The notes under the pieces are model-generated. The model was given only the letters and a program-made list of their open reading frames with translations, made no database searches and was not told the origin of the DNA. The position numbers were made by a program, and so were the translations under genes. From positions 1 to 54,245 of the IMG/VR virus record IMGVR_UViG_3300002852_000041: a stretch of 54,245 nt of DNA. The stretch is one strand, 5' to 3'. This document shows, one piece after another, positions 1-54,245 of this stretch (positions within the stretch are counted from its first letter, which is position 1; every line of letters starts with the position of its first letter). The stretch comes from a virus (taxonomy: Duplodnaviria > Caudoviricetes).

Positions 1-312
1 TCAAGAGATTGAGACGCTTTTACTTTTCACTGAAAAATGTGTCCCCTGGCGTTTAGGGGACAGTTGAGGGACACTTTTTCGGGACAAGTCTTGACCATCT
101 TCTAGTCCGGCAAGGTAAGCGTTTTCCAGATATAGACTCTCGGATAGACCGATCTGTCTTTCGTACTCCAAAAATAATAAGCGATGGGGGCCAAGTTGCT
201 TCATTATTTTACGCCCGAGCTCAATTATCTTATCTGCACGTCTTGTGTATTCTTCATTTTTCCGGGTGTTCTTGTATGCAGCCCCATATATCCGCTTTTC
301 TGTATCAGTCAT
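1..312 (-). CDS. Hypothetical helical protein coupled to the upstream HTH gene
   Basis: ATG at 312 with AAGGAGG RBS, overlapping the stop of 305..514; C-terminal AYLAGLEDG motif. Confidence 0.6.
   Translation of the reverse strand: MTDTEKRIYGAAYKNTRKNEEYTRRADKIIELGRKIMKQLGPHRLLFLEYERQIGLSESLYLENAYLAGLEDGQDLSRKSVPQLSPKRQGTHFSVKSKSVSIS
40..86. repeat. GGGACA repeats, candidate integrase arm-type sites near the left att
   Basis: GGGACA at 57-62, 68-73, 81-86; inverted repeat TGTCCCCT(40-47)/AGGGGACA(55-62); located at the prophage end opposite the integrase. Confidence 0.45.
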
Positions 313-514
313 TACTACTTTGCCTCCTTTGTAGCCCATCTATGTCTGCCCCTAACTTTTCGACAATGATGGCCAAGGTCTTTTGACGGGGAACCCTCCT
401 ACCCTGTTCAATGGCCGCAATATACCCACTACTTAGTCCTGTGACTTTGGCCAACTCCGCCTGAGTTAAGCCTTTTTCCCTCCGGAGTCTTGCAATTGCG
501 ATAGCTATATCCAA
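305..514 (-). CDS. XRE/Cro-C1 HTH regulator
   Basis: IARLRREKGLTQAELAKVTGLSSGYIAAIEQGRR is a canonical HTH_3 pattern. Confidence 0.9.
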   Translation of the reverse strand: MDIAIAIARLRREKGLTQAELAKVTGLSSGYIAAIEQGRRVPRQKTLAIIVEKLGADIDGLQRRQSSND

Positions 515-548
515 TTATTGAGCTCCCTTTCAGTATATAACAAAGATG

Positions 549-649
549 TGTCGAAACTGGGAAAATTAATGCTCTAGAATTGTACATCTCTTACATCAAT
601 ATACGCTAATTTTATACAATATATATGGGTACACATATATATTTCGACA
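549..649. promoter_or_regulatory. Two Spo0A boxes in the divergent HTH intergenic region
   Basis: TGTCGAA at 549-555 and TTCGACA at 643-649 match the 0A-box consensus TGNCGAA; ATATATATG...CATATATAT palindrome between them. Confidence 0.55.
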
Positions 650-688
650 TATATAGGAAATCAGACATACTGAAAGAACCTATTTTTC

Positions 689-877
689 ATGAAGAATAGG
701 TTAAGGGAAATCATGTTAATCAAAAGGGTCACACAGGAACAGCTCTCAAAGAGAACCGGCATCCCGCAAAGCGATATAAGCAAAATAATCAACGGGGAAA
801 AAGAGATATATCTCAGCACTGCAAAGCGGATAGCCAGAGCTTTGGGGAAAACAGTTGATTATATTTGGCCCGATTAA
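689..877 (+). CDS. XRE HTH regulator
   Basis: NRLREIMLIKRVTQEQLSKRTGIPQSDISKIING...IARALGKTVDYIW. Confidence 0.88.
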   Translation: MKNRLREIMLIKRVTQEQLSKRTGIPQSDISKIINGEKEIYLSTAKRIARALGKTVDYIWPD

Positions 878-994
878 AAACAAAAAGCCCCCGCCATAAT
901 CGGCAAGGACTGCTACACATTTATAAAATACTTAACGGAAAATCCAACGAAACTTTAAAAACCCCGCCAAAAAGAAAAACCCGGTTTCCCGGGG

Positions 995-1444
995 TTATTT
1001 AGTTACCTTCTCTAATATTGTGGCTGTTATTATAGGCATCCCTGTTTTTGAATCCTTGCCGGAAAAAGTACCGTATATTTTTACTTCTTCACCCGCTTTG
1101 ATGTCAAAAATCCGGGATAAGTTTTTTACTGAATACATACCATTGCCATTGCCTTCCTTCGTGCTAAGGGTAAACTCCCATCCATCTGGAGCAGGGGCGC
1201 TAATCCCTCCTTTTGCGTATACCCTTTTATCTTTATTTTTCTCGGGTGAGCTGTTCAGTTCAATAAAATTAGCTTGCGCTGCTTCTTTTTTTAGTTTAGC
1301 ATCTAGTTCCGTCTGGGTTGGCTTGCTTGCCTCAGATGTCGTGGTCGGCTTCGGCTGTGGTGCGGGCGTTTGCTGAGCAACCGGAGTATTCCCGCAGGCT
1401 GTTAAAGCCAAAAGCAAAATAAGCATTAATACCATTCTTTTCAT
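995..1444 (-). CDS. Lipoprotein with a probable OB-fold domain (moron)
   Basis: Signal peptide with lipobox LTA-C, Pro/Thr linker, C-terminal GEEVKIYGTFSG; strong RBS. Confidence 0.8.
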   Translation of the reverse strand: MKRMVLMLILLLALTACGNTPVAQQTPAPQPKPTTTSEASKPTQTELDAKLKKEAAQANFIELNSSPEKNKDKRVYAKGGISAPAPDGWEFTLSTKEGNGNGMYSVKNLSRIFDIKAGEEVKIYGTFSGKDSKTGMPIITATILEKVTK

Positions 1445-1622
1445 AGTAAAACCTCCTTCTTTTATAGTATTTTAATATCATACTCAATTAGTTAATATCC
1501 TCCATTAGTATGGTTTTTTCTCATCCCTCCCCCGCCCTCTCGCACTCTCCCTTCCCTCTCCCTTATCTTCGGTAATAAACCTTTAAAAATAAAGGCTTTC
1601 ACCCCCTCCTCCATGCGTTAGG

Positions 1623-1668
1623 GCGTACCAACCCACGTATGAACGCACGTACCAACTGGCGTATGGAC
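1623..1668. repeat. 24-bp tandem repeat with CGTA at 12-bp period
   Basis: CGTACCAAC at 1624 and 1648, CGTATG at 1636 and 1660; directly downstream of the FtsK-relaxase operon. Confidence 0.7.
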
Positions 1669-1669
1669 T

Positions 1670-2029
1670 TTAACCAAGAACCTGCAGGAAGGATTTAAGG
1701 GCCTTTACTACAGTGCCGATCACCAGCACAAAGCAGACAAGCGTGGTCACCATCTTGGCCTGGCTGCCCAACTGGGCATTACCCACGGCACTGGCTACCT
1801 GATTAATCCCCCACCCTACTACGGCCAGAAGAAGAATCTGCATCAGCACAAACCCAGCCCCGGAAGGGCCGAAGGTTGCCCCGGCCACAGCCCCCAGGGA
1901 GAATTTTTCCGGCACAACTGCAGCCGCAAACATCGGCATCCTGGCGATGGCAGCCGTCCAGAACTCCCGGTCCAGGGACTCAACCCTGCCGCACTTAACC
2001 CGCCACGCTATTATTACCGGCTTTCTCAT
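1670..2029 (-). CDS. Small multi-TM membrane protein, C-terminal half SpoIIIAC/AD-like
   Basis: Hydrophobic helices QILLLAVVGWGINQVASAVG and MVTTLVCFVLVIGTVV; overlaps the relaxase stop. Confidence 0.65.
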   Translation of the reverse strand: MRKPVIIAWRVKCGRVESLDREFWTAAIARMPMFAAAVVPEKFSLGAVAGATFGPSGAGFVLMQILLLAVVGWGINQVASAVGNAQLGSQAKMVTTLVCFVLVIGTVVKALKSFLQVLG

Positions 2030-2681
2030 TCAAACATTCCCCTTTCAATTTTTCTAAAAGACATATTTGAAACTCCAGGCCTGCGGCATTTTCTTTTTCC
2101 ACCAAGCCCCGAATTATTCTTTCCCGGGGGGCCGCCGTGGTCACCGTCAGGATCCCCGGGAACCTGTCGGCCAGGTCCGCCCACCACCAGCCAGCATATT
2201 TCTCTGAGTCATAAAGGCTGTTATATTTGGCGACCTTATCAAAAAGGTTCCCTGACTCAGCCCGGTCCAACTCCACAAACCAGAACCGGAGTTTTCCCGT
2301 CACAGTATTCCGGATTGCACAGAACGCGTCAGCCTGCAGCACCCCGTAATCTTGTTCAGTGTCCCAGCGGTAAACCTCTTCCCAGGACTTCACGCTCCGG
2401 ACCATCCAGACATACACCCAGTTCAGAGCCACCAGGTGATCCATCCGGCCATGTTTCTTCCCGGTGAAATAGATATAGGGGGATTCCGGCGCCGCCCTCC
2501 ACCGCTTCAACCTCCCCCGGTCAAAAAGCACCTTCAGCCGCTCCTGGGCTTTCCTTCGGCCATGTTTCTGGCCGCTGAATATCAACACACTGACCTGCTC
2601 CGTATCTAAGGCCTGAAGCTTTTCTATGAGGCGGCATATCTCATTATCGCGGTGGTAGCCTCTTAACTGATTGGGTGACAT
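1995..2681 (-). CDS. Replication-relaxation (Replic_Relax) family protein
   Basis: N-terminal wHTH-like RDNEICRLIEKLQALDTEQV, conserved H (MDHLVAL), ADAF...FVELDR and K..KY PD-(D/E)xK-like motifs; coupled to FtsK. Confidence 0.8.
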   Translation of the reverse strand: MSPNQLRGYHRDNEICRLIEKLQALDTEQVSVLIFSGQKHGRRKAQERLKVLFDRGRLKRWRAAPESPYIYFTGKKHGRMDHLVALNWVYVWMVRSVKSWEEVYRWDTEQDYGVLQADAFCAIRNTVTGKLRFWFVELDRAESGNLFDKVAKYNSLYDSEKYAGWWWADLADRFPGILTVTTAAPRERIIRGLVEKENAAGLEFQICLLEKLKGECLNEKAGNNSVAG

Positions 2682-3750
2682 CCCAGACGTTCACCTCCTG
2701 ACCTTGCAAAAGTTTCTTGGCCTGCCGCAGGGGTAAGTGCATGGACTGAATCTCCTTCACGGTCACGCCGAACTTGTAGATGCCCCGGCCTTTTACCTCC
2801 GGCAGCTGGGCGGCCAGGGGGCAGTTCTCCCCTAAAATCATTCTGCTGCTGACCTCATCCGGCATGAGGTAGCACAGACGGGCTGCAAACATATCCCGGG
2901 TGTCATCCTTAAACAGCTGCACCCTTTTGCTGGGCCTCTGGGTGGCGGCCACCACACTGATACCGGTGGCCCTGGCCAGCCTCACAATCCGGTCAACAAG
3001 CCGGATTGTTTCCGGGTCGCTTATCTCGGCCACTTCGTCAATAACCAGGACGATAAAAGGCATATCCCCCTTGTAGTCCTGAATCTTCTCCACCCCGGCA
3101 GATTCCAGTATGTCAATCCTGCGTTCCATTTCTCGGTTCAAAGCACCGACGAGCTGCACGGCTTCTTTTTCATTTTTTGCTAGAGCCGTGTGGTTTTTCA
3201 GATACGAAAACTGCAGCCGCTTAAGGTCGATGATGGCCACCTTCGCCACCGGCAGCAGGGAGTGGATCAGTCCCAGTAGGTAATTAGATTTCCCGAATCC
3301 GGTCACCCCGGCCACCAGTAAGTGTGGAGCCTCGGCCAGGTCCAGGACCTCCAGAGCAGGGCTGTAGCCGATGGGCACCGGCAGGGCCATGCTCTGGTAG
3401 GGGGCAGAGTCCCACTGATAAGGATAGTGGTTTTCCAGGTGCCCAGCCCGGATATTGATATGGCAGTACCCGGCTACCTTCCGGATCTCGACAAACCCCC
3501 GGCAGGCATCCGCAAAATACTCTTGCCTGTTAAGCACCTCCCGGAAAGACACACCCGGGGGCAGGGTAAAAATCAGGTGCCAGCCCCCAGGGGTTTTCTT
3601 TTTGTGGGTCAGCTGGGGCCGTGGCTTGGGCTCCGGCCAGAGTGCGTCAACGGTATCGAGGACAGCTGCCGGTATCTCCTGCCCGGGGCGATGCCGCCAC
3701 AGGTCCCGGAGGGATTTACCAACATCACTTAGATAGGCTTCCTCTTGCAA
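2644..3750 (-). CDS. FtsK/SpoIIIE-family ATPase lacking an N-terminal TM domain
   Basis: PHLLVAGVTGFGKS Walker A, IIDLK, VLVIDE Walker B, ATQRP, GRGI; TTG start at 3750 with AAGGTGG RBS. Confidence 0.92.
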   Translation of the reverse strand: MQEEAYLSDVGKSLRDLWRHRPGQEIPAAVLDTVDALWPEPKPRPQLTHKKKTPGGWHLIFTLPPGVSFREVLNRQEYFADACRGFVEIRKVAGYCHINIRAGHLENHYPYQWDSAPYQSMALPVPIGYSPALEVLDLAEAPHLLVAGVTGFGKSNYLLGLIHSLLPVAKVAIIDLKRLQFSYLKNHTALAKNEKEAVQLVGALNREMERRIDILESAGVEKIQDYKGDMPFIVLVIDEVAEISDPETIRLVDRIVRLARATGISVVAATQRPSKRVQLFKDDTRDMFAARLCYLMPDEVSSRMILGENCPLAAQLPEVKGRGIYKFGVTVKEIQSMHLPLRQAKKLLQGQEVNVWDVTQSVKRLPPR

Positions 3751-3782
3751 TAGACCACCTTCTTTGTTGGATTTTGTAATGC

Positions 3783-3813
3783 AATATATGCCGAATGTTT
3801 TGTCCATTATCAC
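3783..3813 (-). promoter_or_regulatory. Putative sigmaE-type sporulation promoter of the FtsK operon
   Basis: Minus strand GTGATAAT-15 bp-CATATATT, i.e. ATA-17-CATAnnnT, about 30 bp upstream of the start codon. Confidence 0.45.
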
Positions 3814-3854
3814 TTTTGGATTGTGGTAATTTAGGGCAAAATAAAAAGCCCCGA

Positions 3855-4052
3855 CTATTCATCAAGGCTCCACAGCTCCTCCACTTTTCTATTTACAGCC
3901 CGGGCTATCTTCAGAGCCAGCAACACCCCCGGACCAGAACCTTTCTTTATTTTAGTAAAGCTGTTTTCGTTTATCCCGCACTCCTGGGCCACTTGTCTCT
4001 GTGTCTTATTAACCTCGGCCAGGGCCACCCGGAAAACATGCTCATTAAACAT
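3855..4052 (-). CDS. XRE HTH regulator
   Basis: KTQRQVAQECGINENSFTKIKKG.PGVLLALKIARAVNRKVEELW. Confidence 0.85.
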   Translation of the reverse strand: MFNEHVFRVALAEVNKTQRQVAQECGINENSFTKIKKGSGPGVLLALKIARAVNRKVEELWSLDE

Positions 4053-4081
4053 ACCATCACCTAATGGTATGTTCTACCATG

Positions 4082-4465
4082 TTAGCTTATTTCCTCCCAC
4101 TTACCAAATACCCGCCCACAGGAACACCCATAAGTCACTACATCACCGTATTCGCCCTCCAGAATACTGAGGATTGATACCCGGCCCCCTTCTATCTCCG
4201 GAGTATAGATATGTGCCCCACAGTCCGGGCATGTGCCGGTCTGGGTGGTCTGCCTGGGCAGGAGCCTCACGCCGCCCTGGTTCCCCCGACAGACTATGCA
4301 CTGCCGCAAAGAGAGCTTTGAGACGTTGTATTTATCAAGCATTACCTTCAGCACCCCGACCATCACATTCCGGGCCGCGGGGTTCCTGGAGAGCAGGAAA
4401 CACTCCAGCGCTTTCTCCATAACAAAAAGGTCATCGGCCTTCGGGAAATCGTATATTTCACACAT
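4082..4465 (-). CDS. Hypothetical protein with C-terminal Zn-ribbon
   Basis: CPDC and CSCG motifs; AGGAGG RBS. Confidence 0.7.
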   Translation of the reverse strand: MCEIYDFPKADDLFVMEKALECFLLSRNPAARNVMVGVLKVMLDKYNVSKLSLRQCIVCRGNQGGVRLLPRQTTQTGTCPDCGAHIYTPEIEGGRVSILSILEGEYGDVVTYGCSCGRVFGKWEEIS

Positions 4466-4571
4466 GGTATATTCCTCCTGTTAACCTATTTACCGCCAGT
4501 GTATTCAGCTATTCCCCAATGTGTTCTATTTTTGTCGGTAAATAAATATATTTTTATCGGGGTGATGTACG

Positions 4572-4868
4572 GTGATAGGTGAACGCATAAAGGCTATGTT
4601 GGAGTCCAGGGGAATGTCGCAGCGGGAACTGGCCCGGAGGATAGGGAAGCACCCATCAGAAATTAATGAGATAGTACAGGGGAAAAGAGATCCCGGGGTG
4701 GCATTGGTGGAAAAGATTGCGGAAGGACTGGGAGTGTCGCCGGCTGAACTGGTGGCAGAGCCGGAGAAGGAATTGAGTGTATGCCAACTCCTGGAGAGGG
4801 AGATCGGAGAGGTGGCCATGTGGGAATTGTTGGAGTGGGTAAGGAAAATAAAACGGGCTGGACCTTAA
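4572..4868 (+). CDS. XRE HTH regulator
   Basis: IGERIKAMLESRGMSQRELARRIGKHPSEINEIVQGKRDPG. Confidence 0.88.
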   Translation: MIGERIKAMLESRGMSQRELARRIGKHPSEINEIVQGKRDPGVALVEKIAEGLGVSPAELVAEPEKELSVCQLLEREIGEVAMWELLEWVRKIKRAGP

Positions 4869-5101
4869 TCCCATACCCTTTCCAGAACCCAGCCGGCTTT
4901 ATCCTTCACCAGGTCATAAAGGCCCCCAGAACGAGCCTTCACCCGGAAGGTAGGCAGGTTGCTGTAGTGGTCGTAATAGTCACGTTTTACGAAAACCCTC
5001 TCGCAGCTGGCCACCTGCAACCACCGTCCCCGCCACTGGAATAAGACAAGGTCCTCTCCGTCAAGGCGAACCTCGACGGGCTGCTTATAAAGTTTGGACA
5101 T
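4865..5101 (-). CDS. DUF6504-like small protein (78 aa)
   Basis: Start ATG 5101 after GGGGGTG; F.WRGRW..V...FRV.....YDL....GW.LERVWD pattern. Confidence 0.75.
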   Translation of the reverse strand: MSKLYKQPVEVRLDGEDLVLFQWRGRWLQVASCERVFVKRDYYDHYSNLPTFRVKARSGGLYDLVKDKAGWVLERVWD

Positions 5102-5123
5102 AAAAACACCCCCGGTATCCCCG

Positions 5124-5152
5124 ATTATAGAACGGGTGTTTGTGGATATCAA
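5124..5152 (-). promoter_or_regulatory. SigmaA promoter with a LexA (Cheo) box in the spacer
   Basis: TTGATA(5152-5147)-17-TATAAT(5129-5124); GAAC-GGGT-GTTT at 5130-5141. Confidence 0.7.
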
Positions 5153-5161
5153 GATTATATC

Positions 5162-5210
5162 TTGGCATATTTTTTGGCATATTTTTTTGGCATATTTTTT
5201 GGCATATTTT
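5162..5210 (+). repeat. Four tandem TGGCATATTTT(T) repeats
   Basis: GGCATA at 5164, 5176, 5189, 5201, separated by T tracts. Confidence 0.9.
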
Positions 5211-5211
5211 C

Positions 5212-5240
5212 TTGACGTCGTTTCATGGTTCTGATACAAT
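5212..5240 (+). promoter_or_regulatory. SigmaA promoter of the two-gene XRE-peptidase locus
   Basis: TTGACG-17-TACAAT with extended -10 TG. Confidence 0.7.
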
Positions 5241-5273
5241 CTTCTTGGATACCAGAAATAGGAGGATTCGCCA

Positions 5274-5861
5274 TTGACTCTCTCTTTAAATGAGGCTAAA
5301 AGGATTTTGGACCCAATACTTCCTAAATTATCGAAAAGCATCAATGCAGCTATTAACGATTATAAAAGGAATATTTTGCGTCTCGAATACTCTCGTAGAA
5401 CAAGGGCAAGCATAATTAATGACCTGATGTGGCGTTATGCACAAGAAGCATTAATTGATGCTCCGGGAATCTTTTGGAGGCGTAAGGGAAATAGTCATTA
5501 TCTTATTATTGAAGATAAGTTTAAGCTTAAATTCAAGATGTTAACAAAAAACCTAAGGAGCATGAACATCCCTACACAACAAGCTCTTGATTTTGTTTAT
5601 CAAGAAAATGGGCAACTTGATTTTCCTGATAAACCCGCGCCTGTCACAAATATATTAGCAGGATATAAATGGAATGACCTACAAACTGATCACGATGGAG
5701 TATATATTGTCTGCCCATTCGGGACTCAGAATCTGTGGGCACTTGAGATAACCCAGGAAAAATCTAAAGAGGCAGAAATTGTTCCTATTCCCACTACGGA
5801 ACGTAAACGCGTTGCGGTTAGGAAGGTTGAGGAAGATGTCAAAAATAAAGAATCTAAATGA
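5274..5861 (+). CDS. Hypothetical protein, putative toxin/effector partner of the XRE-ImmA protein
   Basis: TTG start with AGGAGG; AT-rich; overlaps the downstream gene; KFKML..NIPTQQ..LAGY motifs. Confidence 0.7.
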   Translation: MTLSLNEAKRILDPILPKLSKSINAAINDYKRNILRLEYSRRTRASIINDLMWRYAQEALIDAPGIFWRRKGNSHYLIIEDKFKLKFKMLTKNLRSMNIPTQQALDFVYQENGQLDFPDKPAPVTNILAGYKWNDLQTDHDGVYIVCPFGTQNLWALEITQEKSKEAEIVPIPTTERKRVAVRKVEEDVKNKESK

Positions 5862-6921
5862 TAATGCTGTTTTTAATGCAATGATGCTAATCATCGCCCG
5901 AGAATCCCGTGGTTTAACCCAAAAAGAGCTATCAGAAAAAATAGGTGTGACTCAAGGTTGGCTTTCAAGAGTAGAGGGAGGCTTACGGTCTATTTCAGAT
6001 GATGTCTTAGATAAGATATCAAGTATTCTTGATTATCCTATCGGCTTTTTCTATCAGACAGAAAGAATATATGGTTTAGGTGCAAGTGAGCTGTTTAATA
6101 GGAAACGCCAAGACATACCAGTAAAAAAACTTAATACTATATACTCTCAAATAAATATCAGAATAATACATTTGTCAAGAATGCTGCGTGGTGTAGATAT
6201 TGGAGAGGTTAATTTTCCACACTTTGAATTGGCAGATTTTAATGGTAACATTGGAAATATTACTCAAGCAGTTAGAGCGATGTGGCATATCCCACAGGGA
6301 CCGATAAATAATCTTACAGAAGTAATAGAGAATAATGGTGGGATAGTAATCCCCTTTGATTTTGGAACCACCCGTATAGATGCAACAAGCTTTTGTATAC
6401 CCGGATTACCTCCTTTATTTTTCGTTAACATAAATATTCCTGGTGATAGATTGCGTTTCACGCTTTGCCACGAATTAGGCCATACAATAATGCACCAAAG
6501 GGATCTAAATCCTGATATGGAACGTCAGGCCGATACTTTTGCTGCTAATTTTTTGATGCCTGAAAAAGAAATTCGTCCATATTTAAGAGATCTTTCATTA
6601 TCAAGACTGGCAGAATTAAAATTATACTGGAAGGTTTCCATGGCATCGATGTTAACAACTGCATCTAATATTGGAACGATAACTCCAGAAGAATCAAAAT
6701 TATTATGGAAAAAAATGAGTATAAGAGGTTACAGAACTCACGAACCATTAGAATATGACATACCAGTAGAAATACCTACTTTATATCAAGAAATTATTGA
6801 TGTTTACCGTAATGAAATGGGATATAGTTCATCAGAATTGAGTGATATGCTTAATCTTAACGAACATGAAGCAAGACATATGTACTTCAATAGTCGTAGG
6901 CAATTAAGAGTGATTAAATAA
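5836..6921 (+). CDS. XRE HTH + ImmA/IrrE (M78) Zn-metallopeptidase fusion
   Basis: ARESRGLTQKELSEKIG HTH; DRLRFTLCHELGH and E.QADTFAANFLMP; ATG at 5836. Confidence 0.92.
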   Translation: MSKIKNLNDNAVFNAMMLIIARESRGLTQKELSEKIGVTQGWLSRVEGGLRSISDDVLDKISSILDYPIGFFYQTERIYGLGASELFNRKRQDIPVKKLNTIYSQINIRIIHLSRMLRGVDIGEVNFPHFELADFNGNIGNITQAVRAMWHIPQGPINNLTEVIENNGGIVIPFDFGTTRIDATSFCIPGLPPLFFVNINIPGDRLRFTLCHELGHTIMHQRDLNPDMERQADTFAANFLMPEKEIRPYLRDLSLSRLAELKLYWKVSMASMLTTASNIGTITPEESKLLWKKMSIRGYRTHEPLEYDIPVEIPTLYQEIIDVYRNEMGYSSSELSDMLNLNEHEARHMYFNSRRQLRVIK

Positions 6922-6933
6922 TCCAGTACATAT

Positions 6934-6962
6934 AAAAGGCCCCACCGTCAGGCAGGGCCTTT
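6934..6962. terminator. Bidirectional intrinsic terminator
   Basis: AAAAGGCCC...GGGCCTTT between convergent genes. Confidence 0.7.
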
Positions 6963-6964
6963 AC

Positions 6965-7177
6965 TCACTTCTTTACCACCAGTTCTCTGGCCTGTTCGTA
7001 TTTTTTCACATCTTCCTCCAGGTACAGCGGCAGGCTGTTGTCATGGACCCATATAACTGGCTCCGGAAAATCATTATGTCGGGCCTCCCAGTTGTTCACC
7101 ACCTGCCTGGAGACCCCCCACCTTTGGGCCATGTCTGCCTTGGACATAAGCGGCGGCACCTTTACCTTTCGTCCCAT
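6965..7177 (-). CDS. Small HTH DNA-binding protein (AlpA/MerR-like)
   Basis: LMSKADMAQRWGVSRQVVNNWEARHNDFPEP. Confidence 0.8.
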   Translation of the reverse strand: MGRKVKVPPLMSKADMAQRWGVSRQVVNNWEARHNDFPEPVIWVHDNSLPLYLEEDVKKYEQARELVVKK

Positions 7178-7341
7178 CTTTTCCTCCTGAAGGCCAGTTT
7201 CCCTATTAACATAACAAACCAGAGCCCTACAGCCCCCAGGCCTACATACTTCAAAATGGAGAGTTCCCCAAAGTTCAAGTCAGACACCCAGGCAACAAAC
7301 AGAATTATAAATAATAGATCCGTTGAATTTATTTTCTTCAT
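7162..7341 (-). CDS. 59-aa two-TM membrane protein (absent from the ORF track)
   Basis: Hand translation: MKKINSTDLLFIILFVAWVSDLNFGELSILKYVGLGAVGLWFVMLIGKLAFRRKRWDER. Confidence 0.65.
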   Translation of the reverse strand: MKKINSTDLLFIILFVAWVSDLNFGELSILKYVGLGAVGLWFVMLIGKLAFRRKRWDER

Positions 7342-7371
7342 ATTTTTCAGGTGGATGTGATATACTATTTT

Positions 7372-7431
7372 TAAGTGGGGGAGGATTCCCTCCCCCGGGC
7401 ACTTAGCGTCTTTTGGGACGCTTTTTCTTTT
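7372..7431 (+). ncRNA. Putative cis-antisense RNA (type I antitoxin-like)
   Basis: Extended -10 TGnTATACT at 7358-7366; GGGGGAGG/CCTCCCCC hairpin; AGCGTC/GACGCT hairpin plus T-tract overlapping the 3' end of the opposite-strand peptide gene. Confidence 0.5.
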
Positions 7432-7525
7432 GGTGGTGCTCTTTTATTTCTAACCAAGTCTTTATTGCTCCGAGCACCGCGGCCACCGTGACCGCCACGT
7501 CTTTGATTATACTAACCACATCCAC
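7403..7525 (-). CDS. 40-aa single-TM peptide with basic tail, type I toxin-like (absent from the ORF track)
   Basis: GTG start after AGGAGGTGAGG; MDVVSIIKDVAVTVAAVLGAIKTWLEIKEHHQKKKRPKRR. Confidence 0.65.
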   Translation of the reverse strand: MDVVSIIKDVAVTVAAVLGAIKTWLEIKEHHQKKKRPKRR

Positions 7526-7552
7526 CCATTTCCTCACCTCCTTTATGTATTT

Positions 7553-7589
7553 ATTATAACATAAACTGTTTACGGCGTAAACAGTTTAT
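7553..7589 (-). promoter_or_regulatory. SigmaA promoter overlapped by a perfect palindromic operator
   Basis: TTTACG-17-TATAAT with extended -10 TG; ATAAACTGTTTACG-G-CGTAAACAGTTTAT at 7561-7589. Confidence 0.75.
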
Positions 7590-7642
7590 TAAAGATTTTT
7601 ACTACTATTTTTAAATAAAAAACCCTCCGTTTAGGAGGGTTA

Positions 7643-7670
7643 AGAGGATTATGTCTATTGGTGGAGAATA
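7643..7670 (+). promoter_or_regulatory. Putative sigmaH promoter
   Basis: AGAGGATTA-11-GGAGAATA fits RNAGGAWWW-N11-12-RNNGAAT. Confidence 0.5.
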
Positions 7671-7727
7671 GTTATGCCAATATGTCCCATTATTGATTTT
7701 GAATGGTTTTAGAGGGGGAAGGTAAAA

Positions 7728-8012
7728 TTGACGGTACAGATCGGTAGAAATGACCCCTGCCATTGTGGAAGTGGTAAGAAATACAAAAAGTGTTGCTTAG
7801 AGAATGACGCAAACAAATCTACGTCAGATATCTATCCTGGTGATAATATCTGTGCTGTTTGTGGCAAACCCGTAAATATCGCTGAGAGCTTTGATTCACC
7901 TGACGCTGTAAAAGCAGATGGCCTGATTATTACTTCTGATGACGGGAAACGGCATTTCGTTCATTTAGAGAATTGTTTAGCTATTATGGAAAAAAGACTT
8001 GCTGAGAAATAA
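7728..8012 (+). CDS. SEC-C motif protein
   Basis: [19 protein letters not shown] plus a second CAVC...H..C cluster. Confidence 0.85.
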
Positions 8013-8034
8013 AAAAAACCCCCATGACAGGGGG
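8011..8034 (-). terminator. Terminator at the end of the late/lysis operon
   Basis: Minus strand CCCCC-TGTCAT-GGGGG followed by T8. Confidence 0.7.
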
Positions 8035-8155
8035 CTCATTTCGTCATATATTCACTGGTCTCCAGACATACACACTTAAGATATTGATTTCTCAGGCGCT
8101 CCTCCTTCGCGCTCTCGGCCAGATTAATTAACTCCCGAAGATGGGAATAGTACCC

Positions 8156-8521
8156 TCACCCGCCCGCAGTCTTTACCTTGCCCCACTCCTCACCGAAAGA
8201 GTCTTTAGCATCCCTCAGCGCCGCCTCAATAAGCCCTTTAATCTCCTCCGGTGTAATGCTTACCCCCATCTGCTTTGCCCGGGCAGACATCCATTCTGTG
8301 GCTTCCTGCAGCTTGGCGGGGCCATGGACGTCTTTATAGACCTGTTCTACAAAGCGCACGGCCAGGGATGCCAGTTCCTTCTTTGTCTCCAGTTCCCGGG
8401 CCAGCTTGGCCACCTTCTCTGTGCCGAGCTTCCGCCTGACAAACTCTATTGCCAGGGCCACCAGTGCCGGAACTAGAACCGCAAGCGCATCCATGCCGAT
8501 TTGTACCAATTGACTCCCCAT
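8156..8521 (-). CDS. Holin, LL-H family
   Basis: One N-terminal TM; AVRFVEQVY...G.AKLQEA...IKGLIEAAL. Confidence 0.85.
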   Translation of the reverse strand: MGSQLVQIGMDALAVLVPALVALAIEFVRRKLGTEKVAKLARELETKKELASLAVRFVEQVYKDVHGPAKLQEATEWMSARAKQMGVSITPEEIKGLIEAALRDAKDSFGEEWGKVKTAGG

Positions 8522-8575
8522 GTAGACCTCCTTTTATTCGGGACGTAATACGTCCTCGTTTTCCCTGCATGGCCA

Positions 8576-9301
8576 TCATCTCCAGAAGCAAAAATACTGC
8601 AGGGCCTCACGCTTGAACAAGTCAATGGCGGCCTTGCTCCGCTGTTTCAATGCCGGATCATGGCACAGGATCAGGTTGCCGTCCACCTTCCAGGGCAGGA
8701 TATAGTGGCCACCCCGGGTAAAGTATCCCGGCCCCATGCTGGCCACCACCAGGGCGCCAGATTTAAGCGCCTCCACGGCATCAGCTACAAGGCTTGTCTG
8801 CTTAAACTTCAACCCAAATTTAGAGGCAATCCACCCGAAATACGCCCAGGCTGTCCCGCTATTTGCCGTCCTAAAACCTCCGTCAACAGCTAACTGGCAG
8901 GTCTGCACCGGAGTTATACCCCTATTGCGCCAGGTGGCCAGCACCATGGCCATACATGTGGGACCGCAGCCGGAGGAGCCTATTGTCTGCTGCTTGTTGC
9001 CTACCGACGTAAAAGGCACCCCGCGCCATCGGGGGTCTACCTGGGAATAATAGACCGGCTCCCCAGCCTCGTTTTGTTTGGCCTTCTCGCTGGTGAGGAC
9101 CCCCCAGGTCTGTGGACCCGCAACCCCATCCGCCACTATTCCGTGTGCTGCCTGAAACTGTCTGACTGCCTTGTCTGTTGCGGGTCCGAAACTGCCGTCT
9201 ACCCTGCCGCAATTAAAGCCCAGCTCATTCAACATTCCCTGGAGCATTGCAACAGCCTGGCCCTTACTGCCCCGCCTGACCGTTTGCATTTTTATCAGCA
9301 T
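8576..9301 (-). CDS. Endolysin: peptidoglycan-binding domain + C39-like cysteine peptidase
   Basis: GSKG..V..LQ..L..LGF.CG.VDG.FG..T..AV..FQ; YYSQ.DPRW, SGCGPT, GHYI, HDP. Confidence 0.88.
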   Translation of the reverse strand: MLIKMQTVRRGSKGQAVAMLQGMLNELGFNCGRVDGSFGPATDKAVRQFQAAHGIVADGVAGPQTWGVLTSEKAKQNEAGEPVYYSQVDPRWRGVPFTSVGNKQQTIGSSGCGPTCMAMVLATWRNRGITPVQTCQLAVDGGFRTANSGTAWAYFGWIASKFGLKFKQTSLVADAVEALKSGALVVASMGPGYFTRGGHYILPWKVDGNLILCHDPALKQRSKAAIDLFKREALQYFCFWR

Positions 9302-9740
9302 CCTTTCTTATAATCCTCGTAACCGAGGAATACACCCCGCTTACAGACATCGGGATAAGATTCATAAGGTCGAACTTGTCTTTCAAGGCCGCCGTGCCCC
9401 CGCTAATTGTGAGGGAAGTCAGCAGGTAGCCCTTCCACGTTTGATCAAAGTTAAAATTGAGATAGGCAAAGAAGTCAAAATCCCCCTGCCAACAAATTAG
9501 GTACCCGATCCCCACCACAATAACAAAAGCCGCCTCGTCAGCTATGCTGTTAGGTAACCACCTGAAACGGTCCAGAATCTTTTGTATAGGGCACTGAAAC
9601 ACCTTAAACAGGGCATCCACCAGGGGGGCCATAAATACCAGGGCAATCATGCCAACTATTAGCGGCACGAAAGGACTATCAAAAAAGCCCATGCTGTAAC
9701 CGCCAATGCCTCCATAGTTTAAATATTGGTCCTCATTCAT
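9264..9740 (-). CDS. Multi-TM membrane protein, holin-like
   Basis: Three hydrophobic segments; GYLLTSLTISGGT motif; lies in the lysis cassette. Confidence 0.6.
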   Translation of the reverse strand: MNEDQYLNYGGIGGYSMGFFDSPFVPLIVGMIALVFMAPLVDALFKVFQCPIQKILDRFRWLPNSIADEAAFVIVVGIGYLICWQGDFDFFAYLNFNFDQTWKGYLLTSLTISGGTAALKDKFDLMNLIPMSVSGVYSSVTRIIRKDADKNANGQAGQ

Positions 9741-9744
9741 GGCC

Positions 9745-9978
9745 TCACCCCTTCACCAGCATAAACACAATGCCTAAAAGATTAAGGGCCACCATCCCGG
9801 TTGCCCCCATGAGTATATATTTGAGTCTGTTTACATCCTGCCGGGTCTCTTTAATGCTCCCATTCTGCGCGGCCTGCCATGCCTTCAAATTCTTCACCTC
9901 CGCTTTAACGGTTGCCAAATCCCTGACTATTTCCTCCGACTCCAACACCCCACCCCCTGGTATTAATTGGTTTGCCAC
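9745..9978 (-). CDS. Small coiled-coil + C-terminal TM protein (XhlA/BhlA-like)
   Basis: Coiled coil, QNGS, C-terminal hydrophobic helix; first gene of the lysis cassette. Confidence 0.6.
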   Translation of the reverse strand: MANQLIPGGGVLESEEIVRDLATVKAEVKNLKAWQAAQNGSIKETRQDVNRLKYILMGATGMVALNLLGIVFMLVKG

Positions 9979-10063
9979 CCCCTAATGGCAATGATAAACT
10001 GGTCTTGCAGGCACCGGGGCGCAATCCCGGGACCGCTTTACCCCCTGGTAGGCGGTCAGCCTG

Positions 10064-10759
10064 CTATAATTTTTGGATAAAGCACAACGCATAGTATGGT
10101 GGCCTGTTTTCGTGGGTTGCCCCGCCGCCAGTGTTCGTAGCTGATGCGGTGTGCGAGTGGCTGCCATCACTGGTGGTGGATCGACTATCCCAGGTTTGTC
10201 CGCCGTAGGTTCCGGTACCTGCTTGAGCATCGCCGGATGCTTTGCCGTCAATATACGTATGACTGTGACTGCCGTCAGAGCCTACAGTTATGGCATGTCC
10301 ATGATACGGCATTTCGTTGATGGTTAGAGCGTGGGTTTTCTCGCCGCCTGTATCTCCCACCGCATACTCTCCGTCAGTACCCGCCCCCACCACAAACCTG
10401 TTACGCAGGTCCGGAGTCCCGTTTTGACCATTACACAGCGCCCACCCTGTCGGTATAGATACCTCGGTCCCCGACCACATGAGGATCACCCCGGAGGGTA
10501 TAGCCGTGGGTGCAGGCTCCGCCACCACCTTGCCGATAATTACCCAGCTATGGCCGCACTGCTGCAGCACCACCCTGTCCCCCGCCGCTGGAACGTAACC
10601 TCCAATAAGTGGATAAGTCTTAGTTGTTGCAACTCCCTCGCCGTCAAAGATGACTGTTGCCGCCCCAGATACATAATCATCAGGGATTTTACCCAGCCTG
10701 GTGACGGCACTTTGCTGTCCGCCTGACAAGGTATTGATAAGCTCTTCCGGAGTAATCAT
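10064..10759 (-). CDS. Tail fibre/tip protein with collar-like domain
   Basis: IPSGVILMWSG..IPTGWALCNG.NGTPDLRNRFVVGAG; HSH repeats; HENRPPYYALCFI. Confidence 0.85.
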   Translation of the reverse strand: MITPEELINTLSGGQQSAVTRLGKIPDDYVSGAATVIFDGEGVATTKTYPLIGGYVPAAGDRVVLQQCGHSWVIIGKVVAEPAPTAIPSGVILMWSGTEVSIPTGWALCNGQNGTPDLRNRFVVGAGTDGEYAVGDTGGEKTHALTINEMPYHGHAITVGSDGSHSHTYIDGKASGDAQAGTGTYGGQTWDSRSTTSDGSHSHTASATNTGGGATHENRPPYYALCFIQKL

Positions 10760-11865
10760 ATGGACACCACCCGCCTGATATTGTGTTTATGCCTCGCCCC
10801 CGGCCTCATTTCAAATTCCCAGGAAGTTTCTGAGTATTTTGCCGATATTCCCAGCCCCGAAAATACCAGCGTGAACACATCCGTATGAGAATGAAACGGC
10901 ATTAACCCAGTTTCAAGGGTGACATGCTCATAGACTTGGCTTGCCTCAAAGGCTATCCGCTGCGCCCTGGCGTCCAGGGTGGCCTGGTCAACTGCCTCCT
11001 GATACTCCCGATAGTCTGTAATTGTGCGCCCCCGACTAACCGTGCTGGTGGGGCTGCTGGTATTGCTGTTAGTGTAGGTACTGACCATGGGCTCCCGCTC
11101 CAGCTCCGACACCACGAGTACCCACTTATTAGGCACTGCCCATAAATCGAGGCTTTGCTCCACCTCGGGAAATATAACGCTCTCGTCATCGTCTCTATAT
11201 GTGTACTCTGATGCCCGGATTGATGGCGAGACATAAGGCTGGGCAATGGCATACCCGTTTTCGTCAAACCACAAGGAGCCGTAATTAATAGCCCCCAGGA
11301 GGTCGTTAATTATTTGCAGCTTGGCTGTTCCTGGTGCCCAATCTCTGGCGGCCGGCAATGTCTTACTGGTTAAAGTCAGGTTTTGGTGGATGATTCCGGC
11401 ACCTGTTAAAACGGTCTTAACCGCCGTGATGTAATTGGTCCCGGCTGCCACCGTATAGCGGGTGTCCAGCTTGTCGTCAATCAGCACTTGTAACTGGTCG
11501 TAAGCCTCTACCTCCCGCCGAATCACCCCCGCGCTGTCCGTTTTTTTCGTGGGGCTGGTCAGCAGGAAAACCCCCTGCGGCCACTCTATCCAGTTTCCGT
11601 CGGACATCTTGAGGCGCACATAGGGCTTTATCCGGTCGGTCAGAAAATTGATGTCAACGTCCTGCTCCATTTCAAACTTGGCCGTCCGCTTTATGTCGGC
11701 CAGCGCAGTGTAATAAACGGAAGCGCCCAGGATATTACCCAGACGCTTCTTTAACTTATTGGTATTGTCTAAAAGCTCATACCGGAATGCAAAGGTGGCG
11801 TTTGGTCCGTGCAGCATGGCGCGGACCTGGGCCGCCATGTATCCTCCCTGGGCTATGGCCTGCAT
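10756..11865 (-). CDS. Baseplate hub/minor tail protein
   Basis: Position after the large tail protein; GVFLLTSP, AYDQL..L.DDK, LWFDENG. Confidence 0.7.
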   Translation of the reverse strand: MQAIAQGGYMAAQVRAMLHGPNATFAFRYELLDNTNKLKKRLGNILGASVYYTALADIKRTAKFEMEQDVDINFLTDRIKPYVRLKMSDGNWIEWPQGVFLLTSPTKKTDSAGVIRREVEAYDQLQVLIDDKLDTRYTVAAGTNYITAVKTVLTGAGIIHQNLTLTSKTLPAARDWAPGTAKLQIINDLLGAINYGSLWFDENGYAIAQPYVSPSIRASEYTYRDDDESVIFPEVEQSLDLWAVPNKWVLVVSELEREPMVSTYTNSNTSSPTSTVSRGRTITDYREYQEAVDQATLDARAQRIAFEASQVYEHVTLETGLMPFHSHTDVFTLVFSGLGISAKYSETSWEFEMRPGARHKHNIRRVVSI

Positions 11866-14562
11866 TTACACCACCTCACTATAGTCGATTTCCATGACTG
11901 TGATGGCCACCGTTTTAGCCCCATAAATCTCATCCTTTACTGGCAAAGAGGAGATAATGCCAAATACTTTCCGGCTGGCGCCATCTCTGTAACATATTGT
12001 CCCCTTTAACTTGACCAGGGCATCCAGGGCCTCATAATCCCCGGACCCGTTGACACATAGCAGAGTGGCGCTGGGGTTTTCAGTTTCCGCTTCGCCCCAC
12101 CGGACGACCGGCCTTGCCCTCCCCGCAAACTGCAAAAACTCTGCCTCCGCCTGCCATCCATGGCCCCGTTCCTGACCGTCACGCTGATAATTATGCGCCG
12201 TCCCTGCCGGGCTGGCTACATCGTGGAGCCATATGCCGATCAGGGTTATGGACTCGCTCACCATGCCGCTGGTGCTGGATGTACCGTTGTCTGCATAGCT
12301 AACCACCCGGTAATCATAGGTAACGCCCGACTCCACTGTGTAGTCATCATATGTCCCATCATTGGCAAGGCCTATGACTATCCGGGTCCAGGTGCTTTCA
12401 CTGTGTTTTTTACGGTACAGGTCGTTACTGGTGACCGTTGGCTCTGTCCCTTGTGGCGCCGGGTTGTTAATTGCTATATTAATGTATCCGGCTTGGTCTG
12501 TCATGGTCAAAATAGCCAGTGCCGGGGGTGTATAACTTACAGTAACTGCCTTTGTTGCCCAGTCACCCCAAAGGGTAGTGCTGTCCTGATATTTGACTTT
12601 GAGGATGTAACTTGCCCCGTTAACCAGGTCAATGCCGCAGGTAACAGCCATATTTATGCTTACGACTGGTCCGGTATCCCACACCACATTGCTAAGGCTG
12701 TCCAGTACTTGCACCTGATAGGCCGTTTGGTCTATACTGGTCCATGAAATAACCGGCCTTGCCACGGGTACGGGGTCGGGGGGCGCGTCAATAGTCAGTG
12801 TGGATGGTGCATCCGCTGCAGTAAATACAGCCTGCTGGGACCATGGGGAGACAAGGCCACCCTTGTCATAGCACCTAACTTTCCAAGTAATATCACCCGC
12901 TGGGAATGTCCCTGAATTAATGTCTCTGTACTCATTGGCACTGACTGCGCCGTTTATCTCGTTCCACGTGGTCCCGGCGTCACTGCTCCAGTGCAGGTCA
13001 TATTTTGTTTGGTAATCGCCACTGTTCGGGTCGTTAAACTGCCAGGAAAGCCGATGGATAGTTGTCCGATCAATCATATCACTGGCGGGGTCTAAGTTGG
13101 TAGGGGCCTCCGGGGCTACGTTGTGCGTGACCGTGAAAACCCCGTCTGACTGGTCATATGCGCCATACCTGACACCGTCATAGGCCCGGATGCGGATCAG
13201 GCACTGGCTACCTTCCGTCACGCCGGAAAAGTCATGCTCGTATGATGTTGCCCCGGCTGTGGTCAGGGCCACAATATCAGTCCAGTTAGATCCATTATCC
13301 GGTGAATACTGAATGTGGTACTGTATAAGGTTCTGGGCTACCTCAGTTGATGTTGACGGGTTCCATGTAATTAAAAAGGTCGGGTCAATGTCTGTCTGAA
13401 TCGACTCCCCGCCGTTGGGATCTGTGAGTACCGGAACCGTAGGCGGGGTTGAATAAATCACAGATAAATAGGGCTTGTTTGAAGCGTCCTCTGAGTCGTT
13501 AAAAACAGCCGATTGAGATCCGACACAACCGTCACAAACAAGTTTCCATCCGTAGTTGTTTATAGCACCGCTAACCATTCTCTGGACACTGCTGGCTAAA
13601 TCTAGATATTCCCATCCAGTTGAAGATTCTATGTATTCGGTGTCAAGCTTTGTGCTGTCGTGTGATGGCGGTGGATAACTGGTCTCGTCCCACGTTGATG
13701 TGATTTCATAGGCAGCGACATCAGGCCCAGCCCAAGAATTGTTTACATAGAGGTATAGCTTAGCACTTGATATATCGGCATCTAAAGGTATACTCGAAAG
13801 GTCCAACCGTATGCCTGACGTTTCAAATGAACCCGAAATCCCAAGGCTATCATACACAGTCTCAGCATATGTGTTCCATTTGGCATCAATAACCGCAGTG
13901 TTGCCAGGGTTCAGTGTGACGGTAGTAGGGTCAACCCTCACCGGATAAACCGCCTCATCTGCCAGCCACCTGACATCAGGGGTAAAAACTATAGCCTGCC
14001 CGTCATAATCAACGCTGACCTTACCCTGCTGCCCTGCCCGGTCCACCATGTAGGGGGCCGGGATTTTGCCAACCTCCTGGCCCTCGGCATAGAATACCGC
14101 CTCGTTGTTACCAATCCATACACTGCAGCCTGTCAACTCCACAGGAAAAGCAAAGCTCTCCGGGTGTCCCGGAGCTTTTAAAAGGATATCGCTCTTTATG
14201 CCCCGGTCAGTGTTGACATACTCCAGGTCAGTATTTTCCCACGCCTCGTTTATGGTGGCCCTGTTCGCGCTAATACCCGGCGCTCCCGGCAGGGTATAGT
14301 CAATATAAACCTGCTTTGCAAAGCCAAAACGGAGTCTGTTGTTATCGTAGAATCTCAGGTGGTGCTGTTGTTTTTTTGCCTTTTGCCCAAAGCCCGCTTC
14401 AAGCTCAAAAGCCGTGTCAACGGTCTGGAGTTCTCCGGTGTCCGGGTCCTCATAGTGCTGGTCGTGGATGGTAAGGACGGCCATAATCTTGCCGTTATCC
14501 AGCCGGTAGTGCTTTGCCTTTTTAGTCCGTAGACTCGTTAGTTCTTCAAGGATATTAGCCAA
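11866..14562 (-). CDS. Large tail protein with DNRLRE-like and Fn3/Ig repeats, Dit-like C-terminus
   Basis: RLDLSSIP.DADISSAKLYLY...AAYEITSTWDET; several W...Y...VR.YD Fn3-type units; follows the TMP. Confidence 0.7.
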   Translation of the reverse strand: MANILEELTSLRTKKAKHYRLDNGKIMAVLTIHDQHYEDPDTGELQTVDTAFELEAGFGQKAKKQQHHLRFYDNNRLRFGFAKQVYIDYTLPGAPGISANRATINEAWENTDLEYVNTDRGIKSDILLKAPGHPESFAFPVELTGCSVWIGNNEAVFYAEGQEVGKIPAPYMVDRAGQQGKVSVDYDGQAIVFTPDVRWLADEAVYPVRVDPTTVTLNPGNTAVIDAKWNTYAETVYDSLGISGSFETSGIRLDLSSIPLDADISSAKLYLYVNNSWAGPDVAAYEITSTWDETSYPPPSHDSTKLDTEYIESSTGWEYLDLASSVQRMVSGAINNYGWKLVCDGCVGSQSAVFNDSEDASNKPYLSVIYSTPPTVPVLTDPNGGESIQTDIDPTFLITWNPSTSTEVAQNLIQYHIQYSPDNGSNWTDIVALTTAGATSYEHDFSGVTEGSQCLIRIRAYDGVRYGAYDQSDGVFTVTHNVAPEAPTNLDPASDMIDRTTIHRLSWQFNDPNSGDYQTKYDLHWSSDAGTTWNEINGAVSANEYRDINSGTFPAGDITWKVRCYDKGGLVSPWSQQAVFTAADAPSTLTIDAPPDPVPVARPVISWTSIDQTAYQVQVLDSLSNVVWDTGPVVSINMAVTCGIDLVNGASYILKVKYQDSTTLWGDWATKAVTVSYTPPALAILTMTDQAGYINIAINNPAPQGTEPTVTSNDLYRKKHSESTWTRIVIGLANDGTYDDYTVESGVTYDYRVVSYADNGTSSTSGMVSESITLIGIWLHDVASPAGTAHNYQRDGQERGHGWQAEAEFLQFAGRARPVVRWGEAETENPSATLLCVNGSGDYEALDALVKLKGTICYRDGASRKVFGIISSLPVKDEIYGAKTVAITVMEIDYSEVV

Positions 14563-17500
14563 CCGATACCACCACCTTCCCCATGCCCCGGGCTGTCTGT
14601 TTTATCCGGGAGAAAAAGTCCACAACATCACGCATTTCCTTTATGTCCCTGGCCGGGATTTCAACTTTTTCAATGTAGTAGTTGTCACCGCCAAATCTTC
14701 CCGCTTTTGAGAGTACGGCTTCAAATGTATCCTCCATCATCTGAACGGGGGTTATGATCTCCGGTCGAGCCGCAGCCGTTTCAGCTACCTCAAAAAGCCC
14801 CAATGTCGGCTTTGTGTATACACCACCAGTTGCATGGCCATGAACCACGTCCTCCCAGTTATCCCAGCCACCGGCTTCGTCTACGCCTACTTGCCCGTCA
14901 CCATTGGCGTCCAGGTTGCCATTACCAGGCACAACTCCGCCAGGGGGTACTCCATCGGGCCAACCATCGTTATCATTGTCCGATAAATCCGGGCTGTGGC
15001 CTCCGCCACCACCATCGTAATCGCCGGGAACTATCCATCCTTCCGGGATGTCAGCAGGCCAATCGACATAGACGGGGATTACTACAGGATTTGCGGCTGC
15101 CTGTACCTTTAAGCCGTCAATCTCGGCCAAAACATCCGCACAGAGTTGGATGATTGTTTGCAGGACGGTTTGCATGGCTGAGGTAACTGTTCCGCCTCCA
15201 GCCTCGACACCACCAGCGAGACCTTCCGCAACTCCTTCGCCAAACCGATGCATAACCTGAGATGGGGAATGTATTTCAAGGGTATTCTGCACTGCCCCAA
15301 TTGCATTATTAGCAAGATTAGCCGCTGAACCACTGACCAGCCCAGCGCCTGCATCCATGCCCTCGGAAAAGCCCTCCGCTGTCTCATAACCCTTAACTAC
15401 AAATCCCGGCCTGGCATAGCCTAATTTAGCCATTACTGTGGTAAGCCAGGCATCAAAACTCCTGATATTATCATCAAAACCAGACTTTATTGCGTTGAAC
15501 ATAGACGAAAACATTGATTTAATTTCACCGGTTTCCCAGTCAACAGCATTGATATGTTCACTGGCTTGGGCCTGAGCCTCACCCACTACTTTTAAATGCA
15601 TGTCCTGGGCCGCTTTTACCGTGTTATCCTTGACCGTAATAGCGGCAGCTATGAGTTTTTGAGCCTCGTCAGCACTTATGGCTCCTCTTTCATCGCGCTG
15701 CCTGATAATCTCCGCTATCGTTCTGTTGGCCGTTTCCTCGGCGGCTCTTATGGTCTCGTCCTTTATTTTTATACTGTTTGCCACAACCGCAGCGGCTTCC
15801 TGAGCAGTTATTTCTTCATGCTGCTGGGCCATGCGCTCAAGAATGATCTTTGACTCTACTTCACCCTGAGACAGTGCCCGTATACCTTCATTGACCATGG
15901 CCTGCTGGATTGCCACAATATCATTCTTTTCCTGTTCGGTTAAGGCGCGTCTTTCGCTGGCCGCAGCTTCAAGGATTTGCTTTATAGCTGCTTCACTGTT
16001 CTGTGTGGCCGAGATTTTAGCCTGGCCGGTCTCCTGTATTTTAGCCAGTATCTCAGCTTCATTCTGCTGAGTGAGAGCCCCACTCTCGGCAAAAAACTGG
16101 CGCATGGAGGCCAGGGATTCCTGGTTTTGCTGCTGCATAGCCGCTACGACCTGGTCCTTCATGCCGGTAAAGTTCTTTACAATACCATCAGCAGCCTCTT
16201 TTGACACAGCTTGGCCTGACCAGTTAAGCTGATTCAGCGCAGTAGTAGCTTGAGTATTCAAATCGAGAAAGGCCGTAACAGCTTTCTGTGTTGCTTCGCT
16301 TACCTTGCCTCCAAACAGATCAACCTGGACCGCATCCTCCGATAGCTTATAGGCAATCAATCCCAATGCTGCAACAGCAATACCGACAGGTCCAGTAAGA
16401 GCAGAAAGGGCTGTTCCCAAAGCACCAAAAGATATTCCGGACGTAGCCGCAGCTGCCCCTGCAGTCGTGGCAGCCCCTACCGACAGACCGAGCGCTCCGG
16501 TTAATGTTGTAAAGCCAGCTGTAATGGTGGGCAAAGAACCTATCAAAAGTAGTATTGGACCACTTATTAATGCAAATCCAGCCGCTACTGCACTGGCAAC
16601 TGCAGCCGTTGTTTTCATCGACTCAGGTAATTGATTGAATCTGCTTATAACCTCAGATATGCCATCAGCAACTACCCTAATAGCCGGGGCCAATGCGGAC
16701 CCTATACTGATAGCCGCACCTTCCAGGGAGGACGAAAGCTGATCCATACTACCCTTGAGGTTATCCTGCATTATCTTTGCTGTTTCAGCTGCGGCCCCTC
16801 CGCTGTTTTTTAACTTGCTTGTATAGTTTTCAAAAGCGACAGCGCCCTGCTCAATTAGGACCATCATCCCACTAACCGCTTCAGTCCCAAATATGGTGGC
16901 CAGGGTCTGAGCTTTCTGTGCTTCGGTCATGCCGGAAAGCTTGGTTTCAAACTGCCCAATGATGTCGCCCATGGGCCTCATCTTGCCACCGCTGTCGGTA
17001 ATTGAAATACCAAGGCTATCAAGAGCCGCCGCCGCTTCTTTTGGCGGATCAATCAGGCGGAGCATAGCAGACCTTAGAGTGGTGCCGCTTTGCTCCCCCT
17101 TAATCCCCGCGTTACCCATTTCCACCATTGCGGCGCTGACTTCTTCCAGGGATATCCCCAAGGATGCGGCAACAGGGGCCGCGTATTTAAATCCATAGGC
17201 CATATCCTGTACGCCCAGGGCTGACATATTCGCAGCAGCAGCCAAGACATCGGCTACATGGCCGGCCTGGGATGCCTCAAGGCCGAAGGTGTTAAGGGCA
17301 CTCCCCATAGTCTCGGCAACGAGGGCCATGTCCTCTCCGGACGCAGCAGCCGCAGCCAGTACCCCCGGCATTGCGGCAACAATATCATTGGAATTCATAC
17401 CAGCAGCGGCTAATTCTTGCATGCCTCCTGCAGCTTGGGATGCCGAAAACTGTGTAGTACTGCCCAGTTCCAAGGCCTTCTGCCGAAGGGCATCAAACTC

Positions 17501-18091
17501 GTCACCCACTGCGCCGGAGAGGGCTGCAACTTTAGACATTTGGGCATCAAAATCCATGGCGATTTTTGCGGTCCCACCCAGAGCAAGGGCAAGGCCTGCG
17601 CCAAAGGCCATAAGAGATGTGCCAATTCCTTGTAGTTTGGGTCCAATTTGTTCAAGACTTGTTCCTGTCCTATTGGCAGAGTTTGCTTGTTCTTCCAATT
17701 GGTTATTAACTCGGCGCAGTTCACCCTCCATCTGCGCCTCGGCTTCTCTTGCCCTAGCCAATCGGACTTCAAGACGTTGGGTAGCGTCAGCATCTGCCCC
17801 TCTTACGGCGACACTTCTTTCATACGCCGTATTTAAGGCGGCAAGATAATTCCTTTGTTCCGCTAATTTTCGACTTAAGAAATCTTGCTTAAGACCTAAT
17901 CTTTCCGTGGCGGATGCGTTATCGTCAAGCCTCGCTGTAGCCGCTCCGAATTCGGCCTGCAAAATCTGCATTTGCCTACTGGTTTCTCTGCCAACTTGAG
18001 ATAGATTCTGCCTCGCCTCGTTGAGGGCTTCTGTGAGCCCCGTAGTATCTAAGTCGAGCCGGACATTTAATTGACCGACATCAGACGACAT
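14555..18091 (-). CDS. Tape measure protein (TP901-family core)
   Basis: FDAQMSKVAA..ALELGSTTQFSASQAA, GIKGEQSGTTLR, MQDNLKG; ATG 18091 after AGGTGG. Confidence 0.95.
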   Translation of the reverse strand: MSSDVGQLNVRLDLDTTGLTEALNEARQNLSQVGRETSRQMQILQAEFGAATARLDDNASATERLGLKQDFLSRKLAEQRNYLAALNTAYERSVAVRGADADATQRLEVRLARAREAEAQMEGELRRVNNQLEEQANSANRTGTSLEQIGPKLQGIGTSLMAFGAGLALALGGTAKIAMDFDAQMSKVAALSGAVGDEFDALRQKALELGSTTQFSASQAAGGMQELAAAGMNSNDIVAAMPGVLAAAAASGEDMALVAETMGSALNTFGLEASQAGHVADVLAAAANMSALGVQDMAYGFKYAAPVAASLGISLEEVSAAMVEMGNAGIKGEQSGTTLRSAMLRLIDPPKEAAAALDSLGISITDSGGKMRPMGDIIGQFETKLSGMTEAQKAQTLATIFGTEAVSGMMVLIEQGAVAFENYTSKLKNSGGAAAETAKIMQDNLKGSMDQLSSSLEGAAISIGSALAPAIRVVADGISEVISRFNQLPESMKTTAAVASAVAAGFALISGPILLLIGSLPTITAGFTTLTGALGLSVGAATTAGAAAATSGISFGALGTALSALTGPVGIAVAALGLIAYKLSEDAVQVDLFGGKVSEATQKAVTAFLDLNTQATTALNQLNWSGQAVSKEAADGIVKNFTGMKDQVVAAMQQQNQESLASMRQFFAESGALTQQNEAEILAKIQETGQAKISATQNSEAAIKQILEAAASERRALTEQEKNDIVAIQQAMVNEGIRALSQGEVESKIILERMAQQHEEITAQEAAAVVANSIKIKDETIRAAEETANRTIAEIIRQRDERGAISADEAQKLIAAAITVKDNTVKAAQDMHLKVVGEAQAQASEHINAVDWETGEIKSMFSSMFNAIKSGFDDNIRSFDAWLTTVMAKLGYARPGFVVKGYETAEGFSEGMDAGAGLVSGSAANLANNAIGAVQNTLEIHSPSQVMHRFGEGVAEGLAGGVEAGGGTVTSAMQTVLQTIIQLCADVLAEIDGLKVQAAANPVVIPVYVDWPADIPEGWIVPGDYDGGGGGHSPDLSDNDNDGWPDGVPPGGVVPGNGNLDANGDGQVGVDEAGGWDNWEDVVHGHATGGVYTKPTLGLFEVAETAAARPEIITPVQMMEDTFEAVLSKAGRFGGDNYYIEKVEIPARDIKEMRDVVDFFSRIKQTARGMGKVVVSVG

Positions 18092-18130
18092 CTGTAACCA
18101 CCTGCCTTTAGGCATAGCAAAAGCCCTGGC

Positions 18131-18421
18131 TTATCCACCGGGGCTCTTGCTATTTACAACCTTTCCACCGAACGCTTTATTCAGCGCAATTATTATGTTT
18201 TTATGATCAGTGGGAGTTTGCTTTTTCTGTTGCTTTTTCTCACCCATAAACTTATCAAAACTTGGGTATTTCTTTGCGTGGTAGGCCTGACGGTTCAGGG
18301 CGCCAATGTGCCAAACCAGCCACTTCATTCTTTGGAGGTCTAATTTTTTTTCACGCCAGTACCCTTCGATCATATACAGGATTTCTACCGAAGTCATATC
18401 GTAAAGCTGTGTCGGGGCCAT
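18131..18421 (-). CDS. Tail assembly chaperone, frameshifted C-terminal part (gpGT-like)
   Basis: Lies between chaperone and TMP; open in the -1 frame from the slippery site. Confidence 0.75.
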   Translation of the reverse strand: MAPTQLYDMTSVEILYMIEGYWREKKLDLQRMKWLVWHIGALNRQAYHAKKYPSFDKFMGEKKQQKKQTPTDHKNIIIALNKAFGGKVVNSKSPGG

Positions 18422-18444
18422 GCGAAGAGGGCCAGCCAGCTCAA

Positions 18445-18750
18445 TTACTTTTCGCCAGTTGGCCCCTTCTTGTTTTTTCCCGTGAACTCCTTAAGAGCTT
18501 CAGTTACTTTTTTACTGACATAATCAAGGCCAGCCTCTTCTATAAAGTCACCTACTTGCTCAAGGGTAAGCATTTTATCCTCGTGGTGTAATCCAGCCCA
18601 GAGCATCGCTCTAATCTCTCTTACACCTGCGTTCTTAGCGTTAACCTGCGTCACAGGCCTGCATATTATCTCCTCGGCGAGAACTAAGGCGTTTATACCT
18701 AAGCGCAGGTTCCTTGGCTTGTCAAGTTCAATAACAATAAACGGTTTCAT
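18445..18750 (-). CDS. Tail assembly chaperone (gpG-like)
   Basis: IELDKPRNLRLGINAL...IRAMLWAGL; follows the major tail gene. Confidence 0.8.
   Translation of the reverse strand: MKPFIVIELDKPRNLRLGINALVLAEEIICRPVTQVNAKNAGVREIRAMLWAGLHHEDKMLTLEQVGDFIEEAGLDYVSKKVTEALKEFTGKNKKGPTGEK
18472..18481 (-). other. Programmed -1 frameshift slippery site GGGAAAAAAC
   Basis: In-frame G GGA AAA AAC; the -1 frame reads KQEGANWRKVIELAGPLRMAPTQ into 18131..18421. Confidence 0.8.
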
Positions 18751-18763
18751 ATGCTACCTCCTA

Positions 18764-19207
18764 TTAAGTTCCCGGGGTCAATGTAGGCTGGCCGGATATC
18801 TTCAGTGCGGCTGAAAAGCCAAGGACACCGTCTGCCGGGTGCGAAAATTCCAGAGATTTGACCTTGGCTGCAAAAGTCCATTTGGATTTATTTGCATCCA
18901 GTTCGGCATCGGGCAGCAAGATTTGATAATTACTCACTGTACCAGCATTGAAGTCTGTAATCATCTGTGCATGAGTTGTTTCCTTGGGTACGAAATTCCC
19001 ATCAATGGAAATCTCACCGCCATCCTTTAAACCGGCTACATACTCCCGCCACCCATTTGAGTCCATGGATGTGACGTCGATGTCTTCAGACTCGAGCTGG
19101 GGACCGCCAATCTCCGTAATTTCCGCAAGAGTGGTAAAAACCTCAGTAGGGGTAGCACCGTTACCACGCTGAAATAGAGTGCCTGATGCATGAATGGCCT
19201 GGGTCAT
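18764..19207 (-). CDS. Major tail (tube) protein
   Basis: IDVTSMDSNGWREYVAGLKDGGEISIDGNF...LKISGQPT. Confidence 0.9.
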   Translation of the reverse strand: MTQAIHASGTLFQRGNGATPTEVFTTLAEITEIGGPQLESEDIDVTSMDSNGWREYVAGLKDGGEISIDGNFVPKETTHAQMITDFNAGTVSNYQILLPDAELDANKSKWTFAAKVKSLEFSHPADGVLGFSAALKISGQPTLTPGT

Positions 19208-19220
19208 TTATCATTCCTCC

Positions 19221-19556
19221 TTATATCGATATCGCCGCCACAGTTACATCTGCAACTGCGGAGTAGGTTACACTTACCAGTCCAGCGCCGTCATTGAACC
19301 GCTTTTGCGCAAACGGGCCGATCCAACGCTCCTGGCCTGCCGGGACTGCCACGTCCAGATCATGGTCGAATCCCTGATCACATTCTGTCTGTGAATTTAC
19401 TGTCACTGTAACAGATCCGACACTACCGTTCTTGACGGCTAAAAAAGTCTTGCCGCCTGCGGCATTCGGAAAGTTATTCCCGGTTGCATCGGCGGCAGTA
19501 AAACTTGGGTTTAACCCGGTAGCCGCCACACTTTGAACAGCTAATGTAGTTGCCAT
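19221..19556 (-). CDS. Small beta-rich structural protein
   Basis: Position in the tail module; strong RBS; FLAVKNG...V.VPAG..RWIGPF. Confidence 0.65.
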   Translation of the reverse strand: MATTLAVQSVAATGLNPSFTAADATGNNFPNAAGGKTFLAVKNGSVGSVTVTVNSQTECDQGFDHDLDVAVPAGQERWIGPFAQKRFNDGAGLVSVTYSAVADVTVAAISI

Positions 19557-19578
19557 TTTTACCTCCTATAGTTTTTTT

Positions 19579-19962
19579 CTAACCGTGCCATATAAAGAAA
19601 TCAACCGACACAATAAAGAGACCGGTTTCTTCTTCGTATAGGTCGGTTTCATTTTGGAAAAATGCCGCCTTCACATTGTCTGCCCCTGGCCAGGCCTCCA
19701 GAGCCGCAGTTACTTGGTCAGCTACCGCCTTGGCCTCAGGGTAAGTTTCAGCAATGCCAGACACCTGCATCCGGGGGCGCTGTAGCCCGCTATAGCCTGA
19801 GTGAGAGTGTATCCTTGTGTTCGATACCTGCATATACACACAGTAGGGCTTCTCCACATCCTGCGGGGCTACCAGGGGGTAAATCCGGTCAGCCACCAGG
19901 GCAATCAATCCCGCGTAACCGGAAAGGTACCCATATAGCCTCTCCTCAATCAAGGGCATCAC
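19579..19962 (-). CDS. Tail completion protein (DUF3168)
   Basis: LVADRIYP..AP....PY.VY; RMQV; position. Confidence 0.85.
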   Translation of the reverse strand: MMPLIEERLYGYLSGYAGLIALVADRIYPLVAPQDVEKPYCVYMQVSNTRIHSHSGYSGLQRPRMQVSGIAETYPEAKAVADQVTAALEAWPGADNVKAAFFQNETDLYEEETGLFIVSVDFFIWHG

Positions 19963-20387
19963 CTCAATACTCTAGCCAATTCTTCACGTATTGCTTGCCT
20001 AATCCTGTCCTCATTCTCATCCAGCGCTGGGCGCAAGAAAGGTTTTTTTGCTATTCCGGGATGATTAACTTTTTCACCGAAAAACTCGCCCGCTGATTTG
20101 TTGGCAAGCACTTCTTTCCTCTTTGGCCTAATCAAGTGGCTACCAACACCGTACTCTATAAAGCGCCATTTCCAATGTCTTTTATCGGGGCCAATTAAAG
20201 CCGTAGAATCCTCAATTTTTATAGCTATACCTGGGTCACCATTGGCCCGGGCCTCCGCCTCTTGTTTAACTATTTCCGCTCCAGCCATGAGGGCTTTTTT
20301 CTTGGCTGGGCCAGCCAATTCTATGCCTATTTGTGATAGCCTGGCAAATAGTTCTCTTTCTCCTGAAATGACTACACCGCCTGCCAT
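19959..20387 (-). CDS. HK97 gp10-family morphogenesis protein
   Basis: KALMAGAEIV..EA, FIEYG, KPFLRPALD. Confidence 0.88.
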   Translation of the reverse strand: MAGGVVISGERELFARLSQIGIELAGPAKKKALMAGAEIVKQEAEARANGDPGIAIKIEDSTALIGPDKRHWKWRFIEYGVGSHLIRPKRKEVLANKSAGEFFGEKVNHPGIAKKPFLRPALDENEDRIRQAIREELARVLR

Positions 20388-20707
20388 TAGGCCACCGCCT
20401 TACATATGATATGCAGCTTGACTTTGGTGTCATCGGGATCATTGGCCCCAAGGATTTTATATATTTTACCGTCAAAACTTACTCTCATATCAGTGGTTAT
20501 GTCTTTGCGGTACCAGATTGTAAAAAGCTCCTGGACTTCAGCATTGACTTTCTGTGCCGCAAAAAACTTCCTTGATGTCTTATGTGCTTTCTCCGCCCAC
20601 ACCGAGACGTAATCTATCCAGTTAGGGATGACCGCGCCGGTGGAATCTTTTTGGGTGCCGGTATTCTGTTTTATCGTTATCCGGCTCCGCATTTTACCAA
20701 TATCCAA
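20387..20707 (-). CDS. Head closure protein (SPP1 gp16-like)
   Basis: GKMRSRITI, W.DY.SVWA, YRKDITTDMRV. Confidence 0.9.
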   Translation of the reverse strand: MDIGKMRSRITIKQNTGTQKDSTGAVIPNWIDYVSVWAEKAHKTSRKFFAAQKVNAEVQELFTIWYRKDITTDMRVSFDGKIYKILGANDPDDTKVKLHIICKAVA

Positions 20708-20721
20708 ACGGTACGCCTCCC

Positions 20722-20985
20722 TTATGATAGGCTCAACTGAGTGAATATCATTAACACAACTTGAGAAACCTTACCTTTGTCTATTGTCACAGCCCGCTTC
20801 AGATACAATTCAGTGATCAATAACAGGCAGGCTACTTTAGCTAAATAGTCCGTGTCAGTGAAGGTTTTGCCAGTCATATCAGTTATAAACACTTCTGCGG
20901 CATTGATAAGCAGGGTGATATAAGCATCGTCATCATCAACCTCTACTTTTAAATGTCCCTTTGCTTCTGCCAGAGTAACAATCAT
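20722..20985 (-). CDS. Head-tail connector (HK97 gp6-like)
   Basis: VTLAEAKGHLKVE.DDDDAYITLLINAAE. Confidence 0.9.
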   Translation of the reverse strand: MIVTLAEAKGHLKVEVDDDDAYITLLINAAEVFITDMTGKTFTDTDYLAKVACLLLITELYLKRAVTIDKGKVSQVVLMIFTQLSLS

Positions 20986-21037
20986 GTTTCATCACTCTCC
21001 CCCTAAGCAAGGAAGAGAAGAGGTATGCCCTCTCCCC

Positions 21038-21628
21038 TTATACCATAAGATAGGCATCAACCACTTTGCCGGCCAGGGCACTATTCAGGTCAATGGTATT
21101 GCTTTCGATAGCTGTGGCGCTAACCGTGACCGTGGGCGCAGTGCCTTCCTTGGTATTATCCAGGTAGGCCGCCAAAATAGTATTGTGTGTAAGCAAATAA
21201 GGCAGGCCCAACTTATCCCCCCAGCCCGCGCTTACCGTATCTGTGCCGGCATGGGTCTCCACAGGCAGATCTATCTGGGTTATTGTCTTAAAGGCCTTAA
21301 CGCCCTCTACAGCTGTGGCCCCATTCAGGGCAATGGTTTCAGTTATTGCCCCGCCCGCGTAATCGGTGCCTGTGATAACTACATCGCCAGCAACCCCCGC
21401 AGCATTACCCTTGACGATAATATTCCTGGGCGCGGCGGGATTGGTTATCCCCTCTGTTATTACCTGGGCTTCTGCTGTAAGTGCTGTTGCAGCCAATACC
21501 CCCGTATTGCTGGTTGCTACGGCGGCCGCCGCACTGACCTGAAAATGAGCCAGAAAGGAGCGGTCACAGGATACCCCCGGCACGTGTGATTGAATCTTTT
21601 GCCCCATTTTATGGTTGAAAGGATACAT
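21038..21628 (-). CDS. Putative capsid decoration/structural protein
   Basis: Ala/Thr/Val-rich; immediately after the MCP. Confidence 0.55.
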   Translation of the reverse strand: MYPFNHKMGQKIQSHVPGVSCDRSFLAHFQVSAAAAVATSNTGVLAATALTAEAQVITEGITNPAAPRNIIVKGNAAGVAGDVVITGTDYAGGAITETIALNGATAVEGVKAFKTITQIDLPVETHAGTDTVSAGWGDKLGLPYLLTHNTILAAYLDNTKEGTAPTVTVSATAIESNTIDLNSALAGKVVDAYLMV

Positions 21629-21661
21629 GTTTTGATACCTCCGTCGTTCTTATTCAAGTCT

Positions 21662-21692
21662 AAAGGCGGAAGAATTTTAGTCTCCCGCCTTT
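21662..21692 (-). terminator. Hairpin after the major capsid gene
   Basis: AAAGGCGG...CCGCCTTT inverted repeat. Confidence 0.6.
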
Positions 21693-21713
21693 AACTAACT
21701 GGTTGTCCGGATA

Positions 21714-22988
21714 TTATGCGCCTTTCTTTACGATAACCACGCCGTTGGGGTCAATAAGCTTACCGTCAACGATCAGGATTGCTTTATCAACCCACTCATT
21801 GGTGTCGTGATCAAAATACCGGAACATGGTCAGCTGCATATTGCTGTTGAGTCCATAGTTTTTCAGATTGCAGTACACAGCCACAACGTCACCAATGGCG
21901 GCATCGTCGTAGTTGGCGATGACATCGTCCTCAACCTGGATAACTTCCTTGCCACCGAATCTCTCCTGGGGGCCGTCCGTGATTCCGTAATTTATCCTGC
22001 CAACGGGCTGCCCGTTAGCGTCCGTCATGCCGTCGATATAGCCCTCGAAGGTGCCGGAGGCCATGAAGAAGGATGCACCAGCCTTATATTTAAGCGGCAT
22101 CTTTGCAAACACTTTCTTTTTCCACTGATCCCAGGCCAGGAAATCAGCAGCTGCAAGTGTGACTTTCTGGGCTGCAGGTACCCGAGTATCCACAGTGATA
22201 CCCAGAGGTTTACCTTCCCCGGTCCCGCTGATTATTGCGAGATCCAAACCCTGCACCATAGCCTCTACAATCAGGTCGGTGATGGTGCTTTCAAACCCCG
22301 TCAGCGTCACGGTATCGGCCAGCAAGGATACGGATACCTTACACTCCAAGCCGTAGTAACTAAAAGATATACTCGTATTCGCAGTTACCTTTTTCTTGTC
22401 CGACGGAGTGCTTTCACCTATCCAGGTTGCAGTCGGCTTCAGCGACAGTATGGGAACCGTCACGCCGCCCTTGATACTGAGTTTTCTTACCCGGCTGAAT
22501 ATCTGACCATACTCAGTAACCTTCCTGATGACCTCATTCAGGATTGTGCTGGGTATCACGGCACTTACATCAGCGGTTGCGGTCATCGCGTCTGCCCTAA
22601 GTTCCGGAGTTATCTCCCCGGTTTTGGCAAACTTCATGAAAGCCGTCCTGTATTCCAAGGTGGCATACCGGTCTTCCGGCTCTGTGGCCCTCTGCTGCTG
22701 GCCATGGGCAACGCCGTAAGTGGCCAGTACTGACGGCACCCCCACAGGAGGAGGTGTAGCACCTCTCTGCTCGTTACCCTCGGGCGGGACAGCCTGAGTA
22801 GGTGCGGCGGGCTCATTGGGGATGGCCTCGATCATGGTGCGCAGTTCCGTAATCTCATCGTTAATGGTTTCCAGTTCAGTATTAATGCTACGCAGTTCCT
22901 TTATATCCTCAGTGGCGTTGGCCTTGGTGCCAAGTTCGGTTTTCCTTGCCTCTTTTTTGACAAGCAGTGCCTGGAGTTTCTTTTTCAT
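21714..22988 (-). CDS. Major capsid protein, HK97 fold with N-terminal delta domain
   Basis: N-terminal coiled coil; IPSTILNEVI, ATWIGE, AIISGTGEGKPLGI. Confidence 0.93.
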   Translation of the reverse strand: MKKKLQALLVKKEARKTELGTKANATEDIKELRSINTELETINDEITELRTMIEAIPNEPAAPTQAVPPEGNEQRGATPPPVGVPSVLATYGVAHGQQQRATEPEDRYATLEYRTAFMKFAKTGEITPELRADAMTATADVSAVIPSTILNEVIRKVTEYGQIFSRVRKLSIKGGVTVPILSLKPTATWIGESTPSDKKKVTANTSISFSYYGLECKVSVSLLADTVTLTGFESTITDLIVEAMVQGLDLAIISGTGEGKPLGITVDTRVPAAQKVTLAAADFLAWDQWKKKVFAKMPLKYKAGASFFMASGTFEGYIDGMTDANGQPVGRINYGITDGPQERFGGKEVIQVEDDVIANYDDAAIGDVVAVYCNLKNYGLNSNMQLTMFRYFDHDTNEWVDKAILIVDGKLIDPNGVVIVKKGA

Positions 22989-23671
22989 CAGCTTAGTCCC
23001 CCTATTTTCATGAGAATTTGGTTCTTTAACTTCAGCGCCTCCAGCTCATTCTTTCCGTTCTCCAACGCTGACCGGGCATTCTCCAATGCCCTCTTCGCAT
23101 TATCCAATGCAAACTGGTCACGAGCTGATATATTGGTATCGCGGTAGGCCGGCATGGTAACTGCCGACACCTCGAATACCTTTTTAACTTTAAGGATGTG
23201 CCTGGTAGGCATATCCTGATCAAGGTTTTCCCAACGCTCTTCAGAAACACGGAAAATAAACGACATCCCGTCGATATCGCTTCGCTGTATTGAGTGATAC
23301 AAACTCCTTGACTCCGCGTTATTTTCGATGTCAGGATAGGATTTCACAAACAAACCTTGATCATCAATTGAGATTTGCATTGTGGACTTACCATTATTTC
23401 TCCTTGAACGCGCCACAGGTATCTTCCTTGTCTCGTGATTTACGCAAAACAACACATCATCGAAGTCACAATCATCGAAGGCCCCACGCTCAATGATTTC
23501 ATAAAACCAGTCGCCTATATTGGTTTTTTTACCGTATACGGCGGCATGTCCTTCGATTACAGGCTTCTCATCCTGCTGAATTGCCCTGAATTCAGCCATT
23601 TCAAAACTTCTGAATTCATTTTTACCCATTCCCACCTCGTCTTTTGTTGGGAGTGTTTTAGCTTTGGCCAC
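22988..23671 (-). CDS. HK97-family prohead protease
   Basis: IEGHAAVY, EIIERGAF, VNH, GMSFIF, EVSAVTMPAY.DT. Confidence 0.95.
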   Translation of the reverse strand: MAKAKTLPTKDEVGMGKNEFRSFEMAEFRAIQQDEKPVIEGHAAVYGKKTNIGDWFYEIIERGAFDDCDFDDVLFCVNHETRKIPVARSRRNNGKSTMQISIDDQGLFVKSYPDIENNAESRSLYHSIQRSDIDGMSFIFRVSEERWENLDQDMPTRHILKVKKVFEVSAVTMPAYRDTNISARDQFALDNAKRALENARSALENGKNELEALKLKNQILMKIGGLS

Positions 23672-23696
23672 CTCTATCTACCTCCATTTCCGCCTT

Positions 23697-23719
23697 AAAA
23701 AAATAGAGCCTTTCGGCTC
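23697..23719 (-). terminator. Intrinsic terminator inside the head operon
   Basis: Minus strand GAGCC-GAAA-GGCTC-TATTTTTTT. Confidence 0.7.
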
Positions 23720-23743
23720 ACTTTTATACTCTGCTGGGCTTTA

Positions 23744-25288
23744 TTAACTCAGATGCCGGTGATCATCGTACCTTGATACTCGGCCGTATAGCGTCAGCGT
23801 CAGTGTCCCGGAGGCTGCCGCAGCATCAGCCGCAACCCCAAGTATTAAACCTTTTGGCAAGGGCCCGCCCAGCGCCTTCCAAGTGGAGCCATTTAACAAT
23901 GCATCTTTTCCAGCAGTTACGGGTTGGCCATAAAAAACACTAGCCTCATCTGCATACCATTCATTACTGCTGTTTAAGCGAATTTTTATAGCCTGGTCCA
24001 GCGAACTCTTTATTACAAGCACCGGATCAAATACGGTCTCTGTTAAAGCTGCGGCCCATTTGGGATTAGTGTCGTTAAAATCTGCAAATCCCTTACTAAG
24101 AAGGGATATCTCCACCGGGTGCCAGGATCTGCTTGCACTCAGAGGATGCAAAAGCGCACTGACGTTTTTTCGTGGCACCGCACGGGTTGTTATGTACGCC
24201 CCCACCCCCGTCTGAGATTGGAGGTAAAACCTGTGCTCGGCATCTGGTCCAAGAAGTCCGTAATAACTCCCGGAAAGCACACCTTCCTGTACCCATGTCG
24301 CCCCGCCGTCAGGACTGACATATACCCACGATAACTCCGATCCCTTCGGGTCGGCCTCTTCAATTCTGACCGATGCTATGAGTATGTTTTTGGACCCGCC
24401 TAGCCCCATGCAGTGGCCGGGTAGGTGTCCTATCTTGCGATAGTTTGTTATATCGTCGAGGTTGGCCGCGTATATAACGGTATCCGGGGAGCTATCATGT
24501 CCCCATACAGCTGTTTTCTGGGGGATGACCGCAAGTCCAACATTTCTATAAGGCGGACTCCCTGTTGCTACCTGTGCCCATGTTCCCCCGTCATCTACGG
24601 ACTTCCACCAGAATGTTTCGGCAGTTGCATCGCCACTGGTAATAATCCATGTTGCAAGTTCACGGATATATTTAACCGTGTGGTAGTGCCTTATTGCTGT
24701 CGTGTCTTTGGTCATGGCCGCAATTGCTGCCCATGTCGCCCCACCGTCGGCAGATTTATATACTTTAAAAGTATCCGGCAAATCGACCCCATACTGGGCA
24801 AATATGACGGTCTCTCCGTTTACATCAATGCCCGCCACCAATATATCCTTGCCCTCGTCCAGTGTACGGGCGAAAGTTGCGCCGGCGTCGGTAGACAAAT
24901 ATACATCGCCATTTTGGCAAACCAAGACCACGTTCCCTGCTGCGGTGACAACTCCGGTCCTAACTGTGGGCACATTCTGAGCAAGTGACCCCGACCAGGT
25001 GTTGCCGCCGTCCGCACTACTGTGGATGTAATTTGTGGCAAGGTCCTGGGCGTACAGCAAATTGCCGGATATTGCAACTACCAAATACGGCAGTTGGGTA
25101 TAATTAAAATTACTCCCCTTTAGCACAGTAGACTCTGCAGCCTCTACCCACCCTGGGGCAGTGTATGTAAGTTTTTTCTTGGTATCGATTTCATAAAATT
25201 CTGCCCCGAGCCTTACGCCATCAGTAGGCTTTGTATCACTCGAAAGACCCTGCCATCGCTGACTTTGTCCTATTAACTCAACTGCCAT
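23744..25288 (-). CDS. Asp-box (BNR) beta-propeller protein between portal and protease
   Basis: Five Asp-box motifs: SADGGNTW, STDAGATF, SADGGATW, SVDDGGTW, SPDGGATW. Confidence 0.8.
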   Translation of the reverse strand: MAVELIGQSQRWQGLSSDTKPTDGVRLGAEFYEIDTKKKLTYTAPGWVEAAESTVLKGSNFNYTQLPYLVVAISGNLLYAQDLATNYIHSSADGGNTWSGSLAQNVPTVRTGVVTAAGNVVLVCQNGDVYLSTDAGATFARTLDEGKDILVAGIDVNGETVIFAQYGVDLPDTFKVYKSADGGATWAAIAAMTKDTTAIRHYHTVKYIRELATWIITSGDATAETFWWKSVDDGGTWAQVATGSPPYRNVGLAVIPQKTAVWGHDSSPDTVIYAANLDDITNYRKIGHLPGHCMGLGGSKNILIASVRIEEADPKGSELSWVYVSPDGGATWVQEGVLSGSYYGLLGPDAEHRFYLQSQTGVGAYITTRAVPRKNVSALLHPLSASRSWHPVEISLLSKGFADFNDTNPKWAAALTETVFDPVLVIKSSLDQAIKIRLNSSNEWYADEASVFYGQPVTAGKDALLNGSTWKALGGPLPKGLILGVAADAAAASGTLTLTLYGRVSRYDDHRHLS

Positions 25289-25309
25289 ATTCTACCCACC
25301 TCCGATTGC

Positions 25310-26566
25310 TTATTTTTTGTCGTCAACATCTTCGTTTTTCATCCCTGCCCGTTTCAGCTGGTACTCGTTTGATATGATCACATCGATGTAGTTAAGGCTC
25401 ATATTCCGAACATGGCCTCCCTTATATGGCGGGTACCCGAACAACTCAAGCAACTCATTATTGGTTAGGGCCCCCCGGTTACCCAGGATGTCTGCAACCG
25501 CTATTTTGTTTTTGACGTTGGTGAACAGGAGTTTCTGAGGATAAAAAACTATCTCATTCCCTACATCAAGTTCTCGTGGGGAGAATATTGTCTTTGAAAA
25601 GGCCTGACCCAAACTGATGAGTATGGGTTCCAGGGTTTTCTCGTAAAACGCCTGATACTGCTCGTCCGTGTAATCCCCGGACAGGATAGGCACTGACACC
25701 CCGTAGTAATTCAGTACCTTGTTTTGCAGGAACTCCAAAGTGTCTTTGTCGAGAAGCTTTGGGTCGATCTTGACAGGAATAAATTCGCCCTTCAGGTCCA
25801 TGGGTAATAGCGCAGATGTTCCAGACTCTAATGCAGCCTCAAACCTTGTTCTCTCCTCATCTTGCTTTTCACCGCTCAGCAAAGTATTTATTTTCAAAAC
25901 TCCACGGACTGCTAAGCTGGTTCTTACGGCTTTGTCCAATCCCTGGAGAACCGTATCATTGATTGCGAGCACCTTAAGCAAGGCTGCGTTGTCCGGCTGG
26001 CCGTTCATCCCGCCGCCCATGATGTCGTTCATGCTGAATTTTTTCCGAAGATGAATAATATCTGCATAGGCCAGCGTGAAGCTATTGCCGTTAGTAAACC
26101 TCAAATCGACGAATAACTTCCCCGCGTCATCCTGAAGAAAAGTGACCTGCGTCGGATTCAGCGGATAAAACGCCGTGTAATTCCGGGTGGTATTGCCCCG
26201 GGCGTCCTCCACCAACTCATACATGGGGTAGATAAAAGCGTTATAGTTCATGTACAGCAGCCAGATAACTTTTTCGATAAAGTCCCGGGTGGTCATGAGC
26301 TCATTGGGCGCAAATTTAAACAGCCGGTTAAGGCTGCCTTTCACGTTTACCTGCATATCGTTGGGGCCTGTTCTAATGTGCTTCGGCTGGAGTTTTGAGC
26401 ATTCCGTTGCTATGACATCAATACACATCTGGACCACATCAGAGGCGTATATATTGGCCCCGAACTGGCTAAATATCGGGCTATACCCGTCCATAAACCT
26501 GACATGCTGCAGCCCTTTATTTCCCTTCGCCGAGAACATGTTTTTAAAATAATCAAGCAGAGCCAC
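25310..26566 (-). CDS. Portal protein (HK97 family)
   Basis: PNELMT..DF, IIHLR, YYGV, T.NELLEL.GYPP..GG. Confidence 0.93.
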   Translation of the reverse strand: MALLDYFKNMFSAKGNKGLQHVRFMDGYSPIFSQFGANIYASDVVQMCIDVIATECSKLQPKHIRTGPNDMQVNVKGSLNRLFKFAPNELMTTRDFIEKVIWLLYMNYNAFIYPMYELVEDARGNTTRNYTAFYPLNPTQVTFLQDDAGKLFVDLRFTNGNSFTLAYADIIHLRKKFSMNDIMGGGMNGQPDNAALLKVLAINDTVLQGLDKAVRTSLAVRGVLKINTLLSGEKQDEERTRFEAALESGTSALLPMDLKGEFIPVKIDPKLLDKDTLEFLQNKVLNYYGVSVPILSGDYTDEQYQAFYEKTLEPILISLGQAFSKTIFSPRELDVGNEIVFYPQKLLFTNVKNKIAVADILGNRGALTNNELLELFGYPPYKGGHVRNMSLNYIDVIISNEYQLKRAGMKNEDVDDKK

Positions 26567-26570
26567 CTCA

Positions 26571-28325
26571 TCACCTCACAATCTCCAGATATTCAGTCCT
26601 GTATCGCATGTAAATGCAATACAGGATTATCAGCGTCACAGCCCCGTCAATTCGTCTGTTCTTAAGGTCATTCACCTTAACCGGCATAATAAGCCCCAGG
26701 TTATCAATTTTCATGGCTGTATTGCCAAGGCACCAGCGGTCAATCGGGTTATTGTTATAGTTAATTAGCTTGCTTTTGAGGTCGGCCTCAACCAACTTCA
26801 TGGGATTGGACAGCGTATTTTTATCCATGGCCACTCTCTCGGTGTCAAAGCCAATATCCTCCATCTCTTTAATCCAGTATTTGGCGTTCCAGTTGTCATA
26901 TCCAGTCTTAAATACCTTGATACCGTATTGTTTATAAAGACTTACAAACCATGCTGTTATCAGGCTGTAATCGTTTTCATTGCCCTTACATACCTCTATC
27001 AGGCCTTCCCGGGCCCACTCCAGGTAATTTTTCTTGTCCTCTTTCTCACCCTGTTCTATCTTGGTTTCCGGGATGAAGTATTTCGTGAGTATATATTTCT
27101 TGGGGTTCCCCGGGCGCATGATTAAAACCTTAGCATTGGCCAGGTCAGTTGTTTCTGACAGGTCAACGGCCCCCAGTCCTATGCATCCCCGGAACTCTTC
27201 CAGGTTGTATGTTTCCTCGTTGATGTACTCATGTTCCAGAAGCCAGGCCTCTGAATTGTTTTGCTTGACATTAAAGTCCTTGGCCAGCACAAAGGCCCGG
27301 GTCGCTTTACTGGTCTTGGCCTCCTCCACCATCCCCCGAAGGAAGCTCCACTTTTTTATAGTCCCGAGGCCCGGGTTGCTCTTAACCCACGTTTTTTCAT
27401 CCTGCCATATTTCTGTCTCACTGTCTTGGGTGTATAGCCAGATTCGCCAGCGTGTGCGATCCAGTTCACCGTCAAGTACCTGCCGAGCTTCCTTTAGCCT
27501 GCCGTCAAGGTAGCCGTCATTGACGAATCCCTCGGTTGAAAGTTCAAAATAAAGCGGCTCGTCTTGGGTGGATAGTGCCTGGCGTATTGGCATGATGGAC
27601 GTGTTATCCTTTAACTCATGCCCTTCATCCACAGCACCGACGCCAATGTTTTTACCCTCTTTTGCACCGGTCTTGGCTGATATTTTGCGAATGTTGCCCT
27701 TATTGCGATATGAAAATTTCCCTTTTTTCTTTGGCTTCTTGGGGTTGCCAAAGTATATGCCTTTGATGTTCTTGCGGGTGACCCTTTCTAGCGCCGGTGA
27801 TTCTTCCCGCATTGCATTTATGGCATCAAACATTAACCCAGCCTGATCGTAATCATTGCTGGAACATAGTATTTTTAAGCCCATCGGGCCGCAGAAGAAT
27901 TCAGCCAAGCATAAAGCTGAAACAAGTGGGGTTTTCCCGTTTTTCCTGCCCACTAAAAAAAGAACATCTTGAACAAGTCTTACCCATCGCTTAAGTTCTT
28001 CGTCGAATATAAAGAATATGTAAATAGACTCGATAAACGCTTTTTGAAATAATTCCAAAATAAAAGGCTTCCCAGCATAGGGAGCCTCTGAGTGTTTGCA
28101 TTTAGTTTCGATGAACTTGATTCGCTTGTGGGCAGGCTCTAAGTCTATCTGTATGGCCGGATCGCTGAACTGCTCTATTATGATATCAAGTTCCTGTATT
28201 ATCTCTCGGCCAACTACTATTTCACCGGACTTGCACTTGTGTATATGCTCTAAGAGAAAAGAATGTGTACCATTATGATTAAAACCGTTTATGACGTTGT
28301 ATGGATAGTCTTTTCCGATACTCAT
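26571..28325 (-). CDS. terL: Terminase large subunit
   Basis: GRKNGKT Walker A, VDEGH Walker B, W.KSNPGLG, DLSETTDL, YDNWNA, RIDG. Confidence 0.96.
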   Translation of the reverse strand: MSIGKDYPYNVINGFNHNGTHSFLLEHIHKCKSGEIVVGREIIQELDIIIEQFSDPAIQIDLEPAHKRIKFIETKCKHSEAPYAGKPFILELFQKAFIESIYIFFIFDEELKRWVRLVQDVLFLVGRKNGKTPLVSALCLAEFFCGPMGLKILCSSNDYDQAGLMFDAINAMREESPALERVTRKNIKGIYFGNPKKPKKKGKFSYRNKGNIRKISAKTGAKEGKNIGVGAVDEGHELKDNTSIMPIRQALSTQDEPLYFELSTEGFVNDGYLDGRLKEARQVLDGELDRTRWRIWLYTQDSETEIWQDEKTWVKSNPGLGTIKKWSFLRGMVEEAKTSKATRAFVLAKDFNVKQNNSEAWLLEHEYINEETYNLEEFRGCIGLGAVDLSETTDLANAKVLIMRPGNPKKYILTKYFIPETKIEQGEKEDKKNYLEWAREGLIEVCKGNENDYSLITAWFVSLYKQYGIKVFKTGYDNWNAKYWIKEMEDIGFDTERVAMDKNTLSNPMKLVEADLKSKLINYNNNPIDRWCLGNTAMKIDNLGLIMPVKVNDLKNRRIDGAVTLIILYCIYMRYRTEYLEIVR

Positions 28326-28648
28326 TCAAACTCACTCAGTTCATCCTCTTCCTCAATGCCACTCTTATTTAACACGCCGTTCAGGGTCTTTATTACAACA
28401 GCGTAACTGTTGACGTTTTTCAGGTAATGCTTGGCCGCCTCGATGGGTTTTTGTATCTCTGGGTGCTGAGGGTGAACCTTAACCATGCCGGTTACAGCAA
28501 TGGACTGCCGCAGGACAAAATTCTCCGCCTTCAAAAAAGCGGCATCCTCAATGAGTCCCTGGACCAGTTTCCTTTTTGCCGGCTCGACATCCTCAAATAT
28601 CTCGGTCAGTTTTTCCAGTTCTTTCTGGTAAACTTCAGCTTTTGACAT
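28322..28648 (-). CDS. terS: Terminase small subunit
   Basis: Overlaps the terL start; LIEDAAFL; acidic C-terminus EEDELSEF. Confidence 0.8.
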   Translation of the reverse strand: MSKAEVYQKELEKLTEIFEDVEPAKRKLVQGLIEDAAFLKAENFVLRQSIAVTGMVKVHPQHPEIQKPIEAAKHYLKNVNSYAVVIKTLNGVLNKSGIEEEDELSEFE

Positions 28649-28752
28649 GTTTCTGAAAACCTCCAGCGAATTTCAAAATTTTCAGTGTGTATGAAAGATA
28701 GGCCCACCTACCGGTCTTGTAAAGTTGATCAATTTTTTTTTAATGGGGGGGG
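28649..28752. other. Probable cos/packaging region
   Basis: Intergenic between HNH and terS; minus strand C8, A-tract, GACCGGTAGGTGGG; usual position in HNH-cos phages. Confidence 0.55.
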
Positions 28753-29439
28753 CTATGCTACTGTGTATGCCGCAAACCACTTCTCGATATAACCCCGCCA
28801 CTCGTCTTGCCTGCATCGCCGGTCCTCGTCCACCTCAAGACGTCTCAAGCATTCATCTTTGCTCACATCACAGAATATCAGCTCGGCTCCCAGGTCATCG
28901 GCCAGCTTATCTCTCTTGTACCTATCGGCATACCCACCGATTACCCATGCGCTGTGCCACTTGCCATACCTGGTCTTGATATTATCGATAAGCAGGTTGT
29001 GTATGCCTCTGACATTACTGAAGAGGTTATCAGGTTTGTCGTAACTCGGCAGCAGCGACACCGCCTGATACAGTCTATCCATATCCACCACCAGATCCCC
29101 GCGCCCTGCATACTCCTGCACATATGCCACCTTCCCCGATAGCGGCGCACCAAAGACAATGTACACACCTTTACTTGGCTTATAGCCAAACCTGTTATGT
29201 ACCTTGTTATGACACTCGTGGCACACTATCAGAACATTAGCCGGGTTAAGCGATATCGATGTGTCCTGTACGTTCTCAGGTGTAAGTTCTATCTTGTGGT
29301 GTACCGTAATGTCTTTAACCTTAAGAACCAATTCATGGCAACACTCACACTTCAAGCCTCTCTCGGCTATTATCAGAAGCCTAAACGCCTGCCAAGCATA
29401 ACTTGCATAGAATGATTTCAGGATAGAGTATTTAGCCAT
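28753..29439 (-). CDS. Terminase-associated HNH endonuclease fused to a P-loop-like domain
   Basis: FY.S.AW, CECC, VHHK, N...VCHECHNKVH; VFGAPLSGK. Confidence 0.9.
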   Translation of the reverse strand: MAKYSILKSFYASYAWQAFRLLIIAERGLKCECCHELVLKVKDITVHHKIELTPENVQDTSISLNPANVLIVCHECHNKVHNRFGYKPSKGVYIVFGAPLSGKVAYVQEYAGRGDLVVDMDRLYQAVSLLPSYDKPDNLFSNVRGIHNLLIDNIKTRYGKWHSAWVIGGYADRYKRDKLADDLGAELIFCDVSKDECLRRLEVDEDRRCRQDEWRGYIEKWFAAYTVA

Positions 29440-29440
29440 A

Positions 29441-29764
29441 CTACCACAAATCCTTTTGATCAGGGTACAAGCCTTTTAATCTGAAAAACTCCTTCATGGC
29501 CGCTACATTTCCACGTTTACATTGATTTATTAAAGCCCTCCATACTTCAGGAAGTTCCCCATCGGTATATTGGCTAAGTTGTTCGTTTATATAATCTATA
29601 TACCTTTTATCTTTCATCCATCTATAAAAGGTTTTCCTGGAAACATCGACCTCTTTCATTTTTTCGGTTTTAGTTCTCCTGTCGTCAGGGTTTAGAAGGA
29701 GATCGGCCAGTGTTATTTGCTTTTGGTTTGGCCTCCATTTTGTTTCTTTTTGTTTCCTTCCCAA
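29441..29764 (-). CDS. phBC6A51-like HTH protein
   Basis: TTG start at 29764; VSRKTFYRWMKD, GNVAAMK. Confidence 0.75.
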   Translation of the reverse strand: MGRKQKETKWRPNQKQITLADLLLNPDDRRTKTEKMKEVDVSRKTFYRWMKDKRYIDYINEQLSQYTDGELPEVWRALINQCKRGNVAAMKEFFRLKGLYPDQKDLW

Positions 29765-30329
29765 TATCACCACCAGCCAATATATCAGGTACTTCCTGAT
29801 TAAATCCATTCCAGTCAAAACCAAACCTACGTAGAATGTCTTTAAAGTCCTCTACGTCGTGGTTCTCAATCCTTAAACCTTTTTCACCTATGCCAATATG
29901 CCTCAGTTCATGTAGCATAAGTATCTTCTTTTGGTTCTCGGTCATGTGATAGATGTTAGGCTCATAAAAGGTTATTATAAAGTCAAAAGGAAGGTAAGCG
30001 GTATATGTGCCCCTAACCTTCCTGCAATCTGCATTAACCTGTTTGCCTTTATCCCGCTTTGCCTCATAGCTTCTAACGTAGCCGACTTTTATATCGCCAT
30101 CACGTATAATCCACAACTCTGGCATTGCAGCTATTACTTTCTCTCCTAGCTCCCTCAAATCTTCAGCTACTTCATAGTCCACCAAGTTTAAATCTTTCCT
30201 GAGATTTTTTATTAGGCTCGCCTTTTCTTCTGCCCTTGCTTCAGTGTATAACCTAGTCAAGGCGTTTAGAGCTTGACAAGGAAGCTCGCAATTCCTTCCA
30301 CACCTGTGGCAAATTAAATTCTCAGCCAT
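29685..30329 (-). CDS. Putative phage metallopeptidase
   Basis: DFIITFY, HELRH, HDVEDF; ATG 30329 after AGGTGG. Confidence 0.8.
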   Translation of the reverse strand: MAENLICHRCGRNCELPCQALNALTRLYTEARAEEKASLIKNLRKDLNLVDYEVAEDLRELGEKVIAAMPELWIIRDGDIKVGYVRSYEAKRDKGKQVNADCRKVRGTYTAYLPFDFIITFYEPNIYHMTENQKKILMLHELRHIGIGEKGLRIENHDVEDFKDILRRFGFDWNGFNQEVPDILAGGDIGKETKRNKMEAKPKANNTGRSPSKP

Positions 30330-30461
30330 TGCACCACCTGAAATCTCTCTGTTAAGAGCCCGAAGGCTCCCCGGATGCCCTTTTGGGTTGACCCCGGCGA
30401 ATAAATAAAGACGGTTCAAGCCGCCCGGGCTAACCGTCTTCAGTACATCCTTAAACGAAAA

Positions 30462-30485
30462 ACCGCCCTGTTTAGAAGGCGGCTC
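30462..30485 (-). terminator. Terminator in the late-operon leader
   Basis: Minus strand GCCGCC-TTCTAAACAG-GGCGGT-TTTTCGTTT. Confidence 0.7.
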
Positions 30486-30520
30486 TTAAGTGTTTTCCGG
30501 ACATTCGATTTTACGGTACC

Positions 30521-30577
30521 AGTTTACCACCTTTTTATTTGCATGTAAAATGCAACTTTTTTGCAAGGTATTTGCAG
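30521..30577 (-). promoter_or_regulatory. Putative late promoter with TGCA-repeat activator sites
   Basis: Extended -10 TGgTAAACT; palindrome TTGCAT-GTAAA-ATGCAA and two more TTTGCA; directly downstream of the activator gene. Confidence 0.5.
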
Positions 30578-30590
30578 ACCCTGAAACCCT

Positions 30591-31124
30591 TTATATATCT
30601 AGTCTCAGCCCGTCTACACCAAACAATAATATGCTCAATTCACGTACCATTTCATTCTTCCAGCGGCGTACTGAATCCGTGCTACAGTTTAATTCATGAG
30701 CTACTGCCTCAATTAGTTCTCCCCAGGCGATATCCCGCCGGGCCCTATCCAAATACAGGCAGTAGATAACCTCATACTTTTCTGGCTGCCCCTTACTTGC
30801 CTGCTTAAGCCTCAGGATGTTAAGGCAGGTATCTATCTGGGTAATCATTATCAGCGTTCTGACCCGGCTGCGCTTGATTGCCTTGATGATAACATCATCT
30901 ACATCCAGTTCTTCCAGGTCCTCCACGCTTATGATGTCAGACACCTTATCTTTTGCGTTCTCGTAATGGTCCAATAGACTTAGGTATTTTTTGAGAAGTA
31001 GCTCAGTGTTATGATACCTGGTTCTGCGGATTTGCTGCCGCTCCTCGTCTTTGAACTCTTTCAAGGCCTCTGCCGCTGCAGCTTTTGCTATGTCGTATGT
31101 CTTAGCGGTATTTTTCTTTCTCAT
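30591..31124 (-). CDS. Late transcriptional activator (ArpU/RinA-like)
   Basis: NTELLLKKY; C-terminal HTH VAHELNCSTDSVRRWKN..LSILLFG; position before the packaging genes. Confidence 0.8.
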   Translation of the reverse strand: MRKKNTAKTYDIAKAAAAEALKEFKDEERQQIRRTRYHNTELLLKKYLSLLDHYENAKDKVSDIISVEDLEELDVDDVIIKAIKRSRVRTLIMITQIDTCLNILRLKQASKGQPEKYEVIYCLYLDRARRDIAWGELIEAVAHELNCSTDSVRRWKNEMVRELSILLFGVDGLRLDI

Positions 31125-31357
31125 ACGGGCACCCCCAGTTTCTGCCTTATATTCTCCGGTATGTTTCGCCCTTCCCAGAATTTATGCTTTAGCTTTGGCC
31201 TAAAATAACAGCACCAGCTGCCTTCCCGCTTTTTGCACAAACACCCGTAATTCTTGATTTGTTTATGGCTTAAATACCAAAGGTGATATTTACATAGTCC
31301 TACCTGCCTGGACCTCTTAGGTCTGGAGTACGGTACCCTCCTCGCCACCTTAACCAC
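31121..31357 (-). CDS. Hypothetical Cys-rich basic protein
   Basis: GTG start with GGAGG; overlaps the next gene. Confidence 0.55.
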   Translation of the reverse strand: MVKVARRVPYSRPKRSRQVGLCKYHLWYLSHKQIKNYGCLCKKREGSWCCYFRPKLKHKFWEGRNIPENIRQKLGVPV

Positions 31358-31379
31358 CTCCGTGTGGCCTTTTAGTTAA

Positions 31380-31793
31380 TCATCGTAAGTTTTGAATGGC
31401 TATATAAATCCCCGGTATATCAGCCCAGAACTTCTCCGTCACTTCACTGGCCACCAGTGCATCGTCAGTCCAGTATCCCAGGCCAGTCATAACATCCTTG
31501 AGCAGCTTTTGCAGGTTATCAGTATCTGGTTTGGTGGCCTTATACTCGCCATTCTGGTGTTTACCTTTGACCGGAAAACACCACTTCACCACCAGCTGCA
31601 CTGCAGTCATATATTTTTTAGCCGGTACGTGCTTGGCCAAGTGGGCCTGCAGTTTTGCTCGGGCTGCCTTTAATTCCGGCGGGTCATAGAATACAGGTTT
31701 ACCATCCTTGCAGGTTACTTCGTGCTCCTGGTGAGTGATGGTCGGCGGTCGCATCGGCAGGAAGAATTCAGTCCGCATAGTTTCACGTCCCAC
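31380..31793 (-). CDS. rusA: RusA-family Holliday junction resolvase
   Basis: KPDTDNLQKLLKD......WTDD. Confidence 0.92.
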   Translation of the reverse strand: MGRETMRTEFFLPMRPPTITHQEHEVTCKDGKPVFYDPPELKAARAKLQAHLAKHVPAKKYMTAVQLVVKWCFPVKGKHQNGEYKATKPDTDNLQKLLKDVMTGLGYWTDDALVASEVTEKFWADIPGIYIAIQNLR

Positions 31794-31832
31794 TTTTTAC
31801 GTTTTTGTTTTTAACCTCTCGTGTTTGCCCTA

Positions 31833-32185
31833 GTCACTGGATGGATAGGGGAGGTAGTCGTCGTGCGCAGCTTAACGCACGACTACGTACCCCCATCAGT
31901 GACCAGCGCGTGAGTGCTGCAGAAATAAGGAATTATAGGATAGTGTTTTCTGCAACCAAATTAGCACTCTGCTGCAAAATACATGTTTTCTGTTTTCTGC
32001 AACGTGCAGAAAACGTGATTTATGTTTTTTGCAACCATGGTATCTGTGAGCTTTTGAGGTGTATTGCAAAAAACGCTTTTCATGTTTTATGCAACCAAAT
32101 GTTTCTTAGTGTAGAATTGCAGATTTACGTTTTCTGCAATCAGTTACTACTTTGCAAGATTGCATGAATTACGTTTTTTGCAACC
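31833..32185. repeat. Putative replication origin: long hairpin plus iterons
   Basis: GTTTT(C/T/A)TGCAA at 31945, 31992, 32024, 32084, 32129, 32173; inverted copies at 32005 and 32064; imperfect hairpin 31833-31903. Confidence 0.75.
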
Positions 32186-32199
32186 ATCCGAAAACTTTA

Positions 32200-34410
32200 T
32201 CACTCCTGTTTTCTGGTAACCACATTCTGATTTATTTCAAAACCACCGTGTTCTTTTATCCTTGCTCTTACAGTTCTCTCGGCTATTCCCATTGATTCTG
32301 CCAGCGTTTGAACCGTGGGAGGCTCCCCGAAATTGCAGCTATTTATTGCATTTTCTAGTGATGCTTTTCTATCTTTTTGCTTTACTGCTTTAGGCTTCCG
32401 TTTATCCATAGCCCTTTTCCACGGCGGCTTCTCCCCCTCGGCCTCCACATCCTTAAGCACCCCAATGTTATCCACATAATGCACAGGGTAATCGAACCAC
32501 AAATTAGCCGGCTTAAACTTCGGAAACTCCCTTAAGGTGCCGTCAATTCTCCACGCTGTGCGCTGCTGTACGGCCTGCCTGGCGGCGTAAACCTCCGGCA
32601 GCATGTCCTGGTATAGTGTTAGCCCTAAAAGGCGCTCACAGGCCGGCAAGAACTGTTTCTCGCTGCACTGGTCGTCCTGGGATACCTCTTCGCTCCAGTT
32701 CTTTTTATGCTTGTTCAGCCATGCCTCACACACCGCACAAACAGCCTTGTTTTCCTCCTGTTTCAGCAGGTCATCAGTGAGGTCAAGTTCTATGTAGTCC
32801 AGTAGCGCATCGGGATCCCGGGCAAACACACCTGAACCGCTGGCTCGGTCCATGCTGCGCTTACTACCCTGGCTGCCTTTGCTGTGGTGGTGGCAATAAA
32901 TTACGGCCGCCCCCAACTCCGTGCACACCCGGTCAAATTGATTACAGAAGTGGGCCATTTGGTCTGCACTGTTTTCATCACCGGTAATAATTTTATAGAT
33001 GGGATCAATCACGATGGCAATGTAGTTTTTCTTCTGGGCCCTCCGGATCAACTTCGGCGCCAGCTTGTCCATGGGCACCGACTTTCCCCGCAGGTTCCAG
33101 ATATCAATATTCCTCACATTGTTAGGCTGCCAGCCTAATGCCGTATAAACGTCTTTAAACCGGTGCAGGCAGCTGGCCCGGTCAAGCTCCAGGTTTACAT
33201 ACATCACCTTGCCCTGGGCGCACTGCCATCCCAGCCACTTCCTGCCCTCTGCAATGGCAACACATAACTCAGTAAGTGCAAATGATTTTCCGGCCTTGCT
33301 GGGGCCGGCCAGGAGCATCTTGTGGCCCTGTCGGAGTACATTATTAATTAATGGCGGCGCCAGTTCAGGCAGGTTGTCCCATGCCTCTGCCATGCTTTCC
33401 GGCTCCGGAAGGTCATCGTTAATACCCTCAATCCACTCCTGCCACTCTGTCCATGATTCTTTGCCAATGTTGGTATCGACCAAAAATTGTTTATGGCCGT
33501 TACGCATCACCCCAGGCATACGGGAGAGCCTGGACGGGTTCCGGTTCTGGGTATCTACCTTAAGTCCATTTCGTTTACAAACGTCATAAAGGTAGTTAAC
33601 TCGCTTGCGATATTCCTCATAATTACCAGCATCTACCTTGACAATAGCGTGTATTGATTTTTTCCCGCTATGAACTAGGCAAGCTATTGGCAATTCAAGT
33701 TCTCGCATGATAGCGTGCTGTCGTTCAAGGTCCATATCATCTGATTCAACCAAAGAATACCTGAAATCAGTTACATTATCATTTTTACATCCAGTGCCAT
33801 CCAAGGGATTAAATCTTATCCATGCTCCTACTTCCGGCTTATAGTCACCAAGTACACTGCCAATATCACCATTACAACTGCTAAGTTGTTGGATTAATTG
33901 ACCAGCGGTACGGTCCCAGCACCCCTTTGTGGGTAAGTGCTTACCTTCCTTTTCCCAGCTATCGCAAACATAGCCCACATTGTCATTGGCCTCAAACAGT
34001 ATTTCAAGGTATTTAATTAGGTGTTCAACCGGGTTCCATTCACTGGGTTCTGTGACCTCACGCCCCTCGACCCAGTTTTTATCTACCACAACCAGGTCGC
34101 CCTTGTTGCCGATAACGGAATCCCATTCAAGCTCATAGCCTGGCCCCGTGTCCTTTGGTTCCGGCGTCCATCCCTGGTCCCTGGCAAGCTGGACCAGTGT
34201 GCCGGCCGTCACCGGGTTAGGGGAGCCGTGAAAACTCCCCCACTTCCGGAAACACTCCCCTGCATGGTACCGGCCCGGGTCACGCTTAGACCAATTATCC
34301 CAGTCGGCAGCGGTAAAACCGGCATCCTTTAAGGCCATGCCAACATTTACCCAGTCCTGGTAATCCAGGACAGCGGGGTCTATATGTTCAAGTAGCTCAA
34401 GTTCGGTCAT
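32200..34410 (-). CDS. Primase-helicase (PriCT-2 + RepA-like AAA_25)
   Basis: YQDWVNVGMALK; LVESD/HSG.KSIHA; GPSKAGKS, IDP, HHHSKG, ASGSGVFARDPD. Confidence 0.92.
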   Translation of the reverse strand: MTELELLEHIDPAVLDYQDWVNVGMALKDAGFTAADWDNWSKRDPGRYHAGECFRKWGSFHGSPNPVTAGTLVQLARDQGWTPEPKDTGPGYELEWDSVIGNKGDLVVVDKNWVEGREVTEPSEWNPVEHLIKYLEILFEANDNVGYVCDSWEKEGKHLPTKGCWDRTAGQLIQQLSSCNGDIGSVLGDYKPEVGAWIRFNPLDGTGCKNDNVTDFRYSLVESDDMDLERQHAIMRELELPIACLVHSGKKSIHAIVKVDAGNYEEYRKRVNYLYDVCKRNGLKVDTQNRNPSRLSRMPGVMRNGHKQFLVDTNIGKESWTEWQEWIEGINDDLPEPESMAEAWDNLPELAPPLINNVLRQGHKMLLAGPSKAGKSFALTELCVAIAEGRKWLGWQCAQGKVMYVNLELDRASCLHRFKDVYTALGWQPNNVRNIDIWNLRGKSVPMDKLAPKLIRRAQKKNYIAIVIDPIYKIITGDENSADQMAHFCNQFDRVCTELGAAVIYCHHHSKGSQGSKRSMDRASGSGVFARDPDALLDYIELDLTDDLLKQEENKAVCAVCEAWLNKHKKNWSEEVSQDDQCSEKQFLPACERLLGLTLYQDMLPEVYAARQAVQQRTAWRIDGTLREFPKFKPANLWFDYPVHYVDNIGVLKDVEAEGEKPPWKRAMDKRKPKAVKQKDRKASLENAINSCNFGEPPTVQTLAESMGIAERTVRARIKEHGGFEINQNVVTRKQE

Positions 34411-34661
34411 GACCAGACCTCCGAATCTAAGAGTAAATTTGGCTGTTTCATTTCATGCCCCCTATTTCCTCGGTATCTTTTTGCTTTCCCCGCCCCCATA
34501 AGCGCACCACGCACAATCGGGCTCGCCCTCTGCTGTTAGCCTCATCCTCCAGTAGCACTCCGGCGGGTATCCGGGGTACATGTCACGCCATGGGTATGTG
34601 CAAGGCATGTCTGCCATTATTGCGCCCTCCTTGTGTGTGGTGTCTATATTGTTGTGCAGCA

Positions 34662-35387
34662 TTAGGAACTGCGCCTTGCTGGTGCAAGTGCAACTTCCCC
34701 ATTTGAACCCTTAAAAAACAAGGTTTTCCATGTGTCTTTGAGTTTATAAAAAACAGAGATTTCACCTAAAAGCGCATTCTCTATTATGCTTAACATATTA
34801 TCGTTAACAAGTATTTCCGTGTCCTCAATTACCAGATAAGCCTTATCATAATCACGTGGATTATCTTTATTTTTCCCCTCATATCTCCTGGTAATTTGCG
34901 AAAACATTACACTTTTATAGTCGGCAATGTTATTAAATATTGCCTTATAATTTGGATATGAAACACTTACTATCCCGGCCCTGTCGTTGTCCAATACAAC
35001 AACAATCTTACCTTTCAAGGCATCAGGTATGCAGTCACATTTTAATTTGCAAAGCATGAACATATCCGATGCAACCATGCATCCATCATGATCCATGTAA
35101 ACACCTAAAAATGCTGGTCTATGATTCTCTCTTGTGGTAAAATTTTTGGCAACATCAAAAGTATGTTTAAATACCTCTGATAACTCCACGGTAATGTAGT
35201 CAGAAATTGCATTTTTGATAGCTTCCTCGTATTCTTCCCGCTCTTTTTTGGTTATATCTTCAGGTTTTACTTCCTCCCAATAGTCATAATAATCATGCTC
35301 ATAATGTTCACATTCTTCGCACATGTTGCTGTCAGCGTTTTTACAATAATCACAATCTCCATAATGACTACTCTTTATATTTTTCAC
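34662..35387 (-). CDS. AT-rich cassette gene: Cys cluster + beta-clamp-like domain
   Basis: CDYC..C..C; RPAFLGVY......VASD.F.L, YPNYKAI, LAP.R; GTG start at 35387. Confidence 0.55.
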   Translation of the reverse strand: MKNIKSSHYGDCDYCKNADSNMCEECEHYEHDYYDYWEEVKPEDITKKEREEYEEAIKNAISDYITVELSEVFKHTFDVAKNFTTRENHRPAFLGVYMDHDGCMVASDMFMLCKLKCDCIPDALKGKIVVVLDNDRAGIVSVSYPNYKAIFNNIADYKSVMFSQITRRYEGKNKDNPRDYDKAYLVIEDTEILVNDNMLSIIENALLGEISVFYKLKDTWKTLFFKGSNGEVALAPARRSS

Positions 35388-35419
35388 TCTTTTATTCACC
35401 TCTTTCTTAATGAACAACA

Positions 35420-35530
35420 TTACCATTTCACACTCAACCAGCTAACCGCACACCTCAAACACAGCCACCGATCCCCGACATTCACCCGGGCGGGTTGTCC
35501 GCAGTTATGGCAACTATCATGACCTTCCAT
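35420..35530 (-). CDS. 36-aa zinc-finger peptide
   Basis: Hand translation: MEGHDSCHNCGQPARVNVGDRWLCLRCAVSWLSVKW; GGGGAGG RBS. Confidence 0.55.
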   Translation of the reverse strand: MEGHDSCHNCGQPARVNVGDRWLCLRCAVSWLSVKW

Positions 35531-35548
35531 TCACTTTAAGCCTCCCCA

Positions 35549-35881
35549 CTATTTGACCAACCTTAAATGCGATTTTTTAACCTTGGCTGAGTTGACCTTT
35601 TCAATGCCTTCATTCTCAAAATAAACGGCCACGTTGCGCATTATTTCGGCAATTCTAAAGAAGTCGAGAGATTTTTGTCTTTTACATTGCACACTTGCAA
35701 ATTCGGTATCAACTTCTCCAAAAAGTTCCAGCCTTATTAATAGCGGTTCGCCCTTATCGTTCTTTAGTTTTCCTGGTATAGCTTGTTCTACTTTATTGTT
35801 TTGGCCGATAGTAAACCCAATATAACCACTAATCAACAGGGTGGCCGCTATGGGTACCAGCACATCAAATATGTTCACCAT
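35549..35881 (-). CDS. Hypothetical protein with N-terminal TM
   Basis: AAGGAGG RBS; hydrophobic N-terminus. Confidence 0.65.
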   Translation of the reverse strand: MVNIFDVLVPIAATLLISGYIGFTIGQNNKVEQAIPGKLKNDKGEPLLIRLELFGEVDTEFASVQCKRQKSLDFFRIAEIMRNVAVYFENEGIEKVNSAKVKKSHLRLVK

Positions 35882-35902
35882 CCCGTGCGCCTCCTTACAA
35901 AT

Positions 35903-37180
35903 CTAAGCTACTTCCGGGTCGAACTTCTGACCTTCATCCGTCCAGGTATCATCATCCCAAACCATTTGGTCTACCCGGTCAAAGATGCAGGGTTTGAACT
36001 CCAGTAAGTCCTTGGCGTCGAACATATCGAACATCGAAAGTTGGCCCTTGCGTTTGGCTATCTGAATATTGCGGATCTCCTCAGCCATGCCCCGCCTCAT
36101 GTAATACATCCACTGTTTTGGATGAGTTCGCCGTAGCATTGCCATGTGGTTATTGGGGTAAAGCAGGTCGGTACCGCAGCCCATACATCCGTTGCGCTTA
36201 ATCTTGTGGTATGTTCCGCTCCCATCAGTCCATCCCATGTCATACAAGGGTGAATAGGGAACATTGAAGCGTTTTATGTAGGCCCAAATGTCATCATCCG
36301 TCCAAATGGATAACGGGTTACAGTGCCAGAATGGATCTTTCCCAAGATGGTCACGATGGGATTTAAAGAGGTACCCACGGGTAACGAAGTTTGTTTGCCG
36401 CTGTCTGCTTTCGGCTGCCATAAGTCCCTTGAAAATCACATCGACATCCAGCTCGACCTGCAGGCGCTCACTTGGTTCTTTTTTAAGTATGTCGCAGCAG
36501 GCCTGACTGAACTTCACCTGCTTTAAAAGCTCGTAATAAGCAAGTAGCTTTTGATTTTCGCTTTGGCTCTCGGAGAACCGCAAGAAACAGTCAATGTTAA
36601 TCCGATGAGCTTTAAGTTTTGACGCTGCCTTTCCCATCAGCGGCCAGCCATATTGATCAATACACCACCAGTATGACTTGCGGGAGCCTGCCGGCCAGGT
36701 TAATTTTTCATGTTCAAACTTTTCCTTCAGGTGATCAGGGCATGCCGCTTCCAGTGTGGCAGTACTTTTAAGTTTCCCATCTGGCTTTAAAATCTCATGG
36801 ATACGGCCCGTGTCGATCATATATTGCAGTACTCTCTGTTGTGCCACATATTTCAGTCCATCTACTTCCGTGCGGCCTGGTGTGGCTTCATAGAAATTGC
36901 CATTGCCCCAATCCTGCCTGATTTGCCGCGAGAACTGAACGCACTCTGGATATTCCACTCCGGTATTGCCGTATATTACAACCATGCGCTGTGCTTGCTC
37001 TGGGAAGTGGGTCCGTATCAGGTGCCAGAGTACGGTACTGTCTTTGCCTGCACTGAAGGCCAGGGCTGAACGATGGCGGCAAACATCAAAGGCTGACTTA
37101 ATTGCATCTACAGCGGTGGAGATTTTATAGTCCAAGTCACGGGCCTGCTCTTTCATTAGGTCCTTGAAACTAATAAACAT
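35903..37180 (-). CDS. PAPS-reductase family protein
   Basis: AFSAGKDS PP-loop, NTGVEYPE, CCDILKK, PLSIWTDDDIWAY, RNGCMGC. Confidence 0.92.
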   Translation of the reverse strand: MFISFKDLMKEQARDLDYKISTAVDAIKSAFDVCRHRSALAFSAGKDSTVLWHLIRTHFPEQAQRMVVIYGNTGVEYPECVQFSRQIRQDWGNGNFYEATPGRTEVDGLKYVAQQRVLQYMIDTGRIHEILKPDGKLKSTATLEAACPDHLKEKFEHEKLTWPAGSRKSYWWCIDQYGWPLMGKAASKLKAHRINIDCFLRFSESQSENQKLLAYYELLKQVKFSQACCDILKKEPSERLQVELDVDVIFKGLMAAESRQRQTNFVTRGYLFKSHRDHLGKDPFWHCNPLSIWTDDDIWAYIKRFNVPYSPLYDMGWTDGSGTYHKIKRNGCMGCGTDLLYPNNHMAMLRRTHPKQWMYYMRRGMAEEIRNIQIAKRKGQLSMFDMFDAKDLLEFKPCIFDRVDQMVWDDDTWTDEGQKFDPEVA

Positions 37181-37193
37181 CTACTTAACCCCC

Positions 37194-37267
37194 AAACAAA
37201 AACCGGCCACACCATTAATTTGGCGGGCCGGTACTCACCCCGGTAGGTGACGGAGGTCTTTGCCTCC
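37194..37267 (-). ncRNA. Structured cis-RNA motif, copy A (two hairpins + terminator)
   Basis: GGAGGCAAAGACCTCC-G-TCACC(N6)GGTGA-GTA-CCGGCC...GGCCGG-TTTTTGTTT. Confidence 0.7.
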
Positions 37268-37303
37268 TGTTCTTATTCTCTTGGCCTCAGAGGAAATTGG
37301 TTT

Positions 37304-37834
37304 TTAGGTGGCACCGGGAATCCCCCTCGGTATCTGGTCCCATGTTCTCCTGTATAATTCCGGCTTGGTATCCCCTCTCACATACAGGGGATGCCGAGGG
37401 TGGCCATCTTTGGTTAGCTCCAGGCACATAATTTCAGTAGCCCCACTATCTATAAGTAGCCTTATAACCTGCTTATCCCTGCCCTGGTGTTTCCCGTGAG
37501 TCCCCCAGGCTGCAATAATGTAATTGGACCTACGGACAGCAGCCAAAATATATCTGTCATTCTCGGGTCCTACCGGGTCAGGCGCCCGCTTTAATTCCTG
37601 CGGGAAGGTTGTCCGGTACCCAAAAAGGTTAACAACTTCCAAGGAGCCATATCCCCACGCCCGGGCAAACCCTATGCAGCGCCGCAGGGTCGGATCGTCC
37701 TTCTCGGCATCCGCCGTGCTGCCGTTTAGCATTACAAAAAGTACTCGGGGCTTTTCCGAATCCCATTCACGAACCAGAGAGTATCTGTATTGGCAGGTTT
37801 CGTCTATGACTGCCGAGGAAACAATACTACTCAT
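37304..37834 (-). CDS. DUF1643 family protein
   Basis: YRYSL.REW, FVMLN.STADA..DDPTLRRC, VVNLF, AAWG, TKDGHPRHPLY. Confidence 0.9.
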   Translation of the reverse strand: MSSIVSSAVIDETCQYRYSLVREWDSEKPRVLFVMLNGSTADAEKDDPTLRRCIGFARAWGYGSLEVVNLFGYRTTFPQELKRAPDPVGPENDRYILAAVRRSNYIIAAWGTHGKHQGRDKQVIRLLIDSGATEIMCLELTKDGHPRHPLYVRGDTKPELYRRTWDQIPRGIPGAT

Positions 37835-38319
37835 CTCGGTTCAACACTCCCTTTGTAAATTTCACCATCCTGATTCATATAAACAACTTCAACCCCATGA
37901 CCAAAGAGATAATTAACCCCGATTTCATTTCCCTTACTCCCTGGGGCCGAGCGAAGTATTACCTTTTTAATCTTGGATACCACAATGAGCTTGGCACAGG
38001 TAACACAGGGCTCCGCATTGATAAAAATTGTGCCACCAACAACTGAAATTGGAGAGCGGGCGGCGTACATAAGAGCGTTCTGTTCGGCATGGAGACATGG
38101 TTTAAAATCCTCGTCACCTGCTACTGTTTTCAAACAGACCCCAGTATCACAGCAATTCCGATCCCCGCTTGGTAGCCCATTGTACCCTGCTGAAATCACA
38201 TAGCCATCTTTTTCTATTACACAGGCAACGTGCTGACGCAGGCAAGTTGACCTCTGGGCCAACACATCCACCCACTGCATTCGTATGCTTTCAAAACTGG
38301 GACGCGATGAACTGGACAT
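37831..38319 (-). CDS. dCMP deaminase family protein
   Basis: RSTCLR..V, GYNG, HAEQNAL, PC..C. Confidence 0.92.
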   Translation of the reverse strand: MSSSSRPSFESIRMQWVDVLAQRSTCLRQHVACVIEKDGYVISAGYNGLPSGDRNCCDTGVCLKTVAGDEDFKPCLHAEQNALMYAARSPISVVGGTIFINAEPCVTCAKLIVVSKIKKVILRSAPGSKGNEIGVNYLFGHGVEVVYMNQDGEIYKGSVEPR

Positions 38320-38339
38320 TTCTAACGCCTCCTTATTCT

Positions 38340-38984
38340 CTATTTGGCCTTCTTCCGCTCACCCATTTTTCTGTAAATATCCGCCACGATGATTCCTGTT
38401 CTAGTCAGGTCGGCGTTATCTTGTATTAGGCGGTTTTTGTTCAGGACCGCCAGCTGCGCCCGAGAAACAAGGATGAGGTTGTCCGGGTCAAAATTACGCC
38501 GGTTTCCGTCTCCAAAGATAACCGCATGACCTTTTGGCACAGGACCGTTATGCTCTTCCCAGATTATGATGTGCTTGCCTTTCCAGTTTTTTTGCAATTT
38601 GCCATCATCGACTTTTATGTCTACGTAACCATCCCGGTTTACTCTTTCAGAGCCTATAGGTACCCAATTCCATGATTTATTGCCTTTTTTAAACTGGCAG
38701 GCTTCGGCGACTTCGCCCCCAAGAAAGACACCCTTTCGTCCTTTGTTGGCCGGCATATGCCCCGGCTCAAACCTTCCGTCTAGGCCGCTGTCTAAGCCGT
38801 GATTTTTCTTATATGCTTTGATCTGTGCGAGACTTAGATCCAACCCAAAATGCGCGTTAAACATCTTCATCAGTTCCGGATTGCCGCGGCCCTCGACGTT
38901 TTCGGCAAGAAAAGCGGTCTGGGCGGGAGTGTACTGGTGCGGCGTCTGATGTTGTGTCCGAGAATTGTACGCTTCAAAACTCAT
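38340..38984 (-). CDS. HNH endonuclease-family protein
   Basis: KHIIIWEEHNGPVPKGH.VIFGDGNRRN...NL. Confidence 0.85.
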   Translation of the reverse strand: MSFEAYNSRTQHQTPHQYTPAQTAFLAENVEGRGNPELMKMFNAHFGLDLSLAQIKAYKKNHGLDSGLDGRFEPGHMPANKGRKGVFLGGEVAEACQFKKGNKSWNWVPIGSERVNRDGYVDIKVDDGKLQKNWKGKHIIIWEEHNGPVPKGHAVIFGDGNRRNFDPDNLILVSRAQLAVLNKNRLIQDNADLTRTGIIVADIYRKMGERKKAK

Positions 38985-38991
38985 ATCCGTA

Positions 38992-39261
38992 CTACTCCTT
39001 CAAAAATTCTGCCTTCAGCAACTTGGGCATTTTCTTTTCACTGTTGCTATCATCTTCGTTACCATACTCAAGTTGGATAGTTCTCGCCTTAAGCACCAGC
39101 TGGCCGTTGGCAATAATCTGTGACGCCAGGCCGGTAATAGCCTTGGCCCTCGCCATTTCTTCCTTCAGTTTTTCGTCCTTCAGATCCTCATCGCCCAAGC
39201 GTTCCAGTTGAGCGAACAGGTGGTTGTTCAGGTCACCAAGCGTATTTTTCATTATTCCCAC
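38992..39261 (-). CDS. Conserved phage hypothetical protein
   Basis: KNTLGDLNNHLFAQLERL...RAKAI. Confidence 0.75.
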   Translation of the reverse strand: MGIMKNTLGDLNNHLFAQLERLGDEDLKDEKLKEEMARAKAITGLASQIIANGQLVLKARTIQLEYGNEDDSNSEKKMPKLLKAEFLKE

Positions 39262-39300
39262 TCCTCATTTATTGTAGAGTGTTTTTGTTTTGTGCATCAA

Positions 39301-39528
39301 CTAATCTGCTTTGCCTCCAATTAAGTCGGTTATCCCAAATTCCCTGTCTTTGCAGGTGTGTATACTTAATAGCTGAGGGTGAATACATCCCCATTCCTTC
39401 GGCAACTCTGCTCCTTTAGCAATTAAAACAAGAGCCATGGCTATATCTGGAGCGTGTGTTGACATGTTAATTTCTCCACATCTTCTGCATTTATAGATTA
39501 AGAATCCGCCTTTACCTATTAATAACAC
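39301..39528 (-). CDS. AT-rich Zn-binding hypothetical protein (cassette)
   Basis: CRRC and H.C motifs; GTG start after an AGGAAG purine tract. Confidence 0.55.
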   Translation of the reverse strand: MLLIGKGGFLIYKCRRCGEINMSTHAPDIAMALVLIAKGAELPKEWGCIHPQLLSIHTCKDREFGITDLIGGKAD

Positions 39529-39560
39529 CTTCCTGTTATCGTATTAAATTACCATTAAAT

Positions 39561-40604
39561 TCATTTTACCTCAGTCGTATCCATGGCCCCCGCTTCCCAC
39601 CAGCCCCGCACTTCATTCCGCATCAGGACATATTTACCGAGCTGCACCCCGCGCGACTTCAGGAACTTTATCAGCGTTCCGCCGCCTATCTTGGCGCTGC
39701 TGCCCTTCTCGATATATTTTTCATTTCGGCTGACCTTATAGGTGTTTGGGCCAGAGTCTTCCCGGATTACCAGGACACCTCGCTTTGACACTCCCACGAG
39801 GACCGCATCAACGCCTTCCAGCTCTTTCTGTGCGCTGGTATTGATACACATGTGCTTTGCATTGACCGTCAAGATAGGTCTTTTGTCTACGGGCTTGAAC
39901 GGGGTGGCCCATTCAACTTCATCGTCTGTATCAGTATCGTTTTGGGTTATGCTGATTAACTTACCGTCGCCTGTTTGCATGGCGGTATAGTCCGGACCAG
40001 GGCCCAGGTCAACGCCCTTTTTAAATGCGAGGCCAAGTTGACCAAGGAATACACCTACAGCTTCAGTGGCCCGTTTCATATCCTGATCTGTTCCTGTGGT
40101 CATGGTTTCCGGTGCCTTTAAGTTCAGCCCACTGAGCCCCCATTCTTTTTTTAGAGCGGTTAATGTGGCAATCCAGGATGGTTTATTGATAGCCACTTTT
40201 TTTAAAATCTCCGGGTCACTCAGTTTCTTTTCTTTGTAGGCCAGGTATAGATCTTTAGTGAGCTTCGTTTTCAGAAATTCAAGGCGCCCACCGGGCACAC
40301 TCTCAGGCCTTACCATATCAGCGACCTCCTCTGTATTAACTCCCCACCGGGGAAATATGTTCCGGGCTCCCAGGTATTGCTTAAGGCTATTGACGGTTAT
40401 ATTTAAAAGCTCTGCTGCTTCCTCTGGGCTCCCGCTTACCTTTATAGCATTCATAACCCGGGCATGGAACTGATTGTTGTTCTTCTTCCGGGGTGCGACC
40501 GGGCCATAACGGGCCAGTTCCTCCGGGCTCAGGGTGTAGGTTGTAAGCTTACTGGTTACCGTGGCAGCCTGTTCAGTTTTACGGTTGTAAATTGGTTCGC
40601 TCAT
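39561..40604 (-). CDS. Hypothetical multidomain protein with an HTH-like segment
   Basis: ATG 40604 after GGAGGGGG; EEAAELLNITVNSL. Confidence 0.65.
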   Translation of the reverse strand: MSEPIYNRKTEQAATVTSKLTTYTLSPEELARYGPVAPRKKNNNQFHARVMNAIKVSGSPEEAAELLNITVNSLKQYLGARNIFPRWGVNTEEVADMVRPESVPGGRLEFLKTKLTKDLYLAYKEKKLSDPEILKKVAINKPSWIATLTALKKEWGLSGLNLKAPETMTTGTDQDMKRATEAVGVFLGQLGLAFKKGVDLGPGPDYTAMQTGDGKLISITQNDTDTDDEVEWATPFKPVDKRPILTVNAKHMCINTSAQKELEGVDAVLVGVSKRGVLVIREDSGPNTYKVSRNEKYIEKGSSAKIGGGTLIKFLKSRGVQLGKYVLMRNEVRGWWEAGAMDTTEVK

Positions 40605-40854
40605 TTTTACACCCCCTCCGGATCCAGTTATAGACCGATCCGGCTGATATACCATACATGGCTCCGATTTCCTTATAGGTCATTGTCTTTTTAAGCTTGG
40701 CCATGTCCTTTTTGTCATCTTCGGTGATGTCCTTATGCCAGCAATGCTTTCTGAGTGGCCTGTCCGTTTCCAGATAATCAAAAGCTTGTTCAGGCGTTCT
40801 CTCGGTTAGGATGGACAAGGCCAGCGCGTAGTAGGCTATTTTGTGGTCCATCAA
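40579..40854 (-). CDS. HTH protein
   Basis: MTYKEIGAMYGISAGSVYNWI. Confidence 0.75.
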   Translation of the reverse strand: MMDHKIAYYALALSILTERTPEQAFDYLETDRPLRKHCWHKDITEDDKKDMAKLKKTMTYKEIGAMYGISAGSVYNWIRRGCKNERTNLQP

Positions 40855-40866
40855 TTCGCACCCCCC

Positions 40867-41490
40867 TCAGACAGTTCCCAATTTCAGGGGGCCTGGTAGC
40901 CCTTCACCGGGACCGGTTCCGGCAGATGCCACCGGGCTATATTGTGTACTGTATTGTGCCATATCTATGTCACTCTCAATTTCATTCCCCCAAGCATTCC
41001 ACCCCGGGACCCTCCGCCTGGCAAAAAGCTCAATCCGCTTTCGGTTCTCCATGGTCCTGGCCGTGGCTGTTTCAATGATCTCCCTGAATATTTCGGGCTT
41101 CTCGGAGTGTGCCAGGACTGGGTGTTCAACGAAGTTAGGCAACTGGCACCTAAAGGCTTTAATTTTGCCGCGGACTCCGAAAAGTAATTCCTCGATTTCA
41201 CCCCGGAACCAGTACCCCAGGCCCAGGCGTCCAGTTTTGCGCCAGGTAATTTTGGTTTTGTAATTGAAGCCCCAGGCCTGCATCACCTGAAGGCCTTCTT
41301 TCAGCATCGGAACGGTGGCCCATAAGAACAGTACTGCATTCCTGTCTGATATTTCCGGGACCGGCAGCCGGCAGATCTCCTCCACCGACATTACCGTGTA
41401 CTTCTGGGCGGCCCCGCTTTTGTGGGAGCCGCCAGTTCGTTGGTTATCGTATTTCCAGCCGGGATCAGCATAGAGAACATTATATTTCAC
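40867..41490 (-). CDS. MT-A70 family adenine methyltransferase
   Basis: YADPGW (DPPW variant), LFLWAT, WGFNYKT, HSEKP, RIELFAR, GW.AWGNE. Confidence 0.92.
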   Translation of the reverse strand: MKYNVLYADPGWKYDNQRTGGSHKSGAAQKYTVMSVEEICRLPVPEISDRNAVLFLWATVPMLKEGLQVMQAWGFNYKTKITWRKTGRLGLGYWFRGEIEELLFGVRGKIKAFRCQLPNFVEHPVLAHSEKPEIFREIIETATARTMENRKRIELFARRRVPGWNAWGNEIESDIDMAQYSTQYSPVASAGTGPGEGLPGPLKLGTV

Positions 41491-41909
41491 AGTTTATCAC
41501 CCGCTGCCTTGCAGATTTTCAAATCAGTCCTTACCCTCGGGACATATACCCGGATAGCCTGCCGGTTCTTCTGGACACTGATTTGCTTATGGGTCTTTTT
41601 CAGTGAATCCTTGAGCTTTGGGTATTCCTTCAGCATTTCATAGAGGAAAATCAGGGTTTCATTTTCATCTTTCATCCGGCGCCGTTCTTCGCGGACTCGC
41701 TTCAGTTCCCGCATCAGCCGCAGACATCCCGCCGGGCTCAGTTGAGACAGTTCAATCTCATGCAATAAATCCTGTGTTTCCTTGTCTCTGAGCTCTATCG
41801 CAATGATGTTGTTTTCGTATGTATCAATTACTGTGCGGATATATTGCATCATTGTGGTTACAACTTTTTCAGCAATACACATAGACTTCAACACCTTTCT
41901 GTTATGCAA
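41487..41909 (-). CDS. Phage hypothetical coiled-coil protein
   Basis: QDLLHEIEL...RR.MKDE..YVPRV. Confidence 0.7.
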   Translation of the reverse strand: MHNRKVLKSMCIAEKVVTTMMQYIRTVIDTYENNIIAIELRDKETQDLLHEIELSQLSPAGCLRLMRELKRVREERRRMKDENETLIFLYEMLKEYPKLKDSLKKTHKQISVQKNRQAIRVYVPRVRTDLKICKAAGDKL

Positions 41910-42384
41910 TCACCTCGGGCGACTCCCAGCTCCATAGGCCCTGATGACCTGACGCCGGTATAGGTTCCGGCAGTGGTTGCATGTCCTTGAACAGCCAGGC
42001 GAACCGGCCCGGGGTATAGTCACCAAAACATATTTCTGGATACCCAGGTAATGGGGCAAACCACTTCGGCGGGTCAATTTGGTTAGAATCAAGCCTGTAT
42101 AGGCCGTCCTCTCCAATACGGCAACACTCTGCCAGGATGCAAGTGGCCACTATGGCCCCAAAAGGCAAATCCAAAGAAGATGTATAACAGTGCTTTTCAG
42201 GACTGAATAGCACCTCTGAAAACGTAATCCTGCTACATAACTCACGCGCCCACTTTGGAAAAACCTTAGCCGCATGTATCGCCAGCGGCCCCCGGTACCT
42301 GGTCGCCCAGCTCCGTGTCTCTATCCGCTTCGCCCCGATGGACACCAGTGAGGCCCAGGGCTGATATAATGTTAGTGCTTTCAT
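41902..42384 (-). CDS. ASCH domain protein
   Basis: KALTLYQPWASL...GAKRIETRSW.T.YRGPLAIHA...G.QGLW. Confidence 0.9.
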   Translation of the reverse strand: MKALTLYQPWASLVSIGAKRIETRSWATRYRGPLAIHAAKVFPKWARELCSRITFSEVLFSPEKHCYTSSLDLPFGAIVATCILAECCRIGEDGLYRLDSNQIDPPKWFAPLPGYPEICFGDYTPGRFAWLFKDMQPLPEPIPASGHQGLWSWESPEVIA

Positions 42385-42545
42385 TCTATCCGTCCCTTTT
42401 TTAGCACCCTGGCCCGTCCGGTGTGCCGGTGCTCAAGGTGTAATTCCCCCGAAAGGGCCTTGGTCACCAGCCAGTTATCCGAATTAAGGCGTGCCACCAT
42501 AATGGCTAATTTTTGTTTTCTGGTGGGGTTTTTACCTTGCTTCAT
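42381..42545 (-). CDS. 54-aa DUF6906-like protein (absent from the ORF track)
   Basis: Hand translation: MKQGKNPTRKQKLAIMVARLNSDNWLVTK...HRHTG; overlaps both neighbours. Confidence 0.7.
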   Translation of the reverse strand: MKQGKNPTRKQKLAIMVARLNSDNWLVTKALSGELHLEHRHTGRARVLKKGRIE

Positions 42546-44160
42546 ACCATTCCCCTCCAAACTCAGTATTTATCTGGTTAAATTCCGGCTTATACTCTGC
42601 CGGGCTAATATCCCTCGGCACTTTCCATCCATTGCCCGCGATCCTGTCAATAAGCTTTTTAGCTACATCAAACTGCCAGGTACCCACGTGCTGGAATCCT
42701 TTGCCCTCCAGGAACCTGATCTGCTTCGGGGTGGTAAGCCCCTCCGACCGACGCTTGTCCAGCCTGTCCAGCAGTTTTGTAGCCTTTCCGGCACTTTCAA
42801 TCTGGTCTGGAAATATGCCCAGCTTTTCAAGGGTTTTGATCTGTTTATCAGAGGGTGGCCCCATCTCCCATCCAAACGCTGGGACATAGCTTGCCAGGTC
42901 CTCGGCCTGGATGCTCATTTCAAACTGCAGCGGGTCCACCAGTTTACGCTTCCGGTTCCGCATTTCCGCAAGTTGCTTCGCCAAGGCCTCTTCCCGGGCT
43001 GCCACGACATCCTCTTTTGCTTGTACTTCAGCTTCCTGGATATCAACCGGGCAGCCGGCTGCTTCAATGTTTTCTGTCATTTTTTCGGCCACTTCTGGAG
43101 ATTCACATATTAAGTGGGCCGGGTGACATAGCTCATGCCGGGTTGTGTGCCAGAGGAAGTCCAAAAGTAACAGATGATCTTTTCCTGGGGAAAGCCGGGT
43201 ACCCCGCCCTACCATTTGGCAGTAAAGACTTCTGATTTTCGTAGGCCGGAGCACCACTATGCAGTCCACCTGGGGACAGTCCCATCCCTCAGTCAGCAAC
43301 ATGGAGTTACACAGCACGTTATATTTACCAGCCTCAAAATCAGCCAACACCTCGGCCCGGTCCTGACTACCACCATTTACCTCTGCTGCGGCGAACCCCT
43401 TGCTTTCCAAAATGTCCCTGAACTTCTGACTTGTCTTAATAAGTGGTAGGAATGCTACCGTCTTACGGTCCATGCAACATTTAGCCATTTCCTCGGCAAT
43501 CTGGTACAGGTACGGGTCCAGGGCTGTCCCAAGGTCAGCGGTCTTATAGTCTCCGGCCTGTATCCCCACACCAGTCAGATCCAGTTTAAGAGGTATTGTC
43601 TGAGCCTTGATCTTACACAGATAGCCTTCCTTGATGGCTTTGGGCAGTGTGTATTCATAGGCCAGGCTTTCAAAATACTGCCCCAGGTTCCGCATATCCC
43701 CCCTGTCAGGGGTAGCGGTAACGCCCAGTACCTTTGCCCGGTCAAAATGCCCCAGGACCCGCTGATAGCTGTCAGAAAGGCAGTGGTGGGCCTCGTCAAC
43801 GATAATCGTATTGAAATAATCTTGAGGGAACTGATTAAGCCGCTTTTCCCGCATCAGGGATTGGATACTGCCCACTACTATGCGGAACCAGCTACCCAGG
43901 CAGGTTTCTTCCGCCTTTTCTGTAGCGCATCCCAGGCCGGTTGCCCGACTCAGCTTATCGGCAGCCTGGTCCAAGAGCTCTCCCCGGTGGGCCAGGATCA
44001 GGACCCGCTCACCACCCCGAACGCAATCCTCAGCCAGGCTGCAAAAAACTATGGTCTTGCCGGTCCCTGTTGGCAACACCAGCAGGGTCTTGAGTGCCCC
44101 GCTGGTCCACTGCCCCTGTATGGCTTCTTTTGCCTGAGTTTGATAAGGTCGAAGTTTCAT
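42532..44160 (-). CDS. SF2 DEAH-box helicase
   Basis: LRPYQ, PTGTGKT, DEAH, TATP, TEGWD, QMVGRGTR. Confidence 0.95.
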   Translation of the reverse strand: MKLRPYQTQAKEAIQGQWTSGALKTLLVLPTGTGKTIVFCSLAEDCVRGGERVLILAHRGELLDQAADKLSRATGLGCATEKAEETCLGSWFRIVVGSIQSLMREKRLNQFPQDYFNTIIVDEAHHCLSDSYQRVLGHFDRAKVLGVTATPDRGDMRNLGQYFESLAYEYTLPKAIKEGYLCKIKAQTIPLKLDLTGVGIQAGDYKTADLGTALDPYLYQIAEEMAKCCMDRKTVAFLPLIKTSQKFRDILESKGFAAAEVNGGSQDRAEVLADFEAGKYNVLCNSMLLTEGWDCPQVDCIVVLRPTKIRSLYCQMVGRGTRLSPGKDHLLLLDFLWHTTRHELCHPAHLICESPEVAEKMTENIEAAGCPVDIQEAEVQAKEDVVAAREEALAKQLAEMRNRKRKLVDPLQFEMSIQAEDLASYVPAFGWEMGPPSDKQIKTLEKLGIFPDQIESAGKATKLLDRLDKRRSEGLTTPKQIRFLEGKGFQHVGTWQFDVAKKLIDRIAGNGWKVPRDISPAEYKPEFNQINTEFGGEWYEAR

Positions 44161-44162
44161 AG

Positions 44163-44468
44163 CTATTTCCCTTCTAGCCTTTTGATAAGCTCTGGGACCA
44201 GATAGTTCTCCAAAGCGTATTCATATACTTGTGGTGAAAAAGGGTGAGTGCAATTGTCAAGATTATGTTTTACTGCTGCTATAAGTGCCTCATTATTAAG
44301 CTTGGAATATAGCAATCTAAATCCTGGTGTGTTGGCCCTAACCTTTTTATATTGATCCAGGGTAATAGTTCCCGGTTTTACAGCCGCTATGTCTATATCC
44401 ACGCCATCAATAGACACATGGGGTTTTAATTCAGGTGTTTTTGGTTTCATTAAGCTTCTTAATTCCAT
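44163..44468 (-). CDS. AT-rich hypothetical protein
   Basis: Fills the gap between SSB and helicase on the same strand. Confidence 0.55.
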   Translation of the reverse strand: MELRSLMKPKTPELKPHVSIDGVDIDIAAVKPGTITLDQYKKVRANTPGFRLLYSKLNNEALIAAVKHNLDNCTHPFSPQVYEYALENYLVPELIKRLEGK

Positions 44469-44470
44469 GG

Positions 44471-44917
44471 TTAAAACTTCCCTTTTTCAAAGGATGGCTT
44501 CGACTCTGCCGGGTCATAGAACTTCTTGATTTCGTTGCCCGTTACTTCCTCGCCGTTTTCTTTGGTCCACTTCCGGACTCCGATTTTGCACCTGCCGGTT
44601 GAACCCACAACCCTACCCCAGTTCATAGTCAATTTTTCGCCGTGCTTGCGCTGACCGATTCCCATAAAGAACGCACACAGCAACCCCTCAGTTTTGGTAT
44701 GTAGGAATAGATTATGTTTAATGGTAGTCTGGCCCGCAGCACCCTTAATCTTGATGCTTAAAGTGGCCTTGTTACAAGGCGGCAGTTTTTCTGAACCCGG
44801 GTGCCTCCCCCGCTCAAACCCCACAACCTCAAAATCATAATCACCCTCCGGCAGCGTTTCAAAATCAGGGCCATCGTTTTCAATCGGATCATCCCAGCCT
44901 AATTCACGATCACTCAT
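44471..44917 (-). CDS. Phage single-strand binding protein (DUF669-like)
   Basis: LPEGDYDFEV, NEIKKF; position after the Sak4-like gene. Confidence 0.75.
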   Translation of the reverse strand: MSDRELGWDDPIENDGPDFETLPEGDYDFEVVGFERGRHPGSEKLPPCNKATLSIKIKGAAGQTTIKHNLFLHTKTEGLLCAFFMGIGQRKHGEKLTMNWGRVVGSTGRCKIGVRKWTKENGEEVTGNEIKKFYDPAESKPSFEKGKF

Positions 44918-44946
44918 GTGGTTTTACCTCCCTATTTAATTGGTGA

Positions 44947-46023
44947 TTAGCTTTCCTTGGCTTGCTTAATCATGGCAAAAACCTGCGGCCAGGCCCCCAC
45001 CAGCACCCCGTTGATAAACTCGGAATCGTAATTGCTGATGGGAGTATCCACCGGATAATAGCCCCTGCTGGCTACGGCCTGCTGAATTTCTGCAACGGTT
45101 ACATTGTTTGCCGCCATCAGGTCGGCCAGCGGTTTCGGTACGTCAGGGGAAGGCCCGGCATCCGGTATATCATTTAAGCTGTAGGTATTAACGGGGGCGG
45201 GATCCGGCTTCGTTTCGGGTTTCGTTTCCGGTTTCGGAGGTTCCGACTTTTGCTCTGTCCTGGTTTCAGGCACCGGATTTTGTTTTGTGGTAGATACCCC
45301 CCGGGTGACGATGCAGTGGGCTATTGAGCTGTAATCGAAAGGTATCTTATCAGTCAAACCATGGCGGTTTTTTGCGTCCCAGGCTGGGTGATGACTGGTG
45401 TAAATTACACGTTTGCCACCCTGGGCTTTATTTTTCTTATCCTCAGTTTTAACAACAATGGTTTCATAATTGGCGAAAAGAACCATGTCTGCCCATTCTT
45501 TAACCATTGGAGCTACATATTTGGTAAGTTTCAATTCCCAGCGGTCGTAGGCGCCCATTTCATCCGGCTGCTCAAATTTACGCATCTGAGCATGGCACAC
45601 GATAACCACATTTATACCGAGATCAATTAATTCTTCCAGCGCGTTTAATAATTTACCGAATGATTCTGCCAACCTGGGGTAACCCTTGCCATATCCAAAA
45701 TCCTCAATACTTTTTTTCCCAGCCGTTGCACATAAATCATTGGCGCAAAGTTTTTCTGCCCAGTCTCCAGTATCGATAATAAAAGTGTCGCAAGCTGTAG
45801 GATTGTTTTTGATGTAGTTAACATGTTCCAACAATAATGCCCAGCTACTTGTTTTTGCAGATTTTGATGTTCGCCTAACATTTAGTCTCCTGGTGCTTCC
45901 TTCAGTATCTTCAAACAAGGCGCCAGGGAAATTAGAAACAAAGGTTGATTTTCCAATTCCTTCGGGGCCGTAAAAGACAACCTTTTGAGCCCCATCAATT
46001 ACTCCGCTGGTGATTTCCATCAA
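44947..46023 (-). CDS. Sak4-like ATPase/recombinase (AAA_24)
   Basis: YGPEGIGKST, DTEGS, FGYGKGY, EWADMVLFA, AKNR. Confidence 0.9.
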   Translation of the reverse strand: MMEITSGVIDGAQKVVFYGPEGIGKSTFVSNFPGALFEDTEGSTRRLNVRRTSKSAKTSSWALLLEHVNYIKNNPTACDTFIIDTGDWAEKLCANDLCATAGKKSIEDFGYGKGYPRLAESFGKLLNALEELIDLGINVVIVCHAQMRKFEQPDEMGAYDRWELKLTKYVAPMVKEWADMVLFANYETIVVKTEDKKNKAQGGKRVIYTSHHPAWDAKNRHGLTDKIPFDYSSIAHCIVTRGVSTTKQNPVPETRTEQKSEPPKPETKPETKPDPAPVNTYSLNDIPDAGPSPDVPKPLADLMAANNVTVAEIQQAVASRGYYPVDTPISNYDSEFINGVLVGAWPQVFAMIKQAKES

Positions 46024-46026
46024 GTT

Positions 46027-46764
46027 TCACTCCTCTTCTCTTTCTAAAATGCTGCCTGCTTCAAAATCTGCCGTTGAAAGCAGAACTACAAGAGGCGTCA
46101 TTTTAGTGGCATTATTAAAAGCCCATCTGCCGGAATAGTCGCTTAAATCCCAAGCTGCCATATGCCACCTGATGGCAAGCTTTTCATGGTCAGTAAGCTT
46201 GATAAAATCCTGCAGAATACTCAAGGATCTTTCTCCGTGGCCAAGAGGCAGCTTATCGTTAACGGAGAACGCAACCGGTAATTCCGGAAATGGATCTTTG
46301 GGTCGGTTTTTAAGCCAATCAATCAAAATCGTTGCGCTTGCAGAGGGAACCGATCTTTTGAACTGACCGTTTTCATCAAATGTTTTTAAAAAAACGCCGG
46401 CGCTAAACTCAGCAACCAAACCTTTTTTCTGTGACCATAAGCTGTTGAGATAGTTGAACTGAGAATCACTGCAAGGCTCTCCACCTTCCTGATAAAAATT
46501 TACCTTGCAGAGGTCGTGGCCCAGGCCGCAAATGATGATTGATTCTTCCGGAGCATCAATTTTGAAAAGTTTTATCTTTTCATACAGCAGGCTGTAAACA
46601 TTTAAGCTATGTTCTGCCAGTCCGCCAATTTTGGCTAAATGATGTTTTGTAGAGCAAGGAGCCCGAAAGAAATCAGATTCATTCAAGAAACTAATCAGTT
46701 CTTCTATCCCGGTTCGGTTAACTTGACGCCAAAGACTGAGAATAACTTCCCTATGTCCAGACAT
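46027..46764 (-). CDS. HD-domain phosphohydrolase
   Basis: APCSTKHH, GGLAEHS, HDLCK, GHGE.S, AIRWHM, AD. Confidence 0.9.
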   Translation of the reverse strand: MSGHREVILSLWRQVNRTGIEELISFLNESDFFRAPCSTKHHLAKIGGLAEHSLNVYSLLYEKIKLFKIDAPEESIIICGLGHDLCKVNFYQEGGEPCSDSQFNYLNSLWSQKKGLVAEFSAGVFLKTFDENGQFKRSVPSASATILIDWLKNRPKDPFPELPVAFSVNDKLPLGHGERSLSILQDFIKLTDHEKLAIRWHMAAWDLSDYSGRWAFNNATKMTPLVVLLSTADFEAGSILEREEE

Positions 46765-48036
46765 TTAAAACGCACCTGCCTTCCATTTCGGTGTTTCCGG
46801 CGCTTCCGGTACCGGGGCCCCGGCCACATAACCGTCTTCAATGATCAGACTGCATTCCTCCCCGGTGCTGACCCGAGTGGCAATGGCCTGCAGCCCTTCC
46901 TGTTCCAGCCAGACTCCGAACTCGGTCAGGGTGTCCATATCCATCTGCTCCAGCTTGTCAAGCAATACAAAGCCACATTTGGGGTTAAGCTTGCGGACGA
47001 TGGCCACAGACACCTTAAGCTGGTCAGACCCGCTCATATTGTCCCATTTGTGGCCATTGTAGGTTAACTCCCCGTCCGCCACAGAGAGCCCGGGCAGCGG
47101 CAGGTCGGAGCCTTTCAGTAGGTCAATTTTTGCCTGTCTGGCAGCATCCAGCTGAGTAGTCAGGGCTGCATACTGGTTGGCATAATCCAGGGCGTCCTCT
47201 TCGGCTTTATCCTTGTCCAGGTTGGTCCGGACTTTGCGGTTGATTTCCTCAATATTGGCGATATTGGCTTCCAGTTCTTCGGTGCTTTCATCGTGCAGGT
47301 CCACGGCAGACTTCCGAGCTATTTCCAGGTCAGCCAGGATGGCGGCTTGTTTTTTTAGTAGCTCGTCAAGTTGATGCTGAATGGTTTTGGCCTGTGCTTC
47401 CAGGTTCTGTAGGTTCTGGCGTTTACGCTGGTTCTCGCCGTTCCTGGCCAGGATATCCTGCTGCTGCCGGATCAGCTCGGAAGCGGAAACCAGTTCCTTG
47501 GGCGCATCCGGGTAGTAGGTCTGCTCTTTGGCAAACTTCTTCTTCTGGTCAGCGATCTGGCCGATAGTATGCCGCCGGTTGTATATTTCCGTTTCCTGCC
47601 GCTCCAACTCAACCAGCTTGTTGCCAACGCCGATAATCTGCAGGAGGGTGTTGGCCTTTTCCTTGTTGCTGGACTGCATAAACTTCGGCAGGTCCAGGGC
47701 CAGTTGCTCAACAAATTCATTAAGCAGCTGCTGGCCGCCCTTTTGCCCAGTGGGGTCAATGACTTTCAGATCGCTGTTTTTCCCTTTCCGCTCTACTACC
47801 AGCCCGTTACTCATGGTCAGGTGTAGCGTGGGGGGGATTACCGATCCCGCCCGCTGGGCTTCCGAGGGCCGGTAGGCATTACCGCCCAGGGCCCAGGCAA
47901 TGGCATCCAGTACGGAGGTTTTGCCCTGGTTATTCTTGCCGCCTACTATTGTCAGCCCGTTTGCTGTGGGTTCGATTTTGACGGCCTTGACACGCTTGAC
48001 GTTTTCGATTTCGAGTTTGTTTATTTTAATGCTCAC
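46765..48036 (-). CDS. SMC/Rad50-like ATPase
   Basis: GKNNQGKTS, long coiled coil, MSGS signature, LLDKLE. Confidence 0.9.
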   Translation of the reverse strand: MSIKINKLEIENVKRVKAVKIEPTANGLTIVGGKNNQGKTSVLDAIAWALGGNAYRPSEAQRAGSVIPPTLHLTMSNGLVVERKGKNSDLKVIDPTGQKGGQQLLNEFVEQLALDLPKFMQSSNKEKANTLLQIIGVGNKLVELERQETEIYNRRHTIGQIADQKKKFAKEQTYYPDAPKELVSASELIRQQQDILARNGENQRKRQNLQNLEAQAKTIQHQLDELLKKQAAILADLEIARKSAVDLHDESTEELEANIANIEEINRKVRTNLDKDKAEEDALDYANQYAALTTQLDAARQAKIDLLKGSDLPLPGLSVADGELTYNGHKWDNMSGSDQLKVSVAIVRKLNPKCGFVLLDKLEQMDMDTLTEFGVWLEQEGLQAIATRVSTGEECSLIIEDGYVAGAPVPEAPETPKWKAGAF

Positions 48037-48072
48037 AATTGGCCCTCCTTATTTAGTTTTGTCAGGCAATCT

Positions 48073-48399
48073 TTAAAATGTGTACTGCTTTAAGCTTTCT
48101 TGATACGACTTATCACAGCATTTTTCACATACCATTTCACCCTTATGGCTAACGGTAATCAATGCCCCTTTGGTGTTGTTGCTGCCACAGGTAGTACAGG
48201 TAAATAGGCGTTTTTGATAGTCGCAGGGAATTCCTTTTGGCTTACGCACTTCCGCACTATATCTACGCCATGATACTTTTGCATGATGGCAGTAACATGT
48301 CGGTGAAGAGGGAGCATTTTTTATTCCCGCAAAATTCGCTAATGATGGCGATATACCAGCCCTATATTCATAATGAGTACATGTCTGGCATTTGCTCAT
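48073..48399 (-). CDS. AT-rich Cys-rich hypothetical protein (cassette)
   Basis: Several CxxC motifs. Confidence 0.55.
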   Translation of the reverse strand: MSKCQTCTHYEYRAGISPSLANFAGIKNAPSSPTCYCHHAKVSWRRYSAEVRKPKGIPCDYQKRLFTCTTCGSNNTKGALITVSHKGEMVCEKCCDKSYQESLKQYTF

Positions 48400-48563
48400 T
48401 GTTTACACATCCTTGCTGCGCTGCTTTACCATCAAGTCCATCATTTACTACTTACTCTCTGCCGGCAGAGGTGCAAGGATATTGGGTACAGTCCGCAGTC
48501 AAATTCAAACTTACGGCAGTGCCCCGCTTGTTTACATTCCAACAGGGACACTTTCGCCGGAAT

Positions 48564-48965
48564 TCACCCGGGCACCGGGAGTGGCTGCGGATTAGCTTTG
48601 AGATAACCCACAAGCCCCCTGTAATGATTCCGGAGGAGCCAGTCCAGCAGTGTCCCCGCCGTCCGTAGGTGCTCGTCCAGTATGGACTTGCAGTGTATTT
48701 TGACTTCCTCTGTCTGGTCATATGAGAGATGCAGGCCCAGGGCACGAAGCGCCTCCAGTTGAAGTTGAAAATCGGGTACCCGGTCAGTGTTGGCCAGGTG
48801 GGCCAGTATTTCGGTCTGCCGTTTTTTCAGTTCGCTCAATATGTGCCGGGCGAGATCCGGCAGGGCTCCCATGGACCAGGGGGTGTCCACCTTTAGGCCC
48901 CCCTGGTAATAAATCCTGATTCCCATACTCTCGGCCCGGGTCATTAAATCGGCGGTCTGGTTCAT
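48564..48965 (-). CDS. Hypothetical protein
   Basis: Translationally coupled to the upstream ORF (TAATG overlap). Confidence 0.6.
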   Translation of the reverse strand: MNQTADLMTRAESMGIRIYYQGGLKVDTPWSMGALPDLARHILSELKKRQTEILAHLANTDRVPDFQLQLEALRALGLHLSYDQTEEVKIHCKSILDEHLRTAGTLLDWLLRNHYRGLVGYLKANPQPLPVPG

Positions 48966-49150
48966 TATTCGCTTATGTTCCCGGTGGTTTTTATCTCGAA
49001 CACCCGGCCGCAGTCATGGCAGACAACTGTTGAGTATTTAGGTTCTACGTTGGTCGGATCGATATTCTCAGATGCGCAAAACGGGCAGAAATTCAGCATG
49101 TTTTTATCCTCCCTTTTTGTTTTTGGTTTTTCCCGCCGGCCCACCAGCAA
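48965..49150 (-). CDS. Small Zn-ribbon protein
   Basis: CPFC...CHDC; likely start at MLNFC. Confidence 0.55.
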   Translation of the reverse strand: MLVGRREKPKTKREDKNMLNFCPFCASENIDPTNVEPKYSTVVCHDCGRVFEIKTTGNISE

Positions 49151-49311
49151 GGCTCACAGAACCAGCCCACTTTAACGAGTTTGATTCTGTTGGGGCCTTT
49201 TTCTGGCGCTGGCGCATAAATGCACTTTCTCAGGTATGTTCCGGATACATCGCACCCACAATAGGCGCAGGCTGTACCCGGTGGAGCGTTAGCCGTGTTT
49301 AATGCTTTCAT
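49093..49311 (-). CDS. Small Zn-finger protein
   Basis: CAYC...CEPC; overlaps neighbours. Confidence 0.55.
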   Translation of the reverse strand: MKALNTANAPPGTACAYCGCDVSGTYLRKCIYAPAPEKGPNRIKLVKVGWFCEPCWWAGGKNQKQKGRIKTC

Positions 49312-49573
49312 GGTTTCTCCTGCAAATCGGGCAGTATTGACTTGCCTTTTTCATATTCTTAAGGCGCCGTTCAAAGTTTCTGTCGCCCTCCGGCCAGGTT
49401 CGGGCCAACTCAAAGTCTATGCCGGCCTCCTTGATGACTTTCATCAGCTTAGCGCCAGTACCTGACCGGTGATGTTTTATTCTGGCTTCAAGTTCCTCCT
49501 GGCCGCCGTCAACAAAGCCGATATAGTGACGTGCATGCTGGTAATTTTTATTGAAGTGCAGGAGGTAAACCAA
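49289..49573 (-). CDS. GIY-YIG-like endonuclease
   Basis: VYLLHF..HARHYIG...RIKHH..G.GA...ERRLK. Confidence 0.8.
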   Translation of the reverse strand: MVYLLHFNKNYQHARHYIGFVDGGQEELEARIKHHRSGTGAKLMKVIKEAGIDFELARTWPEGDRNFERRLKNMKKASQYCPICRRNHESIKHG

Positions 49574-49686
49574 CTTGACCGTCTCCTTTTAATAAACTCC
49601 TGTATCAGGCGGCTTTAGTTTCTCGCCCATCAGTCGCCAGCCAGGCCAGCCGCCGCATGGTAATCGCCCCCCCCCCTTAAGGGTGT

Positions 49687-49762
49687 AAAAAAGGACACCC
49701 CCTGATTTACTCAGGAAGTGCCCTACTCACCGGGTCACGGGTGACGGAGGTCAAAGCCTCCC
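49687..49762 (-). ncRNA. Structured cis-RNA motif, copy B (two hairpins + terminator)
   Basis: GGAGGCTTTGACCTCC-G-TCACC(N8)GGTGA-GTA-GGGCAC...GTGTCC-TTTTTT. Confidence 0.7.
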
Positions 49763-49805
49763 ATTCGATATTCACTTTTCCCTCGGACGCTTGGGGAACT
49801 GCGGC

Positions 49806-49925
49806 TTAGGTGGCACCGGAATCACCACCGTCCGGTATTTCGGTCCCACAGTAAGGGCAGATCCAGGGGATAGCTCCGGCGCTGTATGAAGTCTTACTGC
49901 AATTCGGGCAGACTCTGCTTTGCAT
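49806..49925 (-). CDS. 39-aa Zn-ribbon peptide
   Basis: Hand translation: MQSRVCPNCSKTSYSAGAIPWICPYCGTEIPDGGDSGAT; AAGGAG RBS. Confidence 0.6.
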   Translation of the reverse strand: MQSRVCPNCSKTSYSAGAIPWICPYCGTEIPDGGDSGAT

Positions 49926-49970
49926 GGGATCAACTCCTTTGGTGTGGAGTGTCTATAAACTATGCAGTAA

Positions 49971-50351
49971 CTATATGGCACGTTTTTTCTTGTTTAAACA
50001 GTCCGTGCATACCTGCCCTATGTTTATCCTGGTACTAAATTGACCGCAAGCGGAACATACCATGCCGGAACTTTTAAACTCGGGAAGGAGTCCAGCAAAG
50101 AGAAGCTCCTTATTGCCAAGTCTCTCCACCCTCCAACCCTTTGCCGTATTGACTTCCATTGCCATTTGATGCTTTACAACAATAAGCCGGTCATTGTTTT
50201 TCTTGCGGATTATGCCCACATAAAGATGGTCTTTCGGGCAATCCTCCCATTTCGGAAGTTGTGACCTACGAGTTATTTCTTTCACCGATATTACGGCGGG
50301 AAGTCCATCCCAGAAACCTTTTATTTTATTTTCAAACTCCTGTATAGGCAT
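49971..50351 (-). CDS. AT-rich hypothetical protein (cassette)
   Basis: AAAGGATG RBS; C-terminal CSAC...CTDC. Confidence 0.6.
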   Translation of the reverse strand: MPIQEFENKIKGFWDGLPAVISVKEITRRSQLPKWEDCPKDHLYVGIIRKKNNDRLIVVKHQMAMEVNTAKGWRVERLGNKELLFAGLLPEFKSSGMVCSACGQFSTRINIGQVCTDCLNKKKRAI

Positions 50352-50400
50352 AAAATAATCATCCTTTCTTAATGAACAACATTACTCATGCTGTGCTCAT

Positions 50401-50640
50401 CTACAGAGGCAGGTACGGTATAACCGGCCGCTTCATCAACTGAGCCGCTTTGTTCCCCCTGAAAGGAGTAGGTATGTAGCCCTTGGACTTGCCCCGGGTT
50501 ATCTCTTTTATAATCCGCTGGCCCCGCTTGAATTCAGGCACACCGTTTTTCTCTTCCTGCTTCAGAATGGCGGCGATGTTGGGCCGGTAAACCAGGTGTT
50601 TATGCCTCTCCCAGTAGGTGAGCTTTTGTCTTGCCAGCAG
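50401..50640 (-). CDS. Hypothetical 79-aa protein with probable CTG start
   Basis: Open frame LLARQKLTYWERHKH...PYLPL after GGGAGGG RBS; no ATG/GTG/TTG at the expected position. Confidence 0.4.
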   Translation of the reverse strand: MLARQKLTYWERHKHLVYRPNIAAILKQEEKNGVPEFKRGQRIIKEITRGKSKGYIPTPFRGNKAAQLMKRPVIPYLPL

Positions 50641-50704
50641 TATCCCTCCCGTGATAAAATTTCCTTAACCAATTATCTGACTGCCGTTTTCGGCAGTTTT
50701 CTTT

Positions 50705-50959
50705 TTATTTGCCTTGGGCTTTGGTAATAGCGTTATCTAATGCTGTAAAGGCATCGGCATCCTCTTGAATGCACCAATCGCATGACAGTCTTTCCAGTAC
50801 CTTGAGTGCCTTTTTTGCTGCCTCCAGTAGTTCCGGTGCTGCCGTGTATAATCGGGCAAGCGATTTTGGATCATCTCCCTCCTTAATTACTGCGCTAAAT
50901 AAGGCCACCGGGTCACCATCGGTATTTAGGCTTACGGATTTTAGCCTTACCTCTTTCAC
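50705..50959 (-). CDS. Phage hypothetical protein
   Basis: ARL..AAPELLEA...AITKA.G motif common in phage early proteins. Confidence 0.7.
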   Translation of the reverse strand: MKEVRLKSVSLNTDGDPVALFSAVIKEGDDPKSLARLYTAAPELLEAAKKALKVLERLSCDWCIQEDADAFTALDNAITKAQGK

Positions 50960-50963
50960 CCTC

Positions 50964-51101
50964 TCACCTCCCCGCCCAGTGAATTATCCCGAAGTACCAC
51001 ACCCCTACCCAGCCAACTAGGGCAATCACCGCCAGGGGCTTACAGTTATACCACCTCCACCGCTTTTGCTTGAACAGCTGATTGACATTTGTTATCGCCA
51101 T
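50964..51101 (-). CDS. 45-aa single-TM peptide
   Basis: Hand translation: MAITNVNQLFKQKRWRWYNCKPLAVIALVGWVGVWYFGIIHWAGR. Confidence 0.45.
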   Translation of the reverse strand: MAITNVNQLFKQKRWRWYNCKPLAVIALVGWVGVWYFGIIHWAGR

Positions 51102-51111
51102 TATGTACCCC

Positions 51112-51252
51112 CTAAAACCTCAACAGCTCCGGTGTGTGAGTTATTGCATACCAACCATAGGCCAAGGCACCGAATAACGCCAGCATCCCCGCAAGCTTTA
51201 CCATTGCATCAACCCAAATCCACACCGATGCGGCCCTTTTCAGTCCTTTCAT
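51112..51252 (-). CDS. 46-aa single-TM peptide
   Basis: Hand translation: MKGLKRAASVWIWVDAMVKLAGMLALFGALAYGWYAITHTPELLRF; AAGGAGG RBS. Confidence 0.5.
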   Translation of the reverse strand: MKGLKRAASVWIWVDAMVKLAGMLALFGALAYGWYAITHTPELLRF

Positions 51253-51601
51253 CCCGTACCTCCTTCCTGTAGATGCTTCCGCAGCCCCTGCACCAGGCCG
51301 TTATTTCGGGGGCCTGTCCGGCGAGGTAGTCAAAAGCACTTGCGTTACATACCGGGCACCGACTGTATGCCTGCTGGTCTGCTATGATGATGACCACCGG
51401 CCAGCTGCCAGTGTTGGTTACAACCGGGTCACCCTTTCTTACCGAGAAGTTGTCAACCCTCAGCTGAGATATGCCGTACTTGTCCAAAACGCCGGAGATA
51501 AAAGACATCATTTCCTGCCTGTCCCACCTACCCTGGGCGTAAAGCTGCAGGGCTGTGTGGCACTGTGCGCGGTCCTCGTGTGTGGGGAAAGATTTAATCA
51601 T
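51209..51601 (-). CDS. Hypothetical protein with Zn-ribbon
   Basis: CPVC...CRGC; AAGGAGG RBS. Confidence 0.65.
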   Translation of the reverse strand: MIKSFPTHEDRAQCHTALQLYAQGRWDRQEMMSFISGVLDKYGISQLRVDNFSVRKGDPVVTNTGSWPVVIIIADQQAYSRCPVCNASAFDYLAGQAPEITAWCRGCGSIYRKEVRDERTEKGRIGVDLG

Positions 51602-51626
51602 GGGTTGTCCCTCCTTTTGTGGTATT

Positions 51627-51938
51627 TCACTTTACCTGGAGAGTCTTACTAATCGGGGCTATCGACTGTTTTTCTTGGCCTTCCATCCACTTATCCAGGG
51701 CTTCTTCCCTGATTATTATCCTCGTCCCGATACGCATGTGAGGTATCTGTCCTTTGCGAATGGCCTCCCGGAATTTCGTCAGCCCGATAGCACCCTGAAA
51801 ATAATCTTTAAGAGCTGTTTGAACTGTGAATACTCGCTTGGGCCTGTCCTCCATTAAAAGGTTGGGCATTTTGCGACCGCATTCTGGGCAGAACTTTGCG
51901 TTTTCAGGGGCTTTGGAGCCGCATTCCTGACAGTACAC
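51627..51938 (-). CDS. Excisionase-like HTH with N-terminal zinc ribbon
   Basis: YCQECG...NAKFCPECG + IRKGQIPHMRIGTRIIIREEALDKW. Confidence 0.8.
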   Translation of the reverse strand: MYCQECGSKAPENAKFCPECGRKMPNLLMEDRPKRVFTVQTALKDYFQGAIGLTKFREAIRKGQIPHMRIGTRIIIREEALDKWMEGQEKQSIAPISKTLQVK

Positions 51939-51962
51939 AGAATCACCCTCTCAAGTGGCTTT

Positions 51963-52202
51963 TTAACTAGCCTGTATTTCCGTCACGCTGTGTAAAAAAT
52001 TAAGGTCCATTGTCAGACACGCAGCAATGCTTGTCAGCGCTTCTACGCTTGGAGCATACCTGCCGTTTTCTATGTCCGAAATATAGTTTCTGGAAAGTCC
52101 GGTTTTCTCCGATACTTCCAGCTGAGTTAGACCTTTTTCCAGACGACTCTCTTTTATTTTTTTGCCTATTTTTTCTCTTGCCGCGGCATCCATTGTTTTC
52201 AC
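51963..52202 (-). CDS. Cro-like XRE regulator
   Basis: IGKKIKESRLEKGLTQLEVS...SRNYISDIENGRYAPS; divergent from the repressor. Confidence 0.88.
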   Translation of the reverse strand: MKTMDAAAREKIGKKIKESRLEKGLTQLEVSEKTGLSRNYISDIENGRYAPSVEALTSIAACLTMDLNFLHSVTEIQAS

Positions 52203-52221
52203 CCCCTGGAAATATAGTACG

Positions 52222-52422
52222 GTATTTCCGTCACTGTGTAAACTCGGAAAAACAAGCCTTAGGGACTACTACGAAAGGATGAGTGGCATTAGCTCACTAA
52301 TACTAATTAATCCGTCAATGTACTTGTATATCCGTCACTGGTTGTATTGTATATCCGTCTTTCGGGGTATTGTATATCCGACATATATTGGTTATAATGT
52401 GAGCATAGTCGGTAGAACCGAC
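52222..52422. promoter_or_regulatory. Immunity switch: operators and repressor promoter
   Basis: TTGTATATCCG(T/A)C at 52324, 52347, 52370 (23-bp period); related TCCGTCA at 52227, 52311 and 51979; TTGTAT-17-TATAAT; GTCGGT-AGA-ACCGAC palindrome. Confidence 0.75.
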
Positions 52423-52447
52423 ATTAAACAGGGAGAGGGTATAAATA

Positions 52448-53014
52448 GTGCATTTAGGTGATCGCATAAAAAAGGTAAGGGAAGGCCTAAATTTTACGCA
52501 GAAGGAATTGGCTTTAAAGGCTAACATATCTCGCTCATACTTAGCAGATATAGAGAATAACAGGTATAACCCCAGTTTGGACACGCTTACTAAAATTGCA
52601 GGAGCGCTCGATGTTTCACCTGATCGCTTAACCGGTGAAACAGCCCGTAGTCTAATAGAGGACAGGCTCGAAGAACTGAGCATGCCTCTATCCGAATTAG
52701 CTCATAAAGCAGAAGTTCCGTTGGCTTTTCTTACTAATCTTGATAGTGTCATACCGGACGAGGGTGATTACGATTATGTAACTAAAATCGCTAAAGCCCT
52801 TGGAGTTCAACCTGGTAGCCTACGCGCAGCCCTTGCGCGTCAGGAACCCCCGATCTATGATGGCCCCAAATCCAACCCTGAGGAAGACTTTGCGATGGTC
52901 TCAGAGGCTTCTATGGATTATGCCTGTGGCGACGATTGGACGGAAGCTGAACTGAAAGAGATAGAAAGATTCAAAGATTTCCTGCGCATGAAGCGAAGCC
53001 AGAAAAAAGATTAG
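52448..53014 (+). CDS. CI/ImmR-like repressor with tandem HTH domains
   Basis: HTH_3 at the N-terminus; second HTH-like unit RLEELSMPLSELAHKAEV...KIAKALGV; ImmR-type C-terminal helix. Confidence 0.85.
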   Translation: MHLGDRIKKVREGLNFTQKELALKANISRSYLADIENNRYNPSLDTLTKIAGALDVSPDRLTGETARSLIEDRLEELSMPLSELAHKAEVPLAFLTNLDSVIPDEGDYDYVTKIAKALGVQPGSLRAALARQEPPIYDGPKSNPEEDFAMVSEASMDYACGDDWTEAELKEIERFKDFLRMKRSQKKD

Positions 53015-53024
53015 AGGTGAAAAC

Positions 53025-54245
53025 TTGGCATCTATCGAACAGAAAGACGATGCTGGCCTAAAGTGGCTATTGGTAGTCTCTGATGGATTCAATGGTAAAA
53101 AGAGGGTTAAAAGGAAAAAGATTTTTAGTGGAACTGAGAAACAGGCATTAAAAGCGGCAGTCCTTTTTGAAGATGAAGTGAAGAACGGTAAATACTGCCC
53201 AGCCAGTAAGGACTGCAAACTTTCTGAATTTGTGGATATGTGGATCAAGGATTATGGAGAAAAGAATCTGGCGCCTAAAACCTTGGCCCGGTACAAGGAA
53301 ATGCTGGACAGCAGGATTCTGCCCACTATCGGTCAACTGAAATTGGACAAGCTTAAGCCGATGGTTATTAACCGCCTCATAAATGACCTGGCTGACATGC
53401 CACGCAAAGATAAAAAGGAAGGTAAGCTTTCAGCCCAAACCATCAGGCATCATTACCGTTGCCTCTCTGCTATACTCCAGGATGCCGTAGACTGGGACGT
53501 AATTAAGGAAAACCCCTGTTCGCGCGTCACGCCTCCCAAGGTTAAAAAGGCCAAAGTAAAGGTCTATGATGAAGAGGAAACCAGTGCCTTTTTAACCGCC
53601 CTGGAGACGGCACCCCTGAAACACCGGACGCTTATATGGCTTGAGATAGCCACAGGCCTTCGTGAAGGGGAAATTATGGGCTTGGAGTGGATTGACATAG
53701 ATTTTAATAATAATAGCCTTAAGGTTGAGAGAGCCAGCCAATATTTACCGGGGAAAGGTGTATTTACAAAAGACCCTAAAACGGAAGAGAGCCAGCGCAC
53801 CTTGGCGCTGCCTAAAAATGTGATGGACTTGCTCAAGCAGCACAAAGCAAAGCTGGCTGAAAAAAAACTTAAGCTGGGCGATTTTAAAAACGGGGGGTTG
53901 TGGAAAGGATCGGATCGGCTTTTCGTGACCTGGGACGGACGTCCTGGGCACCCCACCTGGCCGGGGAAGTGGCTGGCAAAATTTCTGAAAGACAAAGAAC
54001 TGCCGCACTGCTCTTTTCATTCCCTGCGACACCTCAATGCTACTATGTCTATTGCGGCCGGCGTCCCGCTTAAAAACGTATCGGCTCGGCTGGGACATAG
54101 CGATATAGGGACCACTGCAAACATCTATGCCGAAGCCCTGAAAAGCGTGGACCGGGAGGCCGCTGAAAAAATGGGTAAGCTACTTGAGAATAAGCCGGAA
54201 GAAAAGGACGGCAGAGCCAAGAAAGTGAAACGCATACGCCGATGA
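53025..54245 (+). CDS. int: Tyrosine integrase
   Basis: TGLREGE (R), PKT (K), HSLRH, RLGHS, NIYA; N-terminal arm-binding and core-binding segments. Confidence 0.97.
   Translation: MASIEQKDDAGLKWLLVVSDGFNGKKRVKRKKIFSGTEKQALKAAVLFEDEVKNGKYCPASKDCKLSEFVDMWIKDYGEKNLAPKTLARYKEMLDSRILPTIGQLKLDKLKPMVINRLINDLADMPRKDKKEGKLSAQTIRHHYRCLSAILQDAVDWDVIKENPCSRVTPPKVKKAKVKVYDEEETSAFLTALETAPLKHRTLIWLEIATGLREGEIMGLEWIDIDFNNNSLKVERASQYLPGKGVFTKDPKTEESQRTLALPKNVMDLLKQHKAKLAEKKLKLGDFKNGGLWKGSDRLFVTWDGRPGHPTWPGKWLAKFLKDKELPHCSFHSLRHLNATMSIAAGVPLKNVSARLGHSDIGTTANIYAEALKSVDREAAEKMGKLLENKPEEKDGRAKKVKRIRR

What the first reader, a model, noticed from the sequence alone, without database searches (positions are those of the whole stretch)
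1623..4052. Candidate sporulation-coupled DNA translocation module: FtsK/SpoIIIE ATPase + relaxase-like nuclease + SpoIIIAC-like membrane protein
Seen: three overlapping minus-strand genes (soluble FtsK ATPase, Replic_Relax-type protein, small multi-TM protein). Upstream are an HTH gene and a sigmaE-like ATA-17-CATATATT motif; downstream is a periodic repeat; no mating-pair genes are present. Known: FtsK + replication-relaxation pairs occur in Bacillus-group temperate phages without an established function, SpoIIIE pumps DNA across the sporulation septum, and SpoIIIAC is a sigmaE-controlled mother-cell membrane protein. Inference: a minimal nick-and-pump system, anchored by the membrane protein, that moves phage DNA into the forespore or across a septum.
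Basis: partly seen in the sequence, partly recalled or inferred. Interest (0 to 1): 0.8.

Follow-up and report, generated by a model that had tools for sequence, protein, structure and literature searches.

The report
Phage DNA-pump cassette, sporulation-type promoter
A prophage in a spore-forming bacterium carries a small gene cassette, already described in Bacillus phages but never tested for function, that looks borrowed from bacterial conjugation (a DNA-cutting protein, a DNA pump, a membrane protein and a DNA repeat) and may be switched on during spore formation.

Summary
Window 1624-4052 holds, on the minus strand, an XRE-type HTH gene, a TM-less FtsK-family ATPase whose model best matches the pCW3 coupling protein TcpA, a Replic_Relax (PF13814) protein that folds as winged helix plus PD-(D/E)XK nuclease, a 2-TM protein, and a 4 x 12-nt repeat array.

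The cassette is not a separate element. It sits at the integrase-distal end of one ~54.4-kb prophage bounded by tRNA-Trp repeats.

The ATPase-nuclease-membrane-protein order recurs in 7 of 7 related loci fetched and in Bacillus/Geobacillus phages. It is the phage "DNA translocation operon" of Pathria et al. 2012, whose function is still untested. This scan has met it before on other DNA.

"SpoIIIAC-like" is not supported. The sigmaE-like motif is real. It lies between a terminator-like hairpin and the probable true start (TTG 3750). It is kept with a GGACA box in three related leaders and one Geobacillus phage leader, but not in all.

My reading is a nick-and-pump device acting on the phage's own DNA, probably during sporulation. 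Forespore delivery is plausible but unproven.

This is a new member of a known kind.

The parts
4572..4868 (+). Divergently transcribed XRE-family HTH regulator (98 aa). It is a candidate private repressor of the cassette's upstream unit.
   Evidence: Pfam HTH_3 9.8e-17. Divergent XRE genes stand at the same place in Geobacillus phage PK5.2 and phage Wbeta.
4082..4465 (-). 127-aa Cys-rich protein of unknown family, the first gene of the upstream unit.
   Evidence: ORF. No Pfam, PHROG, NCBIfam or PADLOC hit. A 128-aa counterpart stands at the same place in L028.
3855..4052 (-). Small HTH protein (65 aa).
   Evidence: HTH_3 22.9 bits against a cut-off of 23, and HTH_26 19.8 bits. A 74-aa counterpart is present in L028.
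3845..3871 (-). Terminator-like hairpin plus T-run. It overlaps the HTH stop codon and separates the HTH unit from the ATPase unit.
   Evidence: 11 pairs. The same element is seen in L028, L013, L014, L015 and L017.
3783..3813 (-). SigmaE-type promoter-like element. It reads GTGATAAT (3806-3813), then ATGGACAA box (3800-3807), then CATATATT (3783-3790).
   Evidence: Conserved blocks with a diverged spacer in L028 and L014. The composite motif occurs only 3 times in 394,278 nt scanned. The sigmaE and SpoIIID consensus letters are recalled, not read.
2644..3750 (-). TM-less FtsK/TcpA-type ATPase. It is 368 aa from the probable TTG start at 3750; the longest ORF runs to GTG 3813.
   Evidence: PF01580 69.7 bits. 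Walker A K175, Walker B D259/E260, Q292 and R343 are invariant in 8 of 8 sequences. Model pLDDT is 80.8, with residues 1-22 below 50. The top Foldseek hit is TcpA 6o1x, E 2.4e-22. The RBS plus TTG is shared with L028.
1995..2681 (-). Replic_Relax / MOB_C-type protein: an N-terminal winged helix (1-77) and a C-terminal PD-(D/E)XK-like nuclease domain.
   Evidence: PF13814 38.2 bits. Model pLDDT 92. Foldseek hits are HamA, NucS/EndoMS and restriction enzymes at E 4e-3 to 2e-2, prob 0.69-0.98 in the ten best rows, 0.94-0.98 for HamA 8vxy, EndoMS 5gkj, 2vld and PaqCI. VIA wHTH Z 8-9. E109, D118, E137, D139, D148 and K149 are invariant in 19 of 19 sequences.
1670..2029 (-). Small membrane protein (119 aa) with two hydrophobic helices and a conserved FGPxG motif before helix 1.
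   Evidence: F53 is invariant in 13 sequences, and the N-terminal 50 residues are conserved among the 6 close relatives. 2-TM ORFs flank the pair in 7 of 7 loci.
1624..1668 (.). Iteron-like array. On the gene strand it has four 12-nt units: GTCCATACG, GTTGGTACG, GTTCATACG, GTTGGTACG. It starts 2 nt after the stop codon.
   Evidence: Comparable arrays stand at the same place in 8 of 10 loci examined.
1519..1570 (-). Conserved purine/G-rich block about 60 nt beyond the array, of unknown role.
   Evidence: Aligned AGGGGTTAGGGGAG-type block in L014-L017. G-runs are present in L028 and L029. No Rfam family. Fold z-score is -1.62, not significant.

Best explanation
This is the accessory 'DNA translocation operon' of Bacillota phages, here in a prophage of a spore-forming relative of Peptococcaceae/Desulfotomaculum (named homologues).

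Proposed mechanism:
1. The Replic_Relax protein binds the 12-nt array next to the operon with its winged helix.
2. It nicks or cuts there with its PD-(D/E)XK domain.
3. It hands the DNA to the TcpA/FtsK-type ATPase.
4. That ATPase has no membrane anchor of its own and works at the membrane with the co-encoded 2-TM protein.
5. Phage DNA is thereby pumped across a membrane.

Timing and destination:
- The ATPase unit is insulated from upstream transcription by a terminator-like hairpin. It is preceded by a sigmaE-type promoter-like element with a GGACA box.
- I therefore think it is switched on in the sporulating mother cell.
- The most likely destination is the forespore, so that a phage genome caught in a doomed mother cell is carried into the spore.

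Shown here: gene content, folds, intact catalytic residues, conserved synteny, the conserved array and the partly conserved promoter-like element.

Inferred: binding, nicking, membrane anchoring, timing and destination.

My odds:
- It is this known cassette: about 0.85.
- It acts on the phage's own DNA as a nick-and-pump device: about 0.6.
- The whole statement, including sporulation timing and the forespore: about 0.35.
For: Identity of the parts:
- Pfam hits for the ATPase and the nuclease.
- wHTH + PD-(D/E)XK model with invariant E109, D118, E137, D139 and K149.
- The ATPase model best matches the pCW3 coupling protein TcpA (E 2.4e-22, 355 columns), then the FtsK motor. ATPase motifs are invariant in 8 of 8 sequences.

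Conserved order:
- ATPase, then nuclease, then 2-TM protein(s) in 7 of 7 fetched loci. In L018 the 2-TM genes lie upstream.
- The same order occurs between the lysis and lysogeny genes of Bacillus phage PfEFR-4, Geobacillus phage PK5.2 and phage Wbeta.
- In 36 of 40 listed phage rows, the Replic_Relax match overlaps an FtsK-type feature.
- hhalign links my clade to the Geobacillus phage protein, with the catalytic motifs aligned (prob 58%, E 9.8e-5).

Literature:
- Pathria 2012 (PMC3357382, passages) describes a relaxase related to CloDF13 MobC, a TM-less coupling ATPase and membrane anchors.
- Coluzzi 2017 equates PF13814 with MobC.

Cis site:
- Arrays stand directly after the last membrane-protein gene in 8 of 10 loci.

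Timing:
- The promoter-like element occurs in 5 of 9 leaders.
- The composite -35/GGACA/-10 motif occurs 3 times in 394,278 nt, all in leaders, and again in phage PK5.2.
- A WWRRACAR box is present in 8 of 14 leaders against 1.88 expected.
- The host's own spoIIIAA leader carries CATATAAT.

Host range:
- The host has spoIIIAC/AD.
- Named hosts of homologues are Desulfotomaculum-type bacteria.
- Of 105 phage records with the Bacillus-type protein, 97 are Bacillus, 6 Geobacillus and 2 Staphylococcus.
Against: - No transcript, nicking or localisation data exist for any member.
- The promoter-like element is missing from L016, L018 and L019, and degenerate in L013. It is also missing from the Novomoskovsk and Staphylococcus MVC leaders.
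- My first strict pattern found it in 0 of 7 loci. The later patterns were defined after seeing the data, and several loci are related by descent.
- In Wbeta and PfEFR-4 the GGACA box sits 21 nt from the CATATACC element, not 9 nt.
- The sigmaE and SpoIIID consensus letters are recalled. Eichenberger 2004 gave me only lengths, spacing and the T/C discriminator.
- A review (PMC4113786, passage) states that in phage Fah the FtsK/SpoIIIE gene is a 'delayed' class gene of lytic infection. Expression is therefore not sporulation-only everywhere.
- An integrated prophage already reaches the forespore with the chromosome, so the benefit is unclear for a lysogen.
- Two Staphylococcus phage records carry the pair, one with a split ATPase gene.
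- FtsK-like genes alone occur in 52 Mycobacterium phage records.
- Deletion in phage 0305phi8-36 gave no laboratory growth defect.
Confidence: 0.35

Rival explanations
1. Conjugation-type export to another cell. The cassette is a mobilisation module (MOB_C-type relaxase, TcpA-type coupling protein, oriT-like array). It would send the excised phage genome through a helper's type IV secretion system. Alternatively, it would act on its own like Streptomyces TraB/clt, or move DNA between touching cells in a biofilm as Pathria et al. proposed.
For: - The top structural match of the ATPase is the conjugative coupling protein TcpA.
- PF13814 is the CONJscan MobC family (passages).
- Pathria 2012 reports HHpred E 4.4e-22 between the phage relaxase family and CloDF13 MobC.
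- The counterpart small protein in phage PK5.2 gives sub-cut-off T4SS_pilin (22.5 bits) and TrbC (21.2 bits) hits. It is annotated TrbC/VirB2 in phage Novomoskovsk.
- The repeat array beside the genes resembles an oriT or clt.
Against: - No VirB4-type ATPase reaches the cut-off in the complete host genome.
- The three plasmid records with a relative are typed non-mobilizable.
- In streptococcal elements TcpA was never paired with MobC.
- The NCBIfam TraB score is 52.5 against a cut-off of 800.
- A mother-cell-type promoter is an odd choice for export to neighbours.
- The cassette also sits in virulent phages.
Confidence: 0.2
2. Plasmid-type maintenance. The Replic_Relax protein is a replication initiator or centromere-binding protein acting on the iterons. 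The FtsK-like ATPase would segregate circular phage DNA or resolve its dimers.
For: - The PHROG families hit are labelled 'replication initiation by nicking' and 'replication initiation protein'.
- Iteron-like repeats lie next to the genes.
- Papers place the pair beside ParM, ParG or Xer genes in some Bacillus phages and phage-plasmids (PMC9658697, PMC7685451 and PMC11526630; passages).
- The three plasmid hits are 38-55 kb Clostridium records.
Against: - This phage is integrated. It has its own replication genes: a PriCT_2 + AAA_25 primase-helicase, a helicase and AAA_24.
- The cassette is the only large difference between two 96%-identical B. subtilis phages (PMC9476937, passage).
- It is dispensable in 0305phi8-36.
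- A membrane protein is always co-encoded.
- The functional labels in PHROGs and GenBank are untested annotations.
Confidence: 0.2
3. Exclusion or defence. A membrane-associated ATPase and nuclease, expressed from the prophage, would intercept and cut incoming foreign DNA.
For: - It lies in the accessory region between the lysis genes and the prophage end, beside an RmrA/ImmA-type regulator.
- The best Foldseek row of the nuclease domain is the Hachiman nuclease HamA (E 4.2e-3).
- The ATPase hits the PADLOC models mad8 and SspH.
- The cassette is present or absent between near-identical phages.
Against: - No PADLOC model matches the nuclease or the membrane protein, so no known system is recognised.
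- A conserved repeat array on the element's own DNA, directly beside the genes, points to self DNA as the substrate.
- The cassette is also carried by virulent phages.
Confidence: 0.1

Closest known systems
Phage 'DNA translocation operon' (Pathria et al. 2012, PMC3357382): 0305phi8-36 orf200/201/203/207, SPO1 gp27.3/27.4, GBSV1, BV1, Gamma/Cherry/Fah/Wbeta. Also the FtsK + Replic_Relax + TrbC/VirB2 genes of Andromeda-like phages (PMC9658697).
   Same: - A relaxase-like wHTH nuclease next to a TM-less ATPase and small membrane proteins.
- The position between lysis and lysogeny genes in temperate members.
- Dispensability and unknown function.
   Different: - The host is a Peptococcaceae/Desulfotomaculum-type anaerobe.
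- The protein is too diverged for tblastn to find any phage record (0 hits). It is linked only by Pfam and hhalign.
- In 0305phi8-36 the ATPase is AAA_10/VirD4-like rather than FtsK-like.
pCW3 TcpA and the TcpA-type coupling proteins of Firmicutes conjugative and mobilizable elements
   Same: Best structural match over the whole soluble protein (6o1x, E 2.4e-22, 355 columns, 22-23% identity). The gene lies directly upstream of the DNA-processing gene.
   Different: - No N-terminal membrane segments. That TcpA has them is recalled.
- No VirB4-type partner in the host genome.
- It is partnered with a MOB_C-type protein, a pairing not seen in 144 streptococcal elements.
MOB_C relaxases (CloDF13 MobC, pAD1 TraX) = Pfam Replic_Relax
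   Same: A PF13814 hit over the cut-off, an HTH plus PD-(D/E)XK architecture and a conserved acidic/Lys motif.
   Different: - The known members work with VirD4-type coupling proteins on plasmids and IMEs.
- My direct comparison with a CloDF13 ORF found nothing, but I could not identify mobC in that record.
SpoIIIE/FtsK chromosome translocases
   Same: The motor-domain fold and motifs. The closest longer proteins are canonical FtsK, at 28-39% identity over about half the query in most rows (25-70% across the 40 rows).
   Different: No 4TM domain and no gamma (KOPS/SRS-reading) domain were detected. Sequence reading would have to come from the separate wHTH nuclease.
Streptomyces TraB with clt repeats
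   Same: An FtsK-like pump plus a short direct-repeat array at the end of the operon. This comparison is recalled.
   Different: The NCBIfam TraB model scores 52.5 against a cut-off of 800. A nuclease partner is present here.

Membership tests
FtsK/SpoIIIE family (PF01580) | P-loop motor domain with Walker A, Walker B and arginine finger | tested here: met
   PF01580 scores 69.7 bits against a cut-off of 24. K175, D259/E260, Q292 and R343 are invariant in 8 of 8 sequences. FtsK motor structures score E about 2e-19.
FtsK/SpoIIIE family (canonical translocases) | N-terminal membrane domain and C-terminal gamma DNA-reading domain | tested here: not met
   No TM segment. No FtsK_4TM or FtsK_gamma hit at E <= 0.01. 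The canonical FtsK proteins found carry both.
TcpA-type conjugative coupling proteins | Fold of the TcpA soluble domain | tested here: met
   6o1x, 6o1w, 6o1y and 6o1z are ranks 1-6, at E 2.4e-22 to 2.5e-20 over 355-363 columns.
TcpA-type conjugative coupling proteins | Own membrane anchor and a partner T4SS (VirB4-type ATPase) | tested here: not met
   No TM segment. In the own genome, AAA_10 gives only two sub-cut-off matches, which are the cell's FtsK/SpoIIIE genes.
Replic_Relax / MOB_C relaxases | PF13814 domain; HTH plus PD-(D/E)XK core with conserved acidic residues and Lys | tested here: met
   38.2 bits against a cut-off of 25.3. Folds. Invariant E109, D118, E137, D139 and K149.
Replic_Relax / MOB_C relaxases | Site-specific nicking at an oriT and transfer dependence | not testable with these tools
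   Only a candidate site (1624-1668) is defined.
Replic_Relax / MOB_C relaxases | Direct similarity to CloDF13 MobC | tested here: inconclusive
   hhalign of A1 against one CloDF13 ORF gave prob 0.1%. The record's mob region is fragmented and mobC was not identified.
SpoIIIAC/SpoIIIAD (PF06686) | Match to the family model or to the host's own SpoIIIAC/AD | tested here: not met
   No PF06686 hit. The genome-wide search finds only the three host copies on C26. hhalign probabilities are 0.2% and 1.6%. The Atlas cluster scores 0.81 with PF06686 on 14% of members, which is a lead only.
VirB2/TrbC/T4SS pilins | Match to PF04956 or PF18895 | tested here: inconclusive
   The window protein has no hit. 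The PK5.2 counterpart scores 22.5 and 21.2 bits, below the cut-offs. A4 against that protein gives prob 0.25%.
SigmaE-dependent (mother-cell) promoters | -35 and -10 blocks at the right spacing, conserved among relatives | tested here: inconclusive
   GTGATAAT-13-GGCATATATT fits the 8 / 12+-1 / 10 layout and the T discriminator given in PMC517825. It is conserved in L028 and L014. The loose form is present in 5 of 9 leaders and absent from 4. The consensus letters are recalled.
SigmaE-dependent (mother-cell) promoters | sigE-dependent transcription | not testable with these tools
   No RNA run was listed.
Known anti-phage systems (PADLOC) | System-specific models for all components | tested here: not met
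   Only generic ATPase models (mad8, SspH, HerA) hit. Nothing hits the nuclease or the membrane protein.
Streptomyces TraB | NCBIfam NF041214 over the cut-off | tested here: not met
   52.5 bits against a cut-off of 800.

The most novel reading that the evidence does not exclude
The cassette is a virus-encoded spore-entry device. It would be transcribed by sigmaE RNA polymerase and tuned by SpoIIID in the mother cell. It would load at its own repeat array and pump the phage genome from the doomed mother cell into the forespore. It might do so by docking its hairpin membrane protein on the SpoIIIA-SpoIIQ channel. This would give a molecular basis for the long-known entrapment of phage genomes in spores. 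It would also be the first DNA cargo proposed for a conjugation-derived pump inside one sporangium.
Probability: 0.2. Interest if true: 0.85.

Novelty: new member of a known kind. Interest (0 to 1): 0.5.

Why it matters
Phages of spore-formers have long been known to get trapped in spores, and for most phages no phage-encoded mechanism has been shown. A conjugation-derived nick-and-pump cassette recurs in more than 100 Bacillus and Geobacillus phage records and in relatives of Desulfotomaculum. It is dispensable in the laboratory and may carry a mother-cell-type promoter. That makes it a concrete candidate that ordinary Bacillus subtilis genetics can test. Even if the destination is another cell, it would show phage genomes travelling without capsids. 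As annotation, it corrects the labels 'cell division protein' and 'replication initiation protein' commonly given to these genes.

Tried and rejected
Separate integrative element beside the prophage: rejected.
- The 28-nt 3' end of tRNA-Trp, which lies just left of the window, recurs only once, about 146 nt beyond the integrase gene that ends the window.
- It does not recur inside the window at up to 3 mismatches.

SpoIIIAC membership: rejected.

Known RNA family in 1-5500: none. The only row, VrrA, scores 26.9 bits against a cut-off of 50.

Stable fold of the 3' region: z-score -1.62, not significant.

Membrane anchoring of the ATPase by the 2-TM protein:
- Complex prediction gave no verdict (score 0.00, controls not run). 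This is neither for nor against.
- Looking for a fused TM-ATPase form, the 'longer' search (645-2000 aa) returned only canonical FtsK. Forms of 400-645 aa were not examined.

Expression: no RNA holder was listed.

Other dead ends:
- tblastn with the window's Replic_Relax protein gave 0 phage records, 3 plasmid records and 0 viral contigs.
- The profile gave 0 PDB sequences.
- Comparison with CloDF13 failed because the record's mob genes are fragmented.
- A second Replic_Relax gene in the host (C9:301161-301733) has no FtsK-like neighbour and gave no help.
- The strict sigmaE regex found 0 of 7 and was replaced by looser, post hoc patterns.

Literature searched:
- 5 papers; 9; 11; 0; 3.
- I read passages only, never whole texts, of PMC11526630, PMC3853050, PMC9476937, PMC5357655, PMC3424549, PMC9658697, PMC7685451, PMC3357382, PMC4113786, PMC7438776 and PMC517825.
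- In PMC12991052 only a reference-list hit was seen.
- In these passages no functional assay of the cassette appears, beyond the deletion phenotype in PMC3357382.
- Subscription journals and supplements were not visible and may hold more, for example the Fah transcription study and the TraX study.

Full report
WHERE IT LIES

The window is G000:C9:44221-98465. A tRNA-Trp gene ends 17 nt before the window. Its last 28 nt recur once, about 146 nt beyond the window's right end, just after a tyrosine-integrase gene at 53025-54245. They do not recur inside the window at up to 3 mismatches.

Between the two copies lie phage replication genes, a large terminase at 26571-28325 and a 1186-aa ORF at 14555-18115. 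I took that ORF for a tape-measure protein but did not test it. The whole window is therefore one ~54.4-kb prophage. The finding sits at its integrase-distal end, next to the tRNA. It is not a second element. G+C of 2001-4000 is 0.54 against 0.39-0.46 in neighbouring windows, as expected for an exchangeable cassette.

THE GENES

All are on the minus strand.
- A 127-aa Cys-rich protein (4082-4465) and a 65-aa HTH protein (3855-4052) are followed by a terminator-like hairpin (3845-3871).
- The FtsK-family ATPase comes next (ORF 2644-3813). Its first 22 residues model below pLDDT 50. In the closest locus, L028, the gene starts at a TTG behind a GGAGGTG ribosome site that aligns with TTG 3750 here. 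I therefore take 2644-3750 (368 aa) as the gene.
- The ATPase has no membrane segment. Its Walker A, Walker B, Q and R residues are invariant in 8 of 8 sequences.
- Its AlphaFold model (pLDDT 80.8) matches the soluble domain of the pCW3 conjugative coupling protein TcpA best (E 2.4e-22, 355 columns). FtsK motors follow at about 2e-19, then EccC/EssC and HerA. No gamma domain is detected.
- The Replic_Relax protein (1995-2681) overlaps the ATPase gene by 38 nt. Its model (pLDDT 92) has a winged helix at 1-77 (VIA Z 8-9) and a C-terminal domain. Foldseek matches that domain only weakly, but consistently, to PD-(D/E)XK nucleases: HamA, NucS/EndoMS, MunI, PaqCI and Mus81 (E 4e-3 to 2e-2 for the ten best rows, which include one non-nuclease, AF2093; Mus81-Eme1 follows at 3.8e-2).
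- In that protein E109, D118, E137, D139, D148 and K149 are invariant in 19 sequences. This agrees with Steczkiewicz 2012, who placed Replic_Relax in that superfamily fused to HTH domains (passages).
- The 119-aa protein (1670-2029) overlaps the nuclease gene by 35 nt and has two hydrophobic helices. The long N-terminus is conserved in its 5 close relatives.

CONSERVATION

- The subfamily is rare: 9 of 401 genomes sampled from the phylum, G000 included.
- I fetched 7 of the 8 other loci. The eighth, a 1,985-nt contig end, was left out.
- In 7 of 7 an FtsK-like ORF lies directly upstream of the Replic_Relax ORF, and one or two 2-TM ORFs flank the pair. In L018 they lie upstream.
- BLAST recognised the membrane protein in only 2 of 7, but an alignment of 13 sequences shares an FGPxG motif and F53.
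- Neighbours are phage-like: serine recombinases in L015 and L018, and what I read from their ORF sizes and N-termini as lysis and tail genes in L017 (untested).
- The same order, between lysis and lysogeny genes, occurs in Bacillus phage PfEFR-4, Geobacillus phage PK5.2 and phage Wbeta.
- A PK5.2 query finds 105 phage records: Bacillus 97, Geobacillus 6 and Staphylococcus 2. In 36 of the 40 rows listed, the match overlaps an FtsK-type feature.
- My clade is too diverged for tblastn. It is linked by Pfam and by hhalign, with the catalytic motifs aligned (prob 58%, E 9.8e-5).

CIS ELEMENTS

Two nt after the stop of the membrane-protein gene, four 12-nt units follow on the gene strand: GTCCATACG, GTTGGTACG, GTTCATACG, GTTGGTACG (1624-1668). 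The motif class occurs 11 times in the whole window.

Arrays of 3-6 related units (CATACG, CATTCG or GTACG cores, mostly at 11-12-nt spacing) stand at the same place in L013-L017, L028 and L029. With the window that makes 8 of 10 loci; L018 and L019 lack them. With one degenerate core, the best 60-nt windows hold 2-4 sites, with single-window Poisson tails of 1e-3 to 9e-7 in five loci. The core was chosen after seeing the data.

A G-rich block follows about 60 nt further in most loci. Its role is unknown, and I found no Rfam match or significant fold.

THE PROMOTER QUESTION

Alone it is unremarkable, and my strict pattern found it in 0 of 7 loci.
- Earlier notes of this scan made me look again.
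- The window and L028 align as hairpin, GT(G/C)ATAAT, GGACAA, a diverged 9-nt spacer, CATATAT(T/C), RBS, TTG. L014 has TTATATT GGACAG N9 CATATGAA.
- A loose pattern hits the leader in 5 of 9 loci. In AT-rich control windows the rate is 77 of 843.
- The composite motif occurs 3 times in 394,278 nt, all in these leaders. It occurs again in the PK5.2 leader.
- A WWRRACAR box is present in 8 of 14 leaders against 1.88 expected. In Wbeta and PfEFR-4 it sits 21 nt from CATATACC.
- The layout fits the sigmaE description in Eichenberger 2004: blocks of 8 and 10 nt spaced 12+-1, with T rather than C at the discriminating -35 position (passages).
- The consensus letters, and the identification of GGACA with SpoIIID, are from my memory.
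- The host's spoIIIAA leader carries CATATAAT.
- Against this reading, four related leaders and two phage leaders lack the element. A review also says the Fah gene is a delayed gene of lytic infection.

WHAT IT IS

It is the 'DNA translocation operon' that Pathria et al. (2012) defined in 0305phi8-36, SPO1, GBSV1, BV1 and the Gamma/Wbeta group. They described a relaxase related to CloDF13 MobC (HHpred 4.4e-22), a TM-less coupling ATPase and membrane anchors. Deletion gave no laboratory defect, and they proposed cell-to-cell spread (passages).
- Coluzzi 2017 equates PF13814 with CONJscan MobC. In streptococcal elements it was seen only with VirD4, never with TcpA.
- Two 96%-identical B. subtilis phages differ by a 2,525-bp, four-ORF version of the cassette.
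- The host genome has no VirB4-type gene, but it does have spoIIIAC/AD.

MECHANISM AND ODDS

My reading is that the wHTH nuclease binds and nicks at the array and the TcpA-like pump, held at the membrane by the hairpin protein, moves phage DNA across a membrane. I think this probably happens in the sporulating mother cell and towards the forespore.
- Known cassette: about 0.85.
- Self-DNA nick-and-pump device: about 0.6.
- Full sporulation/forespore statement: about 0.35.
- Rivals: export to another cell 0.2, plasmid-type maintenance 0.2, defence 0.1.
- The SpoIIIAC likeness failed its tests and survives only as an Atlas lead.

VERDICT

This is a new member of a known, functionally untested kind. 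The scan has met the cassette before on other DNA.

Noticed in passing
window 5160-5214: Tandem repeat TTGGCATATTTT x4 (TRF score 89-103). It lies in the divergent region between ORFs 4865-5344(-) and 5274-5861(+), and overlaps the best sigma70-like sites of the scan. It is possibly an operator array.
   Followed up: no
window 5779-6921 (+): A 380-aa HTH + ImmA/IrrE-type metalloprotease regulator. It hits PADLOC RmrA at 2.4e-59 and phrog_2439 at 3.3e-83. The upstream 195-aa ORF (5274-5861) has no family.
   Followed up: no
window 995-1444 (-): Lipoprotein-like 149-aa protein with a signal peptide and a Cys. It hits phrog_9170 at 1.5e-30. It lies between the cassette and the tRNA, with two more small HTH genes at 689-877(+) and 305-514(-).
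   Followed up: no
G000:C9:301161-301733 (L023 9407-10357, minus strand): A second, longer Replic_Relax gene (316 aa, PF13814 59.5 bits) in the same genome. It has no FtsK-family neighbour and lies near SLH/Big_5 and Cu_amine_oxidN1 proteins.
   Followed up: partly
window 2644-2670 (C-terminus of the ATPase): A conserved C-terminal tail, KRLPPR-like (L386 invariant), ends the ATPase in 8 of 8 sequences. It lies in the overlap with the nuclease gene. It could be a docking peptide or a constraint from the overlapping frame.
   Followed up: no
L015 7433-8887; L018 10866-12296; L021 6127-7569: In relatives that use a serine recombinase, that gene lies directly after the cassette and converges on it. 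The array and G-rich block therefore lie next to the likely attP region.
   Followed up: no
window 35903-37180 (-) and L018 5259-6041: A PAPS_reduct-domain protein lies among the early genes of this prophage. A possibly similar ORF is present in L018 (judged by eye only).
   Followed up: no
L030 2278-3419 (Staphylococcus phage MVC_VPHSA2): One of only two non-Bacillus/Geobacillus phage records with the pair has its FtsK-like gene annotated in two pieces.
   Followed up: partly

What the first reader, a model, noticed from the sequence alone, without database searches (positions are those of the whole stretch)
37194..37267. Duplicated two-hairpin RNA motif fused to terminators, copy A (candidate new antitermination/attenuator element)
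Seen: GGAGGC-NNN-GACCTCC-G-TCACC-N6-8-GGTGA-GTA occurs here and at 49724-49761. Stems and junctions are identical and only the loops differ (AAA vs TTT; TACCGG vs CGTGACCC). Each is followed immediately by an intrinsic terminator of unrelated sequence, within a co-oriented early operon. That pattern argues for selection on RNA structure and position. Known analogues: HK022 put RNAs (two stems, one-base linker), lambda nut sites, riboswitch platforms. I do not recognise it as a known family. Inference: a protein-, RNAP- or ligand-responsive switch controlling readthrough into the PAPS-reductase and primase genes.
Basis: partly seen in the sequence, partly recalled or inferred. Interest (0 to 1): 0.8.

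Follow-up and report, generated by a model that had tools for sequence, protein, structure and literature searches.

The report
Prophage terminator switch with tiny gene
Two copies of a small folded RNA sit in front of transcription stop signals in a prophage, each preceded by a conserved 13-14-codon proline-rich mini-gene, and together they look like a previously undescribed on/off gate for the phage's DNA-replication genes.

Summary
Each copy (A 37194-37314, B 49687-49816) is a module: a Shine-Dalgarno site plus a conserved micro-ORF (MPPKNQFPLRPRE / MPPKPQFPKRPREK), hairpin H1, one G, hairpin H2, GUA, then an intrinsic terminator.

I found 11 distinct instances in 9 genomes of one Bacillota class (Desulfotomaculaceae/Pelotomaculum-type MAGs). 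One is a third copy elsewhere in this genome. All are co-oriented with phage-type genes.

The terminators are not independent of the motif. The H2 loop is complementary to the first 4-7 nt of the terminator's 5' arm in all 11, in six different sequence versions with compensatory changes. That gives an H-type pseudoknot, or antiterminator, that competes with the terminator.

The micro-ORF is under purifying selection (pN/pS 0.19, synonymous sites near saturation) and occurs in 9 of 11 loci. The first downstream gene is a replication gene in 7 of 10 complete loci.

Rfam, the phage records and four paper searches gave no match.

Best reading: a new cis-acting transcription attenuator that gates the replication module, with the micro-ORF as its likely input. 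put/nut-like processive antitermination is not supported. The regulatory input is inferred, not shown. The scan had not noted this motif on other DNA.

The parts
37273..37314 (-). Copy A micro-ORF: GTG start, MPPKNQFPLRPRE, TAA stop. The start overlaps the last codons of the DUF1643 gene (stop 37304-37306). A purine-rich Shine-Dalgarno-like run (GAGGGGGA) lies just upstream.
   Evidence: Homologous micro-ORFs occur in 9 of 11 loci, with pN/pS 0.19.
37252..37272 (-). Copy A: conserved GAACA lead-in (37268-37272) and hairpin H1, GGAGGC-AAA-GACCUCC (37252-37267). H1 has 5-6 bp and a bulged A.
   Evidence: H1 pairs show 3 compensatory changes across 11 sequences.
37232..37251 (-). Copy A: linker G (37251), hairpin H2 = pseudoknot stem S1, UCACC / GGUGA (37246-37250 / 37235-37239), loop UACCGG (37240-37245), invariant linker GUA (37232-37234).
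37194..37231 (-). Copy A intrinsic terminator: stem-loop 37203-37231 (-19.4 kcal/mol) and U-tract UUUUUGUUU (37194-37202). Its first four bases, CCGG (37228-37231), pair with the loop CCGG (37240-37243) as pseudoknot stem S2. The PAPS-reductase gene starts at 37180.
49772..49816 (-). Copy B micro-ORF: GTG start, MPPKPQFPKRPREK, TGA stop. The start overlaps the stop of a 39-aa Cys-x2-Cys ORF (49805-49924). Shine-Dalgarno-like GGUGGUGAU lies upstream.
49746..49771 (-). Copy B: spacer and GAAUG lead-in (49762-49771), and hairpin H1 GGAGGC-UUU-GACCUCC (49746-49761).
49724..49745 (-). Copy B: linker G (49745), H2/S1 UCACC (49740-49744) / GGUGA (49727-49731), loop CGUGACCC (49732-49739), linker GUA (49724-49726).
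49687..49723 (-). Copy B intrinsic terminator: stem-loop 49693-49723 (-21.1 kcal/mol, containing G-U pairs) and U6 (49687-49692). Its first six bases, GGGCAC (49718-49723), pair with the loop GUG(A)CCC (49732-49738) as stem S2.
49970..49998 (-). Promoter-like site (TTTAAA-17-TATAGT) about 230 nt upstream of copy B's H1. It may make copy B part of a 5' leader.
   Evidence: This is a consensus match only.

Best explanation
Each copy is a cis-acting transcription attenuator built as one module: a translated micro-ORF, hairpin H1, a single G, hairpin H2, GUA, and an intrinsic terminator.

The H2 loop pairs with the base of the terminator's 5' arm. That makes an H-type pseudoknot: S1 = UCACC/GGUGA, L1 = 1-2 nt, S2 = 4-7 bp, L3 = GUA. 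While the pseudoknot holds, the bottom of the terminator stem cannot form and RNA polymerase reads through into the downstream genes, mostly phage replication genes. When it is lost, the much stronger terminator hairpin forms and transcription stops.

The decision is most likely set by the conserved proline-rich micro-ORF just upstream. My preferred version is this. A ribosome slowed or arrested on the nascent KPQF-x-K-R-P peptide comes to rest abutting or invading H1. That sets whether H1 and the pseudoknot persist while the polymerase crosses the terminator. In the variants whose ORF runs through the element, the ribosome itself occupies it.

Shown: the structure, the loop-arm covariation, the terminator in every complete copy, selection on the peptide, and the linkage to replication genes. 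Inferred: that pseudoknot formation causes readthrough, that the terminators work in this host, and the nature and sign of the translational input.

Rough odds: about 0.7 for a conditional terminator with a pseudoknot antiterminator, and about 0.35 for ribosome or nascent-peptide input specifically.
For: (1) Family. There are 11 distinct instances. They came from an exact-pattern scan and covariance-model searches. True hits score 39.6 bits or more and the best noise hit scores 23.9.

(2) Fixed architecture. All 11 have a 1-nt H1-H2 linker and a 3-nt H2-terminator linker. All 10 complete copies have a hairpin plus U-tract, from -5.5 to -24 kcal/mol.

(3) Loop-arm pairing. There are six sequence versions: CCGG/CCGG, CCCG/CGGG, CUGG/CCAG, GUGaCCC/GGGCAC, GUGaGCC/GGCCAC and GUGACG/CGUCAC. 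Using one representative of each version, the cognate loop-arm assignment is the best of 720 permutations. The helix is 100% paired with 2 compensatory changes in the 8-sequence subfamily, with 7 of 500 shuffles reaching the observed value. It is also 100% paired with 2 compensatory changes in the 3-sequence subfamily, but there 91 of 500 shuffles reach it, so that set alone is weak.

(4) L1 is 2 nt when S2 is 4 bp and 1 nt when S2 is 6-7 bp. As I recall the rules, this fits pseudoknot geometry.

(5) Strand. G-U pairs in the terminator stems, the U-tracts, and co-orientation with the flanking genes in all loci point to sense-strand RNA.

(6) Micro-ORF. It is present in 9 of 11 loci with a Shine-Dalgarno-like run. 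Pooled pS is 0.735 and pN 0.143, ratio 0.19. A peptide-coding pattern run over all 162 genomes of the class gave 6 matches against 1 for the reversed control. All 6 lie just upstream of the element or of a degenerate copy.

(7) Spacing. In six loci the micro-ORF starts 42-51 nt before the conserved GAAYR lead-in that sits 5 nt ahead of H1. Stops lie 5 or 10 nt before H1 in four loci.

(8) No phage protein family other than generic XRE repressors is shared among the loci. This favours an autonomous module or a host-machinery input.

(9) Context. The first downstream gene is a replication initiator or helicase loader (L004, L005, L026), a primase (L007) or phrog_997 (L003, with homologues in L014 and L038).

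(10) Principle. Slow translation of proline runs uncouples ribosome and polymerase and allows intrinsic termination in E. coli (abstract of PMC5021804).
Against: There is no expression or termination data; no RNA run was listed.

H2 itself shows no covariation. It is invariant, and the only two changes break terminal pairs.

S2 is only 4 bp in 8 of 11 copies, against terminator stems of -16 to -24 kcal/mol. The pseudoknot alone may not hold without a stabilising factor.

Against ribosome input specifically:
- In L007 the micro-ORF ends 230 nt before H1, with another ORF in between.
- L004 has an unrelated small ORF and L015 has none.
- The stop position is not conserved. It lies before H1 in 5 loci and the ORF runs through the element in 4, in two different frames.
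- Bacillota are reported to uncouple transcription from translation. I recall this and did not check it here.
- The near-invariant sequence of the H1 and H2 stems, next to saturated synonymous sites in the adjacent ORF, is not explained by a pure ribosome-position model.

All instances come from one bacterial class, and many derive from the search pattern or from models built on it, so the measured conservation is partly circular.
Confidence: 0.55

Rival explanations
1. The 13-14-residue basic, proline-rich peptide is itself the effector. Once made, possibly acting first on the RNA next to it, it binds the sequence-conserved H1-H2 core and stabilises the pseudoknot. This would be a minimal, self-encoded counterpart of lambda N with its nut site. 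Terminated short transcripts still encode the peptide, so readthrough into the replication genes would switch on with a delay.
For: Residues 2-13 are conserved at the amino-acid level whatever follows them. An intact canonical micro-ORF is kept in L007, 230 nt away from H1. The H1/H2 stems are almost invariant in sequence although neighbouring synonymous sites are near saturation, which suggests sequence-specific recognition by a conserved partner. No shared phage protein could play that role. The two loci with diverged H1 (L026, L038) also have the most diverged peptides.
Against: I know of no specific RNA-binding antiterminator this small. The peptide carries only 4-5 basic residues. In four loci it carries long, unrelated C-terminal extensions. 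L004 and L015 have the RNA but not the peptide. The co-divergence of peptide and H1 may simply reflect phylogenetic distance.
Confidence: 0.15
2. The pseudoknot is stabilised or disrupted by a host factor or a small molecule, in the manner of a riboswitch or a protein-dependent antiterminator. The micro-ORF then has an unrelated or only auxiliary role.
For: The core is compact, about 45 nt, with invariant unpaired bases: the bulged A, the linker G and GUA. It has an H-type pseudoknot that overlaps a terminator, as in several small ON-type riboswitches (recalled). L004, L007 and L015 would have to work without an adjacent KPQF micro-ORF. The loci share no phage protein.
Against: No Rfam family matches, even at E<=10. 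L1 and S2, which would line a binding pocket, vary freely. The tight genomic linkage of the micro-ORF would remain unexplained.
Confidence: 0.13
3. This is a constitutive, partly leaky terminator cassette. The hairpins and the pseudoknot only tune terminator efficiency or transcript stability, nothing is regulated, and the cassette spreads among phages as a module boundary.
For: The module occurs between otherwise unrelated genes in otherwise unrelated phages. The duplicated segment in A and B starts inside the 3' end of two different upstream ORFs. A 4-bp S2 may only weaken termination slightly.
Against: Sequence conservation of H1/H2 and purifying selection on the micro-ORF are more than a passive terminator needs. 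Placement in front of replication genes is consistent.
Confidence: 0.1
4. This is put-, EAR- or canT-like processive antitermination: the folded RNA modifies the transcribing polymerase so that it ignores downstream terminators.
Against: The RNA covaries with, and is fixed 3 nt from, its own terminator. A processive element does not need that. The core is about 38 nt, against roughly 70 nt for put (recalled) and 452 nt for the active canT fragment. Rfam gave no match.
Confidence: 0.03
5. This is antisense-RNA-driven attenuation of the pT181 or IncI1/IncB type. A countertranscript binds the variable loops and blocks the loop-arm pairing, which would explain conserved stems with specificity-defining loops upstream of replication genes.
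For: The logic resembles plasmid replication control. In IncI1/IncB plasmids a leader peptide and a pseudoknot control repZ, and an antisense RNA blocks them (passages in PMC8053102). Here the loops vary while the stems do not.
Against: No antisense promoter-like site lies near A or B. Only 3 of 11 loci have a weak one, each at a different position. Loop 2 is constrained by its cis partner.
Confidence: 0.03
6. This is a DNA-level site, such as a single-strand initiation or recombination site near the replication genes, rather than an RNA.
For: It lies next to replication genes, and the stems are conserved in sequence.
Against: G-U pairs would be C-A mismatches on the other strand. The U-tract is present on one strand only. 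Orientation always follows the genes. Loop lengths vary from 6 to 8 nt.
Confidence: 0.01

Closest known systems
Leader-peptide transcription attenuators (trp/his/pheL type; pyrBI type, where the leader ORF runs through the terminator; ribosome-stalling leaders of resistance genes in Bacillota). Features recalled, except the EF-P/polyproline principle from the abstract of PMC5021804.
   Same: A short translated ORF lies immediately upstream of an intrinsic terminator. There are mutually exclusive RNA pairings involving the terminator's 5' arm. In four loci the ORF runs into or through the terminator.
   Different: The competitor of the terminator is a hairpin loop (a pseudoknot), not a linear 2:3 hairpin. 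The whole peptide is conserved, not a run of regulatory codons. The stop position is variable. The element controls phage replication genes, not biosynthetic or resistance genes.
IncI1 (ColIb-P9) / IncB repY-repZ control: leader peptide plus pseudoknot upstream of a replication gene (passages in PMC8053102)
   Same: A leader peptide combines with base pairing between a hairpin loop and a distal downstream sequence to gate a replication initiator.
   Different: There the pseudoknot activates translation initiation and is opposed by an antisense RNA. Here the loop's partner is a terminator arm, so the control is transcriptional, and no antisense promoter was found.
Lambda N/nut with tR1, and HK022 put (processive antitermination)
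   Same: The genomic role looks alike: a terminator between the immediate-early regulators and the replication genes of a temperate phage. Repeated related RNA sites occur in one operon.
   Different: I saw no boxA/boxB-like feature, though I ran no dedicated scan for one. The loops, which are essential in boxB, vary freely here. The RNA is tied to one adjacent terminator by base pairing. No N-like protein was found.
RNA targets of terminator-specific antiterminator proteins (ANTAR dual-hexaloop motif; RAT of BglG/SacY). Features recalled.
   Same: Two small tandem hairpins lie directly upstream of, and compete with, a terminator.
   Different: The ANTAR loops have conserved A1/G4 positions and the second hairpin itself overlaps the terminator. 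Here the loops are variable and only loop 2 pairs with the terminator. No ANTAR or PRD protein was noticed nearby.
Small H-type pseudoknot riboswitches (preQ1-I, fluoride, guanidine-III). Features recalled.
   Same: The size (about 45 nt) and an H-type pseudoknot overlapping an expression platform.
   Different: There is no Rfam match. The would-be pocket elements (L1, S2) are not conserved. A conserved micro-ORF is attached.

Membership tests
Any Rfam 15 family | Covariance-model score at or above the family's gathering threshold | tested here: not met
   There were 0 matches over the whole window at gathering thresholds. In E-value mode, copy A gave 0 matches and copy B gave 4 matches at E 5-8 to unrelated miRNA, snoRNA and sRNA models.
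HK022 put RNA | About 70-nt two-stem RNA that acts processively on distant, heterologous terminators | not testable with these tools
   Activity cannot be tested here. Structurally, the core is about 38 nt and is locked by covariation to its own terminator 3 nt away. I did not verify whether Rfam holds a put model.
Lambda-type nut site | boxA plus a boxB hairpin whose loop sequence is conserved and bound by N | tested here: not met
   The loops of both hairpins vary in sequence and length among the 11 members. No N-like family is shared among the loci. boxA was not searched for explicitly.
ANTAR target RNA | Two hexaloops with conserved A at position 1 and G at position 4, the second hairpin overlapping the terminator (recalled definition) | tested here: not met
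   The H1 loop reads C-NNN-G-A with 2-4 variable bases. The H2 loop is 6-8 nt and variable. H2 does not overlap the terminator stem.
Leader-peptide transcription attenuator (as a kind, not a sequence family) | Translated short ORF upstream of the terminator | tested here: met
   A Shine-Dalgarno-like run, a start codon and a conserved ORF occur in 9 of 11 loci, with pN/pS 0.19. Translation itself is not shown.
Leader-peptide transcription attenuator (as a kind, not a sequence family) | Alternative RNA pairing that excludes the terminator | tested here: met
   Loop-2 to terminator-arm pairing is present in 11 of 11 members, with compensatory changes.
Leader-peptide transcription attenuator (as a kind, not a sequence family) | Ribosome position on the leader decides which pairing forms | tested here: inconclusive
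   The stop lies 5-10 nt before H1 in 4 loci and the ORF runs through the element in 4. But it lies 230 nt away in L007, and the KPQF ORF is absent in L004 and L015.
Intrinsic (factor-independent) terminator | G+C-rich hairpin directly followed by a U-tract on the transcribed strand | tested here: met
   This holds in 10 of 10 complete members. Copy B was also called by the consensus scan. Copy A was not called by that scan because of a bulge, but it folds at -19.4 kcal/mol and is followed by UUUUUGUUU.
Antisense-controlled attenuation (pT181 / IncI1-IncB type) | Countertranscript promoter on the opposite strand within the leader | tested here: not met
   There is none near A or B. Weak matches occur in 3 of 11 loci, at inconsistent positions.

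The most novel reading that the evidence does not exclude
The micro-ORF and the RNA form a self-contained two-part antitermination system. A genetically encoded 13-14-residue proline/arginine-lysine peptide recognises the sequence-invariant H1-H2 core and locks a pseudoknot that disarms the adjacent terminator. This would be the smallest known peptide-RNA antiterminator pair, acting as a delay timer for phage replication genes.
Probability: 0.15. Interest if true: 0.9.

Novelty: new variant of a known kind. Interest (0 to 1): 0.66.

Why it matters
If correct, this is an undescribed way for temperate phages of anaerobic Bacillota to gate their replication module. A hairpin loop reaches forward to disarm the next terminator, and a conserved tiny gene is attached as sensor or effector.

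Three things make it useful:
- It adds a compact, portable regulatory part of about 120 nt.
- It supplies a conserved candidate arrest or RNA-binding peptide from a phage.
- It gives a concrete case for asking how early and replication gene tiers are separated in phages that lack N- or Q-like proteins.

The family is narrow: 11 instances in 9 genomes of one class. Its immediate reach is therefore limited.

Tried and rejected
Searches that found nothing:
- Phage GenBank records by blastn 'distant' with copy A: no match.
- Rfam at gathering and E-value thresholds: nothing meaningful.
- Sequencing runs: no RNA holder listed.
- Pfam on three long versions of the micro-ORF product: nothing at E<=1.
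- PHROGs or Pfam on the small ORFs around copy B and the 94-aa ORF after it: mostly nothing.
- Paper searches: four searches on leader peptide, attenuation, pseudoknot, prophage, antitermination and arrest peptide found no description of this element. A fifth search served only to document the IncI1/IncB analogy. Supplementary files were not consulted.
- Earlier notes of the scan, by sequence and by words: no prior note of this motif on other DNA.

Public-collection scans:
- Metagenome scan: 3 stretches. One repeats L007's sequence (L011). Two are chance hits in GC-rich coding DNA (L010, L012).
- Genome scan: 5 stretches, of which L006 (Chloroflexi) is a chance hit.
- Peptide-coding scans of viral contigs: only L003 and L009. 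In L009 the PPKPQFPK stretch lies in the N-terminal region of a longer ORF without the RNA, so I dropped it from the family.

Rows dropped as noise:
- Covariance-model hits at or below 25 bits were inspected where shown and look like chance matches inside coding DNA. The ones I viewed are L016-L018, L031-L037, L053-L055 and L062.
- L019-L023, L025 and L056-L061 were not inspected. I dropped them on score alone.

Ideas considered and rejected:
- A protein encoded through the hairpins: the reading frame differs between loci and the loop lengths change by 1-2 nt.
- Programmed frameshifting: no consistent slippery site.
- IS200/IS605-type or omega-RNA ends: no transposase, and only 3 copies in the genome.
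- CsrA sites and tRNA mimicry: no consistent features.

I could not put all 11 sequences into one pseudoknot column scheme because the two subfamilies differ in loop length. Counts were therefore made per subfamily and with my own duplex-energy permutation test.
Full report
**1. The observation**

Reading the two places shows the motif on the minus strand. Copy A reads GGAGGC-AAA-GACCUCC-G-UCACC-UACCGG-GGUGA-GUA at 37267->37232. Copy B reads GGAGGC-UUU-GACCUCC-G-UCACC-CGUGACCC-GGUGA-GUA at 49761->49724. The 22-nt core matches twice when up to 3 mismatches are allowed, against none in 100 dinucleotide-preserving shuffles. Both copies fold into two hairpins followed, 3 nt later, by a strong hairpin and a U-tract. 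The consensus scan calls the copy B terminator. It misses copy A's because of a bulge.

**2. The element is larger than described**

Aligning the two regions shows similarity from about 80 nt upstream of the motif to the GUA. That upstream part holds a small ORF with a Shine-Dalgarno-like run:
- Copy A: GTG at 37314, encoding MPPKNQFPLRPRE, then a stop.
- Copy B: GTG at 49816, encoding MPPKPQFPKRPREK, then a stop.

In both copies the GTG overlaps the last codons of the preceding ORF. That ORF is a DUF1643 gene in A and a 39-aa Cys-x2-Cys ORF in B. The last ~40 nt of these two unrelated ORFs are themselves similar. The duplicated segment therefore begins inside them.

**3. Relatives**

An exact scan for GACCTCCGTCACC-N4-12-GGTGAGTA gave the following.
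- Viral contigs: 1 stretch, L003.
- One-genome-per-species collection: 5 stretches. Four are real: L004, L005, L007 and L008. L008 is the same contig as L003. The fifth, L006, is a chance hit.
- Metagenome contigs: 3 stretches. One duplicates L007 and two are chance hits.

The record titles name Desulfotomaculaceae, Pelotomaculum, Bacillota and Eubacteriales MAGs.

I built a covariance model (R1) from six sequences and searched three sets of genomes:
- the window's family, 21 genomes;
- its order, 151 genomes;
- its class, 151 of 162 genomes.

These added L014, L015, L030 and L038. They also found a third copy in the window's own genome on another contig (L026 = G000:C15:133812-133858). A second model built from all 11 sequences (R2) found the same ten loci at 39.6 bits or more. 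The next hit scored 23.9 bits. The low-scoring hits I inspected lie in coding DNA.

In total there are 11 distinct instances in 9 genomes. L005's genome, G160, was reached by pattern searches. The family was not found outside this class, but only exact-pattern scans reached beyond it.

**4. Anatomy shared by all members**

Searches give these shared features:
- A GAAYR lead-in.
- H1, usually GGAGGC-N2-4-GACCUCC with a bulged A.
- One G.
- H2, UCACC-N6-8-GGUGA.
- GUA (GUG once).
- A terminator with a U-tract in 10 of 10 complete copies, from -5.5 to -24 kcal/mol. L030 is cut by a contig end.

H1 shows three compensatory changes, for example GGAGA/UCUCC in L014. It is rebuilt in L026 and extended in L038. 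H2 never covaries. It is invariant apart from two changes that break terminal pairs.

**5. The key finding: the terminators are coupled to loop 2**

In every member the 3' part of the H2 loop is complementary to the first 4-7 nt of the terminator's 5' arm.

| Loop 2 / terminator arm | Members |
|---|---|
| CCGG / CCGG | A, L004, L005, L015, L026, L030 |
| CCCG / CGGG | L014 |
| CUGG / CCAG | L038 |
| GUG(A)CCC / GGGCAC | B |
| GUG(A)GCC / GGCCAC | L007 |
| GUGACG / CGUCAC | L003 |

- Using one representative of each version, the true loop-arm assignment has the best summed duplex energy of all 720 permutations.
- In the 8-sequence subfamily the four pairs are 100% paired with two compensatory changes. 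Seven of 500 shuffles reach the observed value. Sliding the partner drops pairing to 25-52% for the whole scored structure, H2 pairs included.
- In the 3-sequence subfamily six pairs are 100% paired with two compensatory changes. Here 91 of 500 shuffles reach the observed value, so this set alone is weak.

Together with H2 this forms an H-type pseudoknot: S1 = UCACC/GGUGA, S2 = loop/arm, L3 = GUA. L1 is 2 nt when S2 has 4 bp and 1 nt when S2 has 6-7 bp. As I recall the loop-length rules for pseudoknots, that is what geometry demands. A 3-nt L3 over a 5-bp S1 is near the limit.

The same bases cannot sit in both S2 and the terminator stem. The pairing is therefore an antiterminator by construction. 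Whether it wins is not shown. The local alternative hairpin is worth -6 to -10 kcal/mol against -16 to -24 for most terminators.

**6. RNA, and which strand**

The terminator stems of B, L003 and L007 contain G-U pairs. U-tracts follow the stems on one strand only. In every locus the element points the same way as the flanking genes. I found no antisense promoter-like site near A or B. My own scan found weak ones in only 3 of 11 loci, at different positions.

**7. The micro-ORF**

A KPQF-type micro-ORF occurs in 9 of 11 loci:

| Locus | Peptide |
|---|---|
| A | MPPKNQFPLRPRE |
| B | MPPKPQFPKRPREK |
| L003 | MPPKPQFPKKPRGK |
| L014 | (ATA at the start position) PPKPQFPKRPRGK |
| L007 | MPPKPQFPRRPRGK |
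| L005, L030 | MPPKPQFPKRPKDKK... |
| L038 | MPGKPKPQFAKRRSKDK... |
| L026 | ...PDKPQFSKRPRPE... |

- Over codons 2-13 of seven loci, pooled pS is 0.735 and pN is 0.143, a ratio of 0.19. The 21 pairs are not independent. The peptide is therefore selected as a peptide.
- Synonymous sites are close to saturated, yet the adjacent H1/H2 stems are nearly identical. The stems are constrained in sequence, not merely young.
- An independent test used a degenerate peptide-coding pattern over all 162 genomes of the class. It gave 6 matches against 1 for the reversed control. Five lie just upstream of a canonical element. One (L049) lies upstream of a degenerate hairpin-terminator.

Stop positions vary:
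- 5 nt before H1 in A and L003.
- 10 nt before H1 in B and L014.
- 230 nt before H1 in L007, where a 46-aa Cys-rich ORF intervenes.
- In L005, L030, L038 and L026 the ORF runs through the hairpins, in two different frames. It stops inside or beyond the terminator in L005, L038 and L026. L030 is cut off.
- L004 carries an unrelated small ORF and L015 carries none by my criteria.

**8. Context**

The window's copies lie in the long minus-strand operon that starts at a Cro-like gene opposite a cI-like gene. Copy B is about 2.4 kb downstream of that start. Copy A lies between DUF1643 and a PAPS-reductase-family gene.

The first gene after the element elsewhere:

| Locus | First downstream gene |
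|---|---|
| L004, L005, L026 | replication initiator or DnaD-like helicase loader (L005 is followed by a DnaB-like helicase) |
| L007 | DNA primase |
| L003 | phrog_997, annotated 'replication terminator' |
| L014, L038 | BLAST homologues of the L003 gene |

That makes 7 of 10 complete loci.

Clustering all ORFs of ten loci found only XRE-type repressors shared widely. I therefore see no phage-encoded protein that could be the common partner of the RNA.

L004 has a good promoter-like site (TTGACG-17-TAGAAT) 129 nt upstream. Copy B has a weaker one 232 nt upstream.

**9. Mechanism**

What is shown:
- a conserved module;
- a covarying loop-terminator pairing;
- a terminator in every complete copy;
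- a selected micro-ORF;
- linkage to replication genes.

From this I infer a conditional terminator. The pseudoknot means readthrough and the terminator hairpin means stop.

For the input I favour translation of the micro-ORF. The evidence for this:
- In six loci the micro-ORF starts 42-51 nt before the GAAYR lead-in, about 47-56 nt before H1. A ribosome held near codons 10-14 would then abut or open H1.
- The peptide is proline-rich.
- Slow translation of proline runs is known to uncouple ribosome and polymerase and permit intrinsic termination in E. coli (abstract of PMC5021804).
- Conserved arrest peptides controlling attenuators exist in Bacillota. I recall this and did not check it here.

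The evidence against this input:
- L007's separated micro-ORF, and the two loci without one.
- The unconstrained stop position.
- The reported uncoupling of transcription and translation in Bacillus (recalled).
- The unexplained sequence invariance of the stems.

These same points favour the bolder rival, in which the peptide itself binds the conserved H1-H2 core. I cannot decide between them with sequence alone.

**10. Comparison with known systems**

- Processive RNA antiterminators (put, EAR, conAn2, canT) act on distant and heterologous terminators and are larger. The active canT fragment is 452 nt (passages in PMC11658703). Here the RNA is tied to one terminator by base pairing.
- The closest logic is a classical leader-peptide attenuator.
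- Among replication controls, the closest is the IncI1/IncB system. There a leader peptide and a loop-to-distal-sequence pseudoknot gate repZ translation (passages in PMC8053102). That system is translational and antisense-controlled.
- Rfam 15 has no matching family. Four paper searches found no description.

I file it as a new variant of a known kind: a transcription attenuator.

**11. Verdict**

The finding is of real interest, but it is narrow in distribution and untested experimentally.

Noticed in passing
window 35402-35423 and 50364-50385: An identical 22-bp sequence lies just upstream (on the minus strand) of two unrelated genes 15 kb apart, 34662-35387 and 49971-50351. The second gene sits just upstream of copy B's module.
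   Followed up: partly
G000:C15:123800-143799 (locus L041), element at about 10013-10059 of L041: A third, diverged copy of the module lies in a second prophage-like region of the same genome. It is followed by a replication-initiator/DnaD-like gene with an HNH part, and then by a 658-aa ORF that looks by eye like a cytosine methyltransferase.
   Followed up: partly
L009:10880-10960 (-), an IMG/VR contig: The same nine residues, (M/V)PPKPQFPK, occur at or near the N-terminus of a longer ORF. A hydrophobic segment and a lysozyme-like sequence follow (judged by eye). No RNA element is present. This may be coincidence in a Pro/Lys-rich region or reuse of the peptide.
   Followed up: no
L049:1380-1700 (+) = G160:C223: This is a degenerate relative. 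A PPKPQFPKRQKEK... coding stretch and the GAACAGGAGAC lead-in are followed by a different long hairpin and a terminator, without H2 or the pseudoknot.
   Followed up: no
window 37304-37345 and 49805-49852 (-): The 3' ends of two unrelated ORFs, DUF1643 (176 aa) and a 39-aa Cys-x2-Cys ORF, share about 40 nt and both end ...GAT-stop. The DUF1643 Pfam match ends at residue 150 of 176. The duplicated module therefore seems to supply the C-terminal tails of its upstream neighbours.
   Followed up: partly
window 37252-37267 (+): On the plus strand the complement of H1 is followed by a T-rich tail, and the consensus scan calls it terminator-like. Several relatives also have a T-rich run there, because the sense strand is A-rich upstream of H1. 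The element might also stop antisense transcription.
   Followed up: no
L007:4760-5040 (-): In this locus the micro-ORF overlaps the 3' end of a 79-aa ORF that looks Spo0E-like by eye. It is separated from the RNA element by a 46-aa Cys-rich ORF and a 9-codon ORF whose start overlaps that ORF's stop (GTGA).
   Followed up: no
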